A stretch of DNA of 64,000 nt from Elusimicrobiota bacterium (GTDB lineage: Bacteria; CG03; SLGR01; JAFGSA01), in the NCBI GenBank assembly GCA_016934855.1, contig JAFGSA010000024.1, positions 44,472 to 108,471 on the forward strand, in the 5' to 3' direction. This document shows, piece after piece, positions 1 to 64,000 of this stretch (its first letter is position 1; every line of letters starts with the position of its first letter). A program made the translations under genes and the position numbers. The notes beneath the pieces are model-generated. The model was given only the letters and a program-made list of their open reading frames with translations, ran no database searches and had not been told where the DNA came from.

Positions 1-446
1 CATATTCTCAGGATCAGCCCGTACAGGAGCTGATAGAAGAACGTATAATTCCCGATGTAGTATGGGGCATGATTTATATCCTTGTATATGTTTTGGCCGC
101 GGGCCAGCAGGTTCGCTTCGTTGAGAAGGAATCCTTCGCTGTAGTCCGCGTGGAAAGGATAAGCAAGCACTCCAGCCACTCTTCTGTAAAGAAGATATAC
201 GCTGATCACGAACAACGCGTATATCACGGCTCTAAGGAGAGTGCTGACCCCATATAATGAGTTCCCTATCCTATCTGCCGTAACGGCCGTCTTCCAACCC
301 GGTATTCCGCCCAGCCAGGCAAAAAACAGGAATACGGCTGCCGCAATCGAAACGGCCCAGGCCGAGAATCCGCCGGACCCCGCTATCGCGAAAGCTATCA
401 TAAAAACCAGAAAAAGGTCCGGTTTACTTTCCTTTAAGTCTTTCAT
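1..446 (-). CDS. Partial (3' end outside window) membrane protein, probable GT-C fold glycosyltransferase (ArnT/PMT-like)
   Basis: Not in the ORF track; translated by hand. ATG at 446 overlaps the TGA of the upstream GT4. Reads MKDLKESKPDLFLVFMIAF..., hydrophobic helices, then YPFHADYSEGFLLNEANLLARGQNIYKDINHAPYYIGNY, resembling the first external loop of GT-C enzymes. Open to the window edge. Confidence 0.6.
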   Translation of the reverse strand, partial: MKDLKESKPDLFLVFMIAFAIAGSGGFSAWAVSIAAAVFLFFAWLGGIPGWKTAVTADRIGNSLYGVSTLLRAVIYALFVISVYLLYRRVAGVLAYPFHADYSEGFLLNEANLLARGQNIYKDINHAPYYIGNYTFFYQLLYGLILRI

Positions 447-1564
447 AAAATCTGCTTATATATTTCCAATGTCTTCACAGCCGTGTTTTCCCACGAGAAT
501 TCCTTAACCCTCTCGCAGCCCTTTTCTATCAGCTCCGTCCTGTAATCCGCATCATCTAGCACCCTGAAGATCAATCCGGCCAGTTCGGCTTCATCATCGG
601 GGTCAAATGTCGTTCCGGCATCCCCCAGTATTTCCGGGAAACACGTCGCACGGCTGGCTATGACAGGGACCCCGCACGCCATGGCCTCCAGAAGCGGCAT
701 ACCGAAACCTTCGTATTTTGAAGGGAAAACGAAAACATCCGCAGCGCCGTAAAATACCGGTAACGCTTCTTCCGGCACGTTTTCATAGTAGCTCACTTGC
801 CGGCCCAGGTTCAGCCTGTTTATCATCCTTTTTATTCCTGATGAAGGGGTTCCGATCCGCACCAGCCTGACCGGGCTTTTCTCTTTCGCTATCAGCGCCA
901 GGCCCCTGATCAACACACCTACATTTTTTTTCGGAAGTTCCGTGCCGGTATAGAGAATAATATGCTCTTCCGGATTAAGCCCCAGTTTTTCCCTGCATTC
1001 TTTTTTATCTGAATGCCCGAAGACAGGGCTCACTCCGTGATACACGACTTCTATCCTGGATCTTTCTACGCCCAGCATCTTGATCAACTTCTCCTTTGTA
1101 TACTCCGAGACTGCGATGATCATTTTTATTTTATTTATATTGTCTTTAAGCAGCTTCCTGTGAAGCGCGGAAAAACCCGCGAACATCGAGACGGATTCCC
1201 TGAACGTCTCCCCCTTCAATTCGAAGAGACCCATATCATGGACTGTCAATACCGAGTTCTTCTTATCCGCGACAGTCCTTATCAGGAACGGATTCGTGGC
1301 ATGATAAATATCATATCCGGGGGGGATATTCTTCGGATAATACAGCTGCCAGTTCAATGTCCTTTTAAGAACGGGTGCGCTTATCCCCGGAGGTATAGAT
1401 ATAACACCCTCATCGCGCACACTTCCGGGCGCTACGCCTGTCGTCAGCCCCAGCAGGTCCGTATCAGCGATCTTCCTCAGGTTCCTGTATAATTCGAAAG
1501 TGTATTTGCCTATCCCGCTCTTTTCCCGCTCTGCGTGGATCTCATCTATTATGGCGATCTTCAT
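443..1564 (-). CDS. Glycosyltransferase family 4 (mannosyltransferase-like)
   Basis: FVFPSKYEGFGMPLLEAMACGVPVI (EX7E motif), TVHD and AVSEYTK motifs. Confidence 0.92.
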   Translation of the reverse strand: MKIAIIDEIHAEREKSGIGKYTFELYRNLRKIADTDLLGLTTGVAPGSVRDEGVISIPPGISAPVLKRTLNWQLYYPKNIPPGYDIYHATNPFLIRTVADKKNSVLTVHDMGLFELKGETFRESVSMFAGFSALHRKLLKDNINKIKMIIAVSEYTKEKLIKMLGVERSRIEVVYHGVSPVFGHSDKKECREKLGLNPEEHIILYTGTELPKKNVGVLIRGLALIAKEKSPVRLVRIGTPSSGIKRMINRLNLGRQVSYYENVPEEALPVFYGAADVFVFPSKYEGFGMPLLEAMACGVPVIASRATCFPEILGDAGTTFDPDDEAELAGLIFRVLDDADYRTELIEKGCERVKEFSWENTAVKTLEIYKQIL

Positions 1565-1589
1565 ATACGCGAATCCGTGCAGGTATTCA

Positions 1590-3155
1590 TCATCCTGCTT
1601 TAAAAAACTTCTTTCTTAATGTGGAAAGCAAATATCCCGATTCCTCTATTTTCAGCATTTTCGAAGACAGCAAGTACACACACACTGCGGCGGCAAAAGA
1701 AACGGCCAGGGCCGGAAGCTGATACGGGATTTCGTTCAAATCGGATATGGCCCCCGACAGTTTATAGAGGGCACCCGCAACAAAAACCGATACCGCAGTA
1801 GCGCATACGATTTTCAAGAATGTCCTGGATATATCGGATACATCGAGCACCCTGGACCTGTATACCAGGGACAGGAACAGGATGGCAAGCAATGATGTCT
1901 CCGATATGGACTGAGCCAGGGCAAGTCCGCTGTGCATAAGAAGGTTTTTGAGTATGTACCCGGCCGGTATCATTATCAGAAGTCCTGCAACCGTAGCTTT
2001 AAGAGGGGTGAGCATATCCTTGAGTGCGTAAAAAACCCTTATCACGACGTAGTTCAGGCTCACCGCCAGGGCTCCTGGAAGATAAAAAAGCAGTGCGGAA
2101 GCCGTCAGTGCCGTAGAAATGCCTGTGAAATTGCCTCTCTCGAAAATAATCCTTATTATGGGCACCCTGAATACCGCCATCCCGGCGCAAAGAGGAAACG
2201 TGATAAAAAAAATAATCTTGACCGCGCGTGCTACAGAAGCCCTGAATTTTTCCATATCGTTCTGCGCGGCATGCCACGTGATAAACGGGAAAATGGCGGT
2301 CGCCAGGGTAACTCCGAATATCACTATCGGCAGGTGTTTCAGCCTGTATGCGAAATGGAGAGCCGCTATCCTCCCTTCCGGCAGGGTCGAGGCAAACATT
2401 TTCAGTACGATACCGACCGCATTGCTGAATATCAGCGCCAGAAGCAGGGGCATCCACATACCCGCGATATCCTTGAGCCCCGGATGATCCGTTCTTATGG
2501 TAACCCTGTACCTGAACCTTCTTTTTATCATGGCCAGCGCAAGCATTATGAACTGTATAACGCTGCCTGCGACAAACCCTATGGCCAGGCTCTCAATTTT
2601 GAATGAAGCGGATAAGAACAACGCGGAGATTATTATCGAAAGGTTAAGCACGGCCTGTTTCATAGAAGGCAGAAAGAATTTTTTGACCGAATTTAACACA
2701 CCGCCCAGATACGACGCGAGCCCCATGAACAGTATCGCCGGCAGTATCGTATACGACAGCCTCACCGCGAGCTTTCTCGTTTCTTCGGAAAAACCCGGAG
2801 CGACAAAACGGACTATACCATAAGCGTTGATGACGGACAACCCGGTAATAAGCAGGAGCGCGATAAAAAGCATATTGAATATCGACGAGAACAGCCTGCC
2901 TGCTTCTTCATAGTCTTCTTTCGCGAGATATCCCGAGAAAACAGGGATGAACGCCGAGGTAAGAGCCCCGCCTGCCAGGATATCTATAAAGAATTCAGGG
3001 GCCGTCAGCGCTATAAGAAAAGCATCCGTCTGCACCGAGGTCCCGAATTTCAGCGCTATTACTATATCCCGAACGAAACCGAGCGCTTTGCTCAATATAG
3101 CGGCGCCTGCGACTATCATCGCGGCCCTTGATATACTGCTTTCTTTAACTGTCAT
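1590..3155 (-). CDS. murJ: MurJ/MviN-family lipid-linked oligosaccharide flippase
   Basis: LSKALGFVRDIVIALKFG, DAFLIA, GGALTSAFIPVF and IFERGNF motifs; polytopic, 521 aa. Confidence 0.88.
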   Translation of the reverse strand: MTVKESSISRAAMIVAGAAILSKALGFVRDIVIALKFGTSVQTDAFLIALTAPEFFIDILAGGALTSAFIPVFSGYLAKEDYEEAGRLFSSIFNMLFIALLLITGLSVINAYGIVRFVAPGFSEETRKLAVRLSYTILPAILFMGLASYLGGVLNSVKKFFLPSMKQAVLNLSIIISALFLSASFKIESLAIGFVAGSVIQFIMLALAMIKRRFRYRVTIRTDHPGLKDIAGMWMPLLLALIFSNAVGIVLKMFASTLPEGRIAALHFAYRLKHLPIVIFGVTLATAIFPFITWHAAQNDMEKFRASVARAVKIIFFITFPLCAGMAVFRVPIIRIIFERGNFTGISTALTASALLFYLPGALAVSLNYVVIRVFYALKDMLTPLKATVAGLLIMIPAGYILKNLLMHSGLALAQSISETSLLAILFLSLVYRSRVLDVSDISRTFLKIVCATAVSVFVAGALYKLSGAISDLNEIPYQLPALAVSFAAAVCVYLLSSKMLKIEESGYLLSTLRKKFFKAG

Positions 3156-3201
3156 TTTCTACCGGGTACTCGATGAAATGATACAACCGCTCGGGAGACA
3201 C

Positions 3202-4488
3202 CTACCTGGGGATATCATCTCCGCCTGCGGCTTCTTTTATCCTTATCAGGGCCGAATTCAGCCCCAAGACCGTCCAGAACATCATACCGAACTTGATCCC
3301 GAACAGATAACTTGTAAAAAGACTCTGAATGGCAAACCAGACCCACAGCATACAGAAAGCTGCACCGAGACTTTTCAGGAACCTGTCTCTGCTGAGATAC
3401 ACCCTGTATGAACCCATAAAAGCCATCAGTATCACCGCCATGAAGGCCGCAAGCCCCGGAATACCGAATTCCGCGGATGTCTGAAGGTAATTGCTGTGTG
3501 CCGGTCCCTCGTACATCTCCCTGTCAAGGAAAAGGTCGTAATTGCCCGGGCCGGTGCCCAGAAAAGGCTTTTTCCTTATCACATCCATCGCTCCGGACCA
3601 CAGTTCGCATCTCCATACCACTGAATTTTCCGTCTTGTCGAACCTGTTTACAGCTTTCGTCCTCACAGGTTTCAGGATGACCCCGGACAGGAATATGATT
3701 AAAAAAGCAACCAGTGCTATCCATAAATATTTCCAGCCCCTTTTCCTTATGATCAGCATGAGTCCGAATATCAGCACCCCGGACATTCCCAGCAATCCTC
3801 CCCTGCTGAAAGTCAGGATATTTACCGCGGCAAGAAGAAACACAAACGGAAGAATAACGGCATTAAGCGGTTTTTTCCCGGAAGAAAGCAGCAAGCCTGC
3901 CAGCAGGGGAAGAACGAGTCCGATGTACTGCGAAAAATTATTTGCGCTCATAAATGAACCGAATGCCCTGATGTTAACATCCGGCCTGTACCAGTTGAAC
4001 CCGTGCTCCTTTATCTTATGAGCGAGCGTCGAGGGCTCCATTATCATGGAGAAGAGCCCCTTGTGCCTGCTTATTATATTGAACATCTCCTCGCTGGAAT
4101 AGGTGTACTGCCATATAGCCATAGCTGAGAGTATGGCCGCGGGGATCAGCATGACCAGCAATGCGTTTCTTAATTTCTCCTTTGTATCCACAATCATCAT
4201 GACCGGGAAATACACCAGGATGAAAATACTCCATTTTATCATATGTATAGCCGCGGTCCTGATATCATCGGAACATACCGATGAGACGAGCATGATGAGA
4301 ATCAGCACGGCGACTGATCCGGCTATGGTATCCGCTGTTATCGCGGTCCGGATTTTTTTATGTCCCGACGCGGCCAGCAATATAAGAACGACAGCGATAA
4401 GCTGGGCAAGCGAGCCGGTATAATCCCCGTAGATGTCGAAAAAAAACTGGAAGGGGATGATTATTATCAATAAAAGCAGTAATTTCAT
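3202..4488 (-). CDS. O-antigen ligase (WaaL/Wzy_C) family protein
   Basis: Polytopic; RAFGSF..AN, TFSRGG, R..LW and PFLGTGPGNY...AHSNYLQTSAEFGIPG (Wzy_C His motif). Confidence 0.88.
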   Translation of the reverse strand: MKLLLLLIIIIPFQFFFDIYGDYTGSLAQLIAVVLILLAASGHKKIRTAITADTIAGSVAVLILIMLVSSVCSDDIRTAAIHMIKWSIFILVYFPVMMIVDTKEKLRNALLVMLIPAAILSAMAIWQYTYSSEEMFNIISRHKGLFSMIMEPSTLAHKIKEHGFNWYRPDVNIRAFGSFMSANNFSQYIGLVLPLLAGLLLSSGKKPLNAVILPFVFLLAAVNILTFSRGGLLGMSGVLIFGLMLIIRKRGWKYLWIALVAFLIIFLSGVILKPVRTKAVNRFDKTENSVVWRCELWSGAMDVIRKKPFLGTGPGNYDLFLDREMYEGPAHSNYLQTSAEFGIPGLAAFMAVILMAFMGSYRVYLSRDRFLKSLGAAFCMLWVWFAIQSLFTSYLFGIKFGMMFWTVLGLNSALIRIKEAAGGDDIPR

Positions 4489-5966
4489 TTTTTCACCTTA
4501 AACACGTCATCAAGGTATATATCGCGACGGTACTTTTTGTATTTATGAGTCATCCCGTTTACCAGCTCCACCCACAACCTGTGGGGGCCCGGTGTGAAAT
4601 CCATGGCTATTTTATAGTGCTGCTTATGATCCGAAGATACATATATTTTCCTTATCTCTTCCTCGTCAACGCCCACCTTTATTATAGGCCAGACATCGAA
4701 TCTCCTTATTCCTTTAACCCTGAAGAATATCACTTCGCGGCCGGCCGCAGTGATATCTGCATACCACCTGTTATCCGATACGATCTTCCAGGTATTTTTA
4801 CCCTTTCCCCAGTCTTCCACTTCCGATACCCAGCCCCTCCTGTCTGCGACCAGTATAAGATCGTCATCCGCCCTGTGTTTCTTAAATTCCCTTCTTTCAT
4901 CTTCAGGACCTATTTTTTTCTTCTCCCTGCAGTTCTTATAAACTCTTCTTAAATATTTGGACCGGCTGCTGTAATCTTCCAGCATCTGTCGCGCTTTCCT
5001 GTAATAACCGATCCTGTACCAGAACAGGGCTTCTTCAATAATATCCTCGTCGCTTTCGGGTTTTGCAGTCTTCATCTGCGCTATGGCCTCCGAAAAAAGA
5101 AACTTATTTTCCAGGAATCTTATAATTTCCAGGTTCTGCCTGATTCCCAATCCCTTTACTGGCAGTATACCCGCGCCGGGTATATCACCTAGCGTTCCCG
5201 ACTCCATGCATGCTTCAGCGTATACTCTTTTCATATTCTGGCCGGCGGATCCGTATGACATGTAGTCTGTTATCAGCTCTTTGGCTTCCGCATACCTGCC
5301 TTCGGAAAAGAGCAGCTGCGCCAGGTCACCGCACGCAGCAGGATTGCGCTTACTGATACTGAGTGCAATGCTGTAAAGTGTTTTTGCTTTATCCGATCTG
5401 CCCTCTTTTACCTTTTTTTCAGCTATTGCGCTAATCCCCCTTGAAACTGCCCATCCGCCCGCCGCGAGCACGATGACTGCGGAGATTATATATAATGCGT
5501 CCTTTCTTGTTTTTTCCGAATCTCCTTTCATGAGATTCAGGAATACATAGCCCGAACACCACACAAGTATAACAGACCATAGATGCGGCTGCGCGGCTTC
5601 TCCGAAGACCTTTATGAATACTGCGTACCCGGAAAACACCAGGCCCGACGACAGCCACGCCAGCGAGACTGGATCCTTTAGCCTCTCCGGCTTGAGTAAT
5701 ACCGGGAGATTCAGCAGGAATAATACAGCTACTGCTGCCGAGATCATATATGAAGCTATGCGCTCTCCGTATCCGATACTGACTATATACAGCATTACTG
5801 CCGCAAATATATACCCGGCCACATAGCCGCGGCTCCTGACAAGAACCAGAAGGACAAGAGCGATGCCGATAAAAGCATAGTCTCCGAGGGACATATACGG
5901 GATGAGCAGCAGAGGCAGAAGCAGGATGAATCTGCAGAGCCACCTGTTTAGAGTTTTTATGAGCAT
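4485..5966 (-). CDS. Membrane protein with TPR-like repeats and a C-terminal putative carbohydrate-binding beta-sandwich
   Basis: N-terminal TM helices; TPR-like ACGDLAQLLFSEGRYAEAKELI and ALFWYRIGYYRKARQML; C-terminal WPIIKVGVD...PGPHRLWVELVNG...RDIYLDDV. Confidence 0.55.
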   Translation of the reverse strand: MLIKTLNRWLCRFILLLPLLLIPYMSLGDYAFIGIALVLLVLVRSRGYVAGYIFAAVMLYIVSIGYGERIASYMISAAVAVLFLLNLPVLLKPERLKDPVSLAWLSSGLVFSGYAVFIKVFGEAAQPHLWSVILVWCSGYVFLNLMKGDSEKTRKDALYIISAVIVLAAGGWAVSRGISAIAEKKVKEGRSDKAKTLYSIALSISKRNPAACGDLAQLLFSEGRYAEAKELITDYMSYGSAGQNMKRVYAEACMESGTLGDIPGAGILPVKGLGIRQNLEIIRFLENKFLFSEAIAQMKTAKPESDEDIIEEALFWYRIGYYRKARQMLEDYSSRSKYLRRVYKNCREKKKIGPEDERREFKKHRADDDLILVADRRGWVSEVEDWGKGKNTWKIVSDNRWYADITAAGREVIFFRVKGIRRFDVWPIIKVGVDEEEIRKIYVSSDHKQHYKIAMDFTPGPHRLWVELVNGMTHKYKKYRRDIYLDDVFKVKK

Positions 5967-7352
5967 CTACGTCCTCTCATAATCATCCTCGACCCTGACT
6001 ATATCATCTTCTTCTATCTTCTCTCCTGTAGCAAGTTCAAGTATCATCACGCTGTCACTTCCCCTGTTTTCCGCCCGGTGGAGTTTTCCCGCCGGTATCC
6101 TGAGTGTTTCTCCGGGTTTTGGCTCTATTGAATCTTTATCCAGCGTTATAACGGCATCTCCCCTCATAAGGGTCCATGACTCATCCCTGTGTCGGTGCTT
6201 CTGCAGGCTCAGCCGCTGCCCCGGATATATTTCGAGTATCTTCACCTTGAATCCCTTGCCCTCGTCCAGCACCCTGTAATTGCCCCACGGCCGGTAATCC
6301 GTCATATGACGCATTGCCACTTCCCTTCCGCCTATCATATCCACGATGTCCTTTACTTTCTGTCCGGAACCCCTTTTCATCACAAGTATGGCATCTTTCG
6401 TATCGACCACGATGATGTCTTCCACGCCTATTGCGGATACGAACTTCCCCGGTTCCGTGCAGATATAAGTATTGGACGTGTCTATCATCTCTCCCTCGCT
6501 GTTAGTGCTGTTGCCGTCCCTGTCTTTTCTTACGACGGCATGCACAGCCTCCCATGATCCCAGGTCATCCCATCCTCCCCTGTACGGCACGACCGCGGCT
6601 CTGGCCGTCTTTTCCATCACGGCATAGTCTATGGAAATAGCCGGCATCTTTTTATACAGAGATGGCACATCGGCGTCTTTATTTTTCATTTTTCCGAACA
6701 TCTCATAGATAACAGGGTTTAGCCTTTTCATCTCCGCCTTCATAACCGACGACTTGAAAATAAATATACCCGCGTTCCAATAGTATTGCCTGGATTCTAC
6801 ATATTCCCTTGCCGTCTGGAAGTCGGGTTTTTCCTTGAACCTGTCTATTCTCCACGCGTCTTCACCTATTCCGGCCGCTCTTTTTATATATCCGTACCCC
6901 GTGGAAGGATACTGTGGCTCTATACCTATTGAAACTATATAGTCCTGTTCAGCTGTCCTGATCGCCTTTTCGACCGCACGCCTGAATTCTTCCTCCGGGC
7001 GTATGATGTGATCGGCGGGAAGGACTATTACCATAGTATCATCTTCGAAATCCTTTATACCCATCATTATAGCCGGTGCCGTATTTTTTGCTTCCGGCTC
7101 CGTAACTATACCGGCCCTGCCGAACCCGCTGTTTACCCGCCTGATATCCTGCTCGATGAGATGGGCATTCTCTTTAAGCGTGACGATGTATATGTTTTCA
7201 TCGGAGGTTATCTTCCTCGCCCTTTCGTAAGCGCTCTGGAGCAGACTCGAACCAGAATCGAATTTCAGCATGAACTTCGGCCATTTTTCGCGGCTCATGG
7301 GCCACAGCCTTTTACCCGACCCACCAGCCAGGATCAGCACCCTAATGTTCAC
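5967..7352 (-). CDS. manC: Mannose-1-phosphate guanylyltransferase / mannose-6-phosphate isomerase
   Basis: ILAGGSGKRLWPMSR, NTAPA, GYGYI, FKEKPD, WDDLGSW and C-terminal cupin RPWG...LSLQKHRHRDE. Confidence 0.95.
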   Translation of the reverse strand: MNIRVLILAGGSGKRLWPMSREKWPKFMLKFDSGSSLLQSAYERARKITSDENIYIVTLKENAHLIEQDIRRVNSGFGRAGIVTEPEAKNTAPAIMMGIKDFEDDTMVIVLPADHIIRPEEEFRRAVEKAIRTAEQDYIVSIGIEPQYPSTGYGYIKRAAGIGEDAWRIDRFKEKPDFQTAREYVESRQYYWNAGIFIFKSSVMKAEMKRLNPVIYEMFGKMKNKDADVPSLYKKMPAISIDYAVMEKTARAAVVPYRGGWDDLGSWEAVHAVVRKDRDGNSTNSEGEMIDTSNTYICTEPGKFVSAIGVEDIIVVDTKDAILVMKRGSGQKVKDIVDMIGGREVAMRHMTDYRPWGNYRVLDEGKGFKVKILEIYPGQRLSLQKHRHRDESWTLMRGDAVITLDKDSIEPKPGETLRIPAGKLHRAENRGSDSVMILELATGEKIEEDDIVRVEDDYERT

Positions 7353-9742
7353 GACAGCTCTCCGTACGCGCCCAGGAGGATGTTCTTCTGCTTATCGAAG
7401 GATATCTTTTCATATTTTTCTTTTGCCTTTCTTATTTTTTTAAGGAATATTTCCGGATTACAGCTAAACTCGATTATTTTATCGGCAAGTTCTTTTGCGG
7501 AACCCGGACTGAAAAAAGTCACTTCTTCTTCGGAAAAGAACTCCACCGTCCCTTCGGTCCTGCTTATTATCACGGGTTTTTCCATGATTACATATTCCAG
7601 GAGTTTTGTGGGCAACACCGTATCCATGAAACTGTCTTTTTTATTGGGCACTATGCACAGGTCGGCTTTCGATATGATATCGGGCATATAGTCTATCAGG
7701 TAAAAACCTTTTAAGAATACCTTTTCCCCAAGCCCGTATTTATTTATCATCTTCTTGAACATGGTTTCGGCATCGCCGCTCCCGTATATATCAAGCCTGA
7801 AGCCTATCCCCTTTCCATCCAGTATCTTAGTAGCTTCTATGAGCGTATCTACACCGTAACGGCTCACGAGCGTACCATGATACAGCAGCTTCAGGTATCC
7901 GTCTTTCACGCGATCCGCGTTCCCCCTGATATAGAAATACCTCTCATCCGCGGAATTGAGTATCACGTCGATCTTGTTTTCCGGATATCCCTTCTCAACA
8001 AGCATTTTTTTATAGATGTTAACCGCGACTATTATCCTGTCTGCGAAATGTATCGATATCTTTTCTCCGAGATTAACCAGGTTCTTGATCATCTTGTTGC
8101 TCTTCGCCTTGAATCTCGATATAAAAAGGATCGGGACCCGGTCATGGATATCAAATATTATCCTGGCGCCCAGGAGTTTCGGTATCAATCCTACGAACAC
8201 AAGGAGATCGGGCGGATTATGAACATGTATTATGTCATACTTCTTCTTCATGAACAGCTGGAGGAGTTTAATGGTGCATAAGACGAAAAAGCTGAAATAT
8301 TCCGCTATATATATGTATAGCGGATGCCCCCTGTGGCGCCTGACAGGCAGACGGTGTATAATGATATCGTTCCACACATCTATGCTTTTTTCATTCTTCT
8401 GCTTCAGGCATATGACATCCACATTATACCCGTTATCAAGAAGCGCCTCGGCCTCTCTTCTCACACGGAAGTCCTTGGGGTAATACTCGTGGACTACCAT
8501 ACAGACTCTCTTTCTGGCGGTATCACGGCTATAGACATATCCCCCGAGCACTTCGTCATAGACTCTGTAAAGATTGTATTTTTCGTTATCCCAGGATAAT
8601 TCGTTCTTTATCCTCTCGTACCCGTACTTTCCCATACTTTCTCTTCTGGAAGGATTGTCTATGAGACTTAGGATGTTCTCGGCCAGGTTAACAGAATCGT
8701 TAGGCTCCGCGTACAGAGATGCGGCCTGTGCAGTAGCCCTCCCTTCCTTGAGATTGAACTGGACTATCGGTTTGCCGACAGCCATGTATTCCATTATTTT
8801 ATTCATGGTGGACTTATCGTTCATCTCGTTGTATTCATCGGGATTAACGCAGAGATCCGAAGTGTTCAATATCTTTATCAGCTCACGGTCCGGTATCCTT
8901 CCCGTGAATGTTATGTATTCCGATATTTTCTTCATCTTAGCATAGCGCACTACATTATCGAAATCCGGGCCGCTCCCTACGCAGACAAATTGTATGTCTT
9001 TGCGATTCCTAGCATAAACTATGTGCTCGATTGCTTCTATAAGGTAGTTCAGCCCCTCCTGCTTGCCGATAACCCCGACATAACCGACCAGGTAATCCCT
9101 CCCGTTCCTGTATCTTTTGTCAGGAGGGACATTCTGGAGCCTTTTGAGGTCCGGCCCGCTTCTGACGACAAAAACTTTTCCCGGGTCCATCCTGCCGCGG
9201 TTTATGGCTATTGATTTATATGATTCGTTGGTTGCTATGGAATAGTCGGCAAATCTGAAAGTCAGTTTTTCCAGCATTATCATCAGCTTGAAAATCAGGT
9301 CCTTCTTTTTATATTTTGCCAGGAATAATTCGGGATTGATATCATGATGATCGAATATAAATTTCGTTCCGAACAGTTTAAATGGCAGAGCGATAAGGAA
9401 TATGAGATCCGGCGGATTGCAGGCATGTATTATATCTATTCCGCATTTGAAAAATATCCACCACGCGATGAAAAATTCTCCGATAAGCGCAGAGATATAC
9501 TCAAGCGGGTACTCCCACCTGGTTACCGCTTCTTTTATGAGCCTGTGTCTGTATATCTCTATCCCGTCGATGGTCTCTCTTTTCCTGCTGTACTCGCCGG
9601 AAGTAGGGCAGATGATGAATACTTCTGCTCCTCGTTCTTTAAGAGCCAGCGCTTCCTGCCAGACCCTGCGGTCAAAAGGCACAGGCAGGTTTTCTACGAT
9701 AATGAGGATCTTCTTTTGCTTATATATATTCGCCGTGTTCAT
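7349..9742 (-). CDS. Tandem two-domain GT4 glycosyltransferase fusion
   Basis: 797 aa with two GT-B units: VENLPVPFDRRVWQEA/HACNPPD/KIMEYMAVGKP and HEYYPKDFRVRREA/HVHNPPD/KLLEYVIMEKP. Confidence 0.9.
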   Translation of the reverse strand: MNTANIYKQKKILIIVENLPVPFDRRVWQEALALKERGAEVFIICPTSGEYSRKRETIDGIEIYRHRLIKEAVTRWEYPLEYISALIGEFFIAWWIFFKCGIDIIHACNPPDLIFLIALPFKLFGTKFIFDHHDINPELFLAKYKKKDLIFKLMIMLEKLTFRFADYSIATNESYKSIAINRGRMDPGKVFVVRSGPDLKRLQNVPPDKRYRNGRDYLVGYVGVIGKQEGLNYLIEAIEHIVYARNRKDIQFVCVGSGPDFDNVVRYAKMKKISEYITFTGRIPDRELIKILNTSDLCVNPDEYNEMNDKSTMNKIMEYMAVGKPIVQFNLKEGRATAQAASLYAEPNDSVNLAENILSLIDNPSRRESMGKYGYERIKNELSWDNEKYNLYRVYDEVLGGYVYSRDTARKRVCMVVHEYYPKDFRVRREAEALLDNGYNVDVICLKQKNEKSIDVWNDIIIHRLPVRRHRGHPLYIYIAEYFSFFVLCTIKLLQLFMKKKYDIIHVHNPPDLLVFVGLIPKLLGARIIFDIHDRVPILFISRFKAKSNKMIKNLVNLGEKISIHFADRIIVAVNIYKKMLVEKGYPENKIDVILNSADERYFYIRGNADRVKDGYLKLLYHGTLVSRYGVDTLIEATKILDGKGIGFRLDIYGSGDAETMFKKMINKYGLGEKVFLKGFYLIDYMPDIISKADLCIVPNKKDSFMDTVLPTKLLEYVIMEKPVIISRTEGTVEFFSEEEVTFFSPGSAKELADKIIEFSCNPEIFLKKIRKAKEKYEKISFDKQKNILLGAYGELS

Positions 9743-10458
9743 ATCTTTATGGCTATCAGGGATTTAACCAGGAATAAAAATCTCTCTTTTACTATCATTG
9801 AACCCGGGAAAAGATATTTCAGGTTATTCATGCCCAGCAGATTACACGTAGGGATAAATCGGCTTATTCTCACCCGTTTCAGGATTCCGTATTTCCTGAT
9901 CATTTTCAGAATCTGCATTAATACCGGACGAGGCATGTAATTTACGAGAGGGAGCCTCATATGGGGTTCGAATGGAAAATATTTATTCGGCGTCTGCACG
10001 AAATATTTCTTACCGACCCTGCTTATTTCCTTCGCAAATAATTCCTGCTTCTTCAGCGCTTTTTCACTGAACGTCCTGCCGCTATGAATCTGCCATGCCA
10101 TATTTTCGTCTATACTCACGTGTTCTATTACCGAACTGCAAAATACTATATCAAAAGATTTATCGGGAAAAGGCAGCTTCTCTCCGCCGTCTATTAGCAC
10201 CGTTTTAAATCCATATTTCTTCTCCGCCTGGTCCAGGGCACTTCTAGAAATATCTGCTACCGTCACGTCGTTTTTCTGCCCGAGCACGTCCGCTATATGA
10301 GCCCCGTTATTGCCGCCCAGGTCCAGAATACGGTCATTCTTATCGGGGGATATATACCGGTCGAAAATATTTTTCCTGTGCTTTCTTGAATTCTTCTGGA
10401 CAGACAGGAAAAGCCGCAGCGTGATATTCTTTATCCTATCACCAGCACAAACCTTCAT
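9739..10458 (-). CDS. Class I SAM-dependent methyltransferase
   Basis: ILDLGG motif I, LPFPDKSFDIVFCSSVIEHV, VQTPN..FPFEPH. Confidence 0.88.
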   Translation of the reverse strand: MKVCAGDRIKNITLRLFLSVQKNSRKHRKNIFDRYISPDKNDRILDLGGNNGAHIADVLGQKNDVTVADISRSALDQAEKKYGFKTVLIDGGEKLPFPDKSFDIVFCSSVIEHVSIDENMAWQIHSGRTFSEKALKKQELFAKEISRVGKKYFVQTPNKYFPFEPHMRLPLVNYMPRPVLMQILKMIRKYGILKRVRISRFIPTCNLLGMNNLKYLFPGSMIVKERFLFLVKSLIAIKI

Positions 10459-11758
10459 AATTTTCTTCTCCGGACATGTCCCTGCATATGCCTATCAGAT
10501 CTATTATTATCTTCGTATTCAGCTTTTCCCTGTTCTTATCGATGTAGTCGGCAAAATATTTCTCTTTATTCACGATAACGACAATTTCTGATTCTTCTAT
10601 CAACTCGTCTATCGAACCAGTCAGTGCTTCCGTAATATGCGGGAACTTGTTAAAAAGATATTCCTTGTTCTTTCCTATGAGCTTTGAGAGGTTGATATTC
10701 GAATCGTATATGCAGACATTATACCCTTTCCCTATAAAATATTCGCCAACCTCCAGCGCGGGACTGAACCTCAGGTCATCTGTCCCCTGCTTAAAGCTGA
10801 TACCGAGAAACCCTATCTTACGTTTGTTTTTTTCCTGTATCGTCTTCTCAACCATTTCCATATGCTTTTTATTGCTAGCCGATATACCCTCGATAACCGG
10901 TACTCCCACCCTCGAATCCAGTGCCATGGAATTCAGAGCATTAAGGTCTTTGGGAAGGCATGAGCCGCCATACGCAAATCCCGGCTTAAAATATGCCTCT
11001 GAAATATTCAGCGCCTTGTCTTTACAGAATATCTCCATGACCTCGAAACTGTCAACGCCGAGTTTTTTGCATATGCGCCCTATTTCATTTGCGAAACTAA
11101 CTTTCAAAGCGTGATAAGTATTGTTCACGAATTTAATGATCTCGGCGACTTTAACATCCGCGCGTATTATCTCGGCCTTTATAGGCCGGTAGAGTTTCTC
11201 GATTATCTTCAGACCTTTGGCACTTGTGCCGGCTATCAGTATATAAGGCGGGTTAAAAAAATCATCAACGGCACTGCCTTCTCTCAGAAATTCGGGATTC
11301 GAAACGACCGCAAAATCCTTATCGTGTTTTTTCGCGCTGGATGCTTCTATTATCTGAACTATCTTCGCGTTTGTCCCGGGCATCACCGTACTCCTGACCG
11401 CAATCACGTGAAAGGCCTCTTTTTTCTTCATTGCCTTCCCTATGTCTTCCGCGACCTTGTATATATGCTCCATATCCAGGTTGCCCTTCTCATTATTAGG
11501 AGTTCCAACGCAGATAAAGGACAACTCGCTGTCAGCCACGGCTTTTTCGGGATCCAGGGTAGCCCTTATCAATCCTTTCTTTCTCGCCCTGGCGATCAGC
11601 AAGTCTATATCCTTTTCTACTACGGTAGGAGTGCCTGCGTTGATAAGTTTCACTTTGTCCGCTGCCACATCCACGCCGGTCACGCTATGCCCCATATCCG
11701 CAAGACAACCCATTCCCACGCATCCTACATAACCTAAACCGAATATTGATATCTTCAT
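10439..11758 (-). CDS. algD: GDP-mannose 6-dehydrogenase (AlgD-like nucleotide sugar dehydrogenase)
   Basis: IFGLGYVG, NPEFLREG, PGFAYGGSCLPKD and AlgD-like C-terminus YEGLCW. Confidence 0.85.
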   Translation of the reverse strand: MKISIFGLGYVGCVGMGCLADMGHSVTGVDVAADKVKLINAGTPTVVEKDIDLLIARARKKGLIRATLDPEKAVADSELSFICVGTPNNEKGNLDMEHIYKVAEDIGKAMKKKEAFHVIAVRSTVMPGTNAKIVQIIEASSAKKHDKDFAVVSNPEFLREGSAVDDFFNPPYILIAGTSAKGLKIIEKLYRPIKAEIIRADVKVAEIIKFVNNTYHALKVSFANEIGRICKKLGVDSFEVMEIFCKDKALNISEAYFKPGFAYGGSCLPKDLNALNSMALDSRVGVPVIEGISASNKKHMEMVEKTIQEKNKRKIGFLGISFKQGTDDLRFSPALEVGEYFIGKGYNVCIYDSNINLSKLIGKNKEYLFNKFPHITEALTGSIDELIEESEIVVIVNKEKYFADYIDKNREKLNTKIIIDLIGICRDMSGEENYEGLCW

Positions 11759-11792
11759 AATATTATATCCTTTTTATATATACTGCCTTTTT

Positions 11793-12566
11793 TCATTGTT
11801 TACCAGAATATTCCCTTACTCCGCCGATAAACCTTATCGCCATGACAGATGTATATAGCGCGATTATCACAAAAGACATTTCGCGCAGCCGGCTGGATGA
11901 CGATTCGCTGTTCATCAGCGCGATAATGAGAGGAAGTATTATAAAATGCATTGTGTCGCTTTTAAAAAGTTTAACATAGAGATTTACCATCAGCACTAAG
12001 ATTGATTCGGACCGGGTTTCATCAGTATCCTTTCCCGTATCGAGAAAAAGGCTGAAGAATTTCCTTTTCGCGGTTATCGGTGCTGTTTCCGATTTTTTTT
12101 CCTTAAGGGCGCACCCGAATTGGTGTATGACCCATTCAAGAAATACGGTATAGGGAATCATGAACAGGTTACCGGAGAAATAACCGAAAAGAGCCAATAT
12201 CATTCCTGCCCTGACAGGCCTGTCGCTGAACGAATCAAGTTTTTCACCCAGAAGAGACGGTTTCTCCTGCGCTCGCGCTATAGCGCCATCCGCATAATCA
12301 AGTACTTTAATAAATAATAAAAGCCCCACGGCCGCCAGCCTTAATGCAAAATATTCATTTCCAGCCAGGGTGAGCAGATAAAAACAGCCCAGCATTATAA
12401 TCACTCTTAATATAGAAACAGCATTGGCAGATAATCCTATCCTATAAAAGATAAATCCCAGCACAAGCCCGACGGGCCTGTATAACAGGGATATGAATGT
12501 ATAATTTCTGTCTTCATCCCGTTTGCTCTGGGGATATGCTTTTATTTTGAATTCTGAGTAATTCAC
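11793..12566 (-). CDS. CDP-alcohol phosphotransferase family protein
   Basis: Complete signature DYADGAIAR...GEKLDSFSD; SANAVS helix. Confidence 0.85.
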   Translation of the reverse strand: MNYSEFKIKAYPQSKRDEDRNYTFISLLYRPVGLVLGFIFYRIGLSANAVSILRVIIMLGCFYLLTLAGNEYFALRLAAVGLLLFIKVLDYADGAIARAQEKPSLLGEKLDSFSDRPVRAGMILALFGYFSGNLFMIPYTVFLEWVIHQFGCALKEKKSETAPITAKRKFFSLFLDTGKDTDETRSESILVLMVNLYVKLFKSDTMHFIILPLIIALMNSESSSSRLREMSFVIIALYTSVMAIRFIGGVREYSGKQ

Positions 12567-13243
12567 GGCAAGCTGTCCTCTGGTTTTTTTGCTCTCAGCA
12601 CAATGGAATTGACCAAGTAGAGTGCAGAACTCAACAAGATCATTGTCGTCACACGCGCTATTAATGGCCCGATTATAAATATCATGAAGTTTTCTTCGTA
12701 CGGAGAGAAAAGATACATGATCCTTTTTACACTGAAAAAGCCGGGCCTCTTTTCTGCCGGGAGCTCATCCATAGCAGGGAAATCCGTCGTGCTTGGCGGT
12801 TTTATCCTTAATATCTTTTTTATAAGAAAATGATTGCCGTAGTGTACCGCAAATAGCATGATGCCAAGTACTGTATGACCCTTTATGAAATAGAAAGAAT
12901 AAAATACTCCCAGAACTACCAGCAATTTGCCGTACGCATTCACCAGATGGTCCAGTTTCGCCCCGAGTTTCGACGGCTGCTCCCTCATCCTGGCCAGCTT
13001 GCCGTCCGTAAAATCCAGGATTATGGCAATATAGAAACACATTGAACCGGCCAGATACTTTCCGATCATAAATGAATATGACGAAAAACAATAAGAACAA
13101 AATCCCAGAACTGTAACCAGGTTAGGATGTATGAAACGCAGTTTATAGAATATTACGGCAAGCGCCATGGAAGGCGGTTCTATCAAATAAAGCGGAAACA
13201 GCCAGGTTCTTGCTCTGCTGCTCTTTATTATCCGGTCTTTCAT
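12563..13243 (-). CDS. CDP-alcohol phosphotransferase family protein
   Basis: HPNLVT and DFTDGKLAR...GAKLDHLVN. Start moved to ATG 13243 (TAATG overlap with upstream stop). Confidence 0.85.
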   Translation of the reverse strand: MKDRIIKSSRARTWLFPLYLIEPPSMALAVIFYKLRFIHPNLVTVLGFCSYCFSSYSFMIGKYLAGSMCFYIAIILDFTDGKLARMREQPSKLGAKLDHLVNAYGKLLVVLGVFYSFYFIKGHTVLGIMLFAVHYGNHFLIKKILRIKPPSTTDFPAMDELPAEKRPGFFSVKRIMYLFSPYEENFMIFIIGPLIARVTTMILLSSALYLVNSIVLRAKKPEDSLP

Positions 13244-14328
13244 TATTCTCCCCTCCTGCCGTTTTTTTCTAATACCCATTTTATGCAATTCATGAATCCG
13301 GCGGACATATTTCTGATGTTTCCCTTTTCTTCCATAGTCCTTTTCGCTTCTTCCGAAAATTTTCTATAGACCTCATCATCATGGAGAAGATACTCTATCT
13401 TCTCTCTTAACCCCGATATATCTCCCCTGGGGACCATGAACCCGTTCTTGCCCTCTTCCAGATAGAATATCTCAGGACCGTGCCAGACATCCTCGGTGAC
13501 CGTGGGGAGGCCCCAGTAGAAAGCCTGGTTTATGCCCAGTCCGTTCGCGCCAGGTATACTGAACACATCCGACATCTTGAATATCTCGTTTACCGCGTCA
13601 GGTTCGAATATAGCGCCCATATACTTCACGTTATTCATACCTTTTATCTTATCAAGCTGATCTTCCCTGATATCCGGACCCACTATTACCAATCCTATAT
13701 TATTATCTATATTTTCGAAAGCTTCTATAAGATCATCGAGCCTTTTCCTGGGCTGTATGCGCCCGACAAAAAGCACTATCTTGTCGAACTGTATTCCGTA
13801 TTTCCTGCGCAGATCCTTTTTACCCGCGGTGATTTCCGGTATCGTATCAAAATTCAACGTATTGGGAGCGATGAATATCCTGTCATGGTTCTTCTTTTTT
13901 ATGTACTTTTTCTCATTAGGCGAAAATAGGATTATTCCGTCGGATAAATTATGAAGATGCCTGAAGAATAGGTTCTTGCAAATACTATCCCTGTCCTGCA
14001 GGTTAATGCCGTGCTTCCAAATGACACAAGGTATTCTTTTTATTTTAAGCCAGTATATCAGCGGAAAAAGAACTGTATCTTTAAGATGAAGACCGAACAT
14101 CACGGCTGAAGGAGACTCCTTCTTTACCAGTGAAATACATGAACTAAGGTTCAGCTTTGTCTCGATGCATCTGAATTTTATTTCACTCTTCTGGTCATTG
14201 AATACTTTTCCCTTAGGGACTACCAGGATCAGCTCGTAACCCGCCTTTTTCGCGTCTTCCGCCAGGTAATTATTGATAGGGATGCGGTAATGCCTTATCT
14301 TATTTACAACGTACAATATCTTCTTCAT
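13243..14328 (-). CDS. Glycosyltransferase family 4
   Basis: LFVGRIQPRKRLD, DVFSIPGANGLGINQAFYWGLP, NGFMV. Confidence 0.85.
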   Translation of the reverse strand: MKKILYVVNKIRHYRIPINNYLAEDAKKAGYELILVVPKGKVFNDQKSEIKFRCIETKLNLSSCISLVKKESPSAVMFGLHLKDTVLFPLIYWLKIKRIPCVIWKHGINLQDRDSICKNLFFRHLHNLSDGIILFSPNEKKYIKKKNHDRIFIAPNTLNFDTIPEITAGKKDLRRKYGIQFDKIVLFVGRIQPRKRLDDLIEAFENIDNNIGLVIVGPDIREDQLDKIKGMNNVKYMGAIFEPDAVNEIFKMSDVFSIPGANGLGINQAFYWGLPTVTEDVWHGPEIFYLEEGKNGFMVPRGDISGLREKIEYLLHDDEVYRKFSEEAKRTMEEKGNIRNMSAGFMNCIKWVLEKNGRRGE

Positions 14329-15686
14329 ACTGCTTCCTCTTTTTCAAGTTTCGCCGCTGCCACTACCGATATAGCTATCGGCAGCGTTGCCTCGAGATAA
14401 CTTAAATAGCTCCCGGTCAGGCACATTATTAACAGTGCCAATAATTCCGAAAACACGGTCAGGTAAAGCGCATGCATACGGTTCGATCTGCTTCGGAAAA
14501 ATAGCGACTTTCTAAAAGCCGACAACATCATGGCGCCGAGCAGGACCAGCAGCGCGGCTACCGATATCACTCCTCCCACGCTGAGAAGTTCTATAAAATA
14601 ATTATCCCCTTGCCTGTCGTCTCCGTAACCGACGCCGAAAAGAATCTTCGGAACACTTCTCTTCCTTACGGTTTCCAATATAAGTCTCCAGGTACTGTAT
14701 CTTACCGACATTCCTTTCACATCTTTTATACTGAAACCGGTTCCGTTTTCCACATCTGCGCGGCCGGACGCGCCTTCTTCCTCCTTTACAACCATATTAT
14801 TCCTGGATACGGTTAATTTCTTTTTAACTCTGTCTGCTATCTTTTCACTGTAAAAAGTGCTCAGTATCAAAACTCCCGCAATTAATATCATTCCCTGCTT
14901 CAATATGGCGGCTGAATTTTTATCCCTTTTCTGTATTATAAGCAGGCTCATACAACCTGCCGCGCATGATAAGATAGACGTTATTGATAGCGACACTATC
15001 AATCCGACAAATATGACAAGTTCCAGGATATATATTTTTACTTTCTTACCTTTCATTAACGGCGCCATCCCGAGAATGTATATCATCGCCATGCTCATAT
15101 ATGCCCCGAAAGTGTTGCCCGTTTCTCCGAAAAATGCGGGTACCTTCCTGTGACTTATGAAATTTGTAAGATGCGGCGTGCCGTAGATATAGTATTTTTC
15201 CGCAATCTTCCAAAGGATATCTATATCAAGCGCCTGGCCTATTCCGACTGCCGCCGCTATGATAACCCCGACAAGATAGGCGGTTGTAATATTTTTCAAA
15301 TCTTCTATTTCGGCCATGAACCAATACATGAACACCGCGATAAAGACCACCTGCATGAACCTCAATCCTTCCGTTATTCTTCCGGGATTAGGCGAATCTC
15401 CGAAGATGAATGCAGATACTGTAGGAAAGAACGAAGCCGTTATGAATACGGATACGAATAAAATAAACAGCCCGTTTACATCCCTTATCCTGATTTTCAG
15501 TCTTCCTATACCGAATAGCCCCGCGAAGAAGATAATCATAAAGAATATATTATCGATCCCGATCTTGCCGTATACCTTGCATGTCAGCCGGTCTATCAGC
15601 GGCAATATCGCAAGATATACCAGGAATATATTAAATGCTATCTTTTTTATATTTATCTTTTCCGATATTTTTAATATTCCATTCAT
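14325..15686 (-). CDS. Wzy-like polysaccharide polymerase / O-antigen ligase-like membrane protein
   Basis: Polytopic with a large loop; FGVGYG...DNYFIELLSVGG; paralog of 27095..28348. Confidence 0.7.
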   Translation of the reverse strand: MNGILKISEKINIKKIAFNIFLVYLAILPLIDRLTCKVYGKIGIDNIFFMIIFFAGLFGIGRLKIRIRDVNGLFILFVSVFITASFFPTVSAFIFGDSPNPGRITEGLRFMQVVFIAVFMYWFMAEIEDLKNITTAYLVGVIIAAAVGIGQALDIDILWKIAEKYYIYGTPHLTNFISHRKVPAFFGETGNTFGAYMSMAMIYILGMAPLMKGKKVKIYILELVIFVGLIVSLSITSILSCAAGCMSLLIIQKRDKNSAAILKQGMILIAGVLILSTFYSEKIADRVKKKLTVSRNNMVVKEEEGASGRADVENGTGFSIKDVKGMSVRYSTWRLILETVRKRSVPKILFGVGYGDDRQGDNYFIELLSVGGVISVAALLVLLGAMMLSAFRKSLFFRSRSNRMHALYLTVFSELLALLIMCLTGSYLSYLEATLPIAISVVAAAKLEKEEAV

Positions 15687-15693
15687 TTTTTCC

Positions 15694-16815
15694 TTATCCT
15701 GCCGTGCCGTTTATCATTTCAGCGTATTCATCCACCACTGTTTCGGCCCTGTATTCTCCGGATTTTTTTTTGTTCTCTCTTGAGAATCTTTCACTCAGAG
15801 CGCGGTCGGAAAGAAGCCGGCATATAGCATCCGCAAGCGCCTGCGGATCTTCTTTCGGAACTATAAACCCGTTTTCACCGTCCCGGATCAACTCGTGAAC
15901 CGATTCCGAATATTCAGTAGAAATTACCGGTTTGCCGCAGGCCATCGCTTCCAGGAGCACGTTCGGGAGCCCCTCCCACAATGATGAAAGAACGAATATC
16001 TCAGAACCTTTTATATAGCTATATACGTTTTCCTTGAAACCCGGCAGATCTATACTGCCCTGCAACTTGAACCGCTCTATCATTGCGGAAAGCTTTTCCC
16101 TAAGGCCGCCTTCGCCGAGTATTATCAGCCTGCATTCTGTCTTTTTCACTACTTTTGAAAAAGCCTCGATCAGGTATTCAAAGCCTTTTGCCTTCTTGAG
16201 CTTACCCGCGGCGATGACTATGGGAACACCTTCGCCGTACCAGGGGTGAACCGGCGGTTCCGCCGACAAGGTGTCTATCCTGTCTATTTCCAGGGGATTT
16301 TTCACCACTTTTATCCTGTCTTCGGATACATTAAACGCATTTACCATCTCGTCTTTTGCAGATCGCGAATTAGTGATGACAAGGTCCGCATAATTATATA
16401 CGAACCTGTGTATCCCGTATCTGAGGAAGAACAGCCCCTGTAGTCTTATTTTCACCAGTATAAGGTTCCTCACATTGGCAATGAATTTCGCGGATGATCC
16501 GGTGATCTTTTTTGCCAGAGCCGTTACTGTATTGCCGCTCCCCATAAAACTGACCAGAATATCCGGGTTCTCATTTTTTATTACGCCGCACATCCTTAAA
16601 ACAAGGCCCGGGAAAGAAAAAAACGGCTTTCTTTTCTTAAAATCATATATTTTTATGTCGCCCATAAACTCATCAATTCGGCTGCCTTGGGCCTGCAGGA
16701 GCACGAGTACGGGATCGAACCTCTCCCTGTCAAGATATTTCAATATGAGTAAAATCACCTTTTCAGCGCCGCCGGGCCTTAGCGAGTTCACAACAAAAAT
16801 GACCTTTTTTTTCAT
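15694..16815 (-). CDS. Glycosyltransferase family 4 (PglJ/WabH-like)
   Basis: GGAEKV, FVLSSLWEGLPNVLLEAMACGKPVI. Confidence 0.92.
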   Translation of the reverse strand: MKKKVIFVVNSLRPGGAEKVILLILKYLDRERFDPVLVLLQAQGSRIDEFMGDIKIYDFKKRKPFFSFPGLVLRMCGVIKNENPDILVSFMGSGNTVTALAKKITGSSAKFIANVRNLILVKIRLQGLFFLRYGIHRFVYNYADLVITNSRSAKDEMVNAFNVSEDRIKVVKNPLEIDRIDTLSAEPPVHPWYGEGVPIVIAAGKLKKAKGFEYLIEAFSKVVKKTECRLIILGEGGLREKLSAMIERFKLQGSIDLPGFKENVYSYIKGSEIFVLSSLWEGLPNVLLEAMACGKPVISTEYSESVHELIRDGENGFIVPKEDPQALADAICRLLSDRALSERFSRENKKKSGEYRAETVVDEYAEMINGTAG

Positions 16816-16848
16816 AAATAAATATGGAATTTTTATTAATAATATACG

Positions 16849-17637
16849 CTATTTCACACTATCTTGCAACCTGCCCAGCACCTCTCCCCGCATGCTTTTC
16901 AAGAACACGATAAACCCGAGCAGCGCATGCAAATACAGATATAAACGCATGTAAAGTATAATCCCGTATGCCGCATCATACTTTTCTATAACAGAAAATA
17001 CGATGAGCAGTACCGCTATATTGTCTTCCCTGCACAATATCTGCAGGCCGGTAACCGCCCTTTTCACATAACGGTTATTTATCCTGAAATATACCGCTTC
17101 CTTAAGGCTCCTCAGCTCCGGGCTCACTTTGAATACTATTGCCTTATAGCTGGACCTCGTATATCGCAGGTATATACCCAGTAGAGCTGTTGCCGAACCG
17201 ATGGCCAGGGGATGAAGTCCGTTTCCCCGTAAAGCCATGCCGATACCGACAAGGAACCAGCAGAGCCTGTATATAAAATGATACTGCGAATCGAGGAAAA
17301 CCCCCCTGAGGCTGAATATGTTTTTTATTCGCGCCAGTTCTCCGTCGACTTTATCGAGCACGATCGACAGATACAGCAATACAGCGCCGGCTAGATAAGC
17401 GCCCCTGAATAACATTACAAGACCGGCAATACATACGGCTAATACCGCGTAAGATACCGTGTCGGGTTTTGTGCCCGGGAAAACCCTCAGAATAAACCAC
17501 GTAATATATGGCGAAATCAGTCTGGGAACCCATCTTCCGTATTTAAATGTCATCTTCTGGATGACATTCTCATATTTAAGCCTTTTCGCCTTTTGTCCGA
17601 GCTCCCTGACCTGCTTCAACGTATAAAATTGACTCAT
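16849..17637 (-). CDS. CDP-alcohol phosphotransferase family protein
   Basis: KPDTVS and DKVDGELAR...GVFLDSQYH. ATG 17637 overlaps the RtcB-like stop; alternative start 17646. Confidence 0.82.
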   Translation of the reverse strand: MSQFYTLKQVRELGQKAKRLKYENVIQKMTFKYGRWVPRLISPYITWFILRVFPGTKPDTVSYAVLAVCIAGLVMLFRGAYLAGAVLLYLSIVLDKVDGELARIKNIFSLRGVFLDSQYHFIYRLCWFLVGIGMALRGNGLHPLAIGSATALLGIYLRYTRSSYKAIVFKVSPELRSLKEAVYFRINNRYVKRAVTGLQILCREDNIAVLLIVFSVIEKYDAAYGIILYMRLYLYLHALLGFIVFLKSMRGEVLGRLQDSVK

Positions 17638-18971
17638 CTGTTCCATCTCCTGTTAAATGACACCAGCGGCAGCAGCTTAACCGAATCTTTTATTATCTTC
17701 TTCCCTATGTAGAAATCTATCACCCTGTCTCCATCATGCCGGGTGTAATGCGGAACCGTCAGGGTCTTAAAACCCCCGAACATCTTTATTTCGTGAACAA
17801 ATATCTCGGTAAACCTTCCCCTGTCATCTTCTTTCTTTCCCTCGAGGTATTTTCCCAGCCCGTGTTCGGCACTGTCCAGGCTTTCAGCGGAAGATTCTCC
17901 CGGAAGGACAAGATACGACGGATGGTCATTCATCCCCGATATAATAGACCACCTGTTCCTGTAGTATTTTACGACATTATGCCGGTAGATTATTTTGCCG
18001 TCTTCATGTCCGAAATCTATATCGTTGTGAGTTCCTTCCGCTACTGGAAGGAAATTCCCCGATATATCCTCGCCGAAAACTTCTTTTACCGCATTTCTAA
18101 GCCTCATATACAGACATGCGCGCCTCAGGGAACCGAGGTTCTTAAGTAATCCCACGGCCTCTTTTATAACATCATACATCTTCTCGTTAGCCCTTATGGG
18201 CCTGTAATAATCCCGCAGGATATACTCATCCGCCATATCCTTTCTTAACATAAACTCGAGCCTGTTGCCGCAAAGATGCGCCATGACGGCCAGTTCCCCG
18301 GCTTTCAGAGACTTATTATTCATTCCGGGACCTTGAACTTCCTGAAGTTCCAAAAAGTGGTTTCCGCCGAACGTGTTCCCGATAAAACCGTTGCTGTTAT
18401 ATTTCGCCCCGTTTTTCCAGACATCCGAGTAAAATTCCTTAAATTTCAAGGCACCTCCGGCATGATTACCATCGGCCTCAAAACTGCCTTCTACTGTCTG
18501 CGCGTCTTTCTCCTCCAGGTGCATCCTGAGATAACTGCCTATGCCGCCCGAATACGCTTTTTCCCACTCGTCCCTTCTTATCCCGTACCTGCCTTTTCTC
18601 CAGCCGCCCGGATTCAGCTTCTTGTAAAGGCGGCTCGCAAGAAAATCCTGCTTGAATATCTTCTTAAAAATAACCTTGAACCTGTGAATATTCTCCTGCG
18701 TCGCTTCAAGCCCCGTTCTGAACGCGATCATTCCGCAGCCTATTCCCCTGGACCGAAGCTGCGGATACAGCAAGTCATCCGTCGACCTGATCGCGACCCC
18801 AGAAGGCACGCTGCATTTATACCCGGCATCGACATATTTGGCCTTCATGCTGACGTCCGGGAAAACCGCGACCTTCTCCACGCCGGGAAGAAGTGCGATC
18901 TCGTCAAGATATGCGCTGATATTGTCGATATCCGTGCCAGGGATAAGACATTTTATTTTATCCGAGATCAT
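17634..18971 (-). CDS. Divergent RtcB-family protein (RNA ligase / guanylyltransferase fold)
   Basis: Colinear RtcB-like motifs: FPD, GIGCGM, GGNHFLELQ, VMAH, THN, SG....SYLV, SAEHGLG, LLPLV; 445 aa. Confidence 0.82.
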   Translation of the reverse strand: MISDKIKCLIPGTDIDNISAYLDEIALLPGVEKVAVFPDVSMKAKYVDAGYKCSVPSGVAIRSTDDLLYPQLRSRGIGCGMIAFRTGLEATQENIHRFKVIFKKIFKQDFLASRLYKKLNPGGWRKGRYGIRRDEWEKAYSGGIGSYLRMHLEEKDAQTVEGSFEADGNHAGGALKFKEFYSDVWKNGAKYNSNGFIGNTFGGNHFLELQEVQGPGMNNKSLKAGELAVMAHLCGNRLEFMLRKDMADEYILRDYYRPIRANEKMYDVIKEAVGLLKNLGSLRRACLYMRLRNAVKEVFGEDISGNFLPVAEGTHNDIDFGHEDGKIIYRHNVVKYYRNRWSIISGMNDHPSYLVLPGESSAESLDSAEHGLGKYLEGKKEDDRGRFTEIFVHEIKMFGGFKTLTVPHYTRHDGDRVIDFYIGKKIIKDSVKLLPLVSFNRRWNR

Positions 18972-20344
18972 TTGTTCCTGTCAGCCTCCCAATCTGACGC
19001 GGGGTATACGCTGAAACTGCCTCTTCTGGTATCGGCAACCAGATTATGCAGAACGTTCAACTTCAGTCCCCCGATGTAATCGAACCAGGCCCTGTACCAG
19101 CCGTATACTTTTCCGGGATCTTCGTAAGCATCCAGGATCGCTGTCAGCCTTCCCGGGATATCCTTTGACGCTTTCGAGTAAACATATTCGACAGCCTTTA
19201 TTTTCCTGACAAGCCTGAACCCGGGAAGATCCAAAAGCACTTTCACTATTTTTTTAGCCTTTTTTTTCAGACCTTTTTTCTTTCTTAATATTTCTCCGTT
19301 CATCAGCTGTTTCCTTAACTTTGAGGGATCGGAATATATCGTTAAAAACGATATTTTTTCCGCGTTTTTAAGTATATCAAGCGCTTCATCGCGGTCGTGA
19401 GTCTTGGCGCTGCGGCCATAGGGACGCAGAAAATCATAATGCAGTATTATCCCTTGCGAAAAGACCGAAGAAACGCTGTTCAGCTGGCTGGACCCGAGAT
19501 GCAGCCATCCGGAAAAATCACCCACCCCCAGCTTTTCCGAGACTGCCGGGCACGAATTGGACATCATGCTTTTTATCAGAGTGGTCTTGCCGGAGGAAGT
19601 AGGCCCCGACACTACGACAAGGTGGCCTGCCCTCCTCTTCTTTGCTATCACCAGGAACCTGTCTTTAAAACCGGTCTTATAGAATCTGACATCTCCGAAG
19701 CTGTTCCGCTGGTACAAGAGCAGGTTTTTCAGGGCTTTCTCCGTAAAAAAGAATTTCTTCTGTCCGCTCAGTTTTTTCGAAGTTGCGCCCCGGCCAACGA
19801 TAACTGCCGGCGAACCCGATATAATGCTGCTTCTGAAACGCGACAGCCCAAGTTTCCTGCGGTCATGCGCGCCGAGTGTTGCCACTTCAAGCACCAGGGT
19901 TTCCCGGGTAATGCGTATCAGTTTATCCAGCACCGCGATCGGGTCTTTCATGTGATGAAGCAGATTAAGGCACAGCACGAGGTCATATTTTTCTCCCGGA
20001 TCGTCTTTCTCTATATCTCCTTTAACATATTCTATATTCAACCCCTTGATCTCGGCTATGGTCCTGGCATTATCAATGCTCTCTTCGTTTATCTCCCACC
20101 CCAGGACCCTGGACGCGCCCCTTTCTGCCGCCTTGATGCAGAAATACCCCAGATAGCTGCCTATATCCAGTACGGATTTGCCTTCAACGCCGTCAGAGAA
20201 TATCAGATCGCAGGTTTCCTTCCTTTCCGCGCCCGGTGTTGAAAGACCATAAGGAAGCTCTATCTTCTGATATTTCAGACCGGGTCTCCCGAGGAACTCC
20301 TCTATCCTGCTTTTACTCCAATCTCCCGAGTTTTTAATATTCAT
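18968..20344 (-). CDS. Fusion of a class I SAM methyltransferase (CmoB/DUF1698-like) and a P-loop NTPase/kinase domain
   Basis: YQKIELPYGLSTPG, VLDIGSYLGYF, YDLVLCLNLLHH, then VVVSGPTSSGKTT (Walker A). Confidence 0.8.
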   Translation of the reverse strand: MNIKNSGDWSKSRIEEFLGRPGLKYQKIELPYGLSTPGAERKETCDLIFSDGVEGKSVLDIGSYLGYFCIKAAERGASRVLGWEINEESIDNARTIAEIKGLNIEYVKGDIEKDDPGEKYDLVLCLNLLHHMKDPIAVLDKLIRITRETLVLEVATLGAHDRRKLGLSRFRSSIISGSPAVIVGRGATSKKLSGQKKFFFTEKALKNLLLYQRNSFGDVRFYKTGFKDRFLVIAKKRRAGHLVVVSGPTSSGKTTLIKSMMSNSCPAVSEKLGVGDFSGWLHLGSSQLNSVSSVFSQGIILHYDFLRPYGRSAKTHDRDEALDILKNAEKISFLTIYSDPSKLRKQLMNGEILRKKKGLKKKAKKIVKVLLDLPGFRLVRKIKAVEYVYSKASKDIPGRLTAILDAYEDPGKVYGWYRAWFDYIGGLKLNVLHNLVADTRRGSFSVYPASDWEADRNK

Positions 20345-20360
20345 CAATATGCTCCCCGCA

Positions 20361-21878
20361 TCACCTGTTATTTATTATTTCCTTTAATTTACCCACAACG
20401 AATGCCGCTATGCCTGCATCGGACATCTCTCTGCGGTATTTTCCTAGTGCCGCTTTTTCACCCGCGCTGAAAAAACCCGAGCAATATAGCAATACGGGGA
20501 AAAGCGCCATCAGCAGTATCTTGAATATAATCTGCAAAAGTATGCCATGCCACGGGATCAGGAATGATGCCGCATAGGCCACCCCGCCGACTGCCGTAAT
20601 ATGAAATATCCTGCCGTTCTGGAAAACCAGTCCGTAGAACCTGTTTGAAAAATAGAGCCGGAGGATATTCCACACAATATATGATATAAGCGTCGCTATG
20701 GCTGCGCCCATCATTCCCCATATAGGGATGAATAAAAAATTCAATCCTATATTTACCGCCGCCGCGGCCAGAAGATTGCCGGACCTGTGATACGATTTAT
20801 TTTTCATGATTATTCCCCAGTCGAAAAAATATCCCAGTCCATGCTGGATGTATGAAAACCCTATTACAGGCACTATGATCCAGCTTCCCCAGTATTCTTT
20901 TTTTCTTGCAAGCAGCATTATCGCTTCTTTGGAGAAAAGAGAAAGCCCCAGAACTGCAAATATTCCTGCAAGATAGAAATATGTAGCAGATCTTTTAAGG
21001 AATTCCTTCTGCTGGTCGGGATCATCTTCTTTTTTCAGGACTATCGGCCAGAGGGCATCTTTAAGGGGCTCTGCCAAGACCATTTTTATAAGGTTTCCTA
21101 TCCTGTATCCGAAGGAATAAAGCCCCACCGTCTCTACTGCTTCGAATATCCTTAAGACGTACCTGTCTCCGGACTGTATGAGCCAGTTAGAATAACTTGC
21201 AACTATCTGCGGGTACCCGTATGCAAGCGGCTCCTTTAGTATCTTATAAGATATTTTAAACCTGATATCCCTCATGATCAGCGGGATTACCATCAGTGAA
21301 AGGAATAGAAGACCGAACAGCTGTCCGTAGGCTAACGCATATACTCCTATCCTGAGTTTAACAAGCGACCAGACTATCACAAAACTCGACACGACCAGCT
21401 TCGTCAGTGACACGAAGACATAATATCTGGCCATCTCCTTAAGCATCAGATAATCCAGCAGTATAGTAGAAAAGCATTCAAGGAAAAGTATTATGGAAAA
21501 TATTTTTACTATCGGAAGGAATTCCCTTTCTCCGATCAGCGTGTTGCATAAGAAATTGCTCATACCATAATATACTGAGGTCAATATTAATGCCTGAATG
21601 ATCAGGAGTAAAAGTATATTGAACAGCAAAACGTCATTCTTCTCGATATAATCAGGTTTATAATAATACCTCCTGAATGCCTGGTTCACCGGTGAAACCA
21701 GTTTGGCTATCAATGTAACAGTAACCGTAAGCAGGGCAACTATTCCGAAATCCTTCGGGTATAGGTATGATGTATACAGCGGCAGCAGGATGATCGTGAG
21801 TATATTCTGCGCGACGTTACCTATGGAATATATACTGCCGAGAAACAGTAACTTCTTATGCTGCTTTCTTATACTCAT
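20361..21878 (-). CDS. wzx: Wzx-type polysaccharide flippase
   Basis: LLPLYTSYL.P.DFG, DRYVL...VGLYSFGY, LNFLFIPIWGMMGAAIAT. Confidence 0.9.
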   Translation of the reverse strand: MSIRKQHKKLLFLGSIYSIGNVAQNILTIILLPLYTSYLYPKDFGIVALLTVTVTLIAKLVSPVNQAFRRYYYKPDYIEKNDVLLFNILLLLIIQALILTSVYYGMSNFLCNTLIGEREFLPIVKIFSIILFLECFSTILLDYLMLKEMARYYVFVSLTKLVVSSFVIVWSLVKLRIGVYALAYGQLFGLLFLSLMVIPLIMRDIRFKISYKILKEPLAYGYPQIVASYSNWLIQSGDRYVLRIFEAVETVGLYSFGYRIGNLIKMVLAEPLKDALWPIVLKKEDDPDQQKEFLKRSATYFYLAGIFAVLGLSLFSKEAIMLLARKKEYWGSWIIVPVIGFSYIQHGLGYFFDWGIIMKNKSYHRSGNLLAAAAVNIGLNFLFIPIWGMMGAAIATLISYIVWNILRLYFSNRFYGLVFQNGRIFHITAVGGVAYAASFLIPWHGILLQIIFKILLMALFPVLLYCSGFFSAGEKAALGKYRREMSDAGIAAFVVGKLKEIINNR

Positions 21879-22732
21879 GCTCCCGCCGCTTTTTTCAGGA
21901 TCGCCACCAGCTGTTCTTTGCCGATCTTCTTAGGACCCTGGTTTATCTTGTCGTATTTCAATATTTTACCGGCTATCATTTCGGCGTTGAACCCGTCTAT
22001 TTTCGCAAAATCAGACAGCTTCCTCAGTTTTCCCACCAGCTCTTCCGTGGAATTCGCGCCGAACAGAGGAAGGAGCCCATCATAATCCATGTATTCGATG
22101 AAAAAAGGAAGCAGCATGCCGCACGCGGTCCCGTGATCTATGCCGTATTCCGTCGTAAGCGGATAGGATGATGCGTGTATCACATTCGTCTTCGAAATAG
22201 CGATAGCCTGCCCCGCAAGGTTGCCCGCCTCTATAAGCAGATATGTTTTTTCCCTGTTCCTGAAATATTTCATTATAAGCCCTATGGCTTTTTTGCAATA
22301 CTCCCGGCTCTCTTTTGTGGCGGCTGCTGACCAGAACGACTCGACCGAATGCGCAAGCGCGTCGAAGGCCGTCGACTGTATAACTTTTTCAGGGAGGTCC
22401 AGGGGGATGTCTCTCTCTATTCTCAGGACAGGTATTTCCGTAGAAACGGAAGTCTTTTCCCTGCCCCATACGGTCGCATAGGGAGTCACCGCGGCACCCG
22501 ATGCGGTAGTCGGTATGGCAATACATCTTTTATCTTTCGAGATTATCTTCGCCGTATCTATGACGCTCCCTCCCCCTATGCCTATTACCACATCTTTGTC
22601 CGTTTTTATCTTTAAAACTTCTTCGGTCGGCGGACGGGTGACCTCCAGGAACTCTACGTTCCCGTACTCGCGGGCTATTTTTTCTGCGTACACCCTGGTA
22701 TGCCTGCTATGTATTATCAGCGCTGATTGCAT
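21875..22732 (-). CDS. Iron-containing alcohol dehydrogenase, probable phosphonoacetaldehyde reductase (FomC/PhpC-like)
   Basis: GGGSVIDTAK, IPTTASG, DALAHSVESFWS, H..SYPLT..YGIDHG; next to the PEP mutase and decarboxylase genes. Confidence 0.82.
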   Translation of the reverse strand: MQSALIIHSRHTRVYAEKIAREYGNVEFLEVTRPPTEEVLKIKTDKDVVIGIGGGSVIDTAKIISKDKRCIAIPTTASGAAVTPYATVWGREKTSVSTEIPVLRIERDIPLDLPEKVIQSTAFDALAHSVESFWSAAATKESREYCKKAIGLIMKYFRNREKTYLLIEAGNLAGQAIAISKTNVIHASSYPLTTEYGIDHGTACGMLLPFFIEYMDYDGLLPLFGANSTEELVGKLRKLSDFAKIDGFNAEMIAGKILKYDKINQGPKKIGKEQLVAILKKAAGA

Positions 22733-23183
22733 TTCTGAACCTCTCTGTTATCTCCTTCGGCGAAAAAGGTATTCTGGGTGAATCTCCCTTTTCCTTGCTC
22801 ACGATTATAACTTCCGTGTTGGGTGCCAGGCTGGCGAAATCCACCATATCCGAACATGTCGGCTGTCCGCCGGTCGTACTGTGGCACCCGTTATCAAGTA
22901 TGTAGTGTTTTAAGTTGCCGGGATCGAGTTTCTTGTGGAGAACCATGGTCCCCAGGGACATGAGAGCCGCCCCATCGCCCGATATGACGATAACTTTATG
23001 CTCCGAACTGATCGCTATACCTAGGCCTATCCCGAGTGCGTTACCCATACTGCCCATCATGTAGAAATTCCGCGGCCTGTCCTTGACATGATGAAGTTCC
23101 CTTGATATCATGCCGGTTGAAGCGATGATAACTTCATCGGTCACATTTTCCATAATCTTTTTTATTGCATCTATTCTTTTCAT
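22707..23183 (-). CDS. Phosphonopyruvate decarboxylase, TPP-binding (beta) subunit
   Basis: ASTGMISREL, NFYMMGSMG, GDGAALMSLG, LDNGCHSTTGGQPT. Confidence 0.85.
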   Translation of the reverse strand: MKRIDAIKKIMENVTDEVIIASTGMISRELHHVKDRPRNFYMMGSMGNALGIGLGIAISSEHKVIVISGDGAALMSLGTMVLHKKLDPGNLKHYILDNGCHSTTGGQPTCSDMVDFASLAPNTEVIIVSKEKGDSPRIPFSPKEITERFRNAISADNT

Positions 23184-23521
23184 TGTTCTATAAGCTCATA
23201 TTTTTCATATTCCATCAGTTCCATAAGTTTCCTCGTGATGCTCCCCATGAGCGCATGGTGCTCCGGCTTATGCCTGACACTGATCAGAAGGTCCACCTCT
23301 ATTCCGTAAGGCTTATAGAGGGATGTTATTATATCGACCATATTGCCCAGTCCGCTGTTCTGCAGGAATACCAGCGGCTCTTTTCCCGCCAGGTACGCGC
23401 CGGCAGCCAGGGCGGCCGCTTCGTCTTCTCTTGTACACGGGATGTAATCCTTTATATCGGCTATAAAATCCTTCAGTTTCGAGCACGGTACGCCCGCTAT
23501 TAAATCATATTTTGCCTTCAT
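23180..23521 (-). CDS. Phosphonopyruvate decarboxylase, N-terminal (alpha) subunit
   Basis: GVPCS, REDEAAALAAGAYLAG, LQNSGLGN, PEHHALMG. Confidence 0.85.
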   Translation of the reverse strand: MKAKYDLIAGVPCSKLKDFIADIKDYIPCTREDEAAALAAGAYLAGKEPLVFLQNSGLGNMVDIITSLYKPYGIEVDLLISVRHKPEHHALMGSITRKLMELMEYEKYELIEQ

Positions 23522-23532
23522 ATTGATTTCCT

Positions 23533-23590
23533 TTCAGAATTCAGGTACAAACAGGATCTGATATCTGCTATCCGGAACCTGGTATCTGTT
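23533..23590. repeat. Degenerate 7-bp tandem repeats with inverted counterparts in the pepM-ppd spacer
   Basis: ATCTGAT ATCTGCT ATCCGGA ACCTGGT ATCTGTT at 23556-23590, preceded by TTCAGAA TTCAGGT at 23533-23546. Confidence 0.5.
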
Positions 23591-23591
23591 A

Positions 23592-24863
23592 TCATATCTT
23601 ATACCTCTTTTCTATTTCCTTGACCTCGTTTATCGGGGTGAGATCCCTGAGGTCATCCAGTGTTGCAGAAAGCTCGTTCTCTATCGGCAGCACAGAATCA
23701 TTGTCTTTGATAAGTTTCAGCCCTTTCCTTATGGCTTTTATCTTGAGCCTTTCCGTCTGGTTAGCCAGTATGACGAGCGAAAACCCGCTGTCAAAGAGCT
23801 GCCTGTTGGTTATCTGCGGAAACTTCGTCGGGACTATTACAAGCGGGATGTCGCGCTTCCAGTGTTTTGGTATATCCAACGCCTCTCGGCCGGATTCCTC
23901 CCTGCTGTGTATCATTATCATATCTGCCCCGCATTGGACATAGTGCTCCGCCCTCCTCAGCGCCTCTTCCATGCCGTATCCCCTGATAAGGGCTTCCGTT
24001 CTCGCGATAATCACAAAATCCGTGGTCTTCTGAGCATCCTTGCCAGCCCTTATCTTCATCCCGTGCTCTTCCATGGACAGCAGGGGGACCTTCCCGCCCC
24101 ATAGAGAATTCTGCTTCGGGAAAATATTATCTTCCACGGACAGCCCCGCCACCCCCGCCTTCTCGAATTCCTTTACGGTCCTTATGAAATTATGTATGCC
24201 TCCGTACCCGTTATCCGCGTCGACTATCACGGGAAGCGTCGTGGCATCCACCACCGTCTTGGCGGCGTTCAGCATCTCGGTCATCGTTATCTCGCCGTTA
24301 TCTGCCATACCCATCCGGGCAGACGCCTCAAAACCGGATATCCATATGCCGTCAAATTCCGCTTCTTCGATGAGCTTTGCGGTTATCGCATCCCCGGCCG
24401 ACACTATAACGAGCTTCTTCTTCTCCTGAAGCAGGCTCCTGAGGTTTTTTGTCTTCCTGATCTCCTTAAGGAGTTTCGTGGTAGATATATAAGGATAACT
24501 GGGCACCTGCACCACGTCGCATATCTTCTCATCCCTGGCTCTTTTATATAACGGAGGCAGCCAGTCATCGCCGTGCACGGCTACGTCGACTTTATATTTT
24601 TTCAGGTTCTCCAGCATGGCGGGAGACCTGAAATCCATACAGTCCTCGACTACCATATCCACTTCCTTTACAGCCTCGAGGATCGTCTTCCTGTCTTCGA
24701 AAGATACGATCGGCGGCCGCTTATACTTTTTTGCAACGTCGTCGGGATGCAGTCCGATGATGAGATAATCCCCCTGCTCTTTGGCTTTCCTTATGAACTC
24801 CAGGTGTCCCCGGTGGAACAGATCCCCGACCATGGTAGCGTATACTGTTTTTTTCTTTTTCAT
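23592..24863 (-). CDS. pepM: Cytidylyltransferase - phosphoenolpyruvate mutase fusion (Fom1/AepX-like)
   Basis: N-terminal HxGH domain (DLFHRGH, HGDDW, ISTT); C-terminal GIWISG, DADNGYG, EDNIFPKQNS, IARTEALI, IHSR, VPTKF, ANQ. Confidence 0.88.
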   Translation of the reverse strand: MKKKKTVYATMVGDLFHRGHLEFIRKAKEQGDYLIIGLHPDDVAKKYKRPPIVSFEDRKTILEAVKEVDMVVEDCMDFRSPAMLENLKKYKVDVAVHGDDWLPPLYKRARDEKICDVVQVPSYPYISTTKLLKEIRKTKNLRSLLQEKKKLVIVSAGDAITAKLIEEAEFDGIWISGFEASARMGMADNGEITMTEMLNAAKTVVDATTLPVIVDADNGYGGIHNFIRTVKEFEKAGVAGLSVEDNIFPKQNSLWGGKVPLLSMEEHGMKIRAGKDAQKTTDFVIIARTEALIRGYGMEEALRRAEHYVQCGADMIMIHSREESGREALDIPKHWKRDIPLVIVPTKFPQITNRQLFDSGFSLVILANQTERLKIKAIRKGLKLIKDNDSVLPIENELSATLDDLRDLTPINEVKEIEKRYKI

Positions 24864-24910
24864 TTTATTCTCCCGTTTTTCTACTTATAATATTTGTTCC
24901 ATATGTACGT

Positions 24911-25900
24911 CTACTCATAACAATATTTTTTAAGTTTCGTATATATCTCATCCATATCTTCTTTGTTTTTATATTTTTTCCATAAACCTATGTTCTTTTT
25001 CGATACATCGGGATTAAGATACTGCTTTTTATAAACATGGTGCGCTTTTTCTATCCCTGAAAATGACAAAATTATATCTATCGATCTTTCATAGTCGAGG
25101 ATCAGATTCTCAAAATTGATTCTCATTACTTTTTCCTTATTTATCTCTTCCTGATCAGCCCTGTCCATCAGACATCCGTACCATTTTATAAAATCCCCTA
25201 CATCCCGAGGGATGAATTTCCATTGTTTTGCCGCTGACTCCGCAAAAATATCCCGCGGATCTCTATGTACTACGATAATTTTTGGCGAGTTGAAATAGCC
25301 CAATATTTTGTTATAATTCAACGACGCGTATCCCGCGTCGAATACGACATGTTGCTTTCCGTGTTTCTTTTTCAACGAGTTAATGATTTCGCTCGTATAT
25401 ATCCTCGTCTGCCGATAAAAATCCTCTTTCGGGTAACTGATATATATATCCTTATTGAATTTTAATACCTTTTTACTGAAGACTATCCTGTTTACAGCAT
25501 GAATACACAAATTAAGAAAATCATCCGACCCGTACCAAATGCCCCTGTAACGGAAAAGAACCAGACTGTCTGCATAATTCCGGGATATCTTTCCGAAATC
25601 TCCGATGATCTGCTTGTTGTAGTTGACCCTGAAATAAGGGAATATATGGAATAGGCCTTTTTTACACAGGTTAATTACCAGTTTTCTGAACCTCTTTATG
25701 GCAACATCCGATTGATAAGGCGACCAGTTGTCTATTAGTGCGCTCTCCAGGCTCATTATCCCGTCCGGGTCAGTGAATATTCTGAGCTCGGTGCCTACAG
25801 GATGACAAATATCAATCTCTTTCATAAAGTCATATAACGCACCGGACCCGCTGGCGCCGAATCCGCCTATAATAATAGCATCATTATTAACATCCGCCAT
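24911..25900 (-). CDS. Sulfotransferase-like P-loop protein
   Basis: IIIGGFGASGSG (5'-PSB-like loop), VVHRDPRD (3'-PB-like), INFENLI, SKKNIGLWK. Confidence 0.7.
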   Translation of the reverse strand: MADVNNDAIIIGGFGASGSGALYDFMKEIDICHPVGTELRIFTDPDGIMSLESALIDNWSPYQSDVAIKRFRKLVINLCKKGLFHIFPYFRVNYNKQIIGDFGKISRNYADSLVLFRYRGIWYGSDDFLNLCIHAVNRIVFSKKVLKFNKDIYISYPKEDFYRQTRIYTSEIINSLKKKHGKQHVVFDAGYASLNYNKILGYFNSPKIIVVHRDPRDIFAESAAKQWKFIPRDVGDFIKWYGCLMDRADQEEINKEKVMRINFENLILDYERSIDIILSFSGIEKAHHVYKKQYLNPDVSKKNIGLWKKYKNKEDMDEIYTKLKKYCYE

Positions 25901-25910
25901 AACTTGTTAT

Positions 25911-27098
25911 TTACCTCCCGGCACCAAGAATATACTCAATACTCTCAATATATTTACCCGCAACTTTCTCTTCTGAGAATATATCCAGGCTGTTCTTACC
26001 CAGGAATTCTCTTACATTCTCCTTATATTGTGCGCTTTCCCTGGATAGTCTCAATACGGCATCCGCTATATTTCCCACCGAAAAAGGGTCTACCTTGACC
26101 CCTATATCATCGCCGAAATATCCGTCTATACCTGTGTTTTTTGAATAGATAATCGGCAGCCCGCTGACCAGGGCTTCGACGTAAGCTACTCCGAACGTCT
26201 CGGGATAGCTCGGCATGATAAAACACTCATAGTCACCTGCATAATTATTCATCCTGTTCCTATTATCATATACCTTGACATCAACCGCGGCTTCCAGGCG
26301 GTATTTTTTTATCATATTTTTCACATCATCTACAGCGTTACCTTCGCCGGTTATATCCAGGCATATACCCGGGTTCCTTTCTCTTGCCATCTTTACCGCC
26401 GAAAGCAGCCTTCTCACATTTTTAATTTTCATGTAATTCTTCTTTATTTTAAATACCGACAGAAATTTTTTTTGATCGCCGTACGCGCGCCGCACTCCCT
26501 GTCCGTTATTCCTGTATTTAACTATATCGACTATACTGCCCAGTAAAAGTATTTTACCGTCAATATTGTTTATTTTTTTACCATACCACTCCAGCACCCT
26601 TTTCCTCATCCACGGAGATACTAAATATATCATTTCCGCATTTTTCAGGATTCTCCCGTAATAACCCCTTAAGTCGGGCCTGTATTTCCACATCTTTATG
26701 TCTGACTGCCTCATTGTGATTACATACGGAATGCCGTATTCTCTTGATATTTCGTAAGCTATCGCCCCTTCGTAGCTCATCTTATGGGCATGTATCACCC
26801 GGATATTTTTCAGTTCTACTTTATGCATATCATTCAATTCTTTTATTTCATTGACGGTCCTTCGTAAATAATTCTTAAAAAGAATACTGAACGGCAAACT
26901 AAAATTATCGAAAGCGATTATTTTATCATGAACAAGCATTTTTTTCCGCAAAGACAATGTCCTGTTGAGGCTCAGTATGGTGTTATTGAAAATACGATCC
27001 GTAGATTCGCATAATTTCTCTATGTTCCTCGTCTTATAGGGAGTCAGCCCGGTTGGATAATCATAAGTTACATGCAGTATATTGGTCTTATTGATCAT
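25911..27098 (-). CDS. Glycosyltransferase family 4
   Basis: FIMPSYPETFGVAYVEALVSGLP. Start moved to 27098 (ATGA overlap). Confidence 0.88.
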   Translation of the reverse strand: MINKTNILHVTYDYPTGLTPYKTRNIEKLCESTDRIFNNTILSLNRTLSLRKKMLVHDKIIAFDNFSLPFSILFKNYLRRTVNEIKELNDMHKVELKNIRVIHAHKMSYEGAIAYEISREYGIPYVITMRQSDIKMWKYRPDLRGYYGRILKNAEMIYLVSPWMRKRVLEWYGKKINNIDGKILLLGSIVDIVKYRNNGQGVRRAYGDQKKFLSVFKIKKNYMKIKNVRRLLSAVKMARERNPGICLDITGEGNAVDDVKNMIKKYRLEAAVDVKVYDNRNRMNNYAGDYECFIMPSYPETFGVAYVEALVSGLPIIYSKNTGIDGYFGDDIGVKVDPFSVGNIADAVLRLSRESAQYKENVREFLGKNSLDIFSEEKVAGKYIESIEYILGAGR

Positions 27099-28348
27099 AA
27101 TTGAGCGGCTTCCTCCAAATTGGCCGCTGAGACCGACAACAACATCGGAATAACTACAGGAAAATACGATATATAACTTCCGGTAATGCACATTATCAGT
27201 ACTGCCGCAAATATCATAACCGAAGTAGAATAAAGCACAGATTCATCTTTTTTCTCTTTTCTCAGTATTATATAACTGCGTATACATCTGCCGATTATGG
27301 CCAGTGACAGGGATATGAACACGGCCAGCGATACCATCCCTCCGGTTCCGAGCAATTCAATGTAATAATTGTCCTTGGCGCTGGCGCCGGCGTAACCTAC
27401 CCCGATCAGTTTTCCGAGATATTCCCTTTTATCAAATTCATCCTTTATCGCTTCATCCCAGCACTCCGCTCTCCTGTTCAGCCCCCTGACGATAAGAGGG
27501 TTTTCCTTTTTCATGGTCAGTTTATACTGAATTCTCTTGTTTATTTTTCCCGGGATCAGGATATATGTTAAAACCAGTGCAGCTAAAATGCACAGCCCGG
27601 CATTTACCGCGTACTTTTTTCCGAAGTTTTTCGCCGCAAAATATAGTACCGCCGGCAAGACTATAAAAAAAGCGCCTATCGAAGTAAAAGATATGGACAC
27701 AAGCATCCCTGCGGCAAGCAATATTATCCATAACCCATACTTTTTAAAAACATCCCTTCCAAATCCCATAAGCATGATTACGGAAACCGCCATGTATGAA
27801 CCGAACGTATTGCCGCTCTCGGGCCAGAACGAGACAGCTTTAAGGTGTGTAGCGTATGTCCAGAGCCGTCTTGATTTGTTAATTATATGATAATACCTGT
27901 CTGCGATGTCCCAGAACATGTTAATCTCGACAGCCTGGCCGAGACCTAATAAAACGGCTATTGCTGCGCCGTACAGGTATGCCCTGGATATCCCGCGAAA
28001 GCTTTCGTAATTTCTCATTAATTTATTAATTATCACAATAAAAATTATCATCTGGAAATACTTCAACCCCATTGTAACACTGTACAGCGGAACTCCGCTG
28101 TTAAAAATAAAAGAAGATGCGGTGGGGAAGAAAGACGCCGTAAAAAAGAGAGCCATAAACAGCTTTTCATTCAAATTCAGTGACAGCTTATTTTTGTAAG
28201 TCAGGACAACCATAATAAATATGATAAAAAATATTATATTATCCGGACCGATCTTACTGCTGAACAGCTTGATATTAATATGGTCTATCATCGGAAGCAT
28301 CACCATATAGATAAGCATTAGTTTATATGAAAGCTTTTTCATCATCAT
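27095..28348 (-). CDS. Wzy-like polysaccharide polymerase / O-antigen ligase-like membrane protein
   Basis: Polytopic; IGVGY...DNYYIELLGTGG; paralog of 14325..15686. Confidence 0.7.
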   Translation of the reverse strand: MMMKKLSYKLMLIYMVMLPMIDHINIKLFSSKIGPDNIIFFIIFIMVVLTYKNKLSLNLNEKLFMALFFTASFFPTASSFIFNSGVPLYSVTMGLKYFQMIIFIVIINKLMRNYESFRGISRAYLYGAAIAVLLGLGQAVEINMFWDIADRYYHIINKSRRLWTYATHLKAVSFWPESGNTFGSYMAVSVIMLMGFGRDVFKKYGLWIILLAAGMLVSISFTSIGAFFIVLPAVLYFAAKNFGKKYAVNAGLCILAALVLTYILIPGKINKRIQYKLTMKKENPLIVRGLNRRAECWDEAIKDEFDKREYLGKLIGVGYAGASAKDNYYIELLGTGGMVSLAVFISLSLAIIGRCIRSYIILRKEKKDESVLYSTSVMIFAAVLIMCITGSYISYFPVVIPMLLSVSAANLEEAAQL

Positions 28349-29460
28349 TCCGAATATACAGACTCGATTTTATCAGATAACTTTTCCCACGTAAATCTGC
28401 CCCTGTCTTCTACTTTTATTCCTTCTCTTTCATCCGTTAATTCTGTTACAGCGCGGGCGATGCTTTTTCCGCTTACTTCCTTGATAAGCTTTACACCCTT
28501 TATATCATCTATAATATCTAGCGCGGGCGTACTATTCGCTATCACTTTAAGCCCTGCCATTATATAGTCGAATATCTTGTTTGGTGCGCACAGGTAGCTG
28601 TTTATATCCTTATTGTCGTAAAACGCCATTGCTATATCTCCTATACACAGGGTCTGCAACATATCTGCGGGCCTTACCTTGCCGTACATAAACACCCTTT
28701 TTCCCAGTCCGTAGCGTTCAGCCATATCCTTCATTTCCTTCTCGTAACTTCCCAGGGAAAACCCGATCAGGACCAGAATATATGCCTCGGCAAGGTATTT
28801 TAACGCCTCTATCATGTCTTCTATATAGCGCTTGCTGCTTATAAGGCCCTGATAGATGATGACTTTTTTATCTTCGAATCCCAGCCTCTTTTTTTCCCGG
28901 AGCCCTTTTTCCCGGTCTATTTTCGTATATTCGGGAAAATTATTTATAACCAAGGGAACTTTATCCAGCCCGTATTTCCTGCGAAGATATTCCGCTCTGT
29001 TTTTTTCCGGTACTATGATATGATCCGCCCGCTTAATTGCAAACCTTTCGAGTATACCCCATATCAGCCTGTTTGATTTCTTCATCTGCTTTTCGGGGAA
29101 CAATTCATGCGCGTCATATATGTATTTTACGCTTTTCCACTTTTTAAGAAAATATACAGTTATGAACGTATTAAGATCGTTAAAATGACAATATCCCGGC
29201 CGGCTTTCTTTTATCTTACGCGCGGCAGCGAGACAGAATCCTATGTTACACCATAACATCTTTAAAACATTTCCGGGAAGCTTTCTGTTGTTTATTACCA
29301 GATCGACTATCTCCAGCCCTTCCTGGCTGTACGAGGAAGGCTCCCAGCTCCACGTTATAAGCTTGACCCTGAAACCCCGTTTCACCAGGCTCCTTATGAA
29401 TTTCTGGACCCTTGCATCGTAATTTACATTTCCTTTAAGCAGCATTATAACGCTTTTCAT
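28345..29460 (-). CDS. Glycosyltransferase family 4
   Basis: DARVQK, YDAHELFPE, APNKIFDYIMAGL. Start moved to 29460 (ATGA overlap). Confidence 0.88.
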   Translation of the reverse strand: MKSVIMLLKGNVNYDARVQKFIRSLVKRGFRVKLITWSWEPSSYSQEGLEIVDLVINNRKLPGNVLKMLWCNIGFCLAAARKIKESRPGYCHFNDLNTFITVYFLKKWKSVKYIYDAHELFPEKQMKKSNRLIWGILERFAIKRADHIIVPEKNRAEYLRRKYGLDKVPLVINNFPEYTKIDREKGLREKKRLGFEDKKVIIYQGLISSKRYIEDMIEALKYLAEAYILVLIGFSLGSYEKEMKDMAERYGLGKRVFMYGKVRPADMLQTLCIGDIAMAFYDNKDINSYLCAPNKIFDYIMAGLKVIANSTPALDIIDDIKGVKLIKEVSGKSIARAVTELTDEREGIKVEDRGRFTWEKLSDKIESVYSE

Positions 29461-31466
29461 ATATCGGCACCAGCACACATATCAAAATGCGCTTCATAGG
29501 GCAATTCCGATTCTACTTCCGCAAAATACCTGCCGGTTATTACCTTCGCCCCGTATTCACCGGAATATTCTATCTTATCTTCCCGCAATGCCAGGGCCGT
29601 TACGATCTTGAGTCCTTTGCCGGGCGACTCCGGAGGCCGCACAAATGACCACTGCAGCTTATGCCTGCCGGACCCTTCGAACACGTCGGATATATAAAGG
29701 TGCCCGTTTTGTCTATCGAGTCTGATCTTTCTGCGGTGTTCTACCGGCCCGTTGAGCCTGCAGAAACCCTTGTGTTTTCCTTCGAAGATATCTTCTGCGC
29801 TTTTGCTTTCCCAATTAAGGCATTTAGCCATGGAATCATCGCTCATTTTGAACAGATATTTACTATCGATCCTGTTCTGCTCTTCATTATCTATCATTAC
29901 CGTATTATGATATTCCGTGCCCCTGAACCTGTTCCTTTGCTCCGGTTCCGGTGTATAGACATAACTCCCGGGATCTACCAGTAGGTCCTTGCCGTTGACG
30001 CATAATTCGAAACTCAGCTTATCGTTATGCGCGTGCCCTCCGTTACCTGACTGACCGTTGGGACCGCATGATATTAGACAATAATTCTTCTTACTGCGCA
30101 TAACGTACCAGCCGGCATCACAGAAATTCCGGGAGCCTATATTCTCAAGAAGATTCCAACTCAATGAATTCCATATATTTATCCCTTCATTCCCATAAAC
30201 AAGGAATATTTCTGAAATATCCAGGCTTGCCCGGAAGTATTCCCTGATCTTCCATCTCTCTTCGCGGAAGAACACCGCCCCCAGAGAAAGAAGATAACGC
30301 ATATCCAGCACGTCCCTGGCATAGAATCTCAACAACTGCCCTGAATCATTATCTCCTATCTGAGGCATATTCCCGTTTGGTTTTAACAGATACATCACTG
30401 CCTCAAACATATTACGCGTACATGCCATATATTTCTTCCCGAATATGTTTTCCGCCAGACATACATGGTTTTTCCCGTCATAATCCGCATGATTTATAAC
30501 GCAAATGAGCATTGAAAAAAAGAATATCTCCAGAACCAGCCGGTGGTAGCAGGTCGATGCTTCGAAATCGCATCCGTCTTCGTATACCTGTTTTATTATC
30601 TCTTTTTTCAGTTCGTTTACTCCGAAATCCTTCCACTTCCCCGCTTCTTTAAGCTCGGGAAGCAGGGTCCCCAGGAAAATAAGCCCCGCAAGGTCCGCAA
30701 TATAATGATTCGAATTTACTCCGCCTGCCCGGCGCTCGAGATTATTCATGATGAACCGTCCGTGTTCCAGGCAGCTTTTCACAAACAGCGCTGCGAATTC
30801 ATGGGTCAAACGGCCGGACCGGCTGAAATAATAGTAAGCGTTCAGCCAGTTTACCGCCCGGATAGCTGTATCCATGGTACATCTCCAGTTTACACCGTAT
30901 CCCGCAGGGTTTTCCCTTATCCATGATCCGACCTGGCTCATAAATTCTTCTGCGTACCGTTCATCGCCGTTTACCGCATAAGCCTGCCCGAGCACCGCGA
31001 GATGCTGAAACCTGGATAATTCCCACGGCACCTTTACATCTGTCCCGCGGATATTACCGTACTCTATGTCAAAATAGTATTTCCCGGGCTCCCACCTGTA
31101 CCCCGAGTTATGATCCTTATGCCAGTCAATTTCGCCGGGAAGATTATATTCTTTCCCCAGGATCCGGAAATCATGCCTTACGACCTTATCGGCATCAGCT
31201 GTCACGCAGTCCGTGATTTCCGGCGGCAATTCGATATTCTTGCCTTGTATATTTTTCACGCTGGTCCTTGCGGAACTCCTGAAATACCTGCCTACAGATT
31301 CCATATTATCTAAATCCAGCCCGGCTTTAAAGCCGCTTTTAATAAACTTTTCGTCGGTGATATGGGCTCCGAACAAATGCGGATTCATCCTGAACAGCAA
31401 CCTTTTCGATTCACGCACGGCTTTCCCTGTTTTGGCTGAAATCAGCTTATATATGCCGGAACCCAT
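29457..31466 (-). CDS. Heparinase II/III family protein (alginate-lyase-like N-domain)
   Basis: DVKVPWELSRFQHL, NHY, EASTCYHRL, IGDNDSG, GHAHNDKLSFEL, DPGSYVY, HNTV. Confidence 0.92.
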   Translation of the reverse strand: MGSGIYKLISAKTGKAVRESKRLLFRMNPHLFGAHITDEKFIKSGFKAGLDLDNMESVGRYFRSSARTSVKNIQGKNIELPPEITDCVTADADKVVRHDFRILGKEYNLPGEIDWHKDHNSGYRWEPGKYYFDIEYGNIRGTDVKVPWELSRFQHLAVLGQAYAVNGDERYAEEFMSQVGSWIRENPAGYGVNWRCTMDTAIRAVNWLNAYYYFSRSGRLTHEFAALFVKSCLEHGRFIMNNLERRAGGVNSNHYIADLAGLIFLGTLLPELKEAGKWKDFGVNELKKEIIKQVYEDGCDFEASTCYHRLVLEIFFFSMLICVINHADYDGKNHVCLAENIFGKKYMACTRNMFEAVMYLLKPNGNMPQIGDNDSGQLLRFYARDVLDMRYLLSLGAVFFREERWKIREYFRASLDISEIFLVYGNEGINIWNSLSWNLLENIGSRNFCDAGWYVMRSKKNYCLISCGPNGQSGNGGHAHNDKLSFELCVNGKDLLVDPGSYVYTPEPEQRNRFRGTEYHNTVMIDNEEQNRIDSKYLFKMSDDSMAKCLNWESKSAEDIFEGKHKGFCRLNGPVEHRRKIRLDRQNGHLYISDVFEGSGRHKLQWSFVRPPESPGKGLKIVTALALREDKIEYSGEYGAKVITGRYFAEVESELPYEAHFDMCAGADI

Positions 31467-32670
31467 ACTGCTTCATCCCGCCTAATATTTTTTTCGCGTT
31501 TCCATCCCAGGTATATTTACTGATAGCAATTTCTCTTGCCCGCTTACCCAGGCGCTCCCTGAGTCCGGCATCCTCAGCAAGCCTTAAAATACCCCGGACC
31601 AGCTCTTCCACGTTACCGGGCTCGACAAGAAGGGCAGTCTCGTTATCTTCAAGCACATCGCCTATCTGACCCAGCCTGCTCGCTACTATGCCTTTTCCCA
31701 TGGCCATATATTCAAAAAGCTTGGTGGGAGACCCGAAGAACTCCCTCCCGTCGGGATGGGGGTTATGCGGAGACATGAGTATATCGCAGACCGCAAGATA
31801 ATCCGTTATCTCCGTGTAGGGGATCTCACCGGTAAATGTTACTTTATCATAGGACTGCAGTTTTTTCACCATGTCTTTTTTAAGGTCGCCGTCGCCGATA
31901 ATAAGAAAATGCACCTTTCCTGAAAGTCTGTTTTTCGATATCGTCTCTATGGCCTCGGTAAGCTGGGGGATTCCGTGCCAGGGGCCGAAAGTTCCCGTAA
32001 ATCCGGCCACTATGCATCCGTTTTCTATTCCAAGTTTTTCCTTAAGTCTGCGGATTTTTTCCGGATCGGTATTCTCCGGGCTGAATTTAGCGGTATCGAC
32101 GCCGTTAGGCACTACCAGTATCTTTTTTTCCGGTATGCCCATGTCTATAAGGTCCTTTCTCAATACCTCCGATACGGTAACGATCATATCAGCATTTTTC
32201 AGGTTATACCTTTCTATTATCTTCACTATGCCGTATTTAACCGTGTTCCTGCATATCTGCTTGATGATGCCGATATTTACCGACCAGTGTTTTATCTTCC
32301 AGCTGTCAAAACTGTTGAATTCCAGTATCAGCGGAATTCCCATTTCTCTGGCCAGCCGCACAACGAAATATGTCAGCCCCCGGTACCTGTGATATATGAC
32401 ATCCGGACCGTATTCCTTTATCAACGAGCGGTATCTCCTGCAGGAATAAATATTGTAAAACAGCTCCCCGAGCGGTTTTTTGAATTTAGGCTTGATCAGC
32501 ACTGTTTTATCATCAAGTCCCAGAAGCCTATCATTGCTGAATACTTTTACCGCGCAGCCGGCATTTTCAAACCCGCGGATCATGCCCTGAGTATGCCCCA
32601 CGGATCCGCCTGCTTTTAAATTGAAACTGAACTGCGTCCTTATATATGCTATTCTCTTTCCTTTTTCCAT
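31447..32670 (-). CDS. Glycosyltransferase family 4
   Basis: PNGVD, GTFGPWHG, FFGSPTKLFEYMAMGKGIVAS. Confidence 0.92.
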   Translation of the reverse strand: MEKGKRIAYIRTQFSFNLKAGGSVGHTQGMIRGFENAGCAVKVFSNDRLLGLDDKTVLIKPKFKKPLGELFYNIYSCRRYRSLIKEYGPDVIYHRYRGLTYFVVRLAREMGIPLILEFNSFDSWKIKHWSVNIGIIKQICRNTVKYGIVKIIERYNLKNADMIVTVSEVLRKDLIDMGIPEKKILVVPNGVDTAKFSPENTDPEKIRRLKEKLGIENGCIVAGFTGTFGPWHGIPQLTEAIETISKNRLSGKVHFLIIGDGDLKKDMVKKLQSYDKVTFTGEIPYTEITDYLAVCDILMSPHNPHPDGREFFGSPTKLFEYMAMGKGIVASRLGQIGDVLEDNETALLVEPGNVEELVRGILRLAEDAGLRERLGKRAREIAISKYTWDGNAKKILGGMKQYGFRHI

Positions 32671-32676
32671 TTTCTT

Positions 32677-34110
32677 TTACGCTTTCCCTTTTCGTGCAAT
32701 TTCACGGATTGTATTCCGCTGCGAGACGAACACCCGCAGCATGTAAAGCGAAGCTATACATACCATTATAAATTTCATAGTCAGCGCCGTACCGAAACGA
32801 AGAGTCGGAGAGACAAGGAAAAATACGACACAGCCGGCCATGAGAATTATAACCGGCAGCAGTTTCCCCCAGTCATAAGGGATAAAGTAATCTCTTTTTG
32901 CCAGCTTGTATTTTACTGCAGTAAAAACGGCGAAAGATATCGCCGTCGCGTAAGCGGCGCCGTACATGCCGTATTTCGGGATCAGCAGGAAGTTGAGGAT
33001 TATATTCATAACTGCGCTTCCCACACCCATGGAAGCGAATATTTTTGTCCTTTTTGCCTGTATGAAATAAAGATTCACTATTCCACCTGCCTCGTTAAAA
33101 AGGTACGCGAGTACTATCAGCGGGATTATCCTGTATGCCTCGTAATACCCGGGGTTCCTTGCCAGTAGATATGTCATCTCTTTGGCGAATAAAGCTACAC
33201 CGAAGAAAAGAAAGATGGTTACGAACTGGTACACCGTATTTGCATTATACAGCACTTTAGTATTTTCCGGCCCTTCGCTGGCTTTCTTGAGAAAATACGG
33301 GCTGTACGCGGTCCATGCCGCTGCCATTATAAAAAGGGGGATACTGGCGAGCTTGTAACCGAAAGAGTATACACCCACTTCCTTTAAACTGAAAAACCGT
33401 TCTATGAATATCCTGTCCGACCAGTTCAATACCCAGCCGGATGCCACCAGGGGTATGAGCGGCAGGCTGAAATGGAGCGCACTTTTTGCCATATCCATGT
33501 TAAATCTGAATGTCGCGTTCCTTATCAGCACCGAGCTCCATACGAATATAAAGATGAATTTTGTTACCATCAGCGAAGAAAGCACACCGACAGCGCCCAT
33601 TTTATACTTTACGACAAAAAGGACGGTCAGTGCTGTAGATATGACAAAACTGAAGAAATTTATGGACAGGAACCTGCTGCCCTGTTCCGTTACTATGTAG
33701 TAAGCCCTCGGCACGTTAGAAAATACCGCGAAATATTCTGTCAGCAGCGCTATGGCAAAATAAGGATAAAACGGGATGGATTTAAAAGACATCGCCACAT
33801 ATTTACCAAAAACGAAGAAACATAAAATGAAAAGTGAAGAAACCACGAAAACTGATATAGCCATGGTGCCTATGAATTCTTTCTTCTCTTCATCGGTCTT
33901 GTAATCGAAGTACAGCCTGTTTATAGATCTGGCCAGCGAAAGAGTGATTACGACCATCAATATGTTCCGCAGTATGTTCATCGAATTAGTTATACCGTAT
34001 TCGGCCGGTGAAAGGTATTTAGTTATAATGGGCAGCAGGATGAATCCAACTGTCCTGGGCAGGACATTGCCCAGTGTATAATATATGGAATTTTTGATCA
34101 CTTTCGCCAT
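32677..34110 (-). CDS. wzx: Wzx-type polysaccharide flippase
   Basis: LLPIITKYLSPAEYG, SDRIFI...VGVYSFGY, LNFLLIPKYGMYGAAYAT. Confidence 0.9.
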   Translation of the reverse strand: MAKVIKNSIYYTLGNVLPRTVGFILLPIITKYLSPAEYGITNSMNILRNILMVVITLSLARSINRLYFDYKTDEEKKEFIGTMAISVFVVSSLFILCFFVFGKYVAMSFKSIPFYPYFAIALLTEYFAVFSNVPRAYYIVTEQGSRFLSINFFSFVISTALTVLFVVKYKMGAVGVLSSLMVTKFIFIFVWSSVLIRNATFRFNMDMAKSALHFSLPLIPLVASGWVLNWSDRIFIERFFSLKEVGVYSFGYKLASIPLFIMAAAWTAYSPYFLKKASEGPENTKVLYNANTVYQFVTIFLFFGVALFAKEMTYLLARNPGYYEAYRIIPLIVLAYLFNEAGGIVNLYFIQAKRTKIFASMGVGSAVMNIILNFLLIPKYGMYGAAYATAISFAVFTAVKYKLAKRDYFIPYDWGKLLPVIILMAGCVVFFLVSPTLRFGTALTMKFIMVCIASLYMLRVFVSQRNTIREIARKGKA

Positions 34111-34113
34111 TAT

Positions 34114-35511
34114 CTATTTCGGATACTTTGCTTTTTCCCCTGAAAACACCAGTTGATTGAAATTCTCGAAATAATACCGCAGCATCTTCTTGTGATCCTG
34201 CGAGAAATTCAGACAGGATTCATACATTAATGCATCCGTTCTGGGAATCTCTGAGCCTATCAGCTTCTCCCTGACACAGGTGTCATACAGGGTACACCCC
34301 ATGTAGGGCGCAAACACAGCGATACTGATGCTGTCCGGTTCGCATTCCCGGTTTACGGATATCGTCTTTTTAATATGCTCTTCGGTTTCGTGAGGGAACC
34401 CTATTATATTGTTCGCAGTCGTCCTTATCCCGGCTTCACGGCACCATTTAAATACCTGTTTCAGTTTTTCGTTTGTATAGCTGCGGTTCAGCATTGTCCG
34501 GCGGAACTCTTCATCTCCGCTCTCTATCCCGATACTGACGGAAACACAGCCGGCCTCCTTCAACAGCGCCAGTTTTTCCGGGCTTACCGTTTCGACGCGT
34601 GTCTGAGTCATAAAAGGCAGATTCACAGATGCCTTCCATTTTCCGGAGAATTCCTCCAGGTCAGGCTGATTCAGAAAATTTTCATCGCAGAACGAGACAA
34701 GGGTAAGGCCGTACTGCTTTTTTATCAAACTGACCTCATCTATAAGCTGGTCTATGCTGCGGCGGCGCATACGCCCTTTTTTCCCGTACAGGCCGTTTAT
34801 CTGCCTATTGGCGCAGAAAGTGCATCCGTAAGGGCATCCCCTGGTAAGTTCGAAATATCCCGTCTTCCAGGTCTTCCCTATAAAAGGCCGCCACAGATGC
34901 TCTTCGTCGAAAATAGAATAATCATGAGGGGGCAGTTTTTTGAGCTCTACGGGTGATATGACAGGATTCGCTATAAACTCACCGCCGGAAATATATGCCA
35001 TATTCGGAACATCATGAGGATTCCCATTCCGGGCTATACTATCTGCGAGATCTACTATTGCTTTCTCCCCTTCTCCTATGATGACAGCATCTATTTCCAT
35101 ATCTTTCAATAAAAATTCGGGCGTCAGCGTCGGCATTATCCCGCCTGCCACGACGAGCGCCTTCGTGTGCTGTTTTATTCCCTTCAGCAGAGACCTGGTA
35201 AAATGGAAATTATCCTGGAGAAGACTTATACATATCATGTCCGGTCCGAATTCCCTGATCTTCTTTACGAAATCCTCATGCACATCCGTGCTCTCATAAC
35301 GCCGGTAATGAGACGCCATATCCACTTTTATTACAAAACCGAGTTCCTCCCTCCTGTCGTTATCCGTATCGGTCTTCTGGTAGAACGTCGCATCGAACAG
35401 TTCTACGGTATGCCCTTTCTTTTTTAAACATGCAGAAAGTATGGAAATACCGAGAGGGATCCGTCTTATACCGCTCACATTAGGATATACAAACAGTACT
35501 TTTGTCTTCAT
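34114..35511 (-). CDS. Cobalamin-dependent radical SAM protein (class B methyltransferase-like)
   Basis: N-terminal B12-binding domain (PLGI, GGIMPT, GEGE); RGCPYGCTFC; GIESG. Confidence 0.9.
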   Translation of the reverse strand: MKTKVLFVYPNVSGIRRIPLGISILSACLKKKGHTVELFDATFYQKTDTDNDRREELGFVIKVDMASHYRRYESTDVHEDFVKKIREFGPDMICISLLQDNFHFTRSLLKGIKQHTKALVVAGGIMPTLTPEFLLKDMEIDAVIIGEGEKAIVDLADSIARNGNPHDVPNMAYISGGEFIANPVISPVELKKLPPHDYSIFDEEHLWRPFIGKTWKTGYFELTRGCPYGCTFCANRQINGLYGKKGRMRRRSIDQLIDEVSLIKKQYGLTLVSFCDENFLNQPDLEEFSGKWKASVNLPFMTQTRVETVSPEKLALLKEAGCVSVSIGIESGDEEFRRTMLNRSYTNEKLKQVFKWCREAGIRTTANNIIGFPHETEEHIKKTISVNRECEPDSISIAVFAPYMGCTLYDTCVREKLIGSEIPRTDALMYESCLNFSQDHKKMLRYYFENFNQLVFSGEKAKYPK

Positions 35512-36857
35512 GTGATTTCTCTTTCCGGTCTAATCGGCTTCCATTTACAAAGCTGCCTGGAATAATGCTCTTTTAGATCTTCGACTAATTCATCATAGTA
35601 TCTCAGAAAATATTCCGCAGGCATTTCAGTCAGGTTAACAGCCATCGAGTATATGTTCTTGTGTTTCTGATAAAAATCTTCATCGTCCCTGATAAGACCC
35701 CTGGAAAGCGCGTATTTATATATCTCGGTCCCGGGATACGGGGTGCAGAAAAACGGCACTCTCCACTGAAAATCTCCCCATGCCAGCTCTTTCAGCAGCT
35801 CGAAGGTCTTTTTCATGCTCTCTTCAGTCTCCCCTATATTTCCCACCATGCAGGGGTATTCCATGAAGATGCCTGCCCTGCGTCCAGTTTCGATGGCCTT
35901 CCTGGTCTGCTCGACTGTGGTTCTCTTGTTCATACGGTCGAGCATTTCCTGGTCGCCGGATTCAAGGCCGACATTAAGCGTTCTGCAGCCCGCCCCATAG
36001 AGCATTTTGACAAGTTCCGGCGTGACGACATCGGCCCTGGTAGTTGCCGAAAAAGTGATATTTATATCGGCTTTTTTCAGCGCCTCGCAGAATTGACCGA
36101 TCCTCTTCTTGTTAAGAGCGAAGTTCTCATCCATGAAATTGACCGTATTTACTCCGTAATTTTCTATCAGGTAGAGCAGTTTTTCGATAACAGCGTCAAT
36201 TTCCTGGTACCTGGGTTTTGAAACGTTGTAGCAGAAATTACAGCTGAATGGACATCCGCGCGAAGTATCAACATCGGCTACTATGCTGCCTTCGTCCTGC
36301 GGGTAAAAATACTGCGCTGTCAAGCGCGGCATCGGAAACAGGTCATAAGCAGGCATGAGTAATCCGCTCAAATCGTCTATTATCTCTCCTTCGCCCGTAT
36401 CCGATATCTGGCCGTCCTCATTCCTGTAAACTATACCCTCCACATCCGATATCGAGCCTGGATCGTTCTCGATGCAATCCATAAGGTTTGTTACGGTCAG
36501 TTCGGCTTCTCCTTTTACCGCGATGTCAGCGCCGGTCTTCCTGAGTGCGAATTCAGGCTGCGTAGTTGCAAGAATGCCTCCGAGCACGACTTTAGCATCG
36601 CCACGGATAGCTCTTATATTGCGCACCATCTCTATCGCCAGGTCTATCTCCGGATACATGGCCGTGATGCCGAAGACCTGAGCTTGTGATTCGTATATTC
36701 TCTTGAAGATATGCCCCGGATCGTAATGGAGGGTTTCGCAGGCCATTATATCAACTTCATGACCGGCTTTCACCAGGTACGAAGCAATATAACCCAGACC
36801 CAGCGGCATATGGGATTTTCCCCTCTTTGTATCGAGATAAATCAGCTGAATTTTCAT
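35508..36857 (-). CDS. Cobalamin-dependent radical SAM protein
   Basis: PLGLGYIASYL, GEAE, SRGCPFSCNFC, GLESG, TPYPGT. Confidence 0.9.
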   Translation of the reverse strand: MKIQLIYLDTKRGKSHMPLGLGYIASYLVKAGHEVDIMACETLHYDPGHIFKRIYESQAQVFGITAMYPEIDLAIEMVRNIRAIRGDAKVVLGGILATTQPEFALRKTGADIAVKGEAELTVTNLMDCIENDPGSISDVEGIVYRNEDGQISDTGEGEIIDDLSGLLMPAYDLFPMPRLTAQYFYPQDEGSIVADVDTSRGCPFSCNFCYNVSKPRYQEIDAVIEKLLYLIENYGVNTVNFMDENFALNKKRIGQFCEALKKADINITFSATTRADVVTPELVKMLYGAGCRTLNVGLESGDQEMLDRMNKRTTVEQTRKAIETGRRAGIFMEYPCMVGNIGETEESMKKTFELLKELAWGDFQWRVPFFCTPYPGTEIYKYALSRGLIRDDEDFYQKHKNIYSMAVNLTEMPAEYFLRYYDELVEDLKEHYSRQLCKWKPIRPEREIT

Positions 36858-38311
36858 TGTGCCGACGGCATTTTAGTATTACTGATATAACGATATAAGG
36901 CTTCTCCTACTATCCTGTTCCCCAGAGAAGTCCAATGTCCGTCATATGAATAGTATAAATCTCCTGATCGTTCTTCGGCCGCTTTTTTTAATACAGAATT
37001 TAAATCAAAATATTCGATCCCTTTTCCTGCGCAATACATCTTTATCCTTTCCTCCAGTCCTCCGAGCGGTATTATCGCATCTGCAAACATATAACACCTT
37101 CTCCCCACTTTATTTTCGGTTTTAGATATATTCCACCCGAACGGAACTAGTGTCACGATTAACCTGATGTTCTTTTCCTTAAGTATCACGGCTATTTTAT
37201 CCAGATAACCCAGGCTCAGGTTAATATTGTTTTTTGTCCCCTCCTCCCATAATGAAACAGGACGCGACATCCTTATTATATCCTTTACGGTGTTTTTTCT
37301 CCTGTGAGGAGGCAACATTTTATTCATTTTCTTTTCAAATCCTGAAATTTCGGCCGACAGCAGAAAATCGACTTCATCCTGCGTTAATTGTTCTGTAAAA
37401 TACCTCTCTTTAAAAAAGGGAATCACATTCCGGCGGATGAATCTAAAAAGCCGGATACCCGGCACGCCTCTTCCTTCCATGCTCCTGTCTGCAGGAACAT
37501 TGAATTTCACGGGAATAGAATTCTCATCAAATACAGCCTTTTTCGTAAGATTCACATCTGCCCTTGAAACGTGCGGACCATGAAAATCATTCTGGCACAA
37601 GAAGAGCACAACAGTATCCGGCTCCAGGGTCAACCCTTTTTTATTAAGCCAATTCAATTCCAACAATGGACTCCAGCCGCCCATTCCGTGAGAAATTACC
37701 TCATATCCGTTGTCAAGCATCCCCTGTAATACCTGCCCTGCTGACCCCCCATATCCTACTTCTTCAGCCTGGATAAAGGAATCACCCAGCATAAGCACCC
37801 TCCTTTTCCCTGGCTCTTTCCTTCCTATCTCAGGTCCGCGTATACTGATGCTGTTTATATGATTCACTACAGACTTCATTTTATCCGCCGCAGAAAAAGC
37901 CCTCCGGATAAATACCTGACTAGGCCTGTAATCAAAATAATATTCAGGAGAATATATATATATACTTTCTCCGTCTTCATTAATGTTGTCTTTCTGTACT
38001 CTCTTTTCAGCGATCCTGGTCATTATTTCGAGCATTATAATAAGCGCGAGTATCGAAACAGCCGCATAATAGAAGAACTGCAACTTTATTCTCTTCCTTA
38101 AAAGCACTAATACAGTGCCTGAGAACAAGAAGATCAGATTAAACATCCTTATGATAAATATATGGAGCATAGAAGAAATCCTGCCGTCAGGTGAAAACAA
38201 CTCCATAAGCACCCATTCATTTAATAACGTACCGGACAATATTATAAACACACCCATTACCAGGATTACACGTTCTGTGTTCTTTGTTTTTTTATCAGCG
38301 TTGTCTGCCAT
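36854..38311 (-). CDS. Membrane-anchored SGNH/GDSL family protein (possible O-acyltransferase or esterase)
   Basis: N-terminal TM helices; LGDSF (Ser), ND block and DGHW (Asp-His). Confidence 0.8.
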   Translation of the reverse strand: MADNADKKTKNTERVILVMGVFIILSGTLLNEWVLMELFSPDGRISSMLHIFIIRMFNLIFLFSGTVLVLLRKRIKLQFFYYAAVSILALIIMLEIMTRIAEKRVQKDNINEDGESIYIYSPEYYFDYRPSQVFIRRAFSAADKMKSVVNHINSISIRGPEIGRKEPGKRRVLMLGDSFIQAEEVGYGGSAGQVLQGMLDNGYEVISHGMGGWSPLLELNWLNKKGLTLEPDTVVLFLCQNDFHGPHVSRADVNLTKKAVFDENSIPVKFNVPADRSMEGRGVPGIRLFRFIRRNVIPFFKERYFTEQLTQDEVDFLLSAEISGFEKKMNKMLPPHRRKNTVKDIIRMSRPVSLWEEGTKNNINLSLGYLDKIAVILKEKNIRLIVTLVPFGWNISKTENKVGRRCYMFADAIIPLGGLEERIKMYCAGKGIEYFDLNSVLKKAAEERSGDLYYSYDGHWTSLGNRIVGEALYRYISNTKMPSAQ

Positions 38312-39063
38312 TATAACTTCTTGCGGTCCTGCCTAAGAGAATCATACCACTTAACTACATCTTTAATTCCAAAGTCAGGATTCGAAGGGTAAAGATCCCT
38401 GTATAATCCAGCTATGAATTCATATTCCTTTTCCGTATCCACCGCCAGCCTTATATCGGGCCTGCGGATATTTTCAGGGCACCGGACCGTTCCCACTGTA
38501 TATTTCTGCGGATCAGGCAGTTCATTCCTATAATAGTCATAAAAATAAAGCGTCAGGTGCTCTTTCAGCCTGGTGTTGCCCTCATCTCTCCATATTTCCT
38601 CCAGGATATCCATACTGAACACCTCCGCACCGATACCTTCCGGGTAGCCGTTTCCCATGATATTGCAGAGATTTGATGAGAAATCATTCCCGTTATCCAG
38701 ATGATGTTTTATCATCCTGTCTATCTCGCCTGGCTCGGGGACAGGATTATCAGCAGGGAACCTGACTATAACATCCGCATCATATGCCTTGGCGGCAAGG
38801 TATATTCTGTCTACAACATCATTCTCGGAACCGCGGTATAAACCCGTATTGTATTCCGCCGCAAGCCCGCTCAATCCGTCGTCAGCCGCCGAATCCGTCG
38901 TAGCGAGGACGATACCGTCGGGCACCTGACACCTCTTGAGCCTTTCTATGATACGGCCGGTGAGAGGGGCTCCGGACAGGTCCATCATCGACTTGCCCGG
39001 CAGGCGTTCTGAACCCATCCTGGCCTGTATTATCGTTATTATTTTACCTTTTATCTTATACAT
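38311..39063 (-). CDS. SpsF-type cytidylyltransferase
   Basis: IIQARMGSERLPGK, RGSENDV, ADNP, EHLT, RLAVDT. Confidence 0.88.
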   Translation of the reverse strand: MYKIKGKIITIIQARMGSERLPGKSMMDLSGAPLTGRIIERLKRCQVPDGIVLATTDSAADDGLSGLAAEYNTGLYRGSENDVVDRIYLAAKAYDADVIVRFPADNPVPEPGEIDRMIKHHLDNGNDFSSNLCNIMGNGYPEGIGAEVFSMDILEEIWRDEGNTRLKEHLTLYFYDYYRNELPDPQKYTVGTVRCPENIRRPDIRLAVDTEKEYEFIAGLYRDLYPSNPDFGIKDVVKWYDSLRQDRKKL

Positions 39064-40117
39064 CTCCCTTCTTTTTCACGGGGGCTATGGACACCCGGCA
39101 GTTCCGGCACGCAAGTGTCTGGGATTCAACCGGGCCATTTACCGTACTACGTATCTCCTGCATATTCTTGCCGTTCCATATATCATAGACTGACTCCCTG
39201 TAAACATTTCCCACTATGTTCTCGTACCAGTTACAGCAGGAGAGCGCATCCCCGTTGCCTTTTATCAGCATGCGCCTGAACGGGGCGGCGCATCTGAATC
39301 CGGACGAGACTTCTTCGTCATACAGGCGGAGAGTCTCCTCTTTCTCTTCGTAATGAGGGTTTATTCCTACACATGGATTCATAAAACTCTGTATACCGAC
39401 GTAATCGACCCTGTCTATCCAGTAATCCGCAAACTGTTCGACCTCGTCTTTATTTATCTTGTTACGCACGAACGAGACACGCGTTACGGGAAGCTGTTTT
39501 TCCATTTCCTGTTTAATTTCCAGAAAACGGTTTATCTTCTTCACGACACTATCCAGGTCGCCGCCCCTGAGTTTCGCATACGTCTCTTTCCTGAAGGCAT
39601 CCAGTGAAAACATTATACGGGTCAGCCCTGATTCTACGAGCTTGTAAGAAAGATCTTCCGTAAGAAGATGGCCGTTTGTAGTTATCATGATATCTACGAC
39701 ATTGGCTGCCTTTATATACACAATATCATCTATTACTGATCTGCTAAGCAGGGGTTCGCAATGCGGCCCGTTAAGCGCTACCGAATACAGGTTGTGGGTG
39801 CGCCCATCATCGATTACACGCCTGAAAATATCGTCACTCAGCTTCTGTCCGGTGTTTCCCCATGAGCGCACATGTTCCTCAGGCAGGTCGTGGATGCAGG
39901 TCCTGCATTTGAGGTTGCAGCCGAACTGCCTTTCTATATCAATATGCACTGGAAAATCCTGTGGAAGGACACATCCTGCCGCCTTGTCCCATTTCTCCCG
40001 GTATTCGCTGAATCGTCCGCCCAGTTCGCGCGCAAGAAGTTCGTTCAGATCCCCTTCCCGGGCCTTTAACCTTATTATATTGGCATCCTGCTGCTTCCAG
40101 GTTTTTTTCTCGCTCAT
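39056..40117 (-). CDS. Radical SAM / SPASM (twitch) domain protein
   Basis: GCNLKCRTC; C-terminal CAAPF...G.ALSCC...GNV...IWNG...CRNC. Start moved to ATG 40117. Confidence 0.88.
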   Translation of the reverse strand: MSEKKTWKQQDANIIRLKAREGDLNELLARELGGRFSEYREKWDKAAGCVLPQDFPVHIDIERQFGCNLKCRTCIHDLPEEHVRSWGNTGQKLSDDIFRRVIDDGRTHNLYSVALNGPHCEPLLSRSVIDDIVYIKAANVVDIMITTNGHLLTEDLSYKLVESGLTRIMFSLDAFRKETYAKLRGGDLDSVVKKINRFLEIKQEMEKQLPVTRVSFVRNKINKDEVEQFADYWIDRVDYVGIQSFMNPCVGINPHYEEKEETLRLYDEEVSSGFRCAAPFRRMLIKGNGDALSCCNWYENIVGNVYRESVYDIWNGKNMQEIRSTVNGPVESQTLACRNCRVSIAPVKKKGDV

Positions 40118-40151
40118 TGCATATCCCTTTCTTCTCCGCAGATACGCAGCA

Positions 40152-41000
40152 TCATTCGGCATCCTCCGCAGGACGCCAGTAACGCAGCTTATTGGCCACC
40201 TTTCGCTCTTTTTCACCGAAAACTTTTTTACCGTCTCCCAGGAGCATCGGAAGTCTTCTTATATCCCTCACTACATAATGCAGGCCGTGTTCTTCCAGAG
40301 ACGCCGCCTGGTCGGAACCGTACATGGTGCGATTTACCGTTATATGACGCTCTATTGCTACAGCGCCCATGGTTACTGCAAGTACCGAAGCCAGAATACC
40401 TGTTTCATGCCCGCTGTACCCCACTTCACATTTATATCTGTCTTTTAACGTTTTAATACAAGACAGGTTAAGCTCGTCATCGGCTGCCGGATATACCGAA
40501 ACGCAATGCATTAACACGAATGGGCATTTTTTCTTTTTAAAAACATCCACTACCCGGTCAATATCTTCCAGGGTCGACATACCGGTGGCGATAAAAGTCT
40601 TCTTCCCTTCGGCCGCGACCGCTTCGACAAACTCCATATGGGTAAGCATGGTAGAAGCTATCTTGTTATATTTGAGATTATACTGACGGAGAAACTCAAG
40701 AGACGCGATATCCCAGGCGGAAGCGAACCATTCTATCCCTATCTCTTTGCAGTACCGGTCGATCTCGTCATATTGCTTCTTCCCGAATTCCAGCCCTTCT
40801 TTCTGAGCACGCTGGGTCGTCCCCCAGGGGCTTTCCCTGTAATGGTCCAGCATTTCTTTTGTATATACCACATCTATAGTACGTTTTTGGAACTTGACCG
40901 CGTCACAGCCGTTACGCTTTGCAATATTAATGAGCTCTTTGGCAATATTGATATCTCCGTTGTGGTTAATACCCAGTTCCGCAATGATAAATACCGACAT
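40152..41000 (-). CDS. neuB: NeuB-family ulosonic acid synthase, lacking the C-terminal antifreeze-like (SAF) domain
   Basis: IIAELGINHNGD, DAVKFQKR, HCVSVYP, GYSGHE, IERHIT, GSDQAASLE. Start moved to 41000 (GGAGG upstream). Confidence 0.9.
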   Translation of the reverse strand: MSVFIIAELGINHNGDINIAKELINIAKRNGCDAVKFQKRTIDVVYTKEMLDHYRESPWGTTQRAQKEGLEFGKKQYDEIDRYCKEIGIEWFASAWDIASLEFLRQYNLKYNKIASTMLTHMEFVEAVAAEGKKTFIATGMSTLEDIDRVVDVFKKKKCPFVLMHCVSVYPAADDELNLSCIKTLKDRYKCEVGYSGHETGILASVLAVTMGAVAIERHITVNRTMYGSDQAASLEEHGLHYVVRDIRRLPMLLGDGKKVFGEKERKVANKLRYWRPAEDAE

Positions 41001-41035
41001 TTGTATACCTCCTTGCACCTGAACAGTGCCGCTTT

Positions 41036-41836
41036 TTAATATCCGGTAGGAACTCCCCAGAACTCGCACCTGGAGCATAGTTCCACTCTATTCCGCTCTC
41101 CCCTTATATGATGATCGATTATCTTCTTTCTCTTTTCCCCCGTCCATATATCTATCAAAGGCGTCTTCGTGCAGTCTCCTATCACGCCGAGACCTTTAGG
41201 ATCAAACCTGACGCATATCGAAATTTTACCGTCTTTCCTGATGACCATATGATTCAAAAGGTCAAGGCATATTCCTATTTCGGGAACCGTCGGATTTTTC
41301 GTGTATTTAAAACTCCCCATGGGTGAATGGAGTATTCTTGTCGCTATAATACAGCCGAATTTCTTATATTTTTCAACATCCACCTGCCCCAGACACCTGA
41401 TTATCACATTCGGTTTTCCGGAACCTTTTTTCTTCAAAAACTCTTCTATTATCCCATACTGGGATTCGGCTTCTTCGTCATTTTCGAATGTCGAGATTGT
41501 CAATGTATCCAGGTTGCCTATCACTTCGTCAGCTTTTTCCATCAGAAGAATAGCGTTAGTATCCATACATCTTATCTGTTTACTGAAAAGTCTTGAAGCT
41601 TCGCCGAACCGCGGGTAAAGCAGCGGCTCTCCGTTGTTATGCAGCTGGACCACTATTCCCTCAGGAAGCTGTTTTGCTACCGATTCCACGAGGCTGTACT
41701 CCATATCACCGTAATTCATCTTTATCTTGGGGTAATCCCTGTCCACCTTCCTCCTGCCGCACATCCAGCAATTCTTATTGCACCTGCTGGTAAGTTCCAC
41801 ATTTACCGTCGTTAATCCGTTAAAACACCTAATCAT
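41036..41836 (-). CDS. Radical SAM / SPASM (twitch) domain protein
   Basis: ELTSRCNKNCWMC, GEPLL, C-terminal C...C...CSRC. Confidence 0.88.
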   Translation of the reverse strand: MIRCFNGLTTVNVELTSRCNKNCWMCGRRKVDRDYPKIKMNYGDMEYSLVESVAKQLPEGIVVQLHNNGEPLLYPRFGEASRLFSKQIRCMDTNAILLMEKADEVIGNLDTLTISTFENDEEAESQYGIIEEFLKKKGSGKPNVIIRCLGQVDVEKYKKFGCIIATRILHSPMGSFKYTKNPTVPEIGICLDLLNHMVIRKDGKISICVRFDPKGLGVIGDCTKTPLIDIWTGEKRKKIIDHHIRGERNRVELCSRCEFWGVPTGY

Positions 41837-42813
41837 TTACTGAACCTGTATGGTGTTGCTGCGGATGTCCCCTTTCCCGCATCTATTTCCTTATTGAATT
41901 TTTTTATCTGGGCAACTATATCGACCCCGACATTTTTACCCCATTTGTCCAGTAACCGCCTTGTAGTTTTCCCCATTTTACCGTCGCCTATAGTGATCCC
42001 GTTAAGCGAAGTAACCGGGAGAAGGCAGAAAGGAGTTCCGGTCATGAATGCTTCATCTGCAGTATGGACATCGTATGGTTCTATATTATTTTCAATACAG
42101 TCTACTTTCAATTCTCCGGCAAGCTCGAATATATATTTTCTGCTTATCCCGCGCAGTATATTCCTTCCTTCCGGCGTTATCAGCCTTCCATCTTTGACAA
42201 TGAAAAAATTATCTCCGGTACCCTCGGCTATATACCCGTCGGGATCGAGTAACAGCGCCCAGTTGTTCTCGCCTTCATACTGAGATACTTCAATGTTTGC
42301 CATCTGGTAATGAAGGCGGCTCCTGTTCTTTATCTTGGGATCCAGGAGGTTTCCCGGAATCGCCCTCTGCGAAGGTATAACCGCGTTGATGCCGTCATCA
42401 AACAGCTTCCCCATCCCGGCGACCGTCCATTTCAGCGGAAAGTCAGCTATTACCACCGTCGGCTCGATCTTCCGGTCGAAAACATGCGCATATATACCCA
42501 GCGGGCCACGGCTCACGTTTATCATCAGCCGGTGTTCGTCGGACGCGGAAAATAACGGATCATTTTTATCTATGACCTCATAACAGGTCTTTTCCATGTC
42601 TTTCATAGATATCCCGAGCGGTATCCTCAGTATCTTTATTCCCGCATACAGTCTTTCGAGATGCTCGCTTAATTTAAACTGTTTTTTGCCGAAAGACCTC
42701 GTCATTTCAAATACCATATCTCCAAACATCAATGCCGAATCATATATAGATATATTCGCTTCCTTTTCGGGCACATATTTCCCGTTTATCCATACTAACC
42801 TAGTATCCTTCAC
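41833..42813 (-). CDS. PLP fold-type IV aminotransferase (IlvE/D-amino acid aminotransferase-like)
   Basis: FGDMVFEMTR, HLERL, KIKNRSR, AEGTGDNFF, ILRGISR, DEAFMTGT; GTG start with AGGAGG RBS. Confidence 0.88.
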   Translation of the reverse strand: MKDTRLVWINGKYVPEKEANISIYDSALMFGDMVFEMTRSFGKKQFKLSEHLERLYAGIKILRIPLGISMKDMEKTCYEVIDKNDPLFSASDEHRLMINVSRGPLGIYAHVFDRKIEPTVVIADFPLKWTVAGMGKLFDDGINAVIPSQRAIPGNLLDPKIKNRSRLHYQMANIEVSQYEGENNWALLLDPDGYIAEGTGDNFFIVKDGRLITPEGRNILRGISRKYIFELAGELKVDCIENNIEPYDVHTADEAFMTGTPFCLLPVTSLNGITIGDGKMGKTTRRLLDKWGKNVGVDIVAQIKKFNKEIDAGKGTSAATPYRFSK

Positions 42814-42870
42814 ATCGGCCTCCTTTTCAATTTATTTTTATACTCTCAGAAGAACACTGAGTCTTATCTT

Positions 42871-43998
42871 TCATGACAGCATTCTTTCGAGTTCCTCATA
42901 TGACTGTGGAAAAAGAATCTGTCCTCCCGATGCCGCGCTGAAATAATCCTTGAGTTTCGCTTTAGTGACGGTATCGGTCCATTCCAAAAGGTCCATAAGT
43001 GATATAACTTTTACCTGCTTCATCGCTGCTGCCGTCAGTAGAGATACCGATACTACCGACAGCACCGCTTTATTTATATTGCCGAATGTGAGTTCAGCCG
43101 GTATATATGCCGGGACGTCTTCCCATGCGGCAAAATATCTACTGAATTCTCCGCGCGCGGTCTTGCTGTCGCTGCGCGCCAGCGGATGCGCTTTCATCAG
43201 TGCTTTTTCTTTTAACGCCGCGATCTCTTCGTACATCTTTTTTATTGAATCTTCTGTTATCCATATAAGCAGGTCTGAATCTATAAAAAGATAATCGTAT
43301 TCTCCATCTATAACCCTGTTGTTCCTGATGGCTTCCATCTGTATTTCAATGTGGTCTTTGTCCGCGGCCAGTTCATCTATGCCGTACTTGAGCCTGAATT
43401 TCTCTATATCCACTCCCGTCGTTACTTTCCAACCCTGGAATCCCTCATACAATACAAGGTTCAATCCGAATACCATATTTTCCATGCATTTTATTACCAC
43501 AGTATCCCTGTAGTTGAACTGCCTGGCACTGTGTTTTGTAAAAGGCCTGCATTCCGCGTCAGTAAGCCCGGGGCGGCGGTAATAAACGCGGCATTTCTTC
43601 GAGAGTTTTTTAGCCAGATACAATTGAAAATAATCCATCACATGACTGTAGAAAATAAACGAATCATCGCGGGTTACGGCAAGTTCGCGCACAAGGACGT
43701 TCAATCTTTTTTTTGCATCGATCAGGATTTTTAAACATACGGGTATCCTGGACAGCGCTTTAGCGGATCTTATAATATTCTTTTTAAATACTTCCAAGGA
43801 AAACGGCTTCGGAATAAGAGGATACGGAAACCCCAGGTTTAATCCCCGGCGGCTTATATACTTATGCTCGATACCCATATGCCCGCACAGTTCCGTCACG
43901 GCTTTGTTGTGCGTTATTATGCATATAGGCTCTCCCTTGCTTTTCAGGTACAGAGCTACCAGAAAAGACGTATGCGCGGCGCAGAAAAAATAATTCAT
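42871..43998 (-). CDS. Putative CMP-ulosonic acid (sialyl-type) transferase, GT-B
   Basis: KAHP, YIPAEL and VVSVSL in the C-terminal domain, as in bacterial sialyltransferases; coupled to neuA. Confidence 0.55.
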   Translation of the reverse strand: MNYFFCAAHTSFLVALYLKSKGEPICIITHNKAVTELCGHMGIEHKYISRRGLNLGFPYPLIPKPFSLEVFKKNIIRSAKALSRIPVCLKILIDAKKRLNVLVRELAVTRDDSFIFYSHVMDYFQLYLAKKLSKKCRVYYRRPGLTDAECRPFTKHSARQFNYRDTVVIKCMENMVFGLNLVLYEGFQGWKVTTGVDIEKFRLKYGIDELAADKDHIEIQMEAIRNNRVIDGEYDYLFIDSDLLIWITEDSIKKMYEEIAALKEKALMKAHPLARSDSKTARGEFSRYFAAWEDVPAYIPAELTFGNINKAVLSVVSVSLLTAAAMKQVKVISLMDLLEWTDTVTKAKLKDYFSAASGGQILFPQSYEELERMLS

Positions 43999-44723
43999 CC
44001 CTTCCTCCTCGTCTTTATATCCCTGCAGCTATCCAGCAGTTTCCGGATGAAATACCATTCGCATATCTCTTCATTTTCCATATTATCTATTTCCCAGGCC
44101 TGCCAGAATTCCATCCCGTAAGTACTTATCTTCCCCCCGAGCCTGTTTTTATATTCGAACAAGATTTCCGGTTTAAATACGTAGATCGAACCGTTTTCGA
44201 CATACTGCGCCTTTCGGTCCTGCCGTCTGCCGCGGTTCCTGTAATCATAATTGAAACTGCGGTAAATCCCGTCCTTTTCCTCCCATATCAGGAAATCATC
44301 GAGCTTGGCGGAAGAAAAAAGCGAATCCGCCCCGGCTTTAATTAACTTTTCAACGGCATTGTCTATGTCGGACAGATATCTCAGAGGGGATGTAGCCTGA
44401 AGGAACACGACCAGGTCTATCTTGTCGGCGGTCTTTATATTCCCCAGGGCATGAATGAGCGCATCTTCCGAAGAGGCCGTATCAGAGGACAGTTCCGCGG
44501 GGCGCTCTATGGCGGACGCGCCGTAACTTTCGGAAACAGAAAGTATCTCGCTGCTGTCCGAAGTTACATATATTTCTTTTACACAGCAGCTCGACCCGGC
44601 CTGGAGTATGGACCAGGCTATAAGCGGCTTCCCGCAGAAATCCATGATATTTTTGCCCGGGATACTTTTTGACCCTCCACGGGCCGGTATTATGGCAACA
44701 ACGTTTATATCATCTTTCTTCAT
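43995..44723 (-). CDS. neuA: Acylneuraminate cytidylyltransferase (CMP-ulosonic acid synthetase)
   Basis: IIPARGGSKSIPGKN, LQATSPLR, RRQD, ENGSIY, EID. Confidence 0.92.
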   Translation of the reverse strand: MKKDDINVVAIIPARGGSKSIPGKNIMDFCGKPLIAWSILQAGSSCCVKEIYVTSDSSEILSVSESYGASAIERPAELSSDTASSEDALIHALGNIKTADKIDLVVFLQATSPLRYLSDIDNAVEKLIKAGADSLFSSAKLDDFLIWEEKDGIYRSFNYDYRNRGRRQDRKAQYVENGSIYVFKPEILFEYKNRLGGKISTYGMEFWQAWEIDNMENEEICEWYFIRKLLDSCRDIKTRRKG

Positions 44724-44730
44724 TTTTTCC

Positions 44731-45936
44731 TTAGGCCGGTACGGCCCCCAGAATATCCTCTACCATTGCATCCGATTTTCCCCGCAGTATTTCCAAGGAA
44801 TAACTGATCCTGGAATTATTTACGGCTTCTTTCTTAAGATTTTCCAGTCTTTGTCTGTCGATTACAAGGCTTTTAAGGACATCTGCAAGACCTTTTTCAT
44901 CTTCATACGATAAATACGATGTTATGAATTCGTCCTGTATATTATACCATCCCGGTACTATTGCCGGTTTGCCGTATTTTATGGTATCCGAAACCAGCCC
45001 TGCCGGGCCCGAGTATGAATATATCTCCCTCTTTCCTCTCGCCCCGCAGTACATGTGCATCGGAGATATTATAACGTCTGCCCTGCGGAACGCTTCGTCA
45101 AACTGGCCGGGAGACAGGTATGCGCTGTAATATGTGATGCTGTAGCCCCGGCTTTTCAGCTCCTCGCAAAAAGAGACTACCTTTTCTCCGTATTCGCCTA
45201 CCGGCCGACCCAGAAGACACAATTCCACTTCATTCTTATATTCGCTCAGGTACTTCTCAAAAACCCGCAGGACGAGCAGATAGTCTCTTCTTATGTCTTG
45301 TATCATGCCCGGCACGACGAACTTTATCCGTCCGGAAAGCCCGTCAAGTCTGCCTTCGAAGGCCGCGTGCGATAGCGCATATATCTTTTTCCTGTATCCC
45401 GTATTTTCAGCCAGCCATTTTTGCACGCCCGAATCTATAGTATATAGGGCCTCGCTCTGCCGGACAAATATCCAGGTCCTCATAGCTATTAACACATATG
45501 ACAGGATCGTTCGTATATCACCCAATCTTCGCGTTCTGACAGCCGCACGCAGAGCGTTGCCCAGAAGACGCATGGGCATCAGATAAAATATCCCCTGCGG
45601 CACCCATAAAAGCAGCCTGCATTTCGGCCAGAAGAACCAGTACACGAGATCCTTATCCAGGGACCTGATATTAAGAAGATCAATACGCTCGCTGCAGATC
45701 CGCTCTGCCCTTTTCATAAAATCCTTTTTTTTCTCATCTTTGCCCATGACGATCCACTCAAAGGAATGCCGTTCTTCTCCGAGGATTTCCCGTGCCTGCT
45801 CGTATATCCTGTCTATCGTGAACACCGTAACGCTTGTCTTATCGGTCTTTATCACGCGGCACATCTCAAGAAGCCCGTGATTGACGGCGTTTATCTCTAT
45901 GATACCCAACCTGTAAATATGCCCGTTCATCGTCAT
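44731..45936 (-). CDS. Divergent GT-B glycosyltransferase
   Basis: C-terminal GT-B features VVPG...RRDY, LLGR, ADVIISP, YGKPAIVP; locus context. Confidence 0.6.
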   Translation of the reverse strand: MTMNGHIYRLGIIEINAVNHGLLEMCRVIKTDKTSVTVFTIDRIYEQAREILGEERHSFEWIVMGKDEKKKDFMKRAERICSERIDLLNIRSLDKDLVYWFFWPKCRLLLWVPQGIFYLMPMRLLGNALRAAVRTRRLGDIRTILSYVLIAMRTWIFVRQSEALYTIDSGVQKWLAENTGYRKKIYALSHAAFEGRLDGLSGRIKFVVPGMIQDIRRDYLLVLRVFEKYLSEYKNEVELCLLGRPVGEYGEKVVSFCEELKSRGYSITYYSAYLSPGQFDEAFRRADVIISPMHMYCGARGKREIYSYSGPAGLVSDTIKYGKPAIVPGWYNIQDEFITSYLSYEDEKGLADVLKSLVIDRQRLENLKKEAVNNSRISYSLEILRGKSDAMVEDILGAVPA

Positions 45937-46622
45937 GAAAAATACCTATTGATCTTCTCGTATCTTTCGGGGGTACCGATGTCCATGAGTTCTCCTTCGC
46001 TTACATAGCCGTAACAGCCTTTTTCAATCAACGAAGGTATCACTTCGTATTCAAGGGATGTTTTTTTATTGCTTTCAATATACCCGAATATCTCTCTTTT
46101 CATGAGGTAAATACCCGCGTTAACAAATGCATCACTTATACCGGCGGATGTCTTTTCCATAAAACTGTTTATCCTGCCGTCATCATCCATTCTCACTCTT
46201 CCGGTGTCTCTTCCCCCTCCGGACCCGGTCAGCACCATACTGAGAATGCATCCCCGGGCTACATGAAAATCATAGAAGTCACGGAGCCCTGTTTTACACA
46301 ACGAATCTCCGTTTACGGCGAAAAAAGAAGGGCTTTTTATCAATGCTTCCGCGTTCTTTATCCCTCCTGCCGTGCCCAGCGGGCGTTTTTCCTCGGAAAA
46401 TACGATATCGTAGTCAAGGCCCGCAAAATAATCCCTTATCTGTTCCGCCAGATAACCTGCGCCCAGGATAAAATGCTCAAATCCCTCTCTCCTGAACTCA
46501 TCCATTATAACCTGCATAAACGCCCTTTCCCCGACAGGCATAAGCGATTTCGGTTTTTGCCCGCTCACGGAGCTGAGCCGGCTGCCCTGGCCGCCGCATA
46601 ATATCAATATATCTATATCCAT
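45933..46622 (-). CDS. hddC: D-glycero-D-manno-heptose 1-phosphate guanylyltransferase-like
   Basis: ILCGGQGSRL, PLGTAGG, NGDS, NAGIY, SLE, DIGTPERY; next to hddA. Confidence 0.82.
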   Translation of the reverse strand: MDIDILILCGGQGSRLSSVSGQKPKSLMPVGERAFMQVIMDEFRREGFEHFILGAGYLAEQIRDYFAGLDYDIVFSEEKRPLGTAGGIKNAEALIKSPSFFAVNGDSLCKTGLRDFYDFHVARGCILSMVLTGSGGGRDTGRVRMDDDGRINSFMEKTSAGISDAFVNAGIYLMKREIFGYIESNKKTSLEYEVIPSLIEKGCYGYVSEGELMDIGTPERYEKINRYFS

Positions 46623-46631
46623 ATCCTGTTT

Positions 46632-47630
46632 TCAGAAATTCGTCGGCGGCGCATAATATATTATCTGGCTCCCGAGGTTTTCGAACCCGAAAGGCACATG
46701 GAGAAGTCCTTTAAGCCGCTGTTTAACCTTTTCCTGATATTCGGATTTCACGAAAAACAGCATGAATCCGCCGCCGCCGGCCCCCAGGAGTTTTCCGCCT
46801 TCTGCTCCCGCCGAAAGACCCTCTTCATATATCTCGTCGATCCTCTGGTTCGAGATAAGGTCGGAAATATCCCTCTTTATCTTCCACTGTTCATCCAGCA
46901 GCTTGCCGAATCCTTTGAATTCCCTGTCATCCGAGTTTATTATTTTAAGCGCCTCGTCCGTTATCTCCGTCATCCTTTTCAGGTCTTTGTTTTTCTTGCC
47001 GATCTTCTCGATCTTATCGGCCGCCACATCGGACGCTATCCTGGAAAAACCGGTAAAAAAAAGCATAAGCTTGCCTTGAAGCGAAGCCAGCTTTCCGTGT
47101 TCCATCGGGATGGGAAAAACGGATATTTCCTGGGGACCGCCGAATTCTATCTTGTTGAAACCGCCGAAAGCGGCATGAGTCTGGTCCTGGGAGCCGACGC
47201 TTTCACGGATTATATCCTGCTCTACATGAATAGCATTGAGCGCAAGCTGCCTTTTCGTAGTCATCCTGCCTTTAAGAGCATACAGGGCATTCAGGAGACC
47301 CACCGTAAAAGCGGAACTCGAACCCAGCCCGGACATCGCCGGAAGGTCCCCATTATGCTGTATCTCCACACCGCGCTCATATTCGAGGAACTTCAGGCAT
47401 TCCCTGACAGAAGGATGTTTGATCTCCGGTATGCTCGATGTCTCTTCGCGCTTTGTATATCTTATCCTGAACTTGTAATCGAAAAAAGGAGGAAGATACC
47501 GGCACGTTATATAACAATATTTGTTTATCGTGGCACCTATAACGGCTCCTTTATGCTCTTTATACCAGACAGGGTAATCCGTCCCGCCGCCGAAAAAAGA
47601 GATCCTGAAAGGTGTCCTGCTTATTATCAT
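46632..47630 (-). CDS. hddA: D-glycero-D-manno-heptose 7-phosphate kinase (GHMP family)
   Basis: SRTPFRISFFGGGTDYP, GLGSSS, VGSQDQ, GGKLLGAGGGGF. Confidence 0.9.
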   Translation of the reverse strand: MIISRTPFRISFFGGGTDYPVWYKEHKGAVIGATINKYCYITCRYLPPFFDYKFRIRYTKREETSSIPEIKHPSVRECLKFLEYERGVEIQHNGDLPAMSGLGSSSAFTVGLLNALYALKGRMTTKRQLALNAIHVEQDIIRESVGSQDQTHAAFGGFNKIEFGGPQEISVFPIPMEHGKLASLQGKLMLFFTGFSRIASDVAADKIEKIGKKNKDLKRMTEITDEALKIINSDDREFKGFGKLLDEQWKIKRDISDLISNQRIDEIYEEGLSAGAEGGKLLGAGGGGFMLFFVKSEYQEKVKQRLKGLLHVPFGFENLGSQIIYYAPPTNF

Positions 47631-47675
47631 TAGTAACTCCTTGATACCGTTATTTATATTCCTGACGGCAGCCTG

Positions 47676-48617
47676 CTAGCGTATGACATCGGACTGCACC
47701 AGGTGCCACCTGCCTATGTCGTATAACCCTTTATACCTGCTGTTTAAGATCTTAAGACAGAAAAAATGCGACTGCCCGTCATCCGTGAAGCCTAATTTCC
47801 TGGCGACGATATCGAGCTGTCCTCCGGGTGATGCCCATACAGTTATATTATCCGCACCCTTATCCCTTAGATGCCCGCAGGCAGCCGCAATGAGTCTTTC
47901 GAGTCTTTCCTCATCTTCCAGGGGGCATTCCAAATCGGCAATATCACCATACTTTATTCCAGAAGCGGGATCGATGAATAGTTTTATAACGGCATATTCT
48001 CCGGACGCGGCGTTTACGATGGAAAAATCATAAAGCTCATGCATGGCGTATCTCCACAAACGGTACTCATGTCCGTGCTCAAACATAACTGTGCCTTTTT
48101 CTGATCCGGCGCTTTTCCCGAATATGGTATTATTACTAACAGGTTCACATTCCGAACCGTACAGGTCGAACTCTCCTGCTGTCTTCAATACAAGGGTACT
48201 GATCCTTCCTGGCGTCTTATAGCCGAAATTCCTTTCCAGGGCCGCCTTTCCCGGGACGTTGGGCATGGAACACAGCATATCCATGTCGCCGAAGTACTCG
48301 GACGCTTTATGCCCCAGCATAGAAAAATAGCCTTTTCCCCTCCATTTATCGTCTATCACAAGGTGGCTTGCGATACCGCAACTGGCGCCGTTGGAAAGGG
48401 TTCTTTTGTGCAGCATGAACATCCCGATAATGTCTTTTCCGTGATACGCGCACATCGCTACGGCAGGCACTGCCGAGCCGAAAAGTATCCAGTAAAAATA
48501 TCCTTCCGGTTTATACGGAGCCCAGCGCGGATTGATCAGCGACATTATGCCGGGTATATCGCCTTCATCCGCTTTCTTTATTCTTATATCGTTTACCGTC
48601 ATTTTTAACTTATTCAT
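47676..48617 (-). CDS. GNAT-family acyltransferase
   Basis: LVIDDKWRGKGYF (acyl-CoA motif A); second GNAT-like half. Confidence 0.75.
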   Translation of the reverse strand: MNKLKMTVNDIRIKKADEGDIPGIMSLINPRWAPYKPEGYFYWILFGSAVPAVAMCAYHGKDIIGMFMLHKRTLSNGASCGIASHLVIDDKWRGKGYFSMLGHKASEYFGDMDMLCSMPNVPGKAALERNFGYKTPGRISTLVLKTAGEFDLYGSECEPVSNNTIFGKSAGSEKGTVMFEHGHEYRLWRYAMHELYDFSIVNAASGEYAVIKLFIDPASGIKYGDIADLECPLEDEERLERLIAAACGHLRDKGADNITVWASPGGQLDIVARKLGFTDDGQSHFFCLKILNSRYKGLYDIGRWHLVQSDVIR

Positions 48618-48619
48618 CT

Positions 48620-49936
48620 TTATTTCTTCTTCAGAGATCTTTTGCGAAGATCGTATTCTTCATAGGCTTTTTTCTGATAAGCCATGAGGTCTTCATCGCT
48701 TACAGCGGACAGGTTTACCGCCACGTGCTGATAACATGAATAATAGAAAAATTCGGAGGCATGAGACCCCCCTAAAAAACCCTTCTTTAATGCCAGATCG
48801 TAAAGATGCGTACCTGGATACGGGACGGCTATCAGGAATTTCGCCTGTTCTGAATCAAGCTCTTTTGCAAATTCTATCGTTTCCCTGATCGTCTCGTGCG
48901 TATCCCCGGGATGACCTATTATAAAAGAAGTGTATACAGGCATCCCTATATCCTTCAGCATACTTACTGTACTGCGGAGCTGCTCCTTTTTTATCCCTTT
49001 TCCCGTGCTTCTCAGAATATCTTCATTTCCCGATTCGACTCCTATATATACTACCAGGCAGCCGGCCTCTTTCAGGGCAGCAGCAATCTCCCGATCGATC
49101 GTATCGGCTCTCAGGGACACGTAAAATCTTATTTTAAGGCCTTCTTTTTTTATCAATTCGCATACTTTCAGCGCGCGCTTACGGTTGACAGTGAAAGTGT
49201 CGTCGTAGAACATGAATTCTGATATATTATAATCCTCTACGAGCGTCTTAATCTCTTTTACCAGGTTCTCCGCCGACCTGAACCTCACTTTACCGTTCCA
49301 GATGACCCTGGACGCGCAGAAATTGCAGTCCCAGGCGCAGCCCCTCGCCGAGTTTATCCCCATATAGTGCGAATTGAACATGACTTCGTCGTTATCGTAC
49401 AGTGACAGCGGCAGGAGATCCCACGCGGGAAACGGCAGAGAATCGAGATCCTTGATAAAAGGGCGCCGAGGATTTACAACGATCCTGCCGTTCAATCGGT
49501 AAGCAAGGTTGGGAATTGCGGTCACGTCCCTACCCTCCTCGAGATAATCCAGGAAATCTTCCAGGGGCTCTTCTCCCTCCCCTACGACAGCATAATCTAT
49601 TGAACTGTCGTCGAATACAGATTCCACGGCACCGGAAACATGAGGCCCACCCAGGAGAATAATGACCTTGCTGTCAATATTTTTGCAGGCAGCGGCTATA
49701 TTCGCGATGACGGGGTAACGTGGCGTCAGGCATGTGAAGCCTATTACCGGGGTATTATCCTTCATAAGCAGTTCCGCTATCTGCTTTACATCGTCAATCC
49801 TCTCAGCCTCCAGATCGTATATCTTAGGCTCATGTCCTCTTTCCCTTACATAAGCCGCCAGGCCCGCCAGGTTTATCGGAGGGCGGAATGTGCCCGTATG
49901 TTCTATATTAGGAGGATTTACAAGACTTATTCTCAT
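48620..49936 (-). CDS. Cobalamin-dependent radical SAM protein
   Basis: LVNPP, GGPHVS, GEGE, ARGCAWDCNFC, GVESG, PYPGT. Confidence 0.9.
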   Translation of the reverse strand: MRISLVNPPNIEHTGTFRPPINLAGLAAYVRERGHEPKIYDLEAERIDDVKQIAELLMKDNTPVIGFTCLTPRYPVIANIAAACKNIDSKVIILLGGPHVSGAVESVFDDSSIDYAVVGEGEEPLEDFLDYLEEGRDVTAIPNLAYRLNGRIVVNPRRPFIKDLDSLPFPAWDLLPLSLYDNDEVMFNSHYMGINSARGCAWDCNFCASRVIWNGKVRFRSAENLVKEIKTLVEDYNISEFMFYDDTFTVNRKRALKVCELIKKEGLKIRFYVSLRADTIDREIAAALKEAGCLVVYIGVESGNEDILRSTGKGIKKEQLRSTVSMLKDIGMPVYTSFIIGHPGDTHETIRETIEFAKELDSEQAKFLIAVPYPGTHLYDLALKKGFLGGSHASEFFYYSCYQHVAVNLSAVSDEDLMAYQKKAYEEYDLRKRSLKKK

Positions 49937-49949
49937 GACTTATTTTTTA

Positions 49950-50906
49950 TCATCTGTTTTTCTTATACCATTCCAGAGTTCTTTTTATACCTTCTCTAAT
50001 ATCAACTTTCGGTTTAAAACCGAGCATTTTTTCCGATTTAGAGGTATCCACAAGCCTCACAGGTATCATGGAAGGCTTGGAGCTGTTATATATTACCTCC
50101 GCATCATCATAGCCTTCCTCTTCGAGCATGATACCGAGTATTTCTTTTACAGTGTAGCCTTTTCCGCTACCCAGGTTGACGGGATCATACGTATCTATTT
50201 TTTCCATGGCAAGGATCATACCGTCAACAAAATCATCTATATATATGAAGTCCCTCACGTCATTCCCGTCACCCCATACTTCCAGAGGCCTCTGCCTTTC
50301 CGCGACTTTCTTGATCAACGCAGGCAATACGTGTGAAGTGGCTGGATCATAATCGTCATAAGGCCCGTACATGTTTGTCGGCCTTATCACGATCGAAGGC
50401 ATAGCAGGCCTGAGCATCTCGCTGTAAGTCCTGCAAAGTATCTCCATGTATCTTTTCATCCAGCCTACGAGGAAATATTTCGGGTAAGGCTCACCGTCAA
50501 ATATCTGCTCTTCTTTGATAATGCTGTCTCCCATATCGGGATAAACCGTCGTGCTGCTTAAAAACAGGAACTTCTTCACTTTGGCGAAATACGCCGCTTC
50601 CAGAAGCTGCGAAGTCATTATAATATTGGGTGTTACGTGTATAAGAGGCGTTTTTTCCATGACGGCAGCGCCGGAAGTATTAGCCGCGCAGTGGAATACA
50701 TAGTCGACTCCTTCCACGAATTTCCTGCAGTCCTCCATTTTCGTAAGATCACCGGCAATATATTCTATCCTGTCGTCGCTGTGCCTGGGCTTGTTCCGGT
50801 GTACGGGCCCCATGACCTTCGCTCCCATAGACAGCAGCCGGTTCGCAAGATTCGTTCCGGTAAAACCAGTTATACCCGTTACCAGTACCTTTTTATTTCT
50901 GAACAT
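49950..50906 (-). CDS. GDP-sugar epimerase/4-reductase (Fcl-like extended SDR)
   Basis: VTGITGFTG, GPYDDY...SHVLPALI, VWGDG..VRDFIY. Start moved to ATG 50906 (GGAGG upstream). Confidence 0.85.
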   Translation of the reverse strand: MFRNKKVLVTGITGFTGTNLANRLLSMGAKVMGPVHRNKPRHSDDRIEYIAGDLTKMEDCRKFVEGVDYVFHCAANTSGAAVMEKTPLIHVTPNIIMTSQLLEAAYFAKVKKFLFLSSTTVYPDMGDSIIKEEQIFDGEPYPKYFLVGWMKRYMEILCRTYSEMLRPAMPSIVIRPTNMYGPYDDYDPATSHVLPALIKKVAERQRPLEVWGDGNDVRDFIYIDDFVDGMILAMEKIDTYDPVNLGSGKGYTVKEILGIMLEEEGYDDAEVIYNSSKPSMIPVRLVDTSKSEKMLGFKPKVDIREGIKRTLEWYKKNR

Positions 50907-51414
50907 ATCCGCCCTCCTCGTCTCTTTTTGAAAGTATGGGATTCTTAACAGGCCAACGCATATTGAACTTAGGATCATTCCATTTGATAGTGAACTGTGA
51001 ATCCGGATCGTAATAAGTCGACTGCTTATAATGAAAAATAGACTTATTGCTGAGACACAGGTGCCCGTTTCCGTGTTTCGGCGGCACCAATACCTGATGC
51101 TTGTTTTCTTCTGACAATACGAACGCCTGCCATTTTCCGAAGCCTTCTGATTTTTCATCATAATTAATTACGACAAGGTGAATTTTGCCGTGCAGACACG
51201 AAATAAGTTTCCATGTAGACTGGTTACCATGAACGCCTTTAATTACATTTTTTCTGGATATAGAGATGTCATCTTCCACGAAATCGATGTTTATTCCTTT
51301 TTCCTTGTATAATTTTTCATTATATATCTCGATGTATTCTCCACGGTGATCCTTGAAAAAATCCGGCTTTATAAGCAATACCCCTTCAAGCTCTGTCTTC
51401 TCGACCTTAATCAT
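50893..51414 (-). CDS. RmlC-like NDP-4-keto-sugar 3,5-epimerase (cupin)
   Basis: DHRGEY, KGVHG, VPPKHGNGH, YKQSTYY, WNDP, ILSKRD. Confidence 0.88.
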   Translation of the reverse strand: MIKVEKTELEGVLLIKPDFFKDHRGEYIEIYNEKLYKEKGINIDFVEDDISISRKNVIKGVHGNQSTWKLISCLHGKIHLVVINYDEKSEGFGKWQAFVLSEENKHQVLVPPKHGNGHLCLSNKSIFHYKQSTYYDPDSQFTIKWNDPKFNMRWPVKNPILSKRDEEGGYVQK

Positions 51415-51417
51415 AAA

Positions 51418-52404
51418 TCACTCCTTGAAATAGTTCTTTTTTTTCTTATATTCGTCACGGTTGCTGATAAACCAGTTCCAGGTCTCTTTCAACCCGTCCA
51501 GCAATGACGTCGTCGGATTGTAGTCTATAAGCTCTCTCGCGAGAGAGATGTCCATTACCCTCTTGGGGAAGCCAGACGGCTTGTCAGCATCGAACTCATA
51601 GTTAAAATCCAGGAATTCGTTCAGCGTCTCGACCAGCTCCTTTATACTGTAACCTCTGCCGCTGGCGATATTGACGAACTTCGAACGGGTGCCGTGATAC
51701 AAGGCCAGGATGGTCCCCTCCGCGGCATCCCTGCTGTACGCGAAATCCCTGATCGCGCTCCCGTCGCCCCAAACCACGACAGGATCCTCTTTTTTATATA
51801 TCCTGTACATCAGCGTAGGTATGACCATAGCGTTCTCCGGATCGAAATTATCCCCGGGACCGTAGACATTACAGGGCCTTACAATCGAAAAATTCTCAAG
51901 CCCGTACTGGATACTGTATGCCTGCACCTGCAGTTCAGCCATCCTCTTTGCCCAACCAGGAAACATATCCATGGGCGGACCCTCTGTATTCTCTCCTTCT
52001 TTGAACACTTCTGCGCTTGAATAAGCTCCGATGGAACTTGTGTATACTACCTTCTCTACCTTGTTCAGCCTGCAGGCTTCCAGCACATTCGTATTGAACA
52101 TGATTAGCGGCACGAAAAAACTGGCGGGTTTTTTCTTTGTCACTTCGATCGACCCTTTGATGCCGGCCATATGGAAGACATAATCCATGTCCCCGGTCAC
52201 CTCTTTGCAGAGATCGAAACTGGTAAGATCGCCCGTGATGTGTTCCGCCCTGTCATCCACTGTTATACTGTCAAGCGAGACTATCCTGACAGAAGCTCCG
52301 GCGCTGCACAGGTAATCCACTACCTGCCTTCCTATCAGCCCGGTGCCCCCCGTGACCAGGACATTTTTTCCCTCAAAACTCCTTAGTACTTCGTCTTTTA
52401 TCAT
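51418..52404 (-). CDS. GDP-sugar epimerase/reductase (Fcl-like extended SDR)
   Basis: VTGGTGLIG, NVYGPGDNF, VWGDGSAIRDF, KPSG. Confidence 0.85.
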   Translation of the reverse strand: MIKDEVLRSFEGKNVLVTGGTGLIGRQVVDYLCSAGASVRIVSLDSITVDDRAEHITGDLTSFDLCKEVTGDMDYVFHMAGIKGSIEVTKKKPASFFVPLIMFNTNVLEACRLNKVEKVVYTSSIGAYSSAEVFKEGENTEGPPMDMFPGWAKRMAELQVQAYSIQYGLENFSIVRPCNVYGPGDNFDPENAMVIPTLMYRIYKKEDPVVVWGDGSAIRDFAYSRDAAEGTILALYHGTRSKFVNIASGRGYSIKELVETLNEFLDFNYEFDADKPSGFPKRVMDISLARELIDYNPTTSLLDGLKETWNWFISNRDEYKKKKNYFKE

Positions 52405-52431
52405 ATTAATCTCCAGACGGCCGAACAGGCA

Positions 52432-53487
52432 TCAGAACGGCCCCTTGAACTTATGTTCGTAACTGTAGAATACTTCTTCCGAAAGATCGGCCTCCTTCAA
52501 TTTCAGCGTTTTCTCGGCGGTTTTTATTATATTCACAGCACTCGGATAAAAACAGTTTTCCAGGGGCCTGGTGCAGGGGCACGGGGCCGGCGCAAAACCG
52601 ATCCTGCTGACGGGAGACTTAAGAGACCCGAAACATTTTTCGGATACCCGGGCGGCGATCTCGGCGCTGAACCCGCAGTGCAGCCAGTCGTTGTCCGCAA
52701 CGATGCAGTGCCCGGTCTTCCGGGCCGAATCTACGATGACACCGTCATCCAGGGGAGCTATAGCCCTCGCGTTTACTATTTCGGCGCTCACGCCGTGCCT
52801 TTTGTTCAGAATATCCGCGGCTTCAAGCGCCTCTATGTTCATCCAGGACGTGGCGACTATGGTTATGTCTTTTCCCGGACGCAGCACCGCGGCTTTCTCC
52901 AGCGGCAGCGTGAAAGGTTCTTCCGGCACTTCGTCCTCCGCGTAATAAAGCCACCTGTGTTCAATGAATATGACCGGACTGTCTTCCCTTATCGACGCGA
53001 TGAGCATCCCCTTGGCTTCCGCGGGCGTCGTAGGCATCACGACCCTCAATCCGGGTATATGGGCAAAACATGAATGCATGGTCTTCGAATGCTGGAAAGA
53101 CTGTCCCCATCCCCGCCCAATGATAGCCCTTATTACCATAGGTACGCTGAGTTCGCCGGCGCTGGCGTATCTATAGCTCGACACCATATTGGCGAGCTGG
53201 TTCATGGCCAGGAGCATGAAATCCACCCTCATATGGACATGTATCGGACGCAGACCGTTGATAGCCGCGCCCAACCCGAAACCCGTCATCGCGTCTTCTG
53301 ACAAAGGCGTATCGAAACATCTCTCCGGGCCGAACCTTTCTACCAGGCCGTCCGTACTGCCGAAGATCCTCTTGTGATCAGGCACTCCTATACCATAGGT
53401 GAACACGCGCGGATCCCTTTCCATCTCCTGGATAAGGGCCTCGTTTATAGCCTTGCAGTAACTGATCTTTCTTGAACCGCCCATCAC
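52432..53487 (-). CDS. 2-oxoacid dehydrogenase E1 beta / transketolase C-terminal-like subunit
   Basis: FDTPLSE, GLRPIHVH, QHS, PGLRVVMP, FIEHRWLY. Confidence 0.88.
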   Translation of the reverse strand: MMGGSRKISYCKAINEALIQEMERDPRVFTYGIGVPDHKRIFGSTDGLVERFGPERCFDTPLSEDAMTGFGLGAAINGLRPIHVHMRVDFMLLAMNQLANMVSSYRYASAGELSVPMVIRAIIGRGWGQSFQHSKTMHSCFAHIPGLRVVMPTTPAEAKGMLIASIREDSPVIFIEHRWLYYAEDEVPEEPFTLPLEKAAVLRPGKDITIVATSWMNIEALEAADILNKRHGVSAEIVNARAIAPLDDGVIVDSARKTGHCIVADNDWLHCGFSAEIAARVSEKCFGSLKSPVSRIGFAPAPCPCTRPLENCFYPSAVNIIKTAEKTLKLKEADLSEEVFYSYEHKFKGPF

Positions 53488-54437
53488 AGCACCTCTTTCT
53501 CTATCTCCCCTGCTCCGGGAAACGGGGCAGACTGCGCCGCTTTCATGCTGTTAATGAGCCTTTCGGCAATGCCGTCTTCTATTTTATCGAGCTCTTCTTC
53601 TTTTATTCGCTTTTTTATCAGCTTCTTTCTCTGCTGTTCAACGGGATCCTTCTTCCGCCACTTCTCGAACTCTTCCCTCGAACGGTAACCGCTCTTAAAA
53701 TCTTCGCTGACACCGACATGTTCCAGGTACCTGTAATACCTGAGATCCAGAAAACACGGACCACCCGATCCTCTTACCGCGCCTATAGCCTTTTCTGCCA
53801 GGCGGTAAATAGTCTCCACATCGGTGGACTCTTCCTTAAAAACCCGGCAGTTAAAATCCGCGACGATGCTGGATATGGATCTGTAACCGTGCCTTAAGGA
53901 TTTCGGCGTATGCACTGCCAGCTCGTTATCCTCGCATACGAATATGACCGGCAGCTTCCACAGGCAGGCGGCGTTGAGGCTCTCCCAGAAGACGCCTTCA
54001 TCTATCGCGCCGTCTCCGAAAAATACGGTCACGATACGCCCGTTACCCGCCATCTTGTTGGCAAAAGCCGCGCCGACCGCTACAGGTATGGCGCTCGCTA
54101 CAATAGCCGACGATCCCATAAAACCGTTATCGGGGGAACACAGGTGCATGGAGCCGCCCTTCCCTTTCAGGAGCGCCGTATCTTTGCCGTAGATCTCGGC
54201 AAAAAAATCCTCCACGTCCCCCGTTTTTGCCAGGTAGATGGCATGGGACCTGTACGTCCCGAATACCTGGTCGTCGTCTTTCAACGCATGGCAGATGCCC
54301 ACCGCAATAGCCTCCTCGCCCATAGACATATGCATGGGGGTCTTCATCTCGTCGTCGAAATAACATTTTATTATCTCTTCTTCGGCCCTTCTTACAAGGT
54401 ACAGCTTTTTATAGAGCTCCAGGTTCAGCTTATCCAT
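53484..54437 (-). CDS. TPP-dependent 2-oxoacid dehydrogenase E1 alpha-like subunit
   Basis: GEEA, YRSH, GKGGSMH, FFGDGA...EDN (TPP motif), YRYLEHVG. Confidence 0.9.
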   Translation of the reverse strand: MDKLNLELYKKLYLVRRAEEEIIKCYFDDEMKTPMHMSMGEEAIAVGICHALKDDDQVFGTYRSHAIYLAKTGDVEDFFAEIYGKDTALLKGKGGSMHLCSPDNGFMGSSAIVASAIPVAVGAAFANKMAGNGRIVTVFFGDGAIDEGVFWESLNAACLWKLPVIFVCEDNELAVHTPKSLRHGYRSISSIVADFNCRVFKEESTDVETIYRLAEKAIGAVRGSGGPCFLDLRYYRYLEHVGVSEDFKSGYRSREEFEKWRKKDPVEQQRKKLIKKRIKEEELDKIEDGIAERLINSMKAAQSAPFPGAGEIEKEVL

Positions 54438-55425
54438 TTTTCCTGAAATACTCTCTCCAGTATTCTAGAGTATCTTTTAATGTTATCTCGAATTTAATCT
54501 CCGGTTTCCATCCCGTGGCTTTTATGAACTTTTCGACCGAAGGGATCTGAAGCGTAACATCCGAAGGTCTCAGCCGTGCCGGGTCTACCTCAATTTTTAT
54601 ATCGTTTCTTTTTGAAAGCTTCAGCAGCCTGTCCAGCATATCCCCGACAGTCATCGTTTCTATACCCCCTATGTTATAAACTTCGCCGGGAGGACACTTG
54701 TTAACGAGGAGCCAGTATGCCTTTACCGCGTCCCTGACATCAAGGAAAGTCCTCACGCTGTCCAGATTGCCGACTTTTACCGCCGGCGGCTTCAGCCCCG
54801 CTTCTATCTCGGCTATCTGCTTGGCGAAAGTTGACACCACGAATACCTCGCCCCTCCTCGGACCGGTATGAGTGAACATCCTGGTCCTTATGGTCTTAAT
54901 CCCCCAGGACAGCCAGTATTGCTGAGCCAGCATGTCTTCCCCGACCTTGCTTACCGCGTATGGCGATGCCGGCCGGAAAGGATTTGATTCTTTTATCGGC
55001 ACTTCGTCTTCTTTTACCTGGCCGTATACTTCGGAAGAACTGCATACATGTATGACGGGATCATATGAAACATCCGCTTTGAGTTCTCTTACCGCCTCGA
55101 GCAGATTCGCGGTGCCTATGACGTTTGCCTGCAGCGTAGCCACCGGGGCCAGGAAACTGAAATCTACGTAAGACTGGGCGGCAAGATGGAATATTATATC
55201 CGGCTTATGTTCCGCCAGTATCCTTTTAAGAGAAGGGATATCCACCAGATCTCCGTAGCAGAAAGCTATCTTATCCGCTATTTTCATTATATTGTCCTTC
55301 GGGGCACGCCAGCGCAGAAGCCCGGCTATTTCCGTTTTCGGAGATTTATCCAGTATATATTCCGCCAGATGACTTCCTACAAAACCCGTAATCCCTGTAA
55401 TTAAAACTTTTTTTATACCGCCCAC
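54430..55425 (-). CDS. GDP-mannose / GDP-heptose 4,6-dehydratase (Gmd/DmhA-like)
   Basis: ITGITGFVGSHL, HLAAQSYV, SSSEVYG, SPYAVSK, HTGPRRG, RPSDV; GTG start with AGGAGG RBS. Confidence 0.85.
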   Translation of the reverse strand: MGGIKKVLITGITGFVGSHLAEYILDKSPKTEIAGLLRWRAPKDNIMKIADKIAFCYGDLVDIPSLKRILAEHKPDIIFHLAAQSYVDFSFLAPVATLQANVIGTANLLEAVRELKADVSYDPVIHVCSSSEVYGQVKEDEVPIKESNPFRPASPYAVSKVGEDMLAQQYWLSWGIKTIRTRMFTHTGPRRGEVFVVSTFAKQIAEIEAGLKPPAVKVGNLDSVRTFLDVRDAVKAYWLLVNKCPPGEVYNIGGIETMTVGDMLDRLLKLSKRNDIKIEVDPARLRPSDVTLQIPSVEKFIKATGWKPEIKFEITLKDTLEYWREYFRKNG

Positions 55426-55436
55426 AATGCCTCCTT

Positions 55437-56429
55437 TTATACCGCTGATATTAATTTTTTTAGTTTTCTGAATATTTTTTTATTAAATGTAGCTTCAGGA
55501 TATTTCAATTTAATTAAAATATTGTATTTTGTTTTTCTTTCCAAATGCTTCAATTCTGTCAGAACTTCCTTTGTTAAAGACCCCCCCGGCTTTATATAAC
55601 TTTCCTCTCCAGCGGGCGCATACGTTATTACCGGTCTGCTGCAATCAAAGCCCAGTTCAGCGCAGACCTGTTTCCTATTCTCAGCAGTATTCAATCTTAA
55701 CAAATCATCTGCTTTGGGATATCCTGCAATTATCGCTCTTTCTTTCATGGGTCCGAGCAGCATTCGCGTCCTTTCCTGGCCTATTTTCCCCGCAGTTATA
55801 TGAAGATCAATCATAGGAAAATAATCATGTTCCATGTAATCTTTCATCGAATATTCAACATTGGCGGTGCCTTTGCCTTTTAGTCCATGATCAAGATGAA
55901 CCTTATAACCTTTTTCTACGTGTGCCAAACCCTTAAAATGTGCAGCAATAAATATTAAATTCTCCGCCTTCTTAAAATCCCCCTTTATTTCTGACACAAA
56001 TTCAGTAGAGTATTTCCTCTTTTTTGCCTCCTCCTCCAGCGGCTTGAGATTCGTCTGTTTTACTTTATCCCCCCCATGTATAAAAACAAAATACGGATTA
56101 TCCAACCCTGAATACTCAAGAATTTTATCCAGTACACTTCCCGAATTGTTGCCTCTGGGATTACTAATTGTCGCATTTAACCACTTTTTTCTTGCTTGCG
56201 CAAACTCATCCGGCTCAGCAATACTCTTTTCAATGGCCCGTTCCAAGCCGGGCAGATCCGTCTTTATACCTATATCCGGAAAATTTTCACGCAACCATTT
56301 ATTTGCCAATAATACTATCGGCCTGTTAAAGATAATATATTCATAATTAGTATCGGACATATCTCCAATTAGAATATCTGTCATTGCCAAATATTTTGGA
56401 TCCGGACTGCCTATCTGTTTATATGCCAT
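55437..56429 (-). CDS. CDP-glycerol glycerophosphotransferase (TagF-like) protein, apparently circularly permuted
   Basis: DILIGDMSD..YEY...RPI at the N-terminus, followed by DHGLKGK, GYPKAD, ITYAP and IKLKYP. Confidence 0.7.
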   Translation of the reverse strand: MAYKQIGSPDPKYLAMTDILIGDMSDTNYEYIIFNRPIVLLANKWLRENFPDIGIKTDLPGLERAIEKSIAEPDEFAQARKKWLNATISNPRGNNSGSVLDKILEYSGLDNPYFVFIHGGDKVKQTNLKPLEEEAKKRKYSTEFVSEIKGDFKKAENLIFIAAHFKGLAHVEKGYKVHLDHGLKGKGTANVEYSMKDYMEHDYFPMIDLHITAGKIGQERTRMLLGPMKERAIIAGYPKADDLLRLNTAENRKQVCAELGFDCSRPVITYAPAGEESYIKPGGSLTKEVLTELKHLERKTKYNILIKLKYPEATFNKKIFRKLKKLISAV

Positions 56430-56437
56430 TATGTCAT

Positions 56438-57829
56438 CTATTGCCTGTTAAATAATTTCTTTAATAAATTAAAAGACGGCTTTCTCAGCAAAGTCGATAC
56501 ATATTTTTTAAAAAACATCGCCGGGTTCCTGTATATAAGCGAACTATTAAAACTTCTATTGAACTTCTCAACCAGTTTCTCAATATCTCCCCTGCTCATA
56601 TCAGGATGGGGAATACTGGCTTTTCTCAAATCTATATCATCGAATTCGCTCATATATTTTTCATATATGCGGCTGCCTGGCAACGGGGAAATAATATTGA
56701 ATGAAGCCGAAGTGAATCCCATTTCCTTTGCGAATCTGTAATCATTATTCATTTCTTCACGGGTCTGTTCGGGAAACCCGCATATAAAAAAAGCATGCAG
56801 GTCTATTCCTATTTTCCTGCAGATATCGACAACAGGCTTGACCATATCAAGTTTCGTCGGTTTATTAATTATATCCTTCAATATACGAGGCGTGCTGCTT
56901 TCCACCGCCAGCGACAGCTGATAACATCCCGATTCTTTCATCAGATGCAGCATTTCCTCATCAAGTCCCCCGACCCATATGCCGCCGGGATTCGCCCATG
57001 ATATACCTAGCTCTTTCAAACCCGTCAACAGCTGTTTCACCCAGACTTTATCAACAATAAAATTTGAATCAATTATATCCAGTTCTTCTATCCGGTACTT
57101 ATTTTTCAGAAACTTTACTTCCGCCAGGCAATCATTTACTTCCCTCTTGCGGTATCCCGCCCTGAACTGGGTAGTCGCGCAGAAGGAGCAATTGAACGGA
57201 CAGCTTCTGGTAAATTCTATCTGCGTCACCCTGTTACTAGGAGAAAATACGCTTGTCGGCATATTTATACCGATATACTTTTCCATAGGTAGCAAATGCC
57301 GGGCAGGCCAAGGTAATTTTTCTAAAGAAATATCATCGCTTCTTACCATGCCGGATCTTTCTCCTTTGACAATAGCGAGTATAGCTCCTTCCCCTTCCCC
57401 GATTACAACATTATCCACGTTTGGATCCGCTATAACAGCTTCAGGCAAAGCGGACGGGTGACAGCCGCCCATTATTGTCCGAATGCTTTTATTTACATCT
57501 TTTGCTATCCCGCATACTCTATGCGCATTATGCGCCTGTCTGGAAAGAAGACACGACACTCCTACGAAATCGGGATTATATTCCCTGATTCTCTTTTTAA
57601 TTTCATCATCTTGTAAGCCGAAAGTGATTTCCCCGTCATCATGAGAGACTTCCGTATTGTAACCTTCGACAATACAGTCAAGCACACACACATCTATCCC
57701 TTCTTTTTCGAGGACAGCCGCGAGATAACCCAGTCCGAGAGGAAAAAGGCATCTTTTCATGGCCTTCTTCGACTGAGTGAACGCCGGCATTATCAACATG
57801 CATTTTGCTTTATTATTATTTTCGCTCAT
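56438..57829 (-). CDS. Cobalamin-dependent radical SAM protein
   Basis: PLGLGYLAAVL, GGCHPS, GEGE, RSCPFNCSFC, AVES, PLPGS. Confidence 0.9.
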   Translation of the reverse strand: MSENNNKAKCMLIMPAFTQSKKAMKRCLFPLGLGYLAAVLEKEGIDVCVLDCIVEGYNTEVSHDDGEITFGLQDDEIKKRIREYNPDFVGVSCLLSRQAHNAHRVCGIAKDVNKSIRTIMGGCHPSALPEAVIADPNVDNVVIGEGEGAILAIVKGERSGMVRSDDISLEKLPWPARHLLPMEKYIGINMPTSVFSPSNRVTQIEFTRSCPFNCSFCATTQFRAGYRKREVNDCLAEVKFLKNKYRIEELDIIDSNFIVDKVWVKQLLTGLKELGISWANPGGIWVGGLDEEMLHLMKESGCYQLSLAVESSTPRILKDIINKPTKLDMVKPVVDICRKIGIDLHAFFICGFPEQTREEMNNDYRFAKEMGFTSASFNIISPLPGSRIYEKYMSEFDDIDLRKASIPHPDMSRGDIEKLVEKFNRSFNSSLIYRNPAMFFKKYVSTLLRKPSFNLLKKLFNRQ

Positions 57830-57845
57830 CGCTAACGACTATTGA

Positions 57846-59792
57846 CTACCCCTTCAATAGGAAATCAATGAATTCATAATTTTTCATCATTGTCCTGCCT
57901 CTTTCTTCCACGGCCCGTTCGCTGAAGCTTTTTACATCGTCTTTTTTTATTCCTTCGCCGTAAACAAGATAAGGAACCAGTTTATCGCTATGCTCCCCGT
58001 TCTCCAAGAGAGTGTAATGGTCCGGCAGGATAGTCATTCTGTACTTTCCGGCGTAATTATCATCAAGATATTTTTTTAGGGGCTTTACGACTTCCCTGTC
58101 TATTTTCTCTATTATCCTTATCTTCCCCTCCAGATTACCGCTGTGAGACTCTTCATCCGGAGCATTCAGATGAAGATATATAAAATCATTATATTTAAGA
58201 GCGTTAATAGTATGCCTGAGCTTTTCTGCGATGTTTGTGTCGCTGTGCCCCGTAGCGCCGTGGATCTTCTTTGCTTCCATCCTGGCCGCAATAGCTATAC
58301 CGCGCATGAAATCCAGGCCGGCTATGACGGCGCCGTCAACACCGTACCTTCCTCTGAATGAAGGCAGGCGGGGCTCTGAGGACGGGCTCCATAAAAATAT
58401 CATATCGGCTTTGGTTCCCATGCTCCTGTTCATAGCTTTTATCTTTTCCGCGGATTTCATTATATATTCATTAAGTTTACCGGATATCTTCTCCGCCGAG
58501 GGAGTTTTGCCTTTCAAGAGCAGTTCCCTGACCGGTTTCCCTATGTTCATATGCGGTTCGGAAGACGAAATCTCACCGGCATTTATACCGGCGTTCCTTA
58601 AAATAAATAAATTGCGGTACCCCTGCCCTGGATATATTTCTATATCTTCACCGGGTATATCCAGTCCCTCTATAATCTTTTTGCCTTTATCATAATCGAT
58701 ATTTTTCGCCGTAAAATCCCTCAATATCCCGTCAGAAACGGATACCAGGTTGCACCTGAACGCTATATCGCCTTCATCCATGAATATATCCTGGGCCAGC
58801 GCCTCGAACGAAGCCCGGCCGTTGGGATAATACCTTAAGGGGTTATATCCCAGCATACCCATATTGGCCACAATACTTCCTACCGGAAGCCCCGGATACA
58901 TTGTCCTCATAAGGCCGGTCTTCCCTTCCCTGGCCAGTTTATCTATAGAAGGTATATCCGCCGCCTCCAGCGGAGTCCTGTTGCCCAGTTTCTCCTGGGG
59001 CATATCCGCCGCGCCGTCTATTATTATAACCACATGCTTCCTTGACGTGAATATCTTCTCCACCCTTACTAAATCGTCGAAACTGTCAAGTTCCGCCCAT
59101 TTTAGTCCCGTTATATCATGAACATATAAAGGAGCGTCTTTAAGGTGTTCCGCAATAACCAGATCGTAATATATGTTTGTATTGCCTTTTTTAACCTCTT
59201 CATCGAGCCAGCGGGAGAACTCTCTGCCGTATTCGCCGGTGAGTTTCAGCACCCCGGTCGATTTAAAATAATTGTCTTTATATTCCGCGAGCTGTCCGCG
59301 TACTATCTTTGTCTCTATTATCCGCCCCTTCTCATCCGAGACTGACAGGCTCCCGTCATAATCTATTCTGAACCTGTCCAGCACCCAGAAGCTCTTCTCC
59401 GCTTTTCTTTCCATAACCGAAGAAAAAAGTTTTTCTTCAAAGAAAGTGTCTCCTTCGATAAGGATCGCACCCTCTTCCAGGTATTTTCTCGCCAGCCAGG
59501 CCGAGTACATGGAATTTGTTTCGTCGTATATATCGTTCCTTATATATGAAATACTCATATTGCGGTACTTTGTTCCGACTTTTTTCTCTACTATCTCACC
59601 AAGGTATCCGATCACTATAACCGTTTCCCTAATGCCGTTTTTCTCGAGTATTTCAAGTGTCTGGTTTATTATAGGTTTGCCGTGAACCTCAGTGAGACAC
59701 TTGGGAACTTCATCCGTGAGTGGTTTAAGCCTGCTGCCCAGGCCGGCAGCCAGAAGAACGGCCTTGTATATTTTCCCGGTGTTATCTTCCAT
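57846..59792 (-). CDS. Fusion of a LicC/PntC-like nucleotidyltransferase and an ApgM-type cofactor-independent phosphoglycerate mutase
   Basis: N: LLAAGLGSRL..LT...PKCL, TNSMYS, EGD, WAELD. C: IIDGAAD, TPLEAA..P..D.LA..G, GS, GRASFEALA, FRCNLV, PDEESHSG, PDHYT, H...VPY. Confidence 0.88.
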   Translation of the reverse strand: MEDNTGKIYKAVLLAAGLGSRLKPLTDEVPKCLTEVHGKPIINQTLEILEKNGIRETVIVIGYLGEIVEKKVGTKYRNMSISYIRNDIYDETNSMYSAWLARKYLEEGAILIEGDTFFEEKLFSSVMERKAEKSFWVLDRFRIDYDGSLSVSDEKGRIIETKIVRGQLAEYKDNYFKSTGVLKLTGEYGREFSRWLDEEVKKGNTNIYYDLVIAEHLKDAPLYVHDITGLKWAELDSFDDLVRVEKIFTSRKHVVIIIDGAADMPQEKLGNRTPLEAADIPSIDKLAREGKTGLMRTMYPGLPVGSIVANMGMLGYNPLRYYPNGRASFEALAQDIFMDEGDIAFRCNLVSVSDGILRDFTAKNIDYDKGKKIIEGLDIPGEDIEIYPGQGYRNLFILRNAGINAGEISSSEPHMNIGKPVRELLLKGKTPSAEKISGKLNEYIMKSAEKIKAMNRSMGTKADMIFLWSPSSEPRLPSFRGRYGVDGAVIAGLDFMRGIAIAARMEAKKIHGATGHSDTNIAEKLRHTINALKYNDFIYLHLNAPDEESHSGNLEGKIRIIEKIDREVVKPLKKYLDDNYAGKYRMTILPDHYTLLENGEHSDKLVPYLVYGEGIKKDDVKSFSERAVEERGRTMMKNYEFIDFLLKG

Positions 59793-61905
59793 CGGACAAC
59801 TCCTGTTCTACCTTGAAGCTTATCATCGTAGCCTGCACCAGCTGCCATAATGGGATAGGGTACCCGTCTCCCTCTTTTACCGCCGCGCCGAATCTTTTTA
59901 GTTCCTCGAAATGCCCTTTATCCTGAACAGCCGTCTCCAGTCCTTTTTCTCCGGAACCGAAGACGGTCAGGGTCTTATAGTCGTCAAGAGAGAGTATCCT
60001 CCCGTCCGAATATACGTCCATTCGCTCCTTGGAAACATCCCTGCTTCCCAAAGCGGTGTATATAAGGCTGCATACCGATCCGTCCGCGTATTTGACGGTG
60101 GCGATAAAATTATCGTTTCTCCTGAATTTATCGTTCCGCGGCGTGATCGAAGAAGCGGTAACGGATGATGCCTCTGCCTCAGTCAGAAAGTTGAACAGGT
60201 CGTATATATGGCAGGCCTCTCCTATATTCCTCCCTCCGCCCTCCTGCGAGTGGACCCAGTGTTCGGCGGGGATAAATCCCGCGTTCATCCTGTAGTTTAC
60301 TATCATAGGATTAATCCTGTCCTTTACTATACTTTTTATCCTGGCGGCGAAGGGGGAGAACCTCCTGTTAAAACCGACCGTAAACGGGGTTTTTTTCTCT
60401 TCCAGGATACCCGTAAGCTCTTCCAGCTCATCCGAGCTAAGCGACATCGGTTTTTCCGTGAATACCGCTTTACCCGCCCGGGCCGCAGCCATCGCCATTT
60501 TCGCATGAAGGTTATGCCTGGTAGTTATAAAAACAGCATCCACGTCTTTATCTTTCATCACCTCGTCGAAATCCGTCGTCGCGTACGAAGCCCGGCACAG
60601 TTTAGCGGTCATCATGGCATTGCCGCCGGCCTTATCAACGACCGCGCGGATATTATACATACCTGAGAGCCTCTCCAAGTTGGGGATGTGCATGCTCTTC
60701 GCGAAACCGCCGGCTCCTACGAGCGCTACGTTCAGCACATCGCGCCCGGCTTTTCTTGCTGATACGACTATCTTCCTGTCCGGGGCAGGATCTCCTTCGT
60801 ATCTAAGAAGCGTTATAAGCGGCCTTCCGGCTCCGCTCAGATCATTAAAAGCCCTGCCCGCATCTTCGACAGGGTATATCTTCTCGATCAGCGGCGCGAT
60901 ATCGAGCGTTTTCTCGCAGAGCATACGCAGGTAATCGGCCATATTCCTGTTCTCCGTCCACCTGACGTACCCGTAGGGATAATCGATGCCGTCTTTCTCG
61001 TACTTTTCGTCATACCTGCCGGGACCGTACGATGTGGATATGAGCACGTCCAGCTCTTTCTTATAAAAATGCTCTCTCTTCAGGTCCATCCCCACGGCGC
61101 CCACTATTATCACTCGCCCTTTTCTCCGGCACATTTCCATGGCCTGGTTGATTATCCCGCTGGATGCGGACGCGGCGGTTATTATAACGGCATCCGCCCC
61201 GCGGCCGCCGGAGAAACTCCCGACCTCCTGCACACTGTCCGCTTTGCCAGGATCTATGCTCCTTGAAAGACCGCAGGAAACGGCAATATCGCCGCGGCGC
61301 CGGTCCGTATCTATGCCTATAACCCTGCAGCCCGCGGCCCTGAGCATCTGAACAGTCAGCTGTCCCAGTATTCCCAATCCTATGACGACGGCTATCTCAC
61401 CTATGCCGCAGCCGGCTCTTCTTACCCCCTGAAGGGCAATGCTCCCGAGCGCAACAGTAGCCGCCTGCTCCATCCCGAGGTTATCCGGTATTTTTACCAG
61501 GAGATTCCTCGGGACCGAGATAAACTCGGCATGATTTGCGATACCCGTTCCCGCGCATGCGACCCTGTCGTGCGCTTTTATATCGACAATGCCTTTACCC
61601 GCCTCAATGACCGTACCTGAGGCGGAATACCCTATGGGTGACCCGGCATTCAGCCTGCCCTTTATCTTCAGTACGGTATTTCCTATACCCTGCTTTTTTA
61701 TCATCTCGAGCAGTTTCTTTACATTCTTCGGTTTCTCTATAAGCTTCTGTATGGGTGATTTCCCGGAGGCCCTGACACTCGATGATTCCGTGCCGGCCGA
61801 TATACATGAATAAGAGACCCGCACTAGCACTTCGTTATCCGCAGTTATGGGCGCAGGTACTTTTTCAAAAAACGCTTTTCCCCTGCCAGCGAAAACCTGT
61901 TTCAT
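59782..61905 (-). CDS. Bi-domain oxidoreductase (MDR/Zn-ADH-like plus Gfo/Idh/MocA)
   Basis: ISAGTE, GLGILG, SYGPGRYD, YVRWTENRN; GAGGFA, EKP, GFNRRF, GEACH. Confidence 0.9.
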   Translation of the reverse strand: MKQVFAGRGKAFFEKVPAPITADNEVLVRVSYSCISAGTESSSVRASGKSPIQKLIEKPKNVKKLLEMIKKQGIGNTVLKIKGRLNAGSPIGYSASGTVIEAGKGIVDIKAHDRVACAGTGIANHAEFISVPRNLLVKIPDNLGMEQAATVALGSIALQGVRRAGCGIGEIAVVIGLGILGQLTVQMLRAAGCRVIGIDTDRRRGDIAVSCGLSRSIDPGKADSVQEVGSFSGGRGADAVIITAASASSGIINQAMEMCRRKGRVIIVGAVGMDLKREHFYKKELDVLISTSYGPGRYDEKYEKDGIDYPYGYVRWTENRNMADYLRMLCEKTLDIAPLIEKIYPVEDAGRAFNDLSGAGRPLITLLRYEGDPAPDRKIVVSARKAGRDVLNVALVGAGGFAKSMHIPNLERLSGMYNIRAVVDKAGGNAMMTAKLCRASYATTDFDEVMKDKDVDAVFITTRHNLHAKMAMAAARAGKAVFTEKPMSLSSDELEELTGILEEKKTPFTVGFNRRFSPFAARIKSIVKDRINPMIVNYRMNAGFIPAEHWVHSQEGGGRNIGEACHIYDLFNFLTEAEASSVTASSITPRNDKFRRNDNFIATVKYADGSVCSLIYTALGSRDVSKERMDVYSDGRILSLDDYKTLTVFGSGEKGLETAVQDKGHFEELKRFGAAVKEGDGYPIPLWQLVQATMISFKVEQELSDGR

Positions 61906-62996
61906 AGTCTTTCCTCCAGCACTTTTACTATTCTGTCCGCAGTCTTGCCGTCCCAGTATCTGGGTATTCTTCCTTTCTTCTTCCTCCCTTCCATGATCCT
62001 CACCGCCTCCCTGGCTATCCTGTCCGGGTCATCGCCTACAAGTATATTTGTGCCTTCGGTTATGGTGACAGGCCTTTCCGTATTCCTGCGGAGAGTGAGA
62101 CAGGGCACGCCCAGCACTGTCGTCTCCTCCTGGATGCCGCCGGAATCGGTCAGGACCAGTTTAGCGTTCATCACCAGCGACATAAAATCCATGTAACCCA
62201 GCGGTCCCGTTAGTATAAGGTTATCCATTTTTTTTATTTTCTTTTTTATTTCCGGATTACTCATACTGTTCATCGTCCGGGGATGTACAGGAAAAACTAT
62301 CTTTATCCTCTTCTGTATAACGTCAAGAGCTTTAAGTATCCCGATAAAGGTTTTCCGGCCGTCCACGTTAGAAGGCCTGTGCAGGGTCAGGAGAGCGTAT
62401 TCTTTTCCGTATTTCTTCCAGTATCCCGAATTCCCGATCCTGGGTTTGAAGGTTTTTAAAGTATCTATCATCGTATTCCCGACAAAAAATATTTTTTTGC
62501 CTGGTATACCCTCATTCAGAAGATTTCTTTTTCCGTCCATGCAGGTGACAAAAAGATAATCCGATATCGCGTCGGTTATAAGGCGGTTTATCTCTTCGGG
62601 CATCTCCCGGTCAAAACTCCTGAGTCCGGATTCTATATGGGCAATCGGTATAAGAAGTTTTGATGCCGTCAGCGAGCAGGCCAGGGTGGAATTAACGTCT
62701 CCCACGACTACGACTATATCGGGTTTTTCGTCGAGACAGACTTTCTCGAATTCCATCATTATCCTTGCAGTCTGCACAGCGTGCGAAGCGGAACCGACGC
62801 CCAGGTAAATATCCGGCGCGGGGAGCCCGAAATCCTTAAAGAAATTACCGGACATATTACTGTCATAATGCTGCCCGGTGTGTACGAGCACGGGTTTGAA
62901 CTTCCCGTTTTTTGCAAGAGCTTTATACACCGGGTATACCTTCATAAAATTGGGCCTGGCCCCCGCTACAAGGATGATTTTTTTCGCAGCCTTCAT
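61902..62996 (-). CDS. wecB: UDP-N-acetylglucosamine 2-epimerase (non-hydrolysing)
   Basis: GARPNFMK, HTGQHYD, GDVNST, ESGLRS, PEEINR, TDSGGIQEE, TERP. Confidence 0.95.
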   Translation of the reverse strand: MKAAKKIILVAGARPNFMKVYPVYKALAKNGKFKPVLVHTGQHYDSNMSGNFFKDFGLPAPDIYLGVGSASHAVQTARIMMEFEKVCLDEKPDIVVVVGDVNSTLACSLTASKLLIPIAHIESGLRSFDREMPEEINRLITDAISDYLFVTCMDGKRNLLNEGIPGKKIFFVGNTMIDTLKTFKPRIGNSGYWKKYGKEYALLTLHRPSNVDGRKTFIGILKALDVIQKRIKIVFPVHPRTMNSMSNPEIKKKIKKMDNLILTGPLGYMDFMSLVMNAKLVLTDSGGIQEETTVLGVPCLTLRRNTERPVTITEGTNILVGDDPDRIAREAVRIMEGRKKKGRIPRYWDGKTADRIVKVLEERL

Positions 62997-63002
62997 GTTC
63001 TC

Positions 63003-63935
63003 TTATGCAAAACTCTCCACGGTTCTTTTAATACCATCCCCGAAATCCACCTCCACCTTATAGCCCAGAAGCTTCTGGGCTTTGGATATATCCGCCTGCG
63101 TGTGCTTTACGTCGCCGGCCCGCGCTGGCAGGTGCTCGAAAGGCACTTTTACGCCGAGGTTTGCCAGTATCCCGTTAGCCACGTCGAGTACGCTGTACCG
63201 GTTGCTGCATGCGACGTTGAAGAGCTGTCCGGATACGTTCTCGGCTTTCGCCGCTAGCAGGTTGGCGTTCACCACGTTCTTCACGTAGGTGAAATCCCGG
63301 GACTGTTTGCCGTCCCCGTGCACCGTAAGCGGTTTTCCCTCCTTCGCCTGCTTGATGAAGATCGGTATTACCGCAGCGTATTTCGACTCGGGGCTCTGCC
63401 TGGGCCCGAATACGTTGAAATACCTCAGGCTCACCGTCTCCAGTCCGAAAGTGTGCGAGAAAGCCCTGCAGTAATGCTCGCCTGTCAGCTTCGAGACAGC
63501 GTAGGGCGATATAGGAAGAGGCCTCTGCGTCTCCACTTTAGGCAGCGCCTCGGTATCGCCGTAAGCCGAAGAAGAGGAAGCGTACACAACCCTTTTTACG
63601 CCCGAATCCCTGGCGGCAATGAGAATATTGAGAGTACCGGTTATATTTACGTCATTGGTCGAAGCCGGATCGTCTACGGACCTGGGAACGGACCTGAGCG
63701 CAGCCTGATGAAGTACATATTTGCAGCCCCGGCAGGCTTTCATAACCGTCCGCATATTCCTTATATCCCCTTTTATGAGCTCTATCCTGCCCTTCAGATG
63801 TTCAAGGTTCTTCCTGAAACCAGTGCAGAAGTTATCCAGGACCACCACCTCTTTTCCCTTTGTGACGAGTTCGTCTACTATATTAGATCCTATAAAGCCC
63901 GCGCCGCCCGTTACGAGATATCTTTCATTCGCCAT
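63003..63935 (-). CDS. UDP-GlcNAc(A) 4-epimerase (WbpP/TviC-like SDR)
   Basis: VTGGAGFIGS, HQAALRSVPRSV, SPYAVSK, LRYFNVFGPRQ, YAAVIP, GDGKQSRDF. Confidence 0.9.
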   Translation of the reverse strand: MANERYLVTGGAGFIGSNIVDELVTKGKEVVVLDNFCTGFRKNLEHLKGRIELIKGDIRNMRTVMKACRGCKYVLHQAALRSVPRSVDDPASTNDVNITGTLNILIAARDSGVKRVVYASSSSAYGDTEALPKVETQRPLPISPYAVSKLTGEHYCRAFSHTFGLETVSLRYFNVFGPRQSPESKYAAVIPIFIKQAKEGKPLTVHGDGKQSRDFTYVKNVVNANLLAAKAENVSGQLFNVACSNRYSVLDVANGILANLGVKVPFEHLPARAGDVKHTQADISKAQKLLGYKVEVDFGDGIKRTVESFA

Positions 63936-63937
63936 GA

Positions 63938-64000
63938 CTATATCCTCACTATTTTTGCTTTACCCTTAAGGTCCAGCGTCACACCCCTGCAGTCTACGAC
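63938..64000 (-). CDS. C-terminal fragment of an upstream gene, possibly a nucleotide-sugar dehydrogenase
   Basis: Reads VVDCRGVTLDLKGKAKIVRI-stop (TAG at 63938-63940), resembling the D-x-R terminal motif of UDP-glucose/GDP-mannose dehydrogenases. Only 20 residues are visible. Confidence 0.45.
   Translation of the reverse strand, partial: VVDCRGVTLDLKGKAKIVRI

Follow-up and report, generated by a model that had tools for sequence, protein, structure and literature searches.

The pairing of a rare, remodelled relative of the RNA ligase RtcB with an unusual membrane phosphotransferase suggests that RNA-ligase chemistry has been borrowed for the phosphate-linked decoration of sugar polymers. 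The best explanation of the gene arrangement is that the functional unit is a two-gene module, consisting of an RtcB-like enzyme and a His-variant membrane phosphotransferase, within a Wzx/Wzy glycan cluster. Its most likely role is the addition of a polar group, through a phosphodiester, to a lipid-linked sugar repeat unit at the cytoplasmic face of the membrane. We assign a probability of roughly 0.35 to the scheme in which the RtcB-like enzyme carries out a GTP-driven activation of a phosphomonoester that is then transferred by the membrane enzyme. The proposal that RtcB chemistry (covalent His-GMP and a guanylylated phosphate) was recruited from RNA repair to surface-glycan synthesis, either for GDP-activated head groups or for direct ligation of a phosphorylated block to a sugar or lipid, has somewhat better odds, a little short of even.

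The window is the whole stretch of DNA that was analyzed, 64,000 nucleotides from an Elusimicrobiota bacterium, and all positions refer to it. Three consecutive, co-directional open reading frames on the minus strand lie downstream of wzx and phosphonate-type genes (ORF table), in the following setting:

11793 to 13288, minus strand: two further CDP-alcohol phosphotransferase paralogues (PF01066, 49.8 and 44.9 bits)
15694 to 16815, minus strand: GT4 glycosyltransferase (Pfam), directly downstream of P0003
16849 to 17646, minus strand: P0003, His-variant CDP-alcohol phosphotransferase (PF01066; 262 to 265 aa; ATG at 17637 or 17646)
17634 to 18971, minus strand: P0002, divergent RtcB-family protein (PF01139; 445 aa)
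18968 to 20344, minus strand: P0001, SAM-methyltransferase fused to a P-loop (Walker A) domain (ORF 18968 to 20347, 459 aa, ATG at 20344)
20361 to 21878, minus strand: Wzx-type flippase, wzx (PF13440 and PF01943)
21875 to 24863, minus strand: phosphonate-type block (Pfam and NCBIfam)
21875 to 22732, minus strand: short Fe-ADH (Pfam, NCBIfam)
22707 to 23183 and 23180 to 23521, minus strand: split phosphonopyruvate-decarboxylase-like pair (Pfam, NCBIfam)
23592 to 24863, minus strand: cytidylyltransferase-PEP-mutase fusion (PF01467 and PF13714)

The sequence reads AACAAATGATCTCGG at 18971 to 18968, the ATGA junction of P0001 and P0002, and AACAGATGAGTC at 17637 to 17634, the ATGA junction of P0002 and P0003, so that each downstream ATG overlaps the upstream TGA by 4 nt; the second overlap is 13 nt if P0003 starts at the upstream ATG at 17646. 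P0001 begins after a 14-nt gap from the end of wzx, within which lies a GGGGAG motif. The ORF table and the sequence reads thus bear out the first-pass annotation in its description of three consecutive genes with ATGA overlaps after wzx and the phosphonate genes. Such overlaps are commonplace in operons and are not remarkable in themselves.

Conservation across loci was assessed by a metagenome scan, in which 45 pattern matches yielded 10 loci that passed tblastn, 8 of them strong. The strong loci represent 6 distinct ones, because L078 and L079 are 99.5% identical and L080 and L081 are 100% identical; two weak rows (L082, E 4e-4; L083, E 9e-4) were left out of the counts, and P0280 and P0281 (the closest P0003 homologues), P0005, and P0007 are not among the loci counted for adjacency. 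In each of the six distinct loci, a same-strand gene for a His-variant CDP-alcohol transferase (PF01066) comes after the RtcB-like gene. The two are directly adjacent in five, where they overlap by 1 nt at the closest and lie 9 nt apart at the widest, and are separated by a 132-aa GNAT gene in the sixth. With the window included, the pairing is found in 7/7 distinct loci, one with the small gene between, and the seven RtcB-like proteins share 24 to 47% pairwise identity. This recurrence supports a functional link between the RtcB-like and His-variant transferase genes. The pair is small, comprising two genes.

The RtcB-like clade has roughly 50 representatives. A search of 61 relatives of the window's genome recovered it from that genome only, no member was found in viral contigs or, at E 1e-40, in 401 genomes of the phylum of a Syntrophobacteraceae metagenome-assembled genome (MAG) that carries one of the loci, and the 98 relatives among at least 593 pattern matches listed from a scan of genome contigs were all at 21 to 31% identity. 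When the transferase profile was run against 401 genomes from the phylum of an Elusimicrobia MAG that carries another locus, two weak matches came back; both lacked the YH motif, and neither had an RtcB-like gene next to it. PADLOC matched neither the RtcB-like protein nor the transferase, leaving a defense-system reading without support.

No substrate-forming gene is conserved beside the pair in the loci compared. Nearby methyltransferases and downstream GT4s are not orthologous across the pair loci (16 to 24% identity); a GT4 follows the pair in three other distinct loci, and the window GT4, which is not their orthologue, shares 16 to 18% identity with the GT4s of L076, L079, and L081. The long loci, L076 (20 kb), L078 (10 kb), and L081 (13 kb), were all three free of nucleotidyltransferases by Pfam, and the RtcB-like enzyme may therefore fill the activation slot. 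Neither the methyltransferase/P-loop protein nor phosphonate genes were found in the 6 distinct metagenome loci.

These comparisons bear on the earlier proposal that the three genes form one conserved decoration pathway. The link between the RtcB-like protein and the transferase (7/7 loci) is the part of that interpretation that stands. The trio as a conserved unit does not, since the synteny check placed the methyltransferase/P-loop gene with the pair in 0/6 other distinct loci; a profile of its C-terminal P-loop region had no match in the 8 loci fetched (6 distinct), and the sister contig L074 contained no P0001-like gene. The trio as a conserved pathway is likewise not supported, as the P0001 family is large and is found without RtcB-like genes. 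It has at least 248 members at 37 to 56% identity, and one alphaproteobacterial genome encodes four paralogues; the DNA fetched around these contained neither an RtcB-like nor a CDP-alcohol transferase gene. P0001 is translationally coupled in the window yet outside the conserved module, and it belongs to a much larger family independent of the pair.

A phosphonate, which the first-pass annotation had offered as a possible substrate, is unlikely because the pair occurs without phosphonate genes and because the window's mutase has its own, putatively Fom1-type, cytidylyltransferase domain. In that fusion protein the motif is EDNIFPKQNS, against EDKxxxxxNS in Ppm, and the TIGR02320 score is 262, against a cut-off of 319.55; the Ppm motif and the Fom1-type fusion classes are taken from the available part of PMC6697681, according to which PntC or Fom1-type cytidylyltransferases activate phosphonates (Rice et al. 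2019). The window's two other CDP-alcohol phosphotransferase paralogues are likelier users of a CMP-phosphonate donor.

Family membership of P0002 is clear from both profile and structure searches. It scored 53.3 bits against PF01139 (cut-off, 27), and the family profile matched the RtcB chains in the PDB (1UC2/4DWR) at an E value of about 1e-37, with a residue alignment. The AlphaFold model (pLDDT 89) gave 16 Foldseek matches at E ≤ 0.001, the best 13 of these 16 all being RtcB chains (TM 0.64 to 0.69), with 4DWQ at the top (E 5.9e-19, TM 0.67). The NCBIfam RtcB equivalogs were below cut-off (NF007153, 50.1 versus 407; TIGR03073, 39.2 versus 271.8), and a canonical RtcB is also encoded in the window's genome (589 bits). 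At about 17% identity to solved RtcBs, P0002 shares with the canonical RtcB ligases (Pyrococcus horikoshii [Pho] PH1602, PDB 1UC2/4DWQ; E. coli RtcB; human RTCB) their fold, the Cys and two His residues that bind M1, the His that binds M2, both Asn residues, the Glu that contacts guanine, and the nucleophilic His.

The retained residues Cys79, Asn204, His205, Glu208, His232, His315, Asn316, and His370 correspond, in order, to C98, N202, H203, E206, H234, H329, N330, and H404 of Pho RtcB, which the available part of PMC9745838 describes as the M1 ligands, one M2 ligand, the guanine N1/N2 and O6 contacts, and the guanylylated His. Column counts showed the Cys, the Asn-His, the Glu, the two further His residues, and the His nucleophile to be invariant in 29/29 family members. 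The M1 ligands Cys98, His234, and His329 and the nucleophile His404 are matched in P0002 by C79, H232, H315, and H370 and are present in 29/29, as is the guanine-contact Glu (Pho Glu206). On this alignment, the clade retains what is probably a GMP-forming core of M1 ligands, His nucleophile, and guanine-binding Glu. The Asn202 counterpart is also invariant across the clade by column counts; in the part of PMC8051266 available, Asn202 of Pho RtcB anchors the attacking hydroxyl. A Lys aligning with Pho K480 (Pro+5) is present in 20/28 members and missing from P0002 and its four closest relatives.

Several differences separate the clade from canonical RtcB. In the Asp95 column, 25 of 29 members have Gly (Gly76 in P0002), 2 have Asn, 1 has Ala, 1 has Ser, and none has Asp, and the Gly lies inside the clade hallmark YPQxRSRG-I-x-CGM. 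Asp95 of Pho RtcB is an M2 ligand touching the beta and gamma phosphates of GTP, and as it is never present in the clade, self-guanylylation itself is not assured. Neither Arg238 nor the Arg of HGAGR is conserved; the Arg238 column has Arg in 0/29 members, with Asn236 in P0002 and an Arg one position later. Arg238 (Eco R189) clamps the 5'-OH RNA strand and matters chiefly for the sealing step, according to the available part of PMC8051266, and its loss fits a last step handed to a partner. Following its PD motif, the clade also has an insert of 7 residues in which one Lys is invariant, and its gene context is glycan synthesis rather than the RNA repair or Archease context of canonical RtcB.

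P0003 is an integral membrane protein whose homologues accompany the RtcB-like gene in every distinct locus. It matched PF01066 at 28.8 bits (cut-off, 22) and carries the signature D98xxD101G-xx-AR-x8-G115-xxx-D119-xxx-H123, with G102, A105, and R106 present and the fourth Asp replaced by His123 (motif DGELAR-x8-G-x3-D-x3-H). D-x3-H is found in 9/9 partner-clade transferases, all of which keep D1xxD2GxxAR...GxxxD3 in full. The solved CDP-alcohol phosphotransferases (AF2299, IPCT-DIPPS, and PIP synthases; Clarke et al. 2015, PMC4634129) have PF01066, D1xxD2GxxAR...GxxxD3, and P(D/N)xx(S/T) in common with P0003 but differ in their fourth Asp, the proposed catalytic base, for which a D-to-N change nearly abolishes activity, and the partner gene of P0003 is RtcB-like rather than a cytidylyltransferase. 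P(D/N)xx(S/T), which hydrogen-bonds the cytosine amine in the solved enzymes (PMC4634129), occurs in 8/9 partner transferases, with PQxxS in one; in P0003 it is PDTVS at residues 61 to 65. The best NCBIfam matches of P0003 were archaetidylinositol-phosphate synthase (42 bits) and PIP synthase (33 bits), all far under cut-offs. In a sister clade of actinobacterial D-x3-H transferases, a block of Fe-ADH_2 (G1P-dehydrogenase-like), transferase, and GT2 genes occurs in 5/6 loci annotated, with a neighboring NTP_transferase at one locus, whose slot is, by analogy, the one the RtcB-like gene would occupy. A complex prediction for the RtcB-like protein and the transferase, run without controls, scored 0.00 and counts neither for nor against binding.

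The genomic evidence establishes homology, retention of catalytic residues, and a conserved gene neighborhood; what the substrate is, which nucleotide is passed on, and in which order the enzymes act we infer as follows. The RtcB-like enzyme would react with GTP and a transition metal to form covalent His370-GMP and pass the GMP to a phosphate monoester, for example a small alcohol phosphate such as glycerol phosphate; these would be RtcB steps 1 and 2, giving a GDP-linked, anhydride-activated phospho-group. In the last step, at the membrane enzyme, an acceptor hydroxyl would attack and the nucleotide would leave, with His123 possibly serving as the base in place of the usual fourth Asp. P0001 may prepare the phosphomonoester in the window, as a local addition outside the conserved system. 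Besides the loss of Asp95 and the lack of a conserved substrate-forming gene, two points count against this scheme. Canonical RtcB carries out all three steps alone and therefore needs no transferase. In addition, because the clade keeps the guanine-binding Glu, a GDP-linked donor may misfit the transferase's cytidine pocket. The earlier suggestion of GMP activation by the RtcB-like protein is supported as far as the retained GMP-forming core goes, whereas the cytidine-pocket residues of the transferase oppose a GDP-linked donor.

It is conceivable, if unlikely, that the two enzymes act in the reverse order. The transferase would then combine an ordinary CDP donor (CDP-diacylglycerol or CDP-glycerol from housekeeping metabolism, for example) with a phosphorylated acceptor, giving a membrane-bound product that ends in a phosphate monoester. 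The RtcB-like enzyme would activate this phosphate with GMP and seal it to a hydroxyl on the glycan or on a further unit, producing a second phosphodiester. PIP, PGP, and DIPP synthases likewise combine a CDP-activated donor with a phosphorylated acceptor. The nucleotide mismatch disappears in this order, with cytidine-pocket residues in the transferase (PMC4634129) and the guanine-contact Glu in the RtcB-like protein (PMC9745838, available part), and a housekeeping CDP donor would explain the absent nucleotidyltransferase in L076, L078, and L081. The invariant counterpart of Asn202, the hydroxyl anchor in Pho RtcB (PMC8051266, available part), also points this way. By NCBIfam, P0003 is closest to synthases with phosphorylated acceptors, but these scores are weak, far under their cut-offs, and not discriminating, because they are equal for the window's other two paralogues. 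Moreover, Arg238, which is needed for sealing, is lost, and neither a lipid-donor groove nor a dedicated acceptor-forming gene is apparent.

Less probable still is a full three-gene, Lic-like pathway, in which the P-loop domain phosphorylates and the methyltransferase methylates an alcohol (or a phosphonate is used), the RtcB-like protein forms the GMP adduct, and the His-variant enzyme transfers it. The ATGA coupling of all three window genes is in its favor, as are the Walker-A motif and a weak language-model lead to nucleoside-kinase-like P-loop clusters. The P-loop domain is, however, absent from all six other distinct loci (0/8 fetched), the putative kinase domain gives P-loop-level matches only in Pfam and the PDB, the P0001 family is large and includes paralogues with no pair genes in the DNA fetched around them, and a cytidylyltransferase domain and two other transferase paralogues are already available to the phosphonate branch. 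That the RtcB-like protein is simply an RNA repair or splicing ligase, or inactive, so that its position in a glycan cluster has no biochemical meaning, seems highly improbable. It is a PF01139 member with most catalytic residues kept, but the same transferase clade lies alongside in 7/7 distinct loci at 24 to 47% identity, the RNA-strand clamp Arg238 and Asp95 are lost clade-wide, a canonical RtcB is encoded elsewhere in the genome, and the equivalog scores (50 and 39 bits) compare with cut-offs of 407 and 272.

Recognition of surface glycans by phages, immune systems, and neighboring cells is shaped by phosphodiester-linked substituents, among them glycerol phosphate, phosphocholine, and phosphonates. 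To our knowledge, the head group is activated by a cytidylyltransferase-type enzyme in every known route, and the RtcB family is thought to act on nucleic acids only. Phosphocholine decoration proceeds through LicA, LicC, and LicD, and TagD or TarI with their transferases likewise activate head groups. GTP-driven activation followed by membrane transfer would have its logic in common with these and the PntC/Fom1 systems (a nucleotide anhydride attacked by a glycan hydroxyl), and the genomic context is alike, whereas the activator would use a covalent His-NMP intermediate with an RtcB fold. In the literature searched, we found no description of such an activator for glycan head-group pathways or of the RtcB-like/His-variant transferase pair. 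An RtcB-fold activator or ligase would bring an enzymology new to glycan decoration and extend the RtcB family to a new function; if this is true, the RtcB superfamily would gain its first non-nucleic-acid substrate, and phosphodiester decoration a route without a cytidylyltransferase. The likeness of the trio to the Lic pathway is in logic only, as its Pfam calls (methyltransferase and P-loop, RtcB, and CDP-OH_P_transf) lack the choline-kinase, LicC, and LicD folds.

P0001 has five SAM-methyltransferase Pfam families above cut-offs, a Walker-A motif (GPTSSGKT) at residues 248 to 255, and a model with pLDDT 90. The whole-protein model (VIA-align wide, Foldseek) gave methyltransferase matches only, over residues about 2 to 243, with the matches to solved methyltransferases confined to about 3 to 240. 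Residues 232 to 459 gave Walker-A-level matches only against the PDB (phmmer), as did the P-loop domain in four family members against Pfam at E values up to 10; a protein-language-model search with the same residues led, weakly, to nucleoside-kinase-like P-loop clusters (0.91, 151 shared features). Like WbdD of E. coli O9a, a bifunctional kinase-methyltransferase (PDB 4AX8), P0001 joins a methyltransferase to what may be a phosphoryl-transfer domain, within a cluster of O-antigen type, and its methyltransferase domain aligned with that of WbdD at Z 16.9 and an rmsd of 2.7 Å over 185 residues, a result tied with many methyltransferases. The second domains differ, being a P-loop domain in P0001 and, by name, a kinase domain in WbdD, which has a protein-kinase-like fold.

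The RtcB-like gene (P0002) and the gene for a His-variant CDP-alcohol phosphotransferase (P0003) form a rare, conserved two-gene module that putatively brings an RtcB-fold enzyme into glycan decoration. In the window they lie in a single glycan cluster between 9.7 and 28 kb, encoded entirely on the minus strand, together with the gene for a methyltransferase/P-loop protein (P0001). The GC content of the cluster (0.45-0.49, compared with 0.41-0.53 over the whole window) is nothing special.

Genes of the glycan cluster, in order along the minus strand
Start of cluster, minus: GT4 gene and sulfotransferase-like gene (the latter at 24911-25900)
23592-24863, minus: PF01467 cytidylyltransferase-PEP mutase fusion
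23180-23521 and 22707-23183, minus: split, short phosphonopyruvate-decarboxylase-like pair
21875-22732, minus: short Fe-ADH
20361-21878, minus: wzx, after the Fe-ADH and before the trio
18968-20344, minus: P0001, SAM methyltransferase with P-loop domain
17634-18971, minus: P0002, RtcB-like protein
16849-17646, minus: P0003, His-variant CDP-alcohol phosphotransferase
Downstream of the trio, minus: GT4, then a Wzy-like gene, then another GT4
11793-13288, minus: two more CDP-alcohol transferase paralogues, downstream of the trio and the GT4/Wzy-like/GT4 genes
End of cluster, minus: UDP-glucose dehydrogenase and methyltransferase

The cytidylyltransferase-PEP mutase fusion carries EDNIFPKQNS in place of the EDKxxxxxNS of phosphoenolpyruvate mutase (Lys to Asn) and scores 262 bits against TIGR02320, for which the cutoff is 319.55, and it may be something other than a standard PEP mutase. 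The two unusually short decarboxylase reading frames (113 and 158 amino acids, overlapping by 4 nt) cover profile positions 3-121 and 171-297 of 360, and the Fe-ADH is only 285 amino acids long; these genes (21875-23521) are either compact forms or decaying. The first of the tandem transferase paralogues (11793-12566) has all four Asp residues, and the second (12563-13288) has Asn at the fourth position.

The first-pass annotation read P0001, P0002, and P0003 as a Lic-like kinase/activator/transferase pathway, and the ATGA overlaps by which it joined them were confirmed in the sequence at 18971-18968 and 17637-17634. Co-occurrence elsewhere was found for the last two genes only. A metagenome scan guided by the clade motif RSRG-I-x-CGM returned eight strong loci, six of them distinct, and in all six the RtcB-like gene was followed by a co-directional PF01066 gene encoding 248 to 271 amino acids; in five of the six the two genes overlap by 1 nt at the closest and lie 9 nt apart at the widest. 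In the remaining locus, L076, a gene for a 132-amino-acid GNAT acetyltransferase (11062-11460) sits between the two. The RtcB-like protein of L076 is also shorter (373 amino acids) through a C-terminal deletion, with all catalytic residues kept. Pairwise identities are 24 to 47% among the RtcB-like proteins of the distinct loci, that of the window included, and 22 to 28% between the metagenome transferases and P0003, and the adjacency has therefore outlasted a long divergence. Nothing else around the pair is conserved across the loci: neither the GT4 genes that follow it in three loci nor the small methyltransferase genes close by are orthologous, none of the metagenome loci contains phosphonate genes, and a Pfam search of the three long loci (L076, L078, and L081) detected no nucleotidyltransferase. 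The P-loop domain of P0001 was found in none of the eight loci, and its family occurs without the pair, so the trio fails as a conserved unit whereas the pair holds.

P0001 joins a class I SAM methyltransferase, for which five Pfam families score above their cutoffs, to a Walker A domain of approximately 220 residues. Its AlphaFold model is confident (pLDDT, 90), and structure searches recovered only methyltransferases, spanning residues 2 to 243 or thereabouts. The second domain matched other sequences at the level of the P loop only, and a language-model search gave a weak lead, with a score of 0.91 and 151 shared features, to P-loop proteins resembling nucleoside kinases; calling the domain a kinase is therefore a guess. 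The family is far larger than the RtcB-like clade, with at least 248 proteins at 37 to 56% identity. One alphaproteobacterial genome holds four paralogues, including a tandem pair, and their neighbors are other methyltransferases, a sulfotransferase, GT2, and AsnB; no RtcB-like or CDP-alcohol transferase gene was found beside any of the four. One family member (P0226) carries a fused sulfotransferase domain, and another is encoded two genes away from a sulfotransferase.

P0002 is a true yet very divergent RtcB. It scores 53 bits in Pfam, and a single-sequence search of the PDB gave no match; a profile of 29 clade members matched Pyrococcus horikoshii RtcB with an E value of about 1e-37. With the P0002 model (pLDDT, 89), Foldseek returned 16 significant matches, and the 13 listed are all RtcB chains (TM score, 0.64 to 0.69; about 17% identity). 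The clade is rare. A word-indexed search yielded 10 proteins, and 53 were recovered at E<=1e-30 when a profile was run exhaustively against 1.84 billion representatives. No further members were found in 61 relatives of the window's genome, in 401 genomes from the same phylum as a Syntrophobacteraceae MAG, or among the matches listed for species-representative genomes. Two remoter RtcB-like proteins (P0010 and P0011; 24 to 26% identity to P0002) have the sequence VAVNDGM, in which Asp replaces the Cys that bridges the metals.

In P. horikoshii RtcB, the M1 metal is described as bound by Cys98, His234, and His329 and M2 by Cys98, Asp95, and His203, with the guanine base read by Glu206 and Lys480, the phosphates contacted by Asn202 and Asn330, and His404 as the nucleophile (PMC9745838). 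Asn202 also anchors the 5'-OH, and on the 5'-OH strand the first two phosphodiesters are clamped by Arg238, whose E. coli counterpart has a 200-fold effect on sealing but only a threefold effect on RNAppG formation (PMC8051266). All 29 clade members retain the Cys, Asn-His, Glu, His, and His residues and the nucleophile His, 27 retain Asn330, and 20 of 28 have an equivalent of Lys480, which is missing from P0002 and its four nearest relatives. By these residue counts, the clade enzyme looks able to bind GTP and to form His-GMP at M1. Neither Asp95 nor Arg238 is kept in any of the 29; Gly replaces Asp95 in 25, flanked by Arg73 (23/29) and Arg75 (25/29). The M2 site thus appears remodeled and the RNA-strand clamp absent.

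P0003 has the CDP-alcohol phosphotransferase signature D-x2-DG-x2-AR-x8-G-x3-D-x3-H, in which the fourth Asp is consequently His. In characterized enzymes, the metal is bound by D1 to D3, and D4 probably serves as the catalytic base (D-to-N replacement nearly kills activity); a P(D/N)xx(T/S) motif contacts the cytosine amine (PMC4634129). The transferases of the P0003 clade that partners the RtcB-like genes keep D1 to D3 and the Gly, Ala, and Arg residues; His replaces D4 in all nine, and eight have P(D/N)xx(S/T), with PQxxS in the ninth. The D-x3-H ending is also present in remoter matches and in transferases from 16 of 301 genomes in the same phylum as an Actinomycetota MAG, where no RtcB-like gene lay within 1.5 kb in any of 15 loci. 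The His variant is therefore not exclusive to RtcB coupling. A block of Fe-ADH_2 (glycerol-1-phosphate-dehydrogenase-like), transferase, and GT2 genes is present in five of six annotated actinobacterial loci, and in L109, one of five loci extended to about 16-17 kb with part of the open reading frames run through Pfam, an NTP_transferase gene adjoins the dehydrogenase. The variant appears to mark a glycan-associated branch, located in actinobacteria beside enzymes predicted to form a small alcohol phosphate and to activate it; the place expected of an activating enzyme would be taken, in the branch linked to RtcB, by the RtcB-like gene. Close to the actinobacterial block (L092-L113) there are also ABC transporter genes and CDP-alcohol transferases of larger size, one of which carries DUF5941.

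We tentatively propose, at a probability of about 35%, that the pair is a phosphodiester-forming module acting on a lipid-linked repeat unit, in which the RtcB-like enzyme would activate a phosphate monoester in a GTP-dependent manner and the membrane enzyme would then move the activated phospho-group onto the repeat unit. The chief weakness of this model is a predicted nucleotide mismatch, as the guanine-reading Glu is kept in the RtcB-like clade whereas the transferase keeps the motif of a cytidine pocket. In the chief rival, which we consider unlikely, the two steps run the other way round: the transferase would take a housekeeping CDP donor and a phosphorylated acceptor, and the phosphomonoester so formed would then be joined to a hydroxyl by the RtcB-like protein. 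The full three-gene pathway, joined by overlaps in the window and lacking its P0001 member at the other loci, is doubtful and would be a local special case. An RNA role for the RtcB-like protein, or a chance neighborhood, is highly improbable; a canonical RtcB (589 bits) is also present in the same genome.

The phosphonate that had been offered as an alternative substrate of the trio is unlikely to be one, because the mutase has its own cytidylyltransferase domain of the Fom1 type (that of Fom1 is reported to make CMP-hydroxyethylphosphonate [PMC6697681]), the cluster holds two other transferase paralogues, and the pair is found without phosphonate genes. The earlier interpretation is thus supported in part, for the RtcB-like/His-variant transferase pair and not for the trio as a unit. 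A literature search over the main text of openly accessible papers returned nothing tying RtcB to phosphonate and polysaccharide and, in the text retrieved, nothing relevant tying it to CDP-alcohol or biosynthetic gene clusters. The pair is a new form of putative nucleotide-activated phospho-group transfer.

A second glycan cluster lies on the same strand of the window (29457-44723, minus) and encodes a heparinase II/III-like protein, a further Wzx, two B12-binding radical SAM enzymes, an AlgX-like SGNH protein, NeuB, two CMP-sugar synthetase-like proteins, and radical SAM/SPASM proteins.
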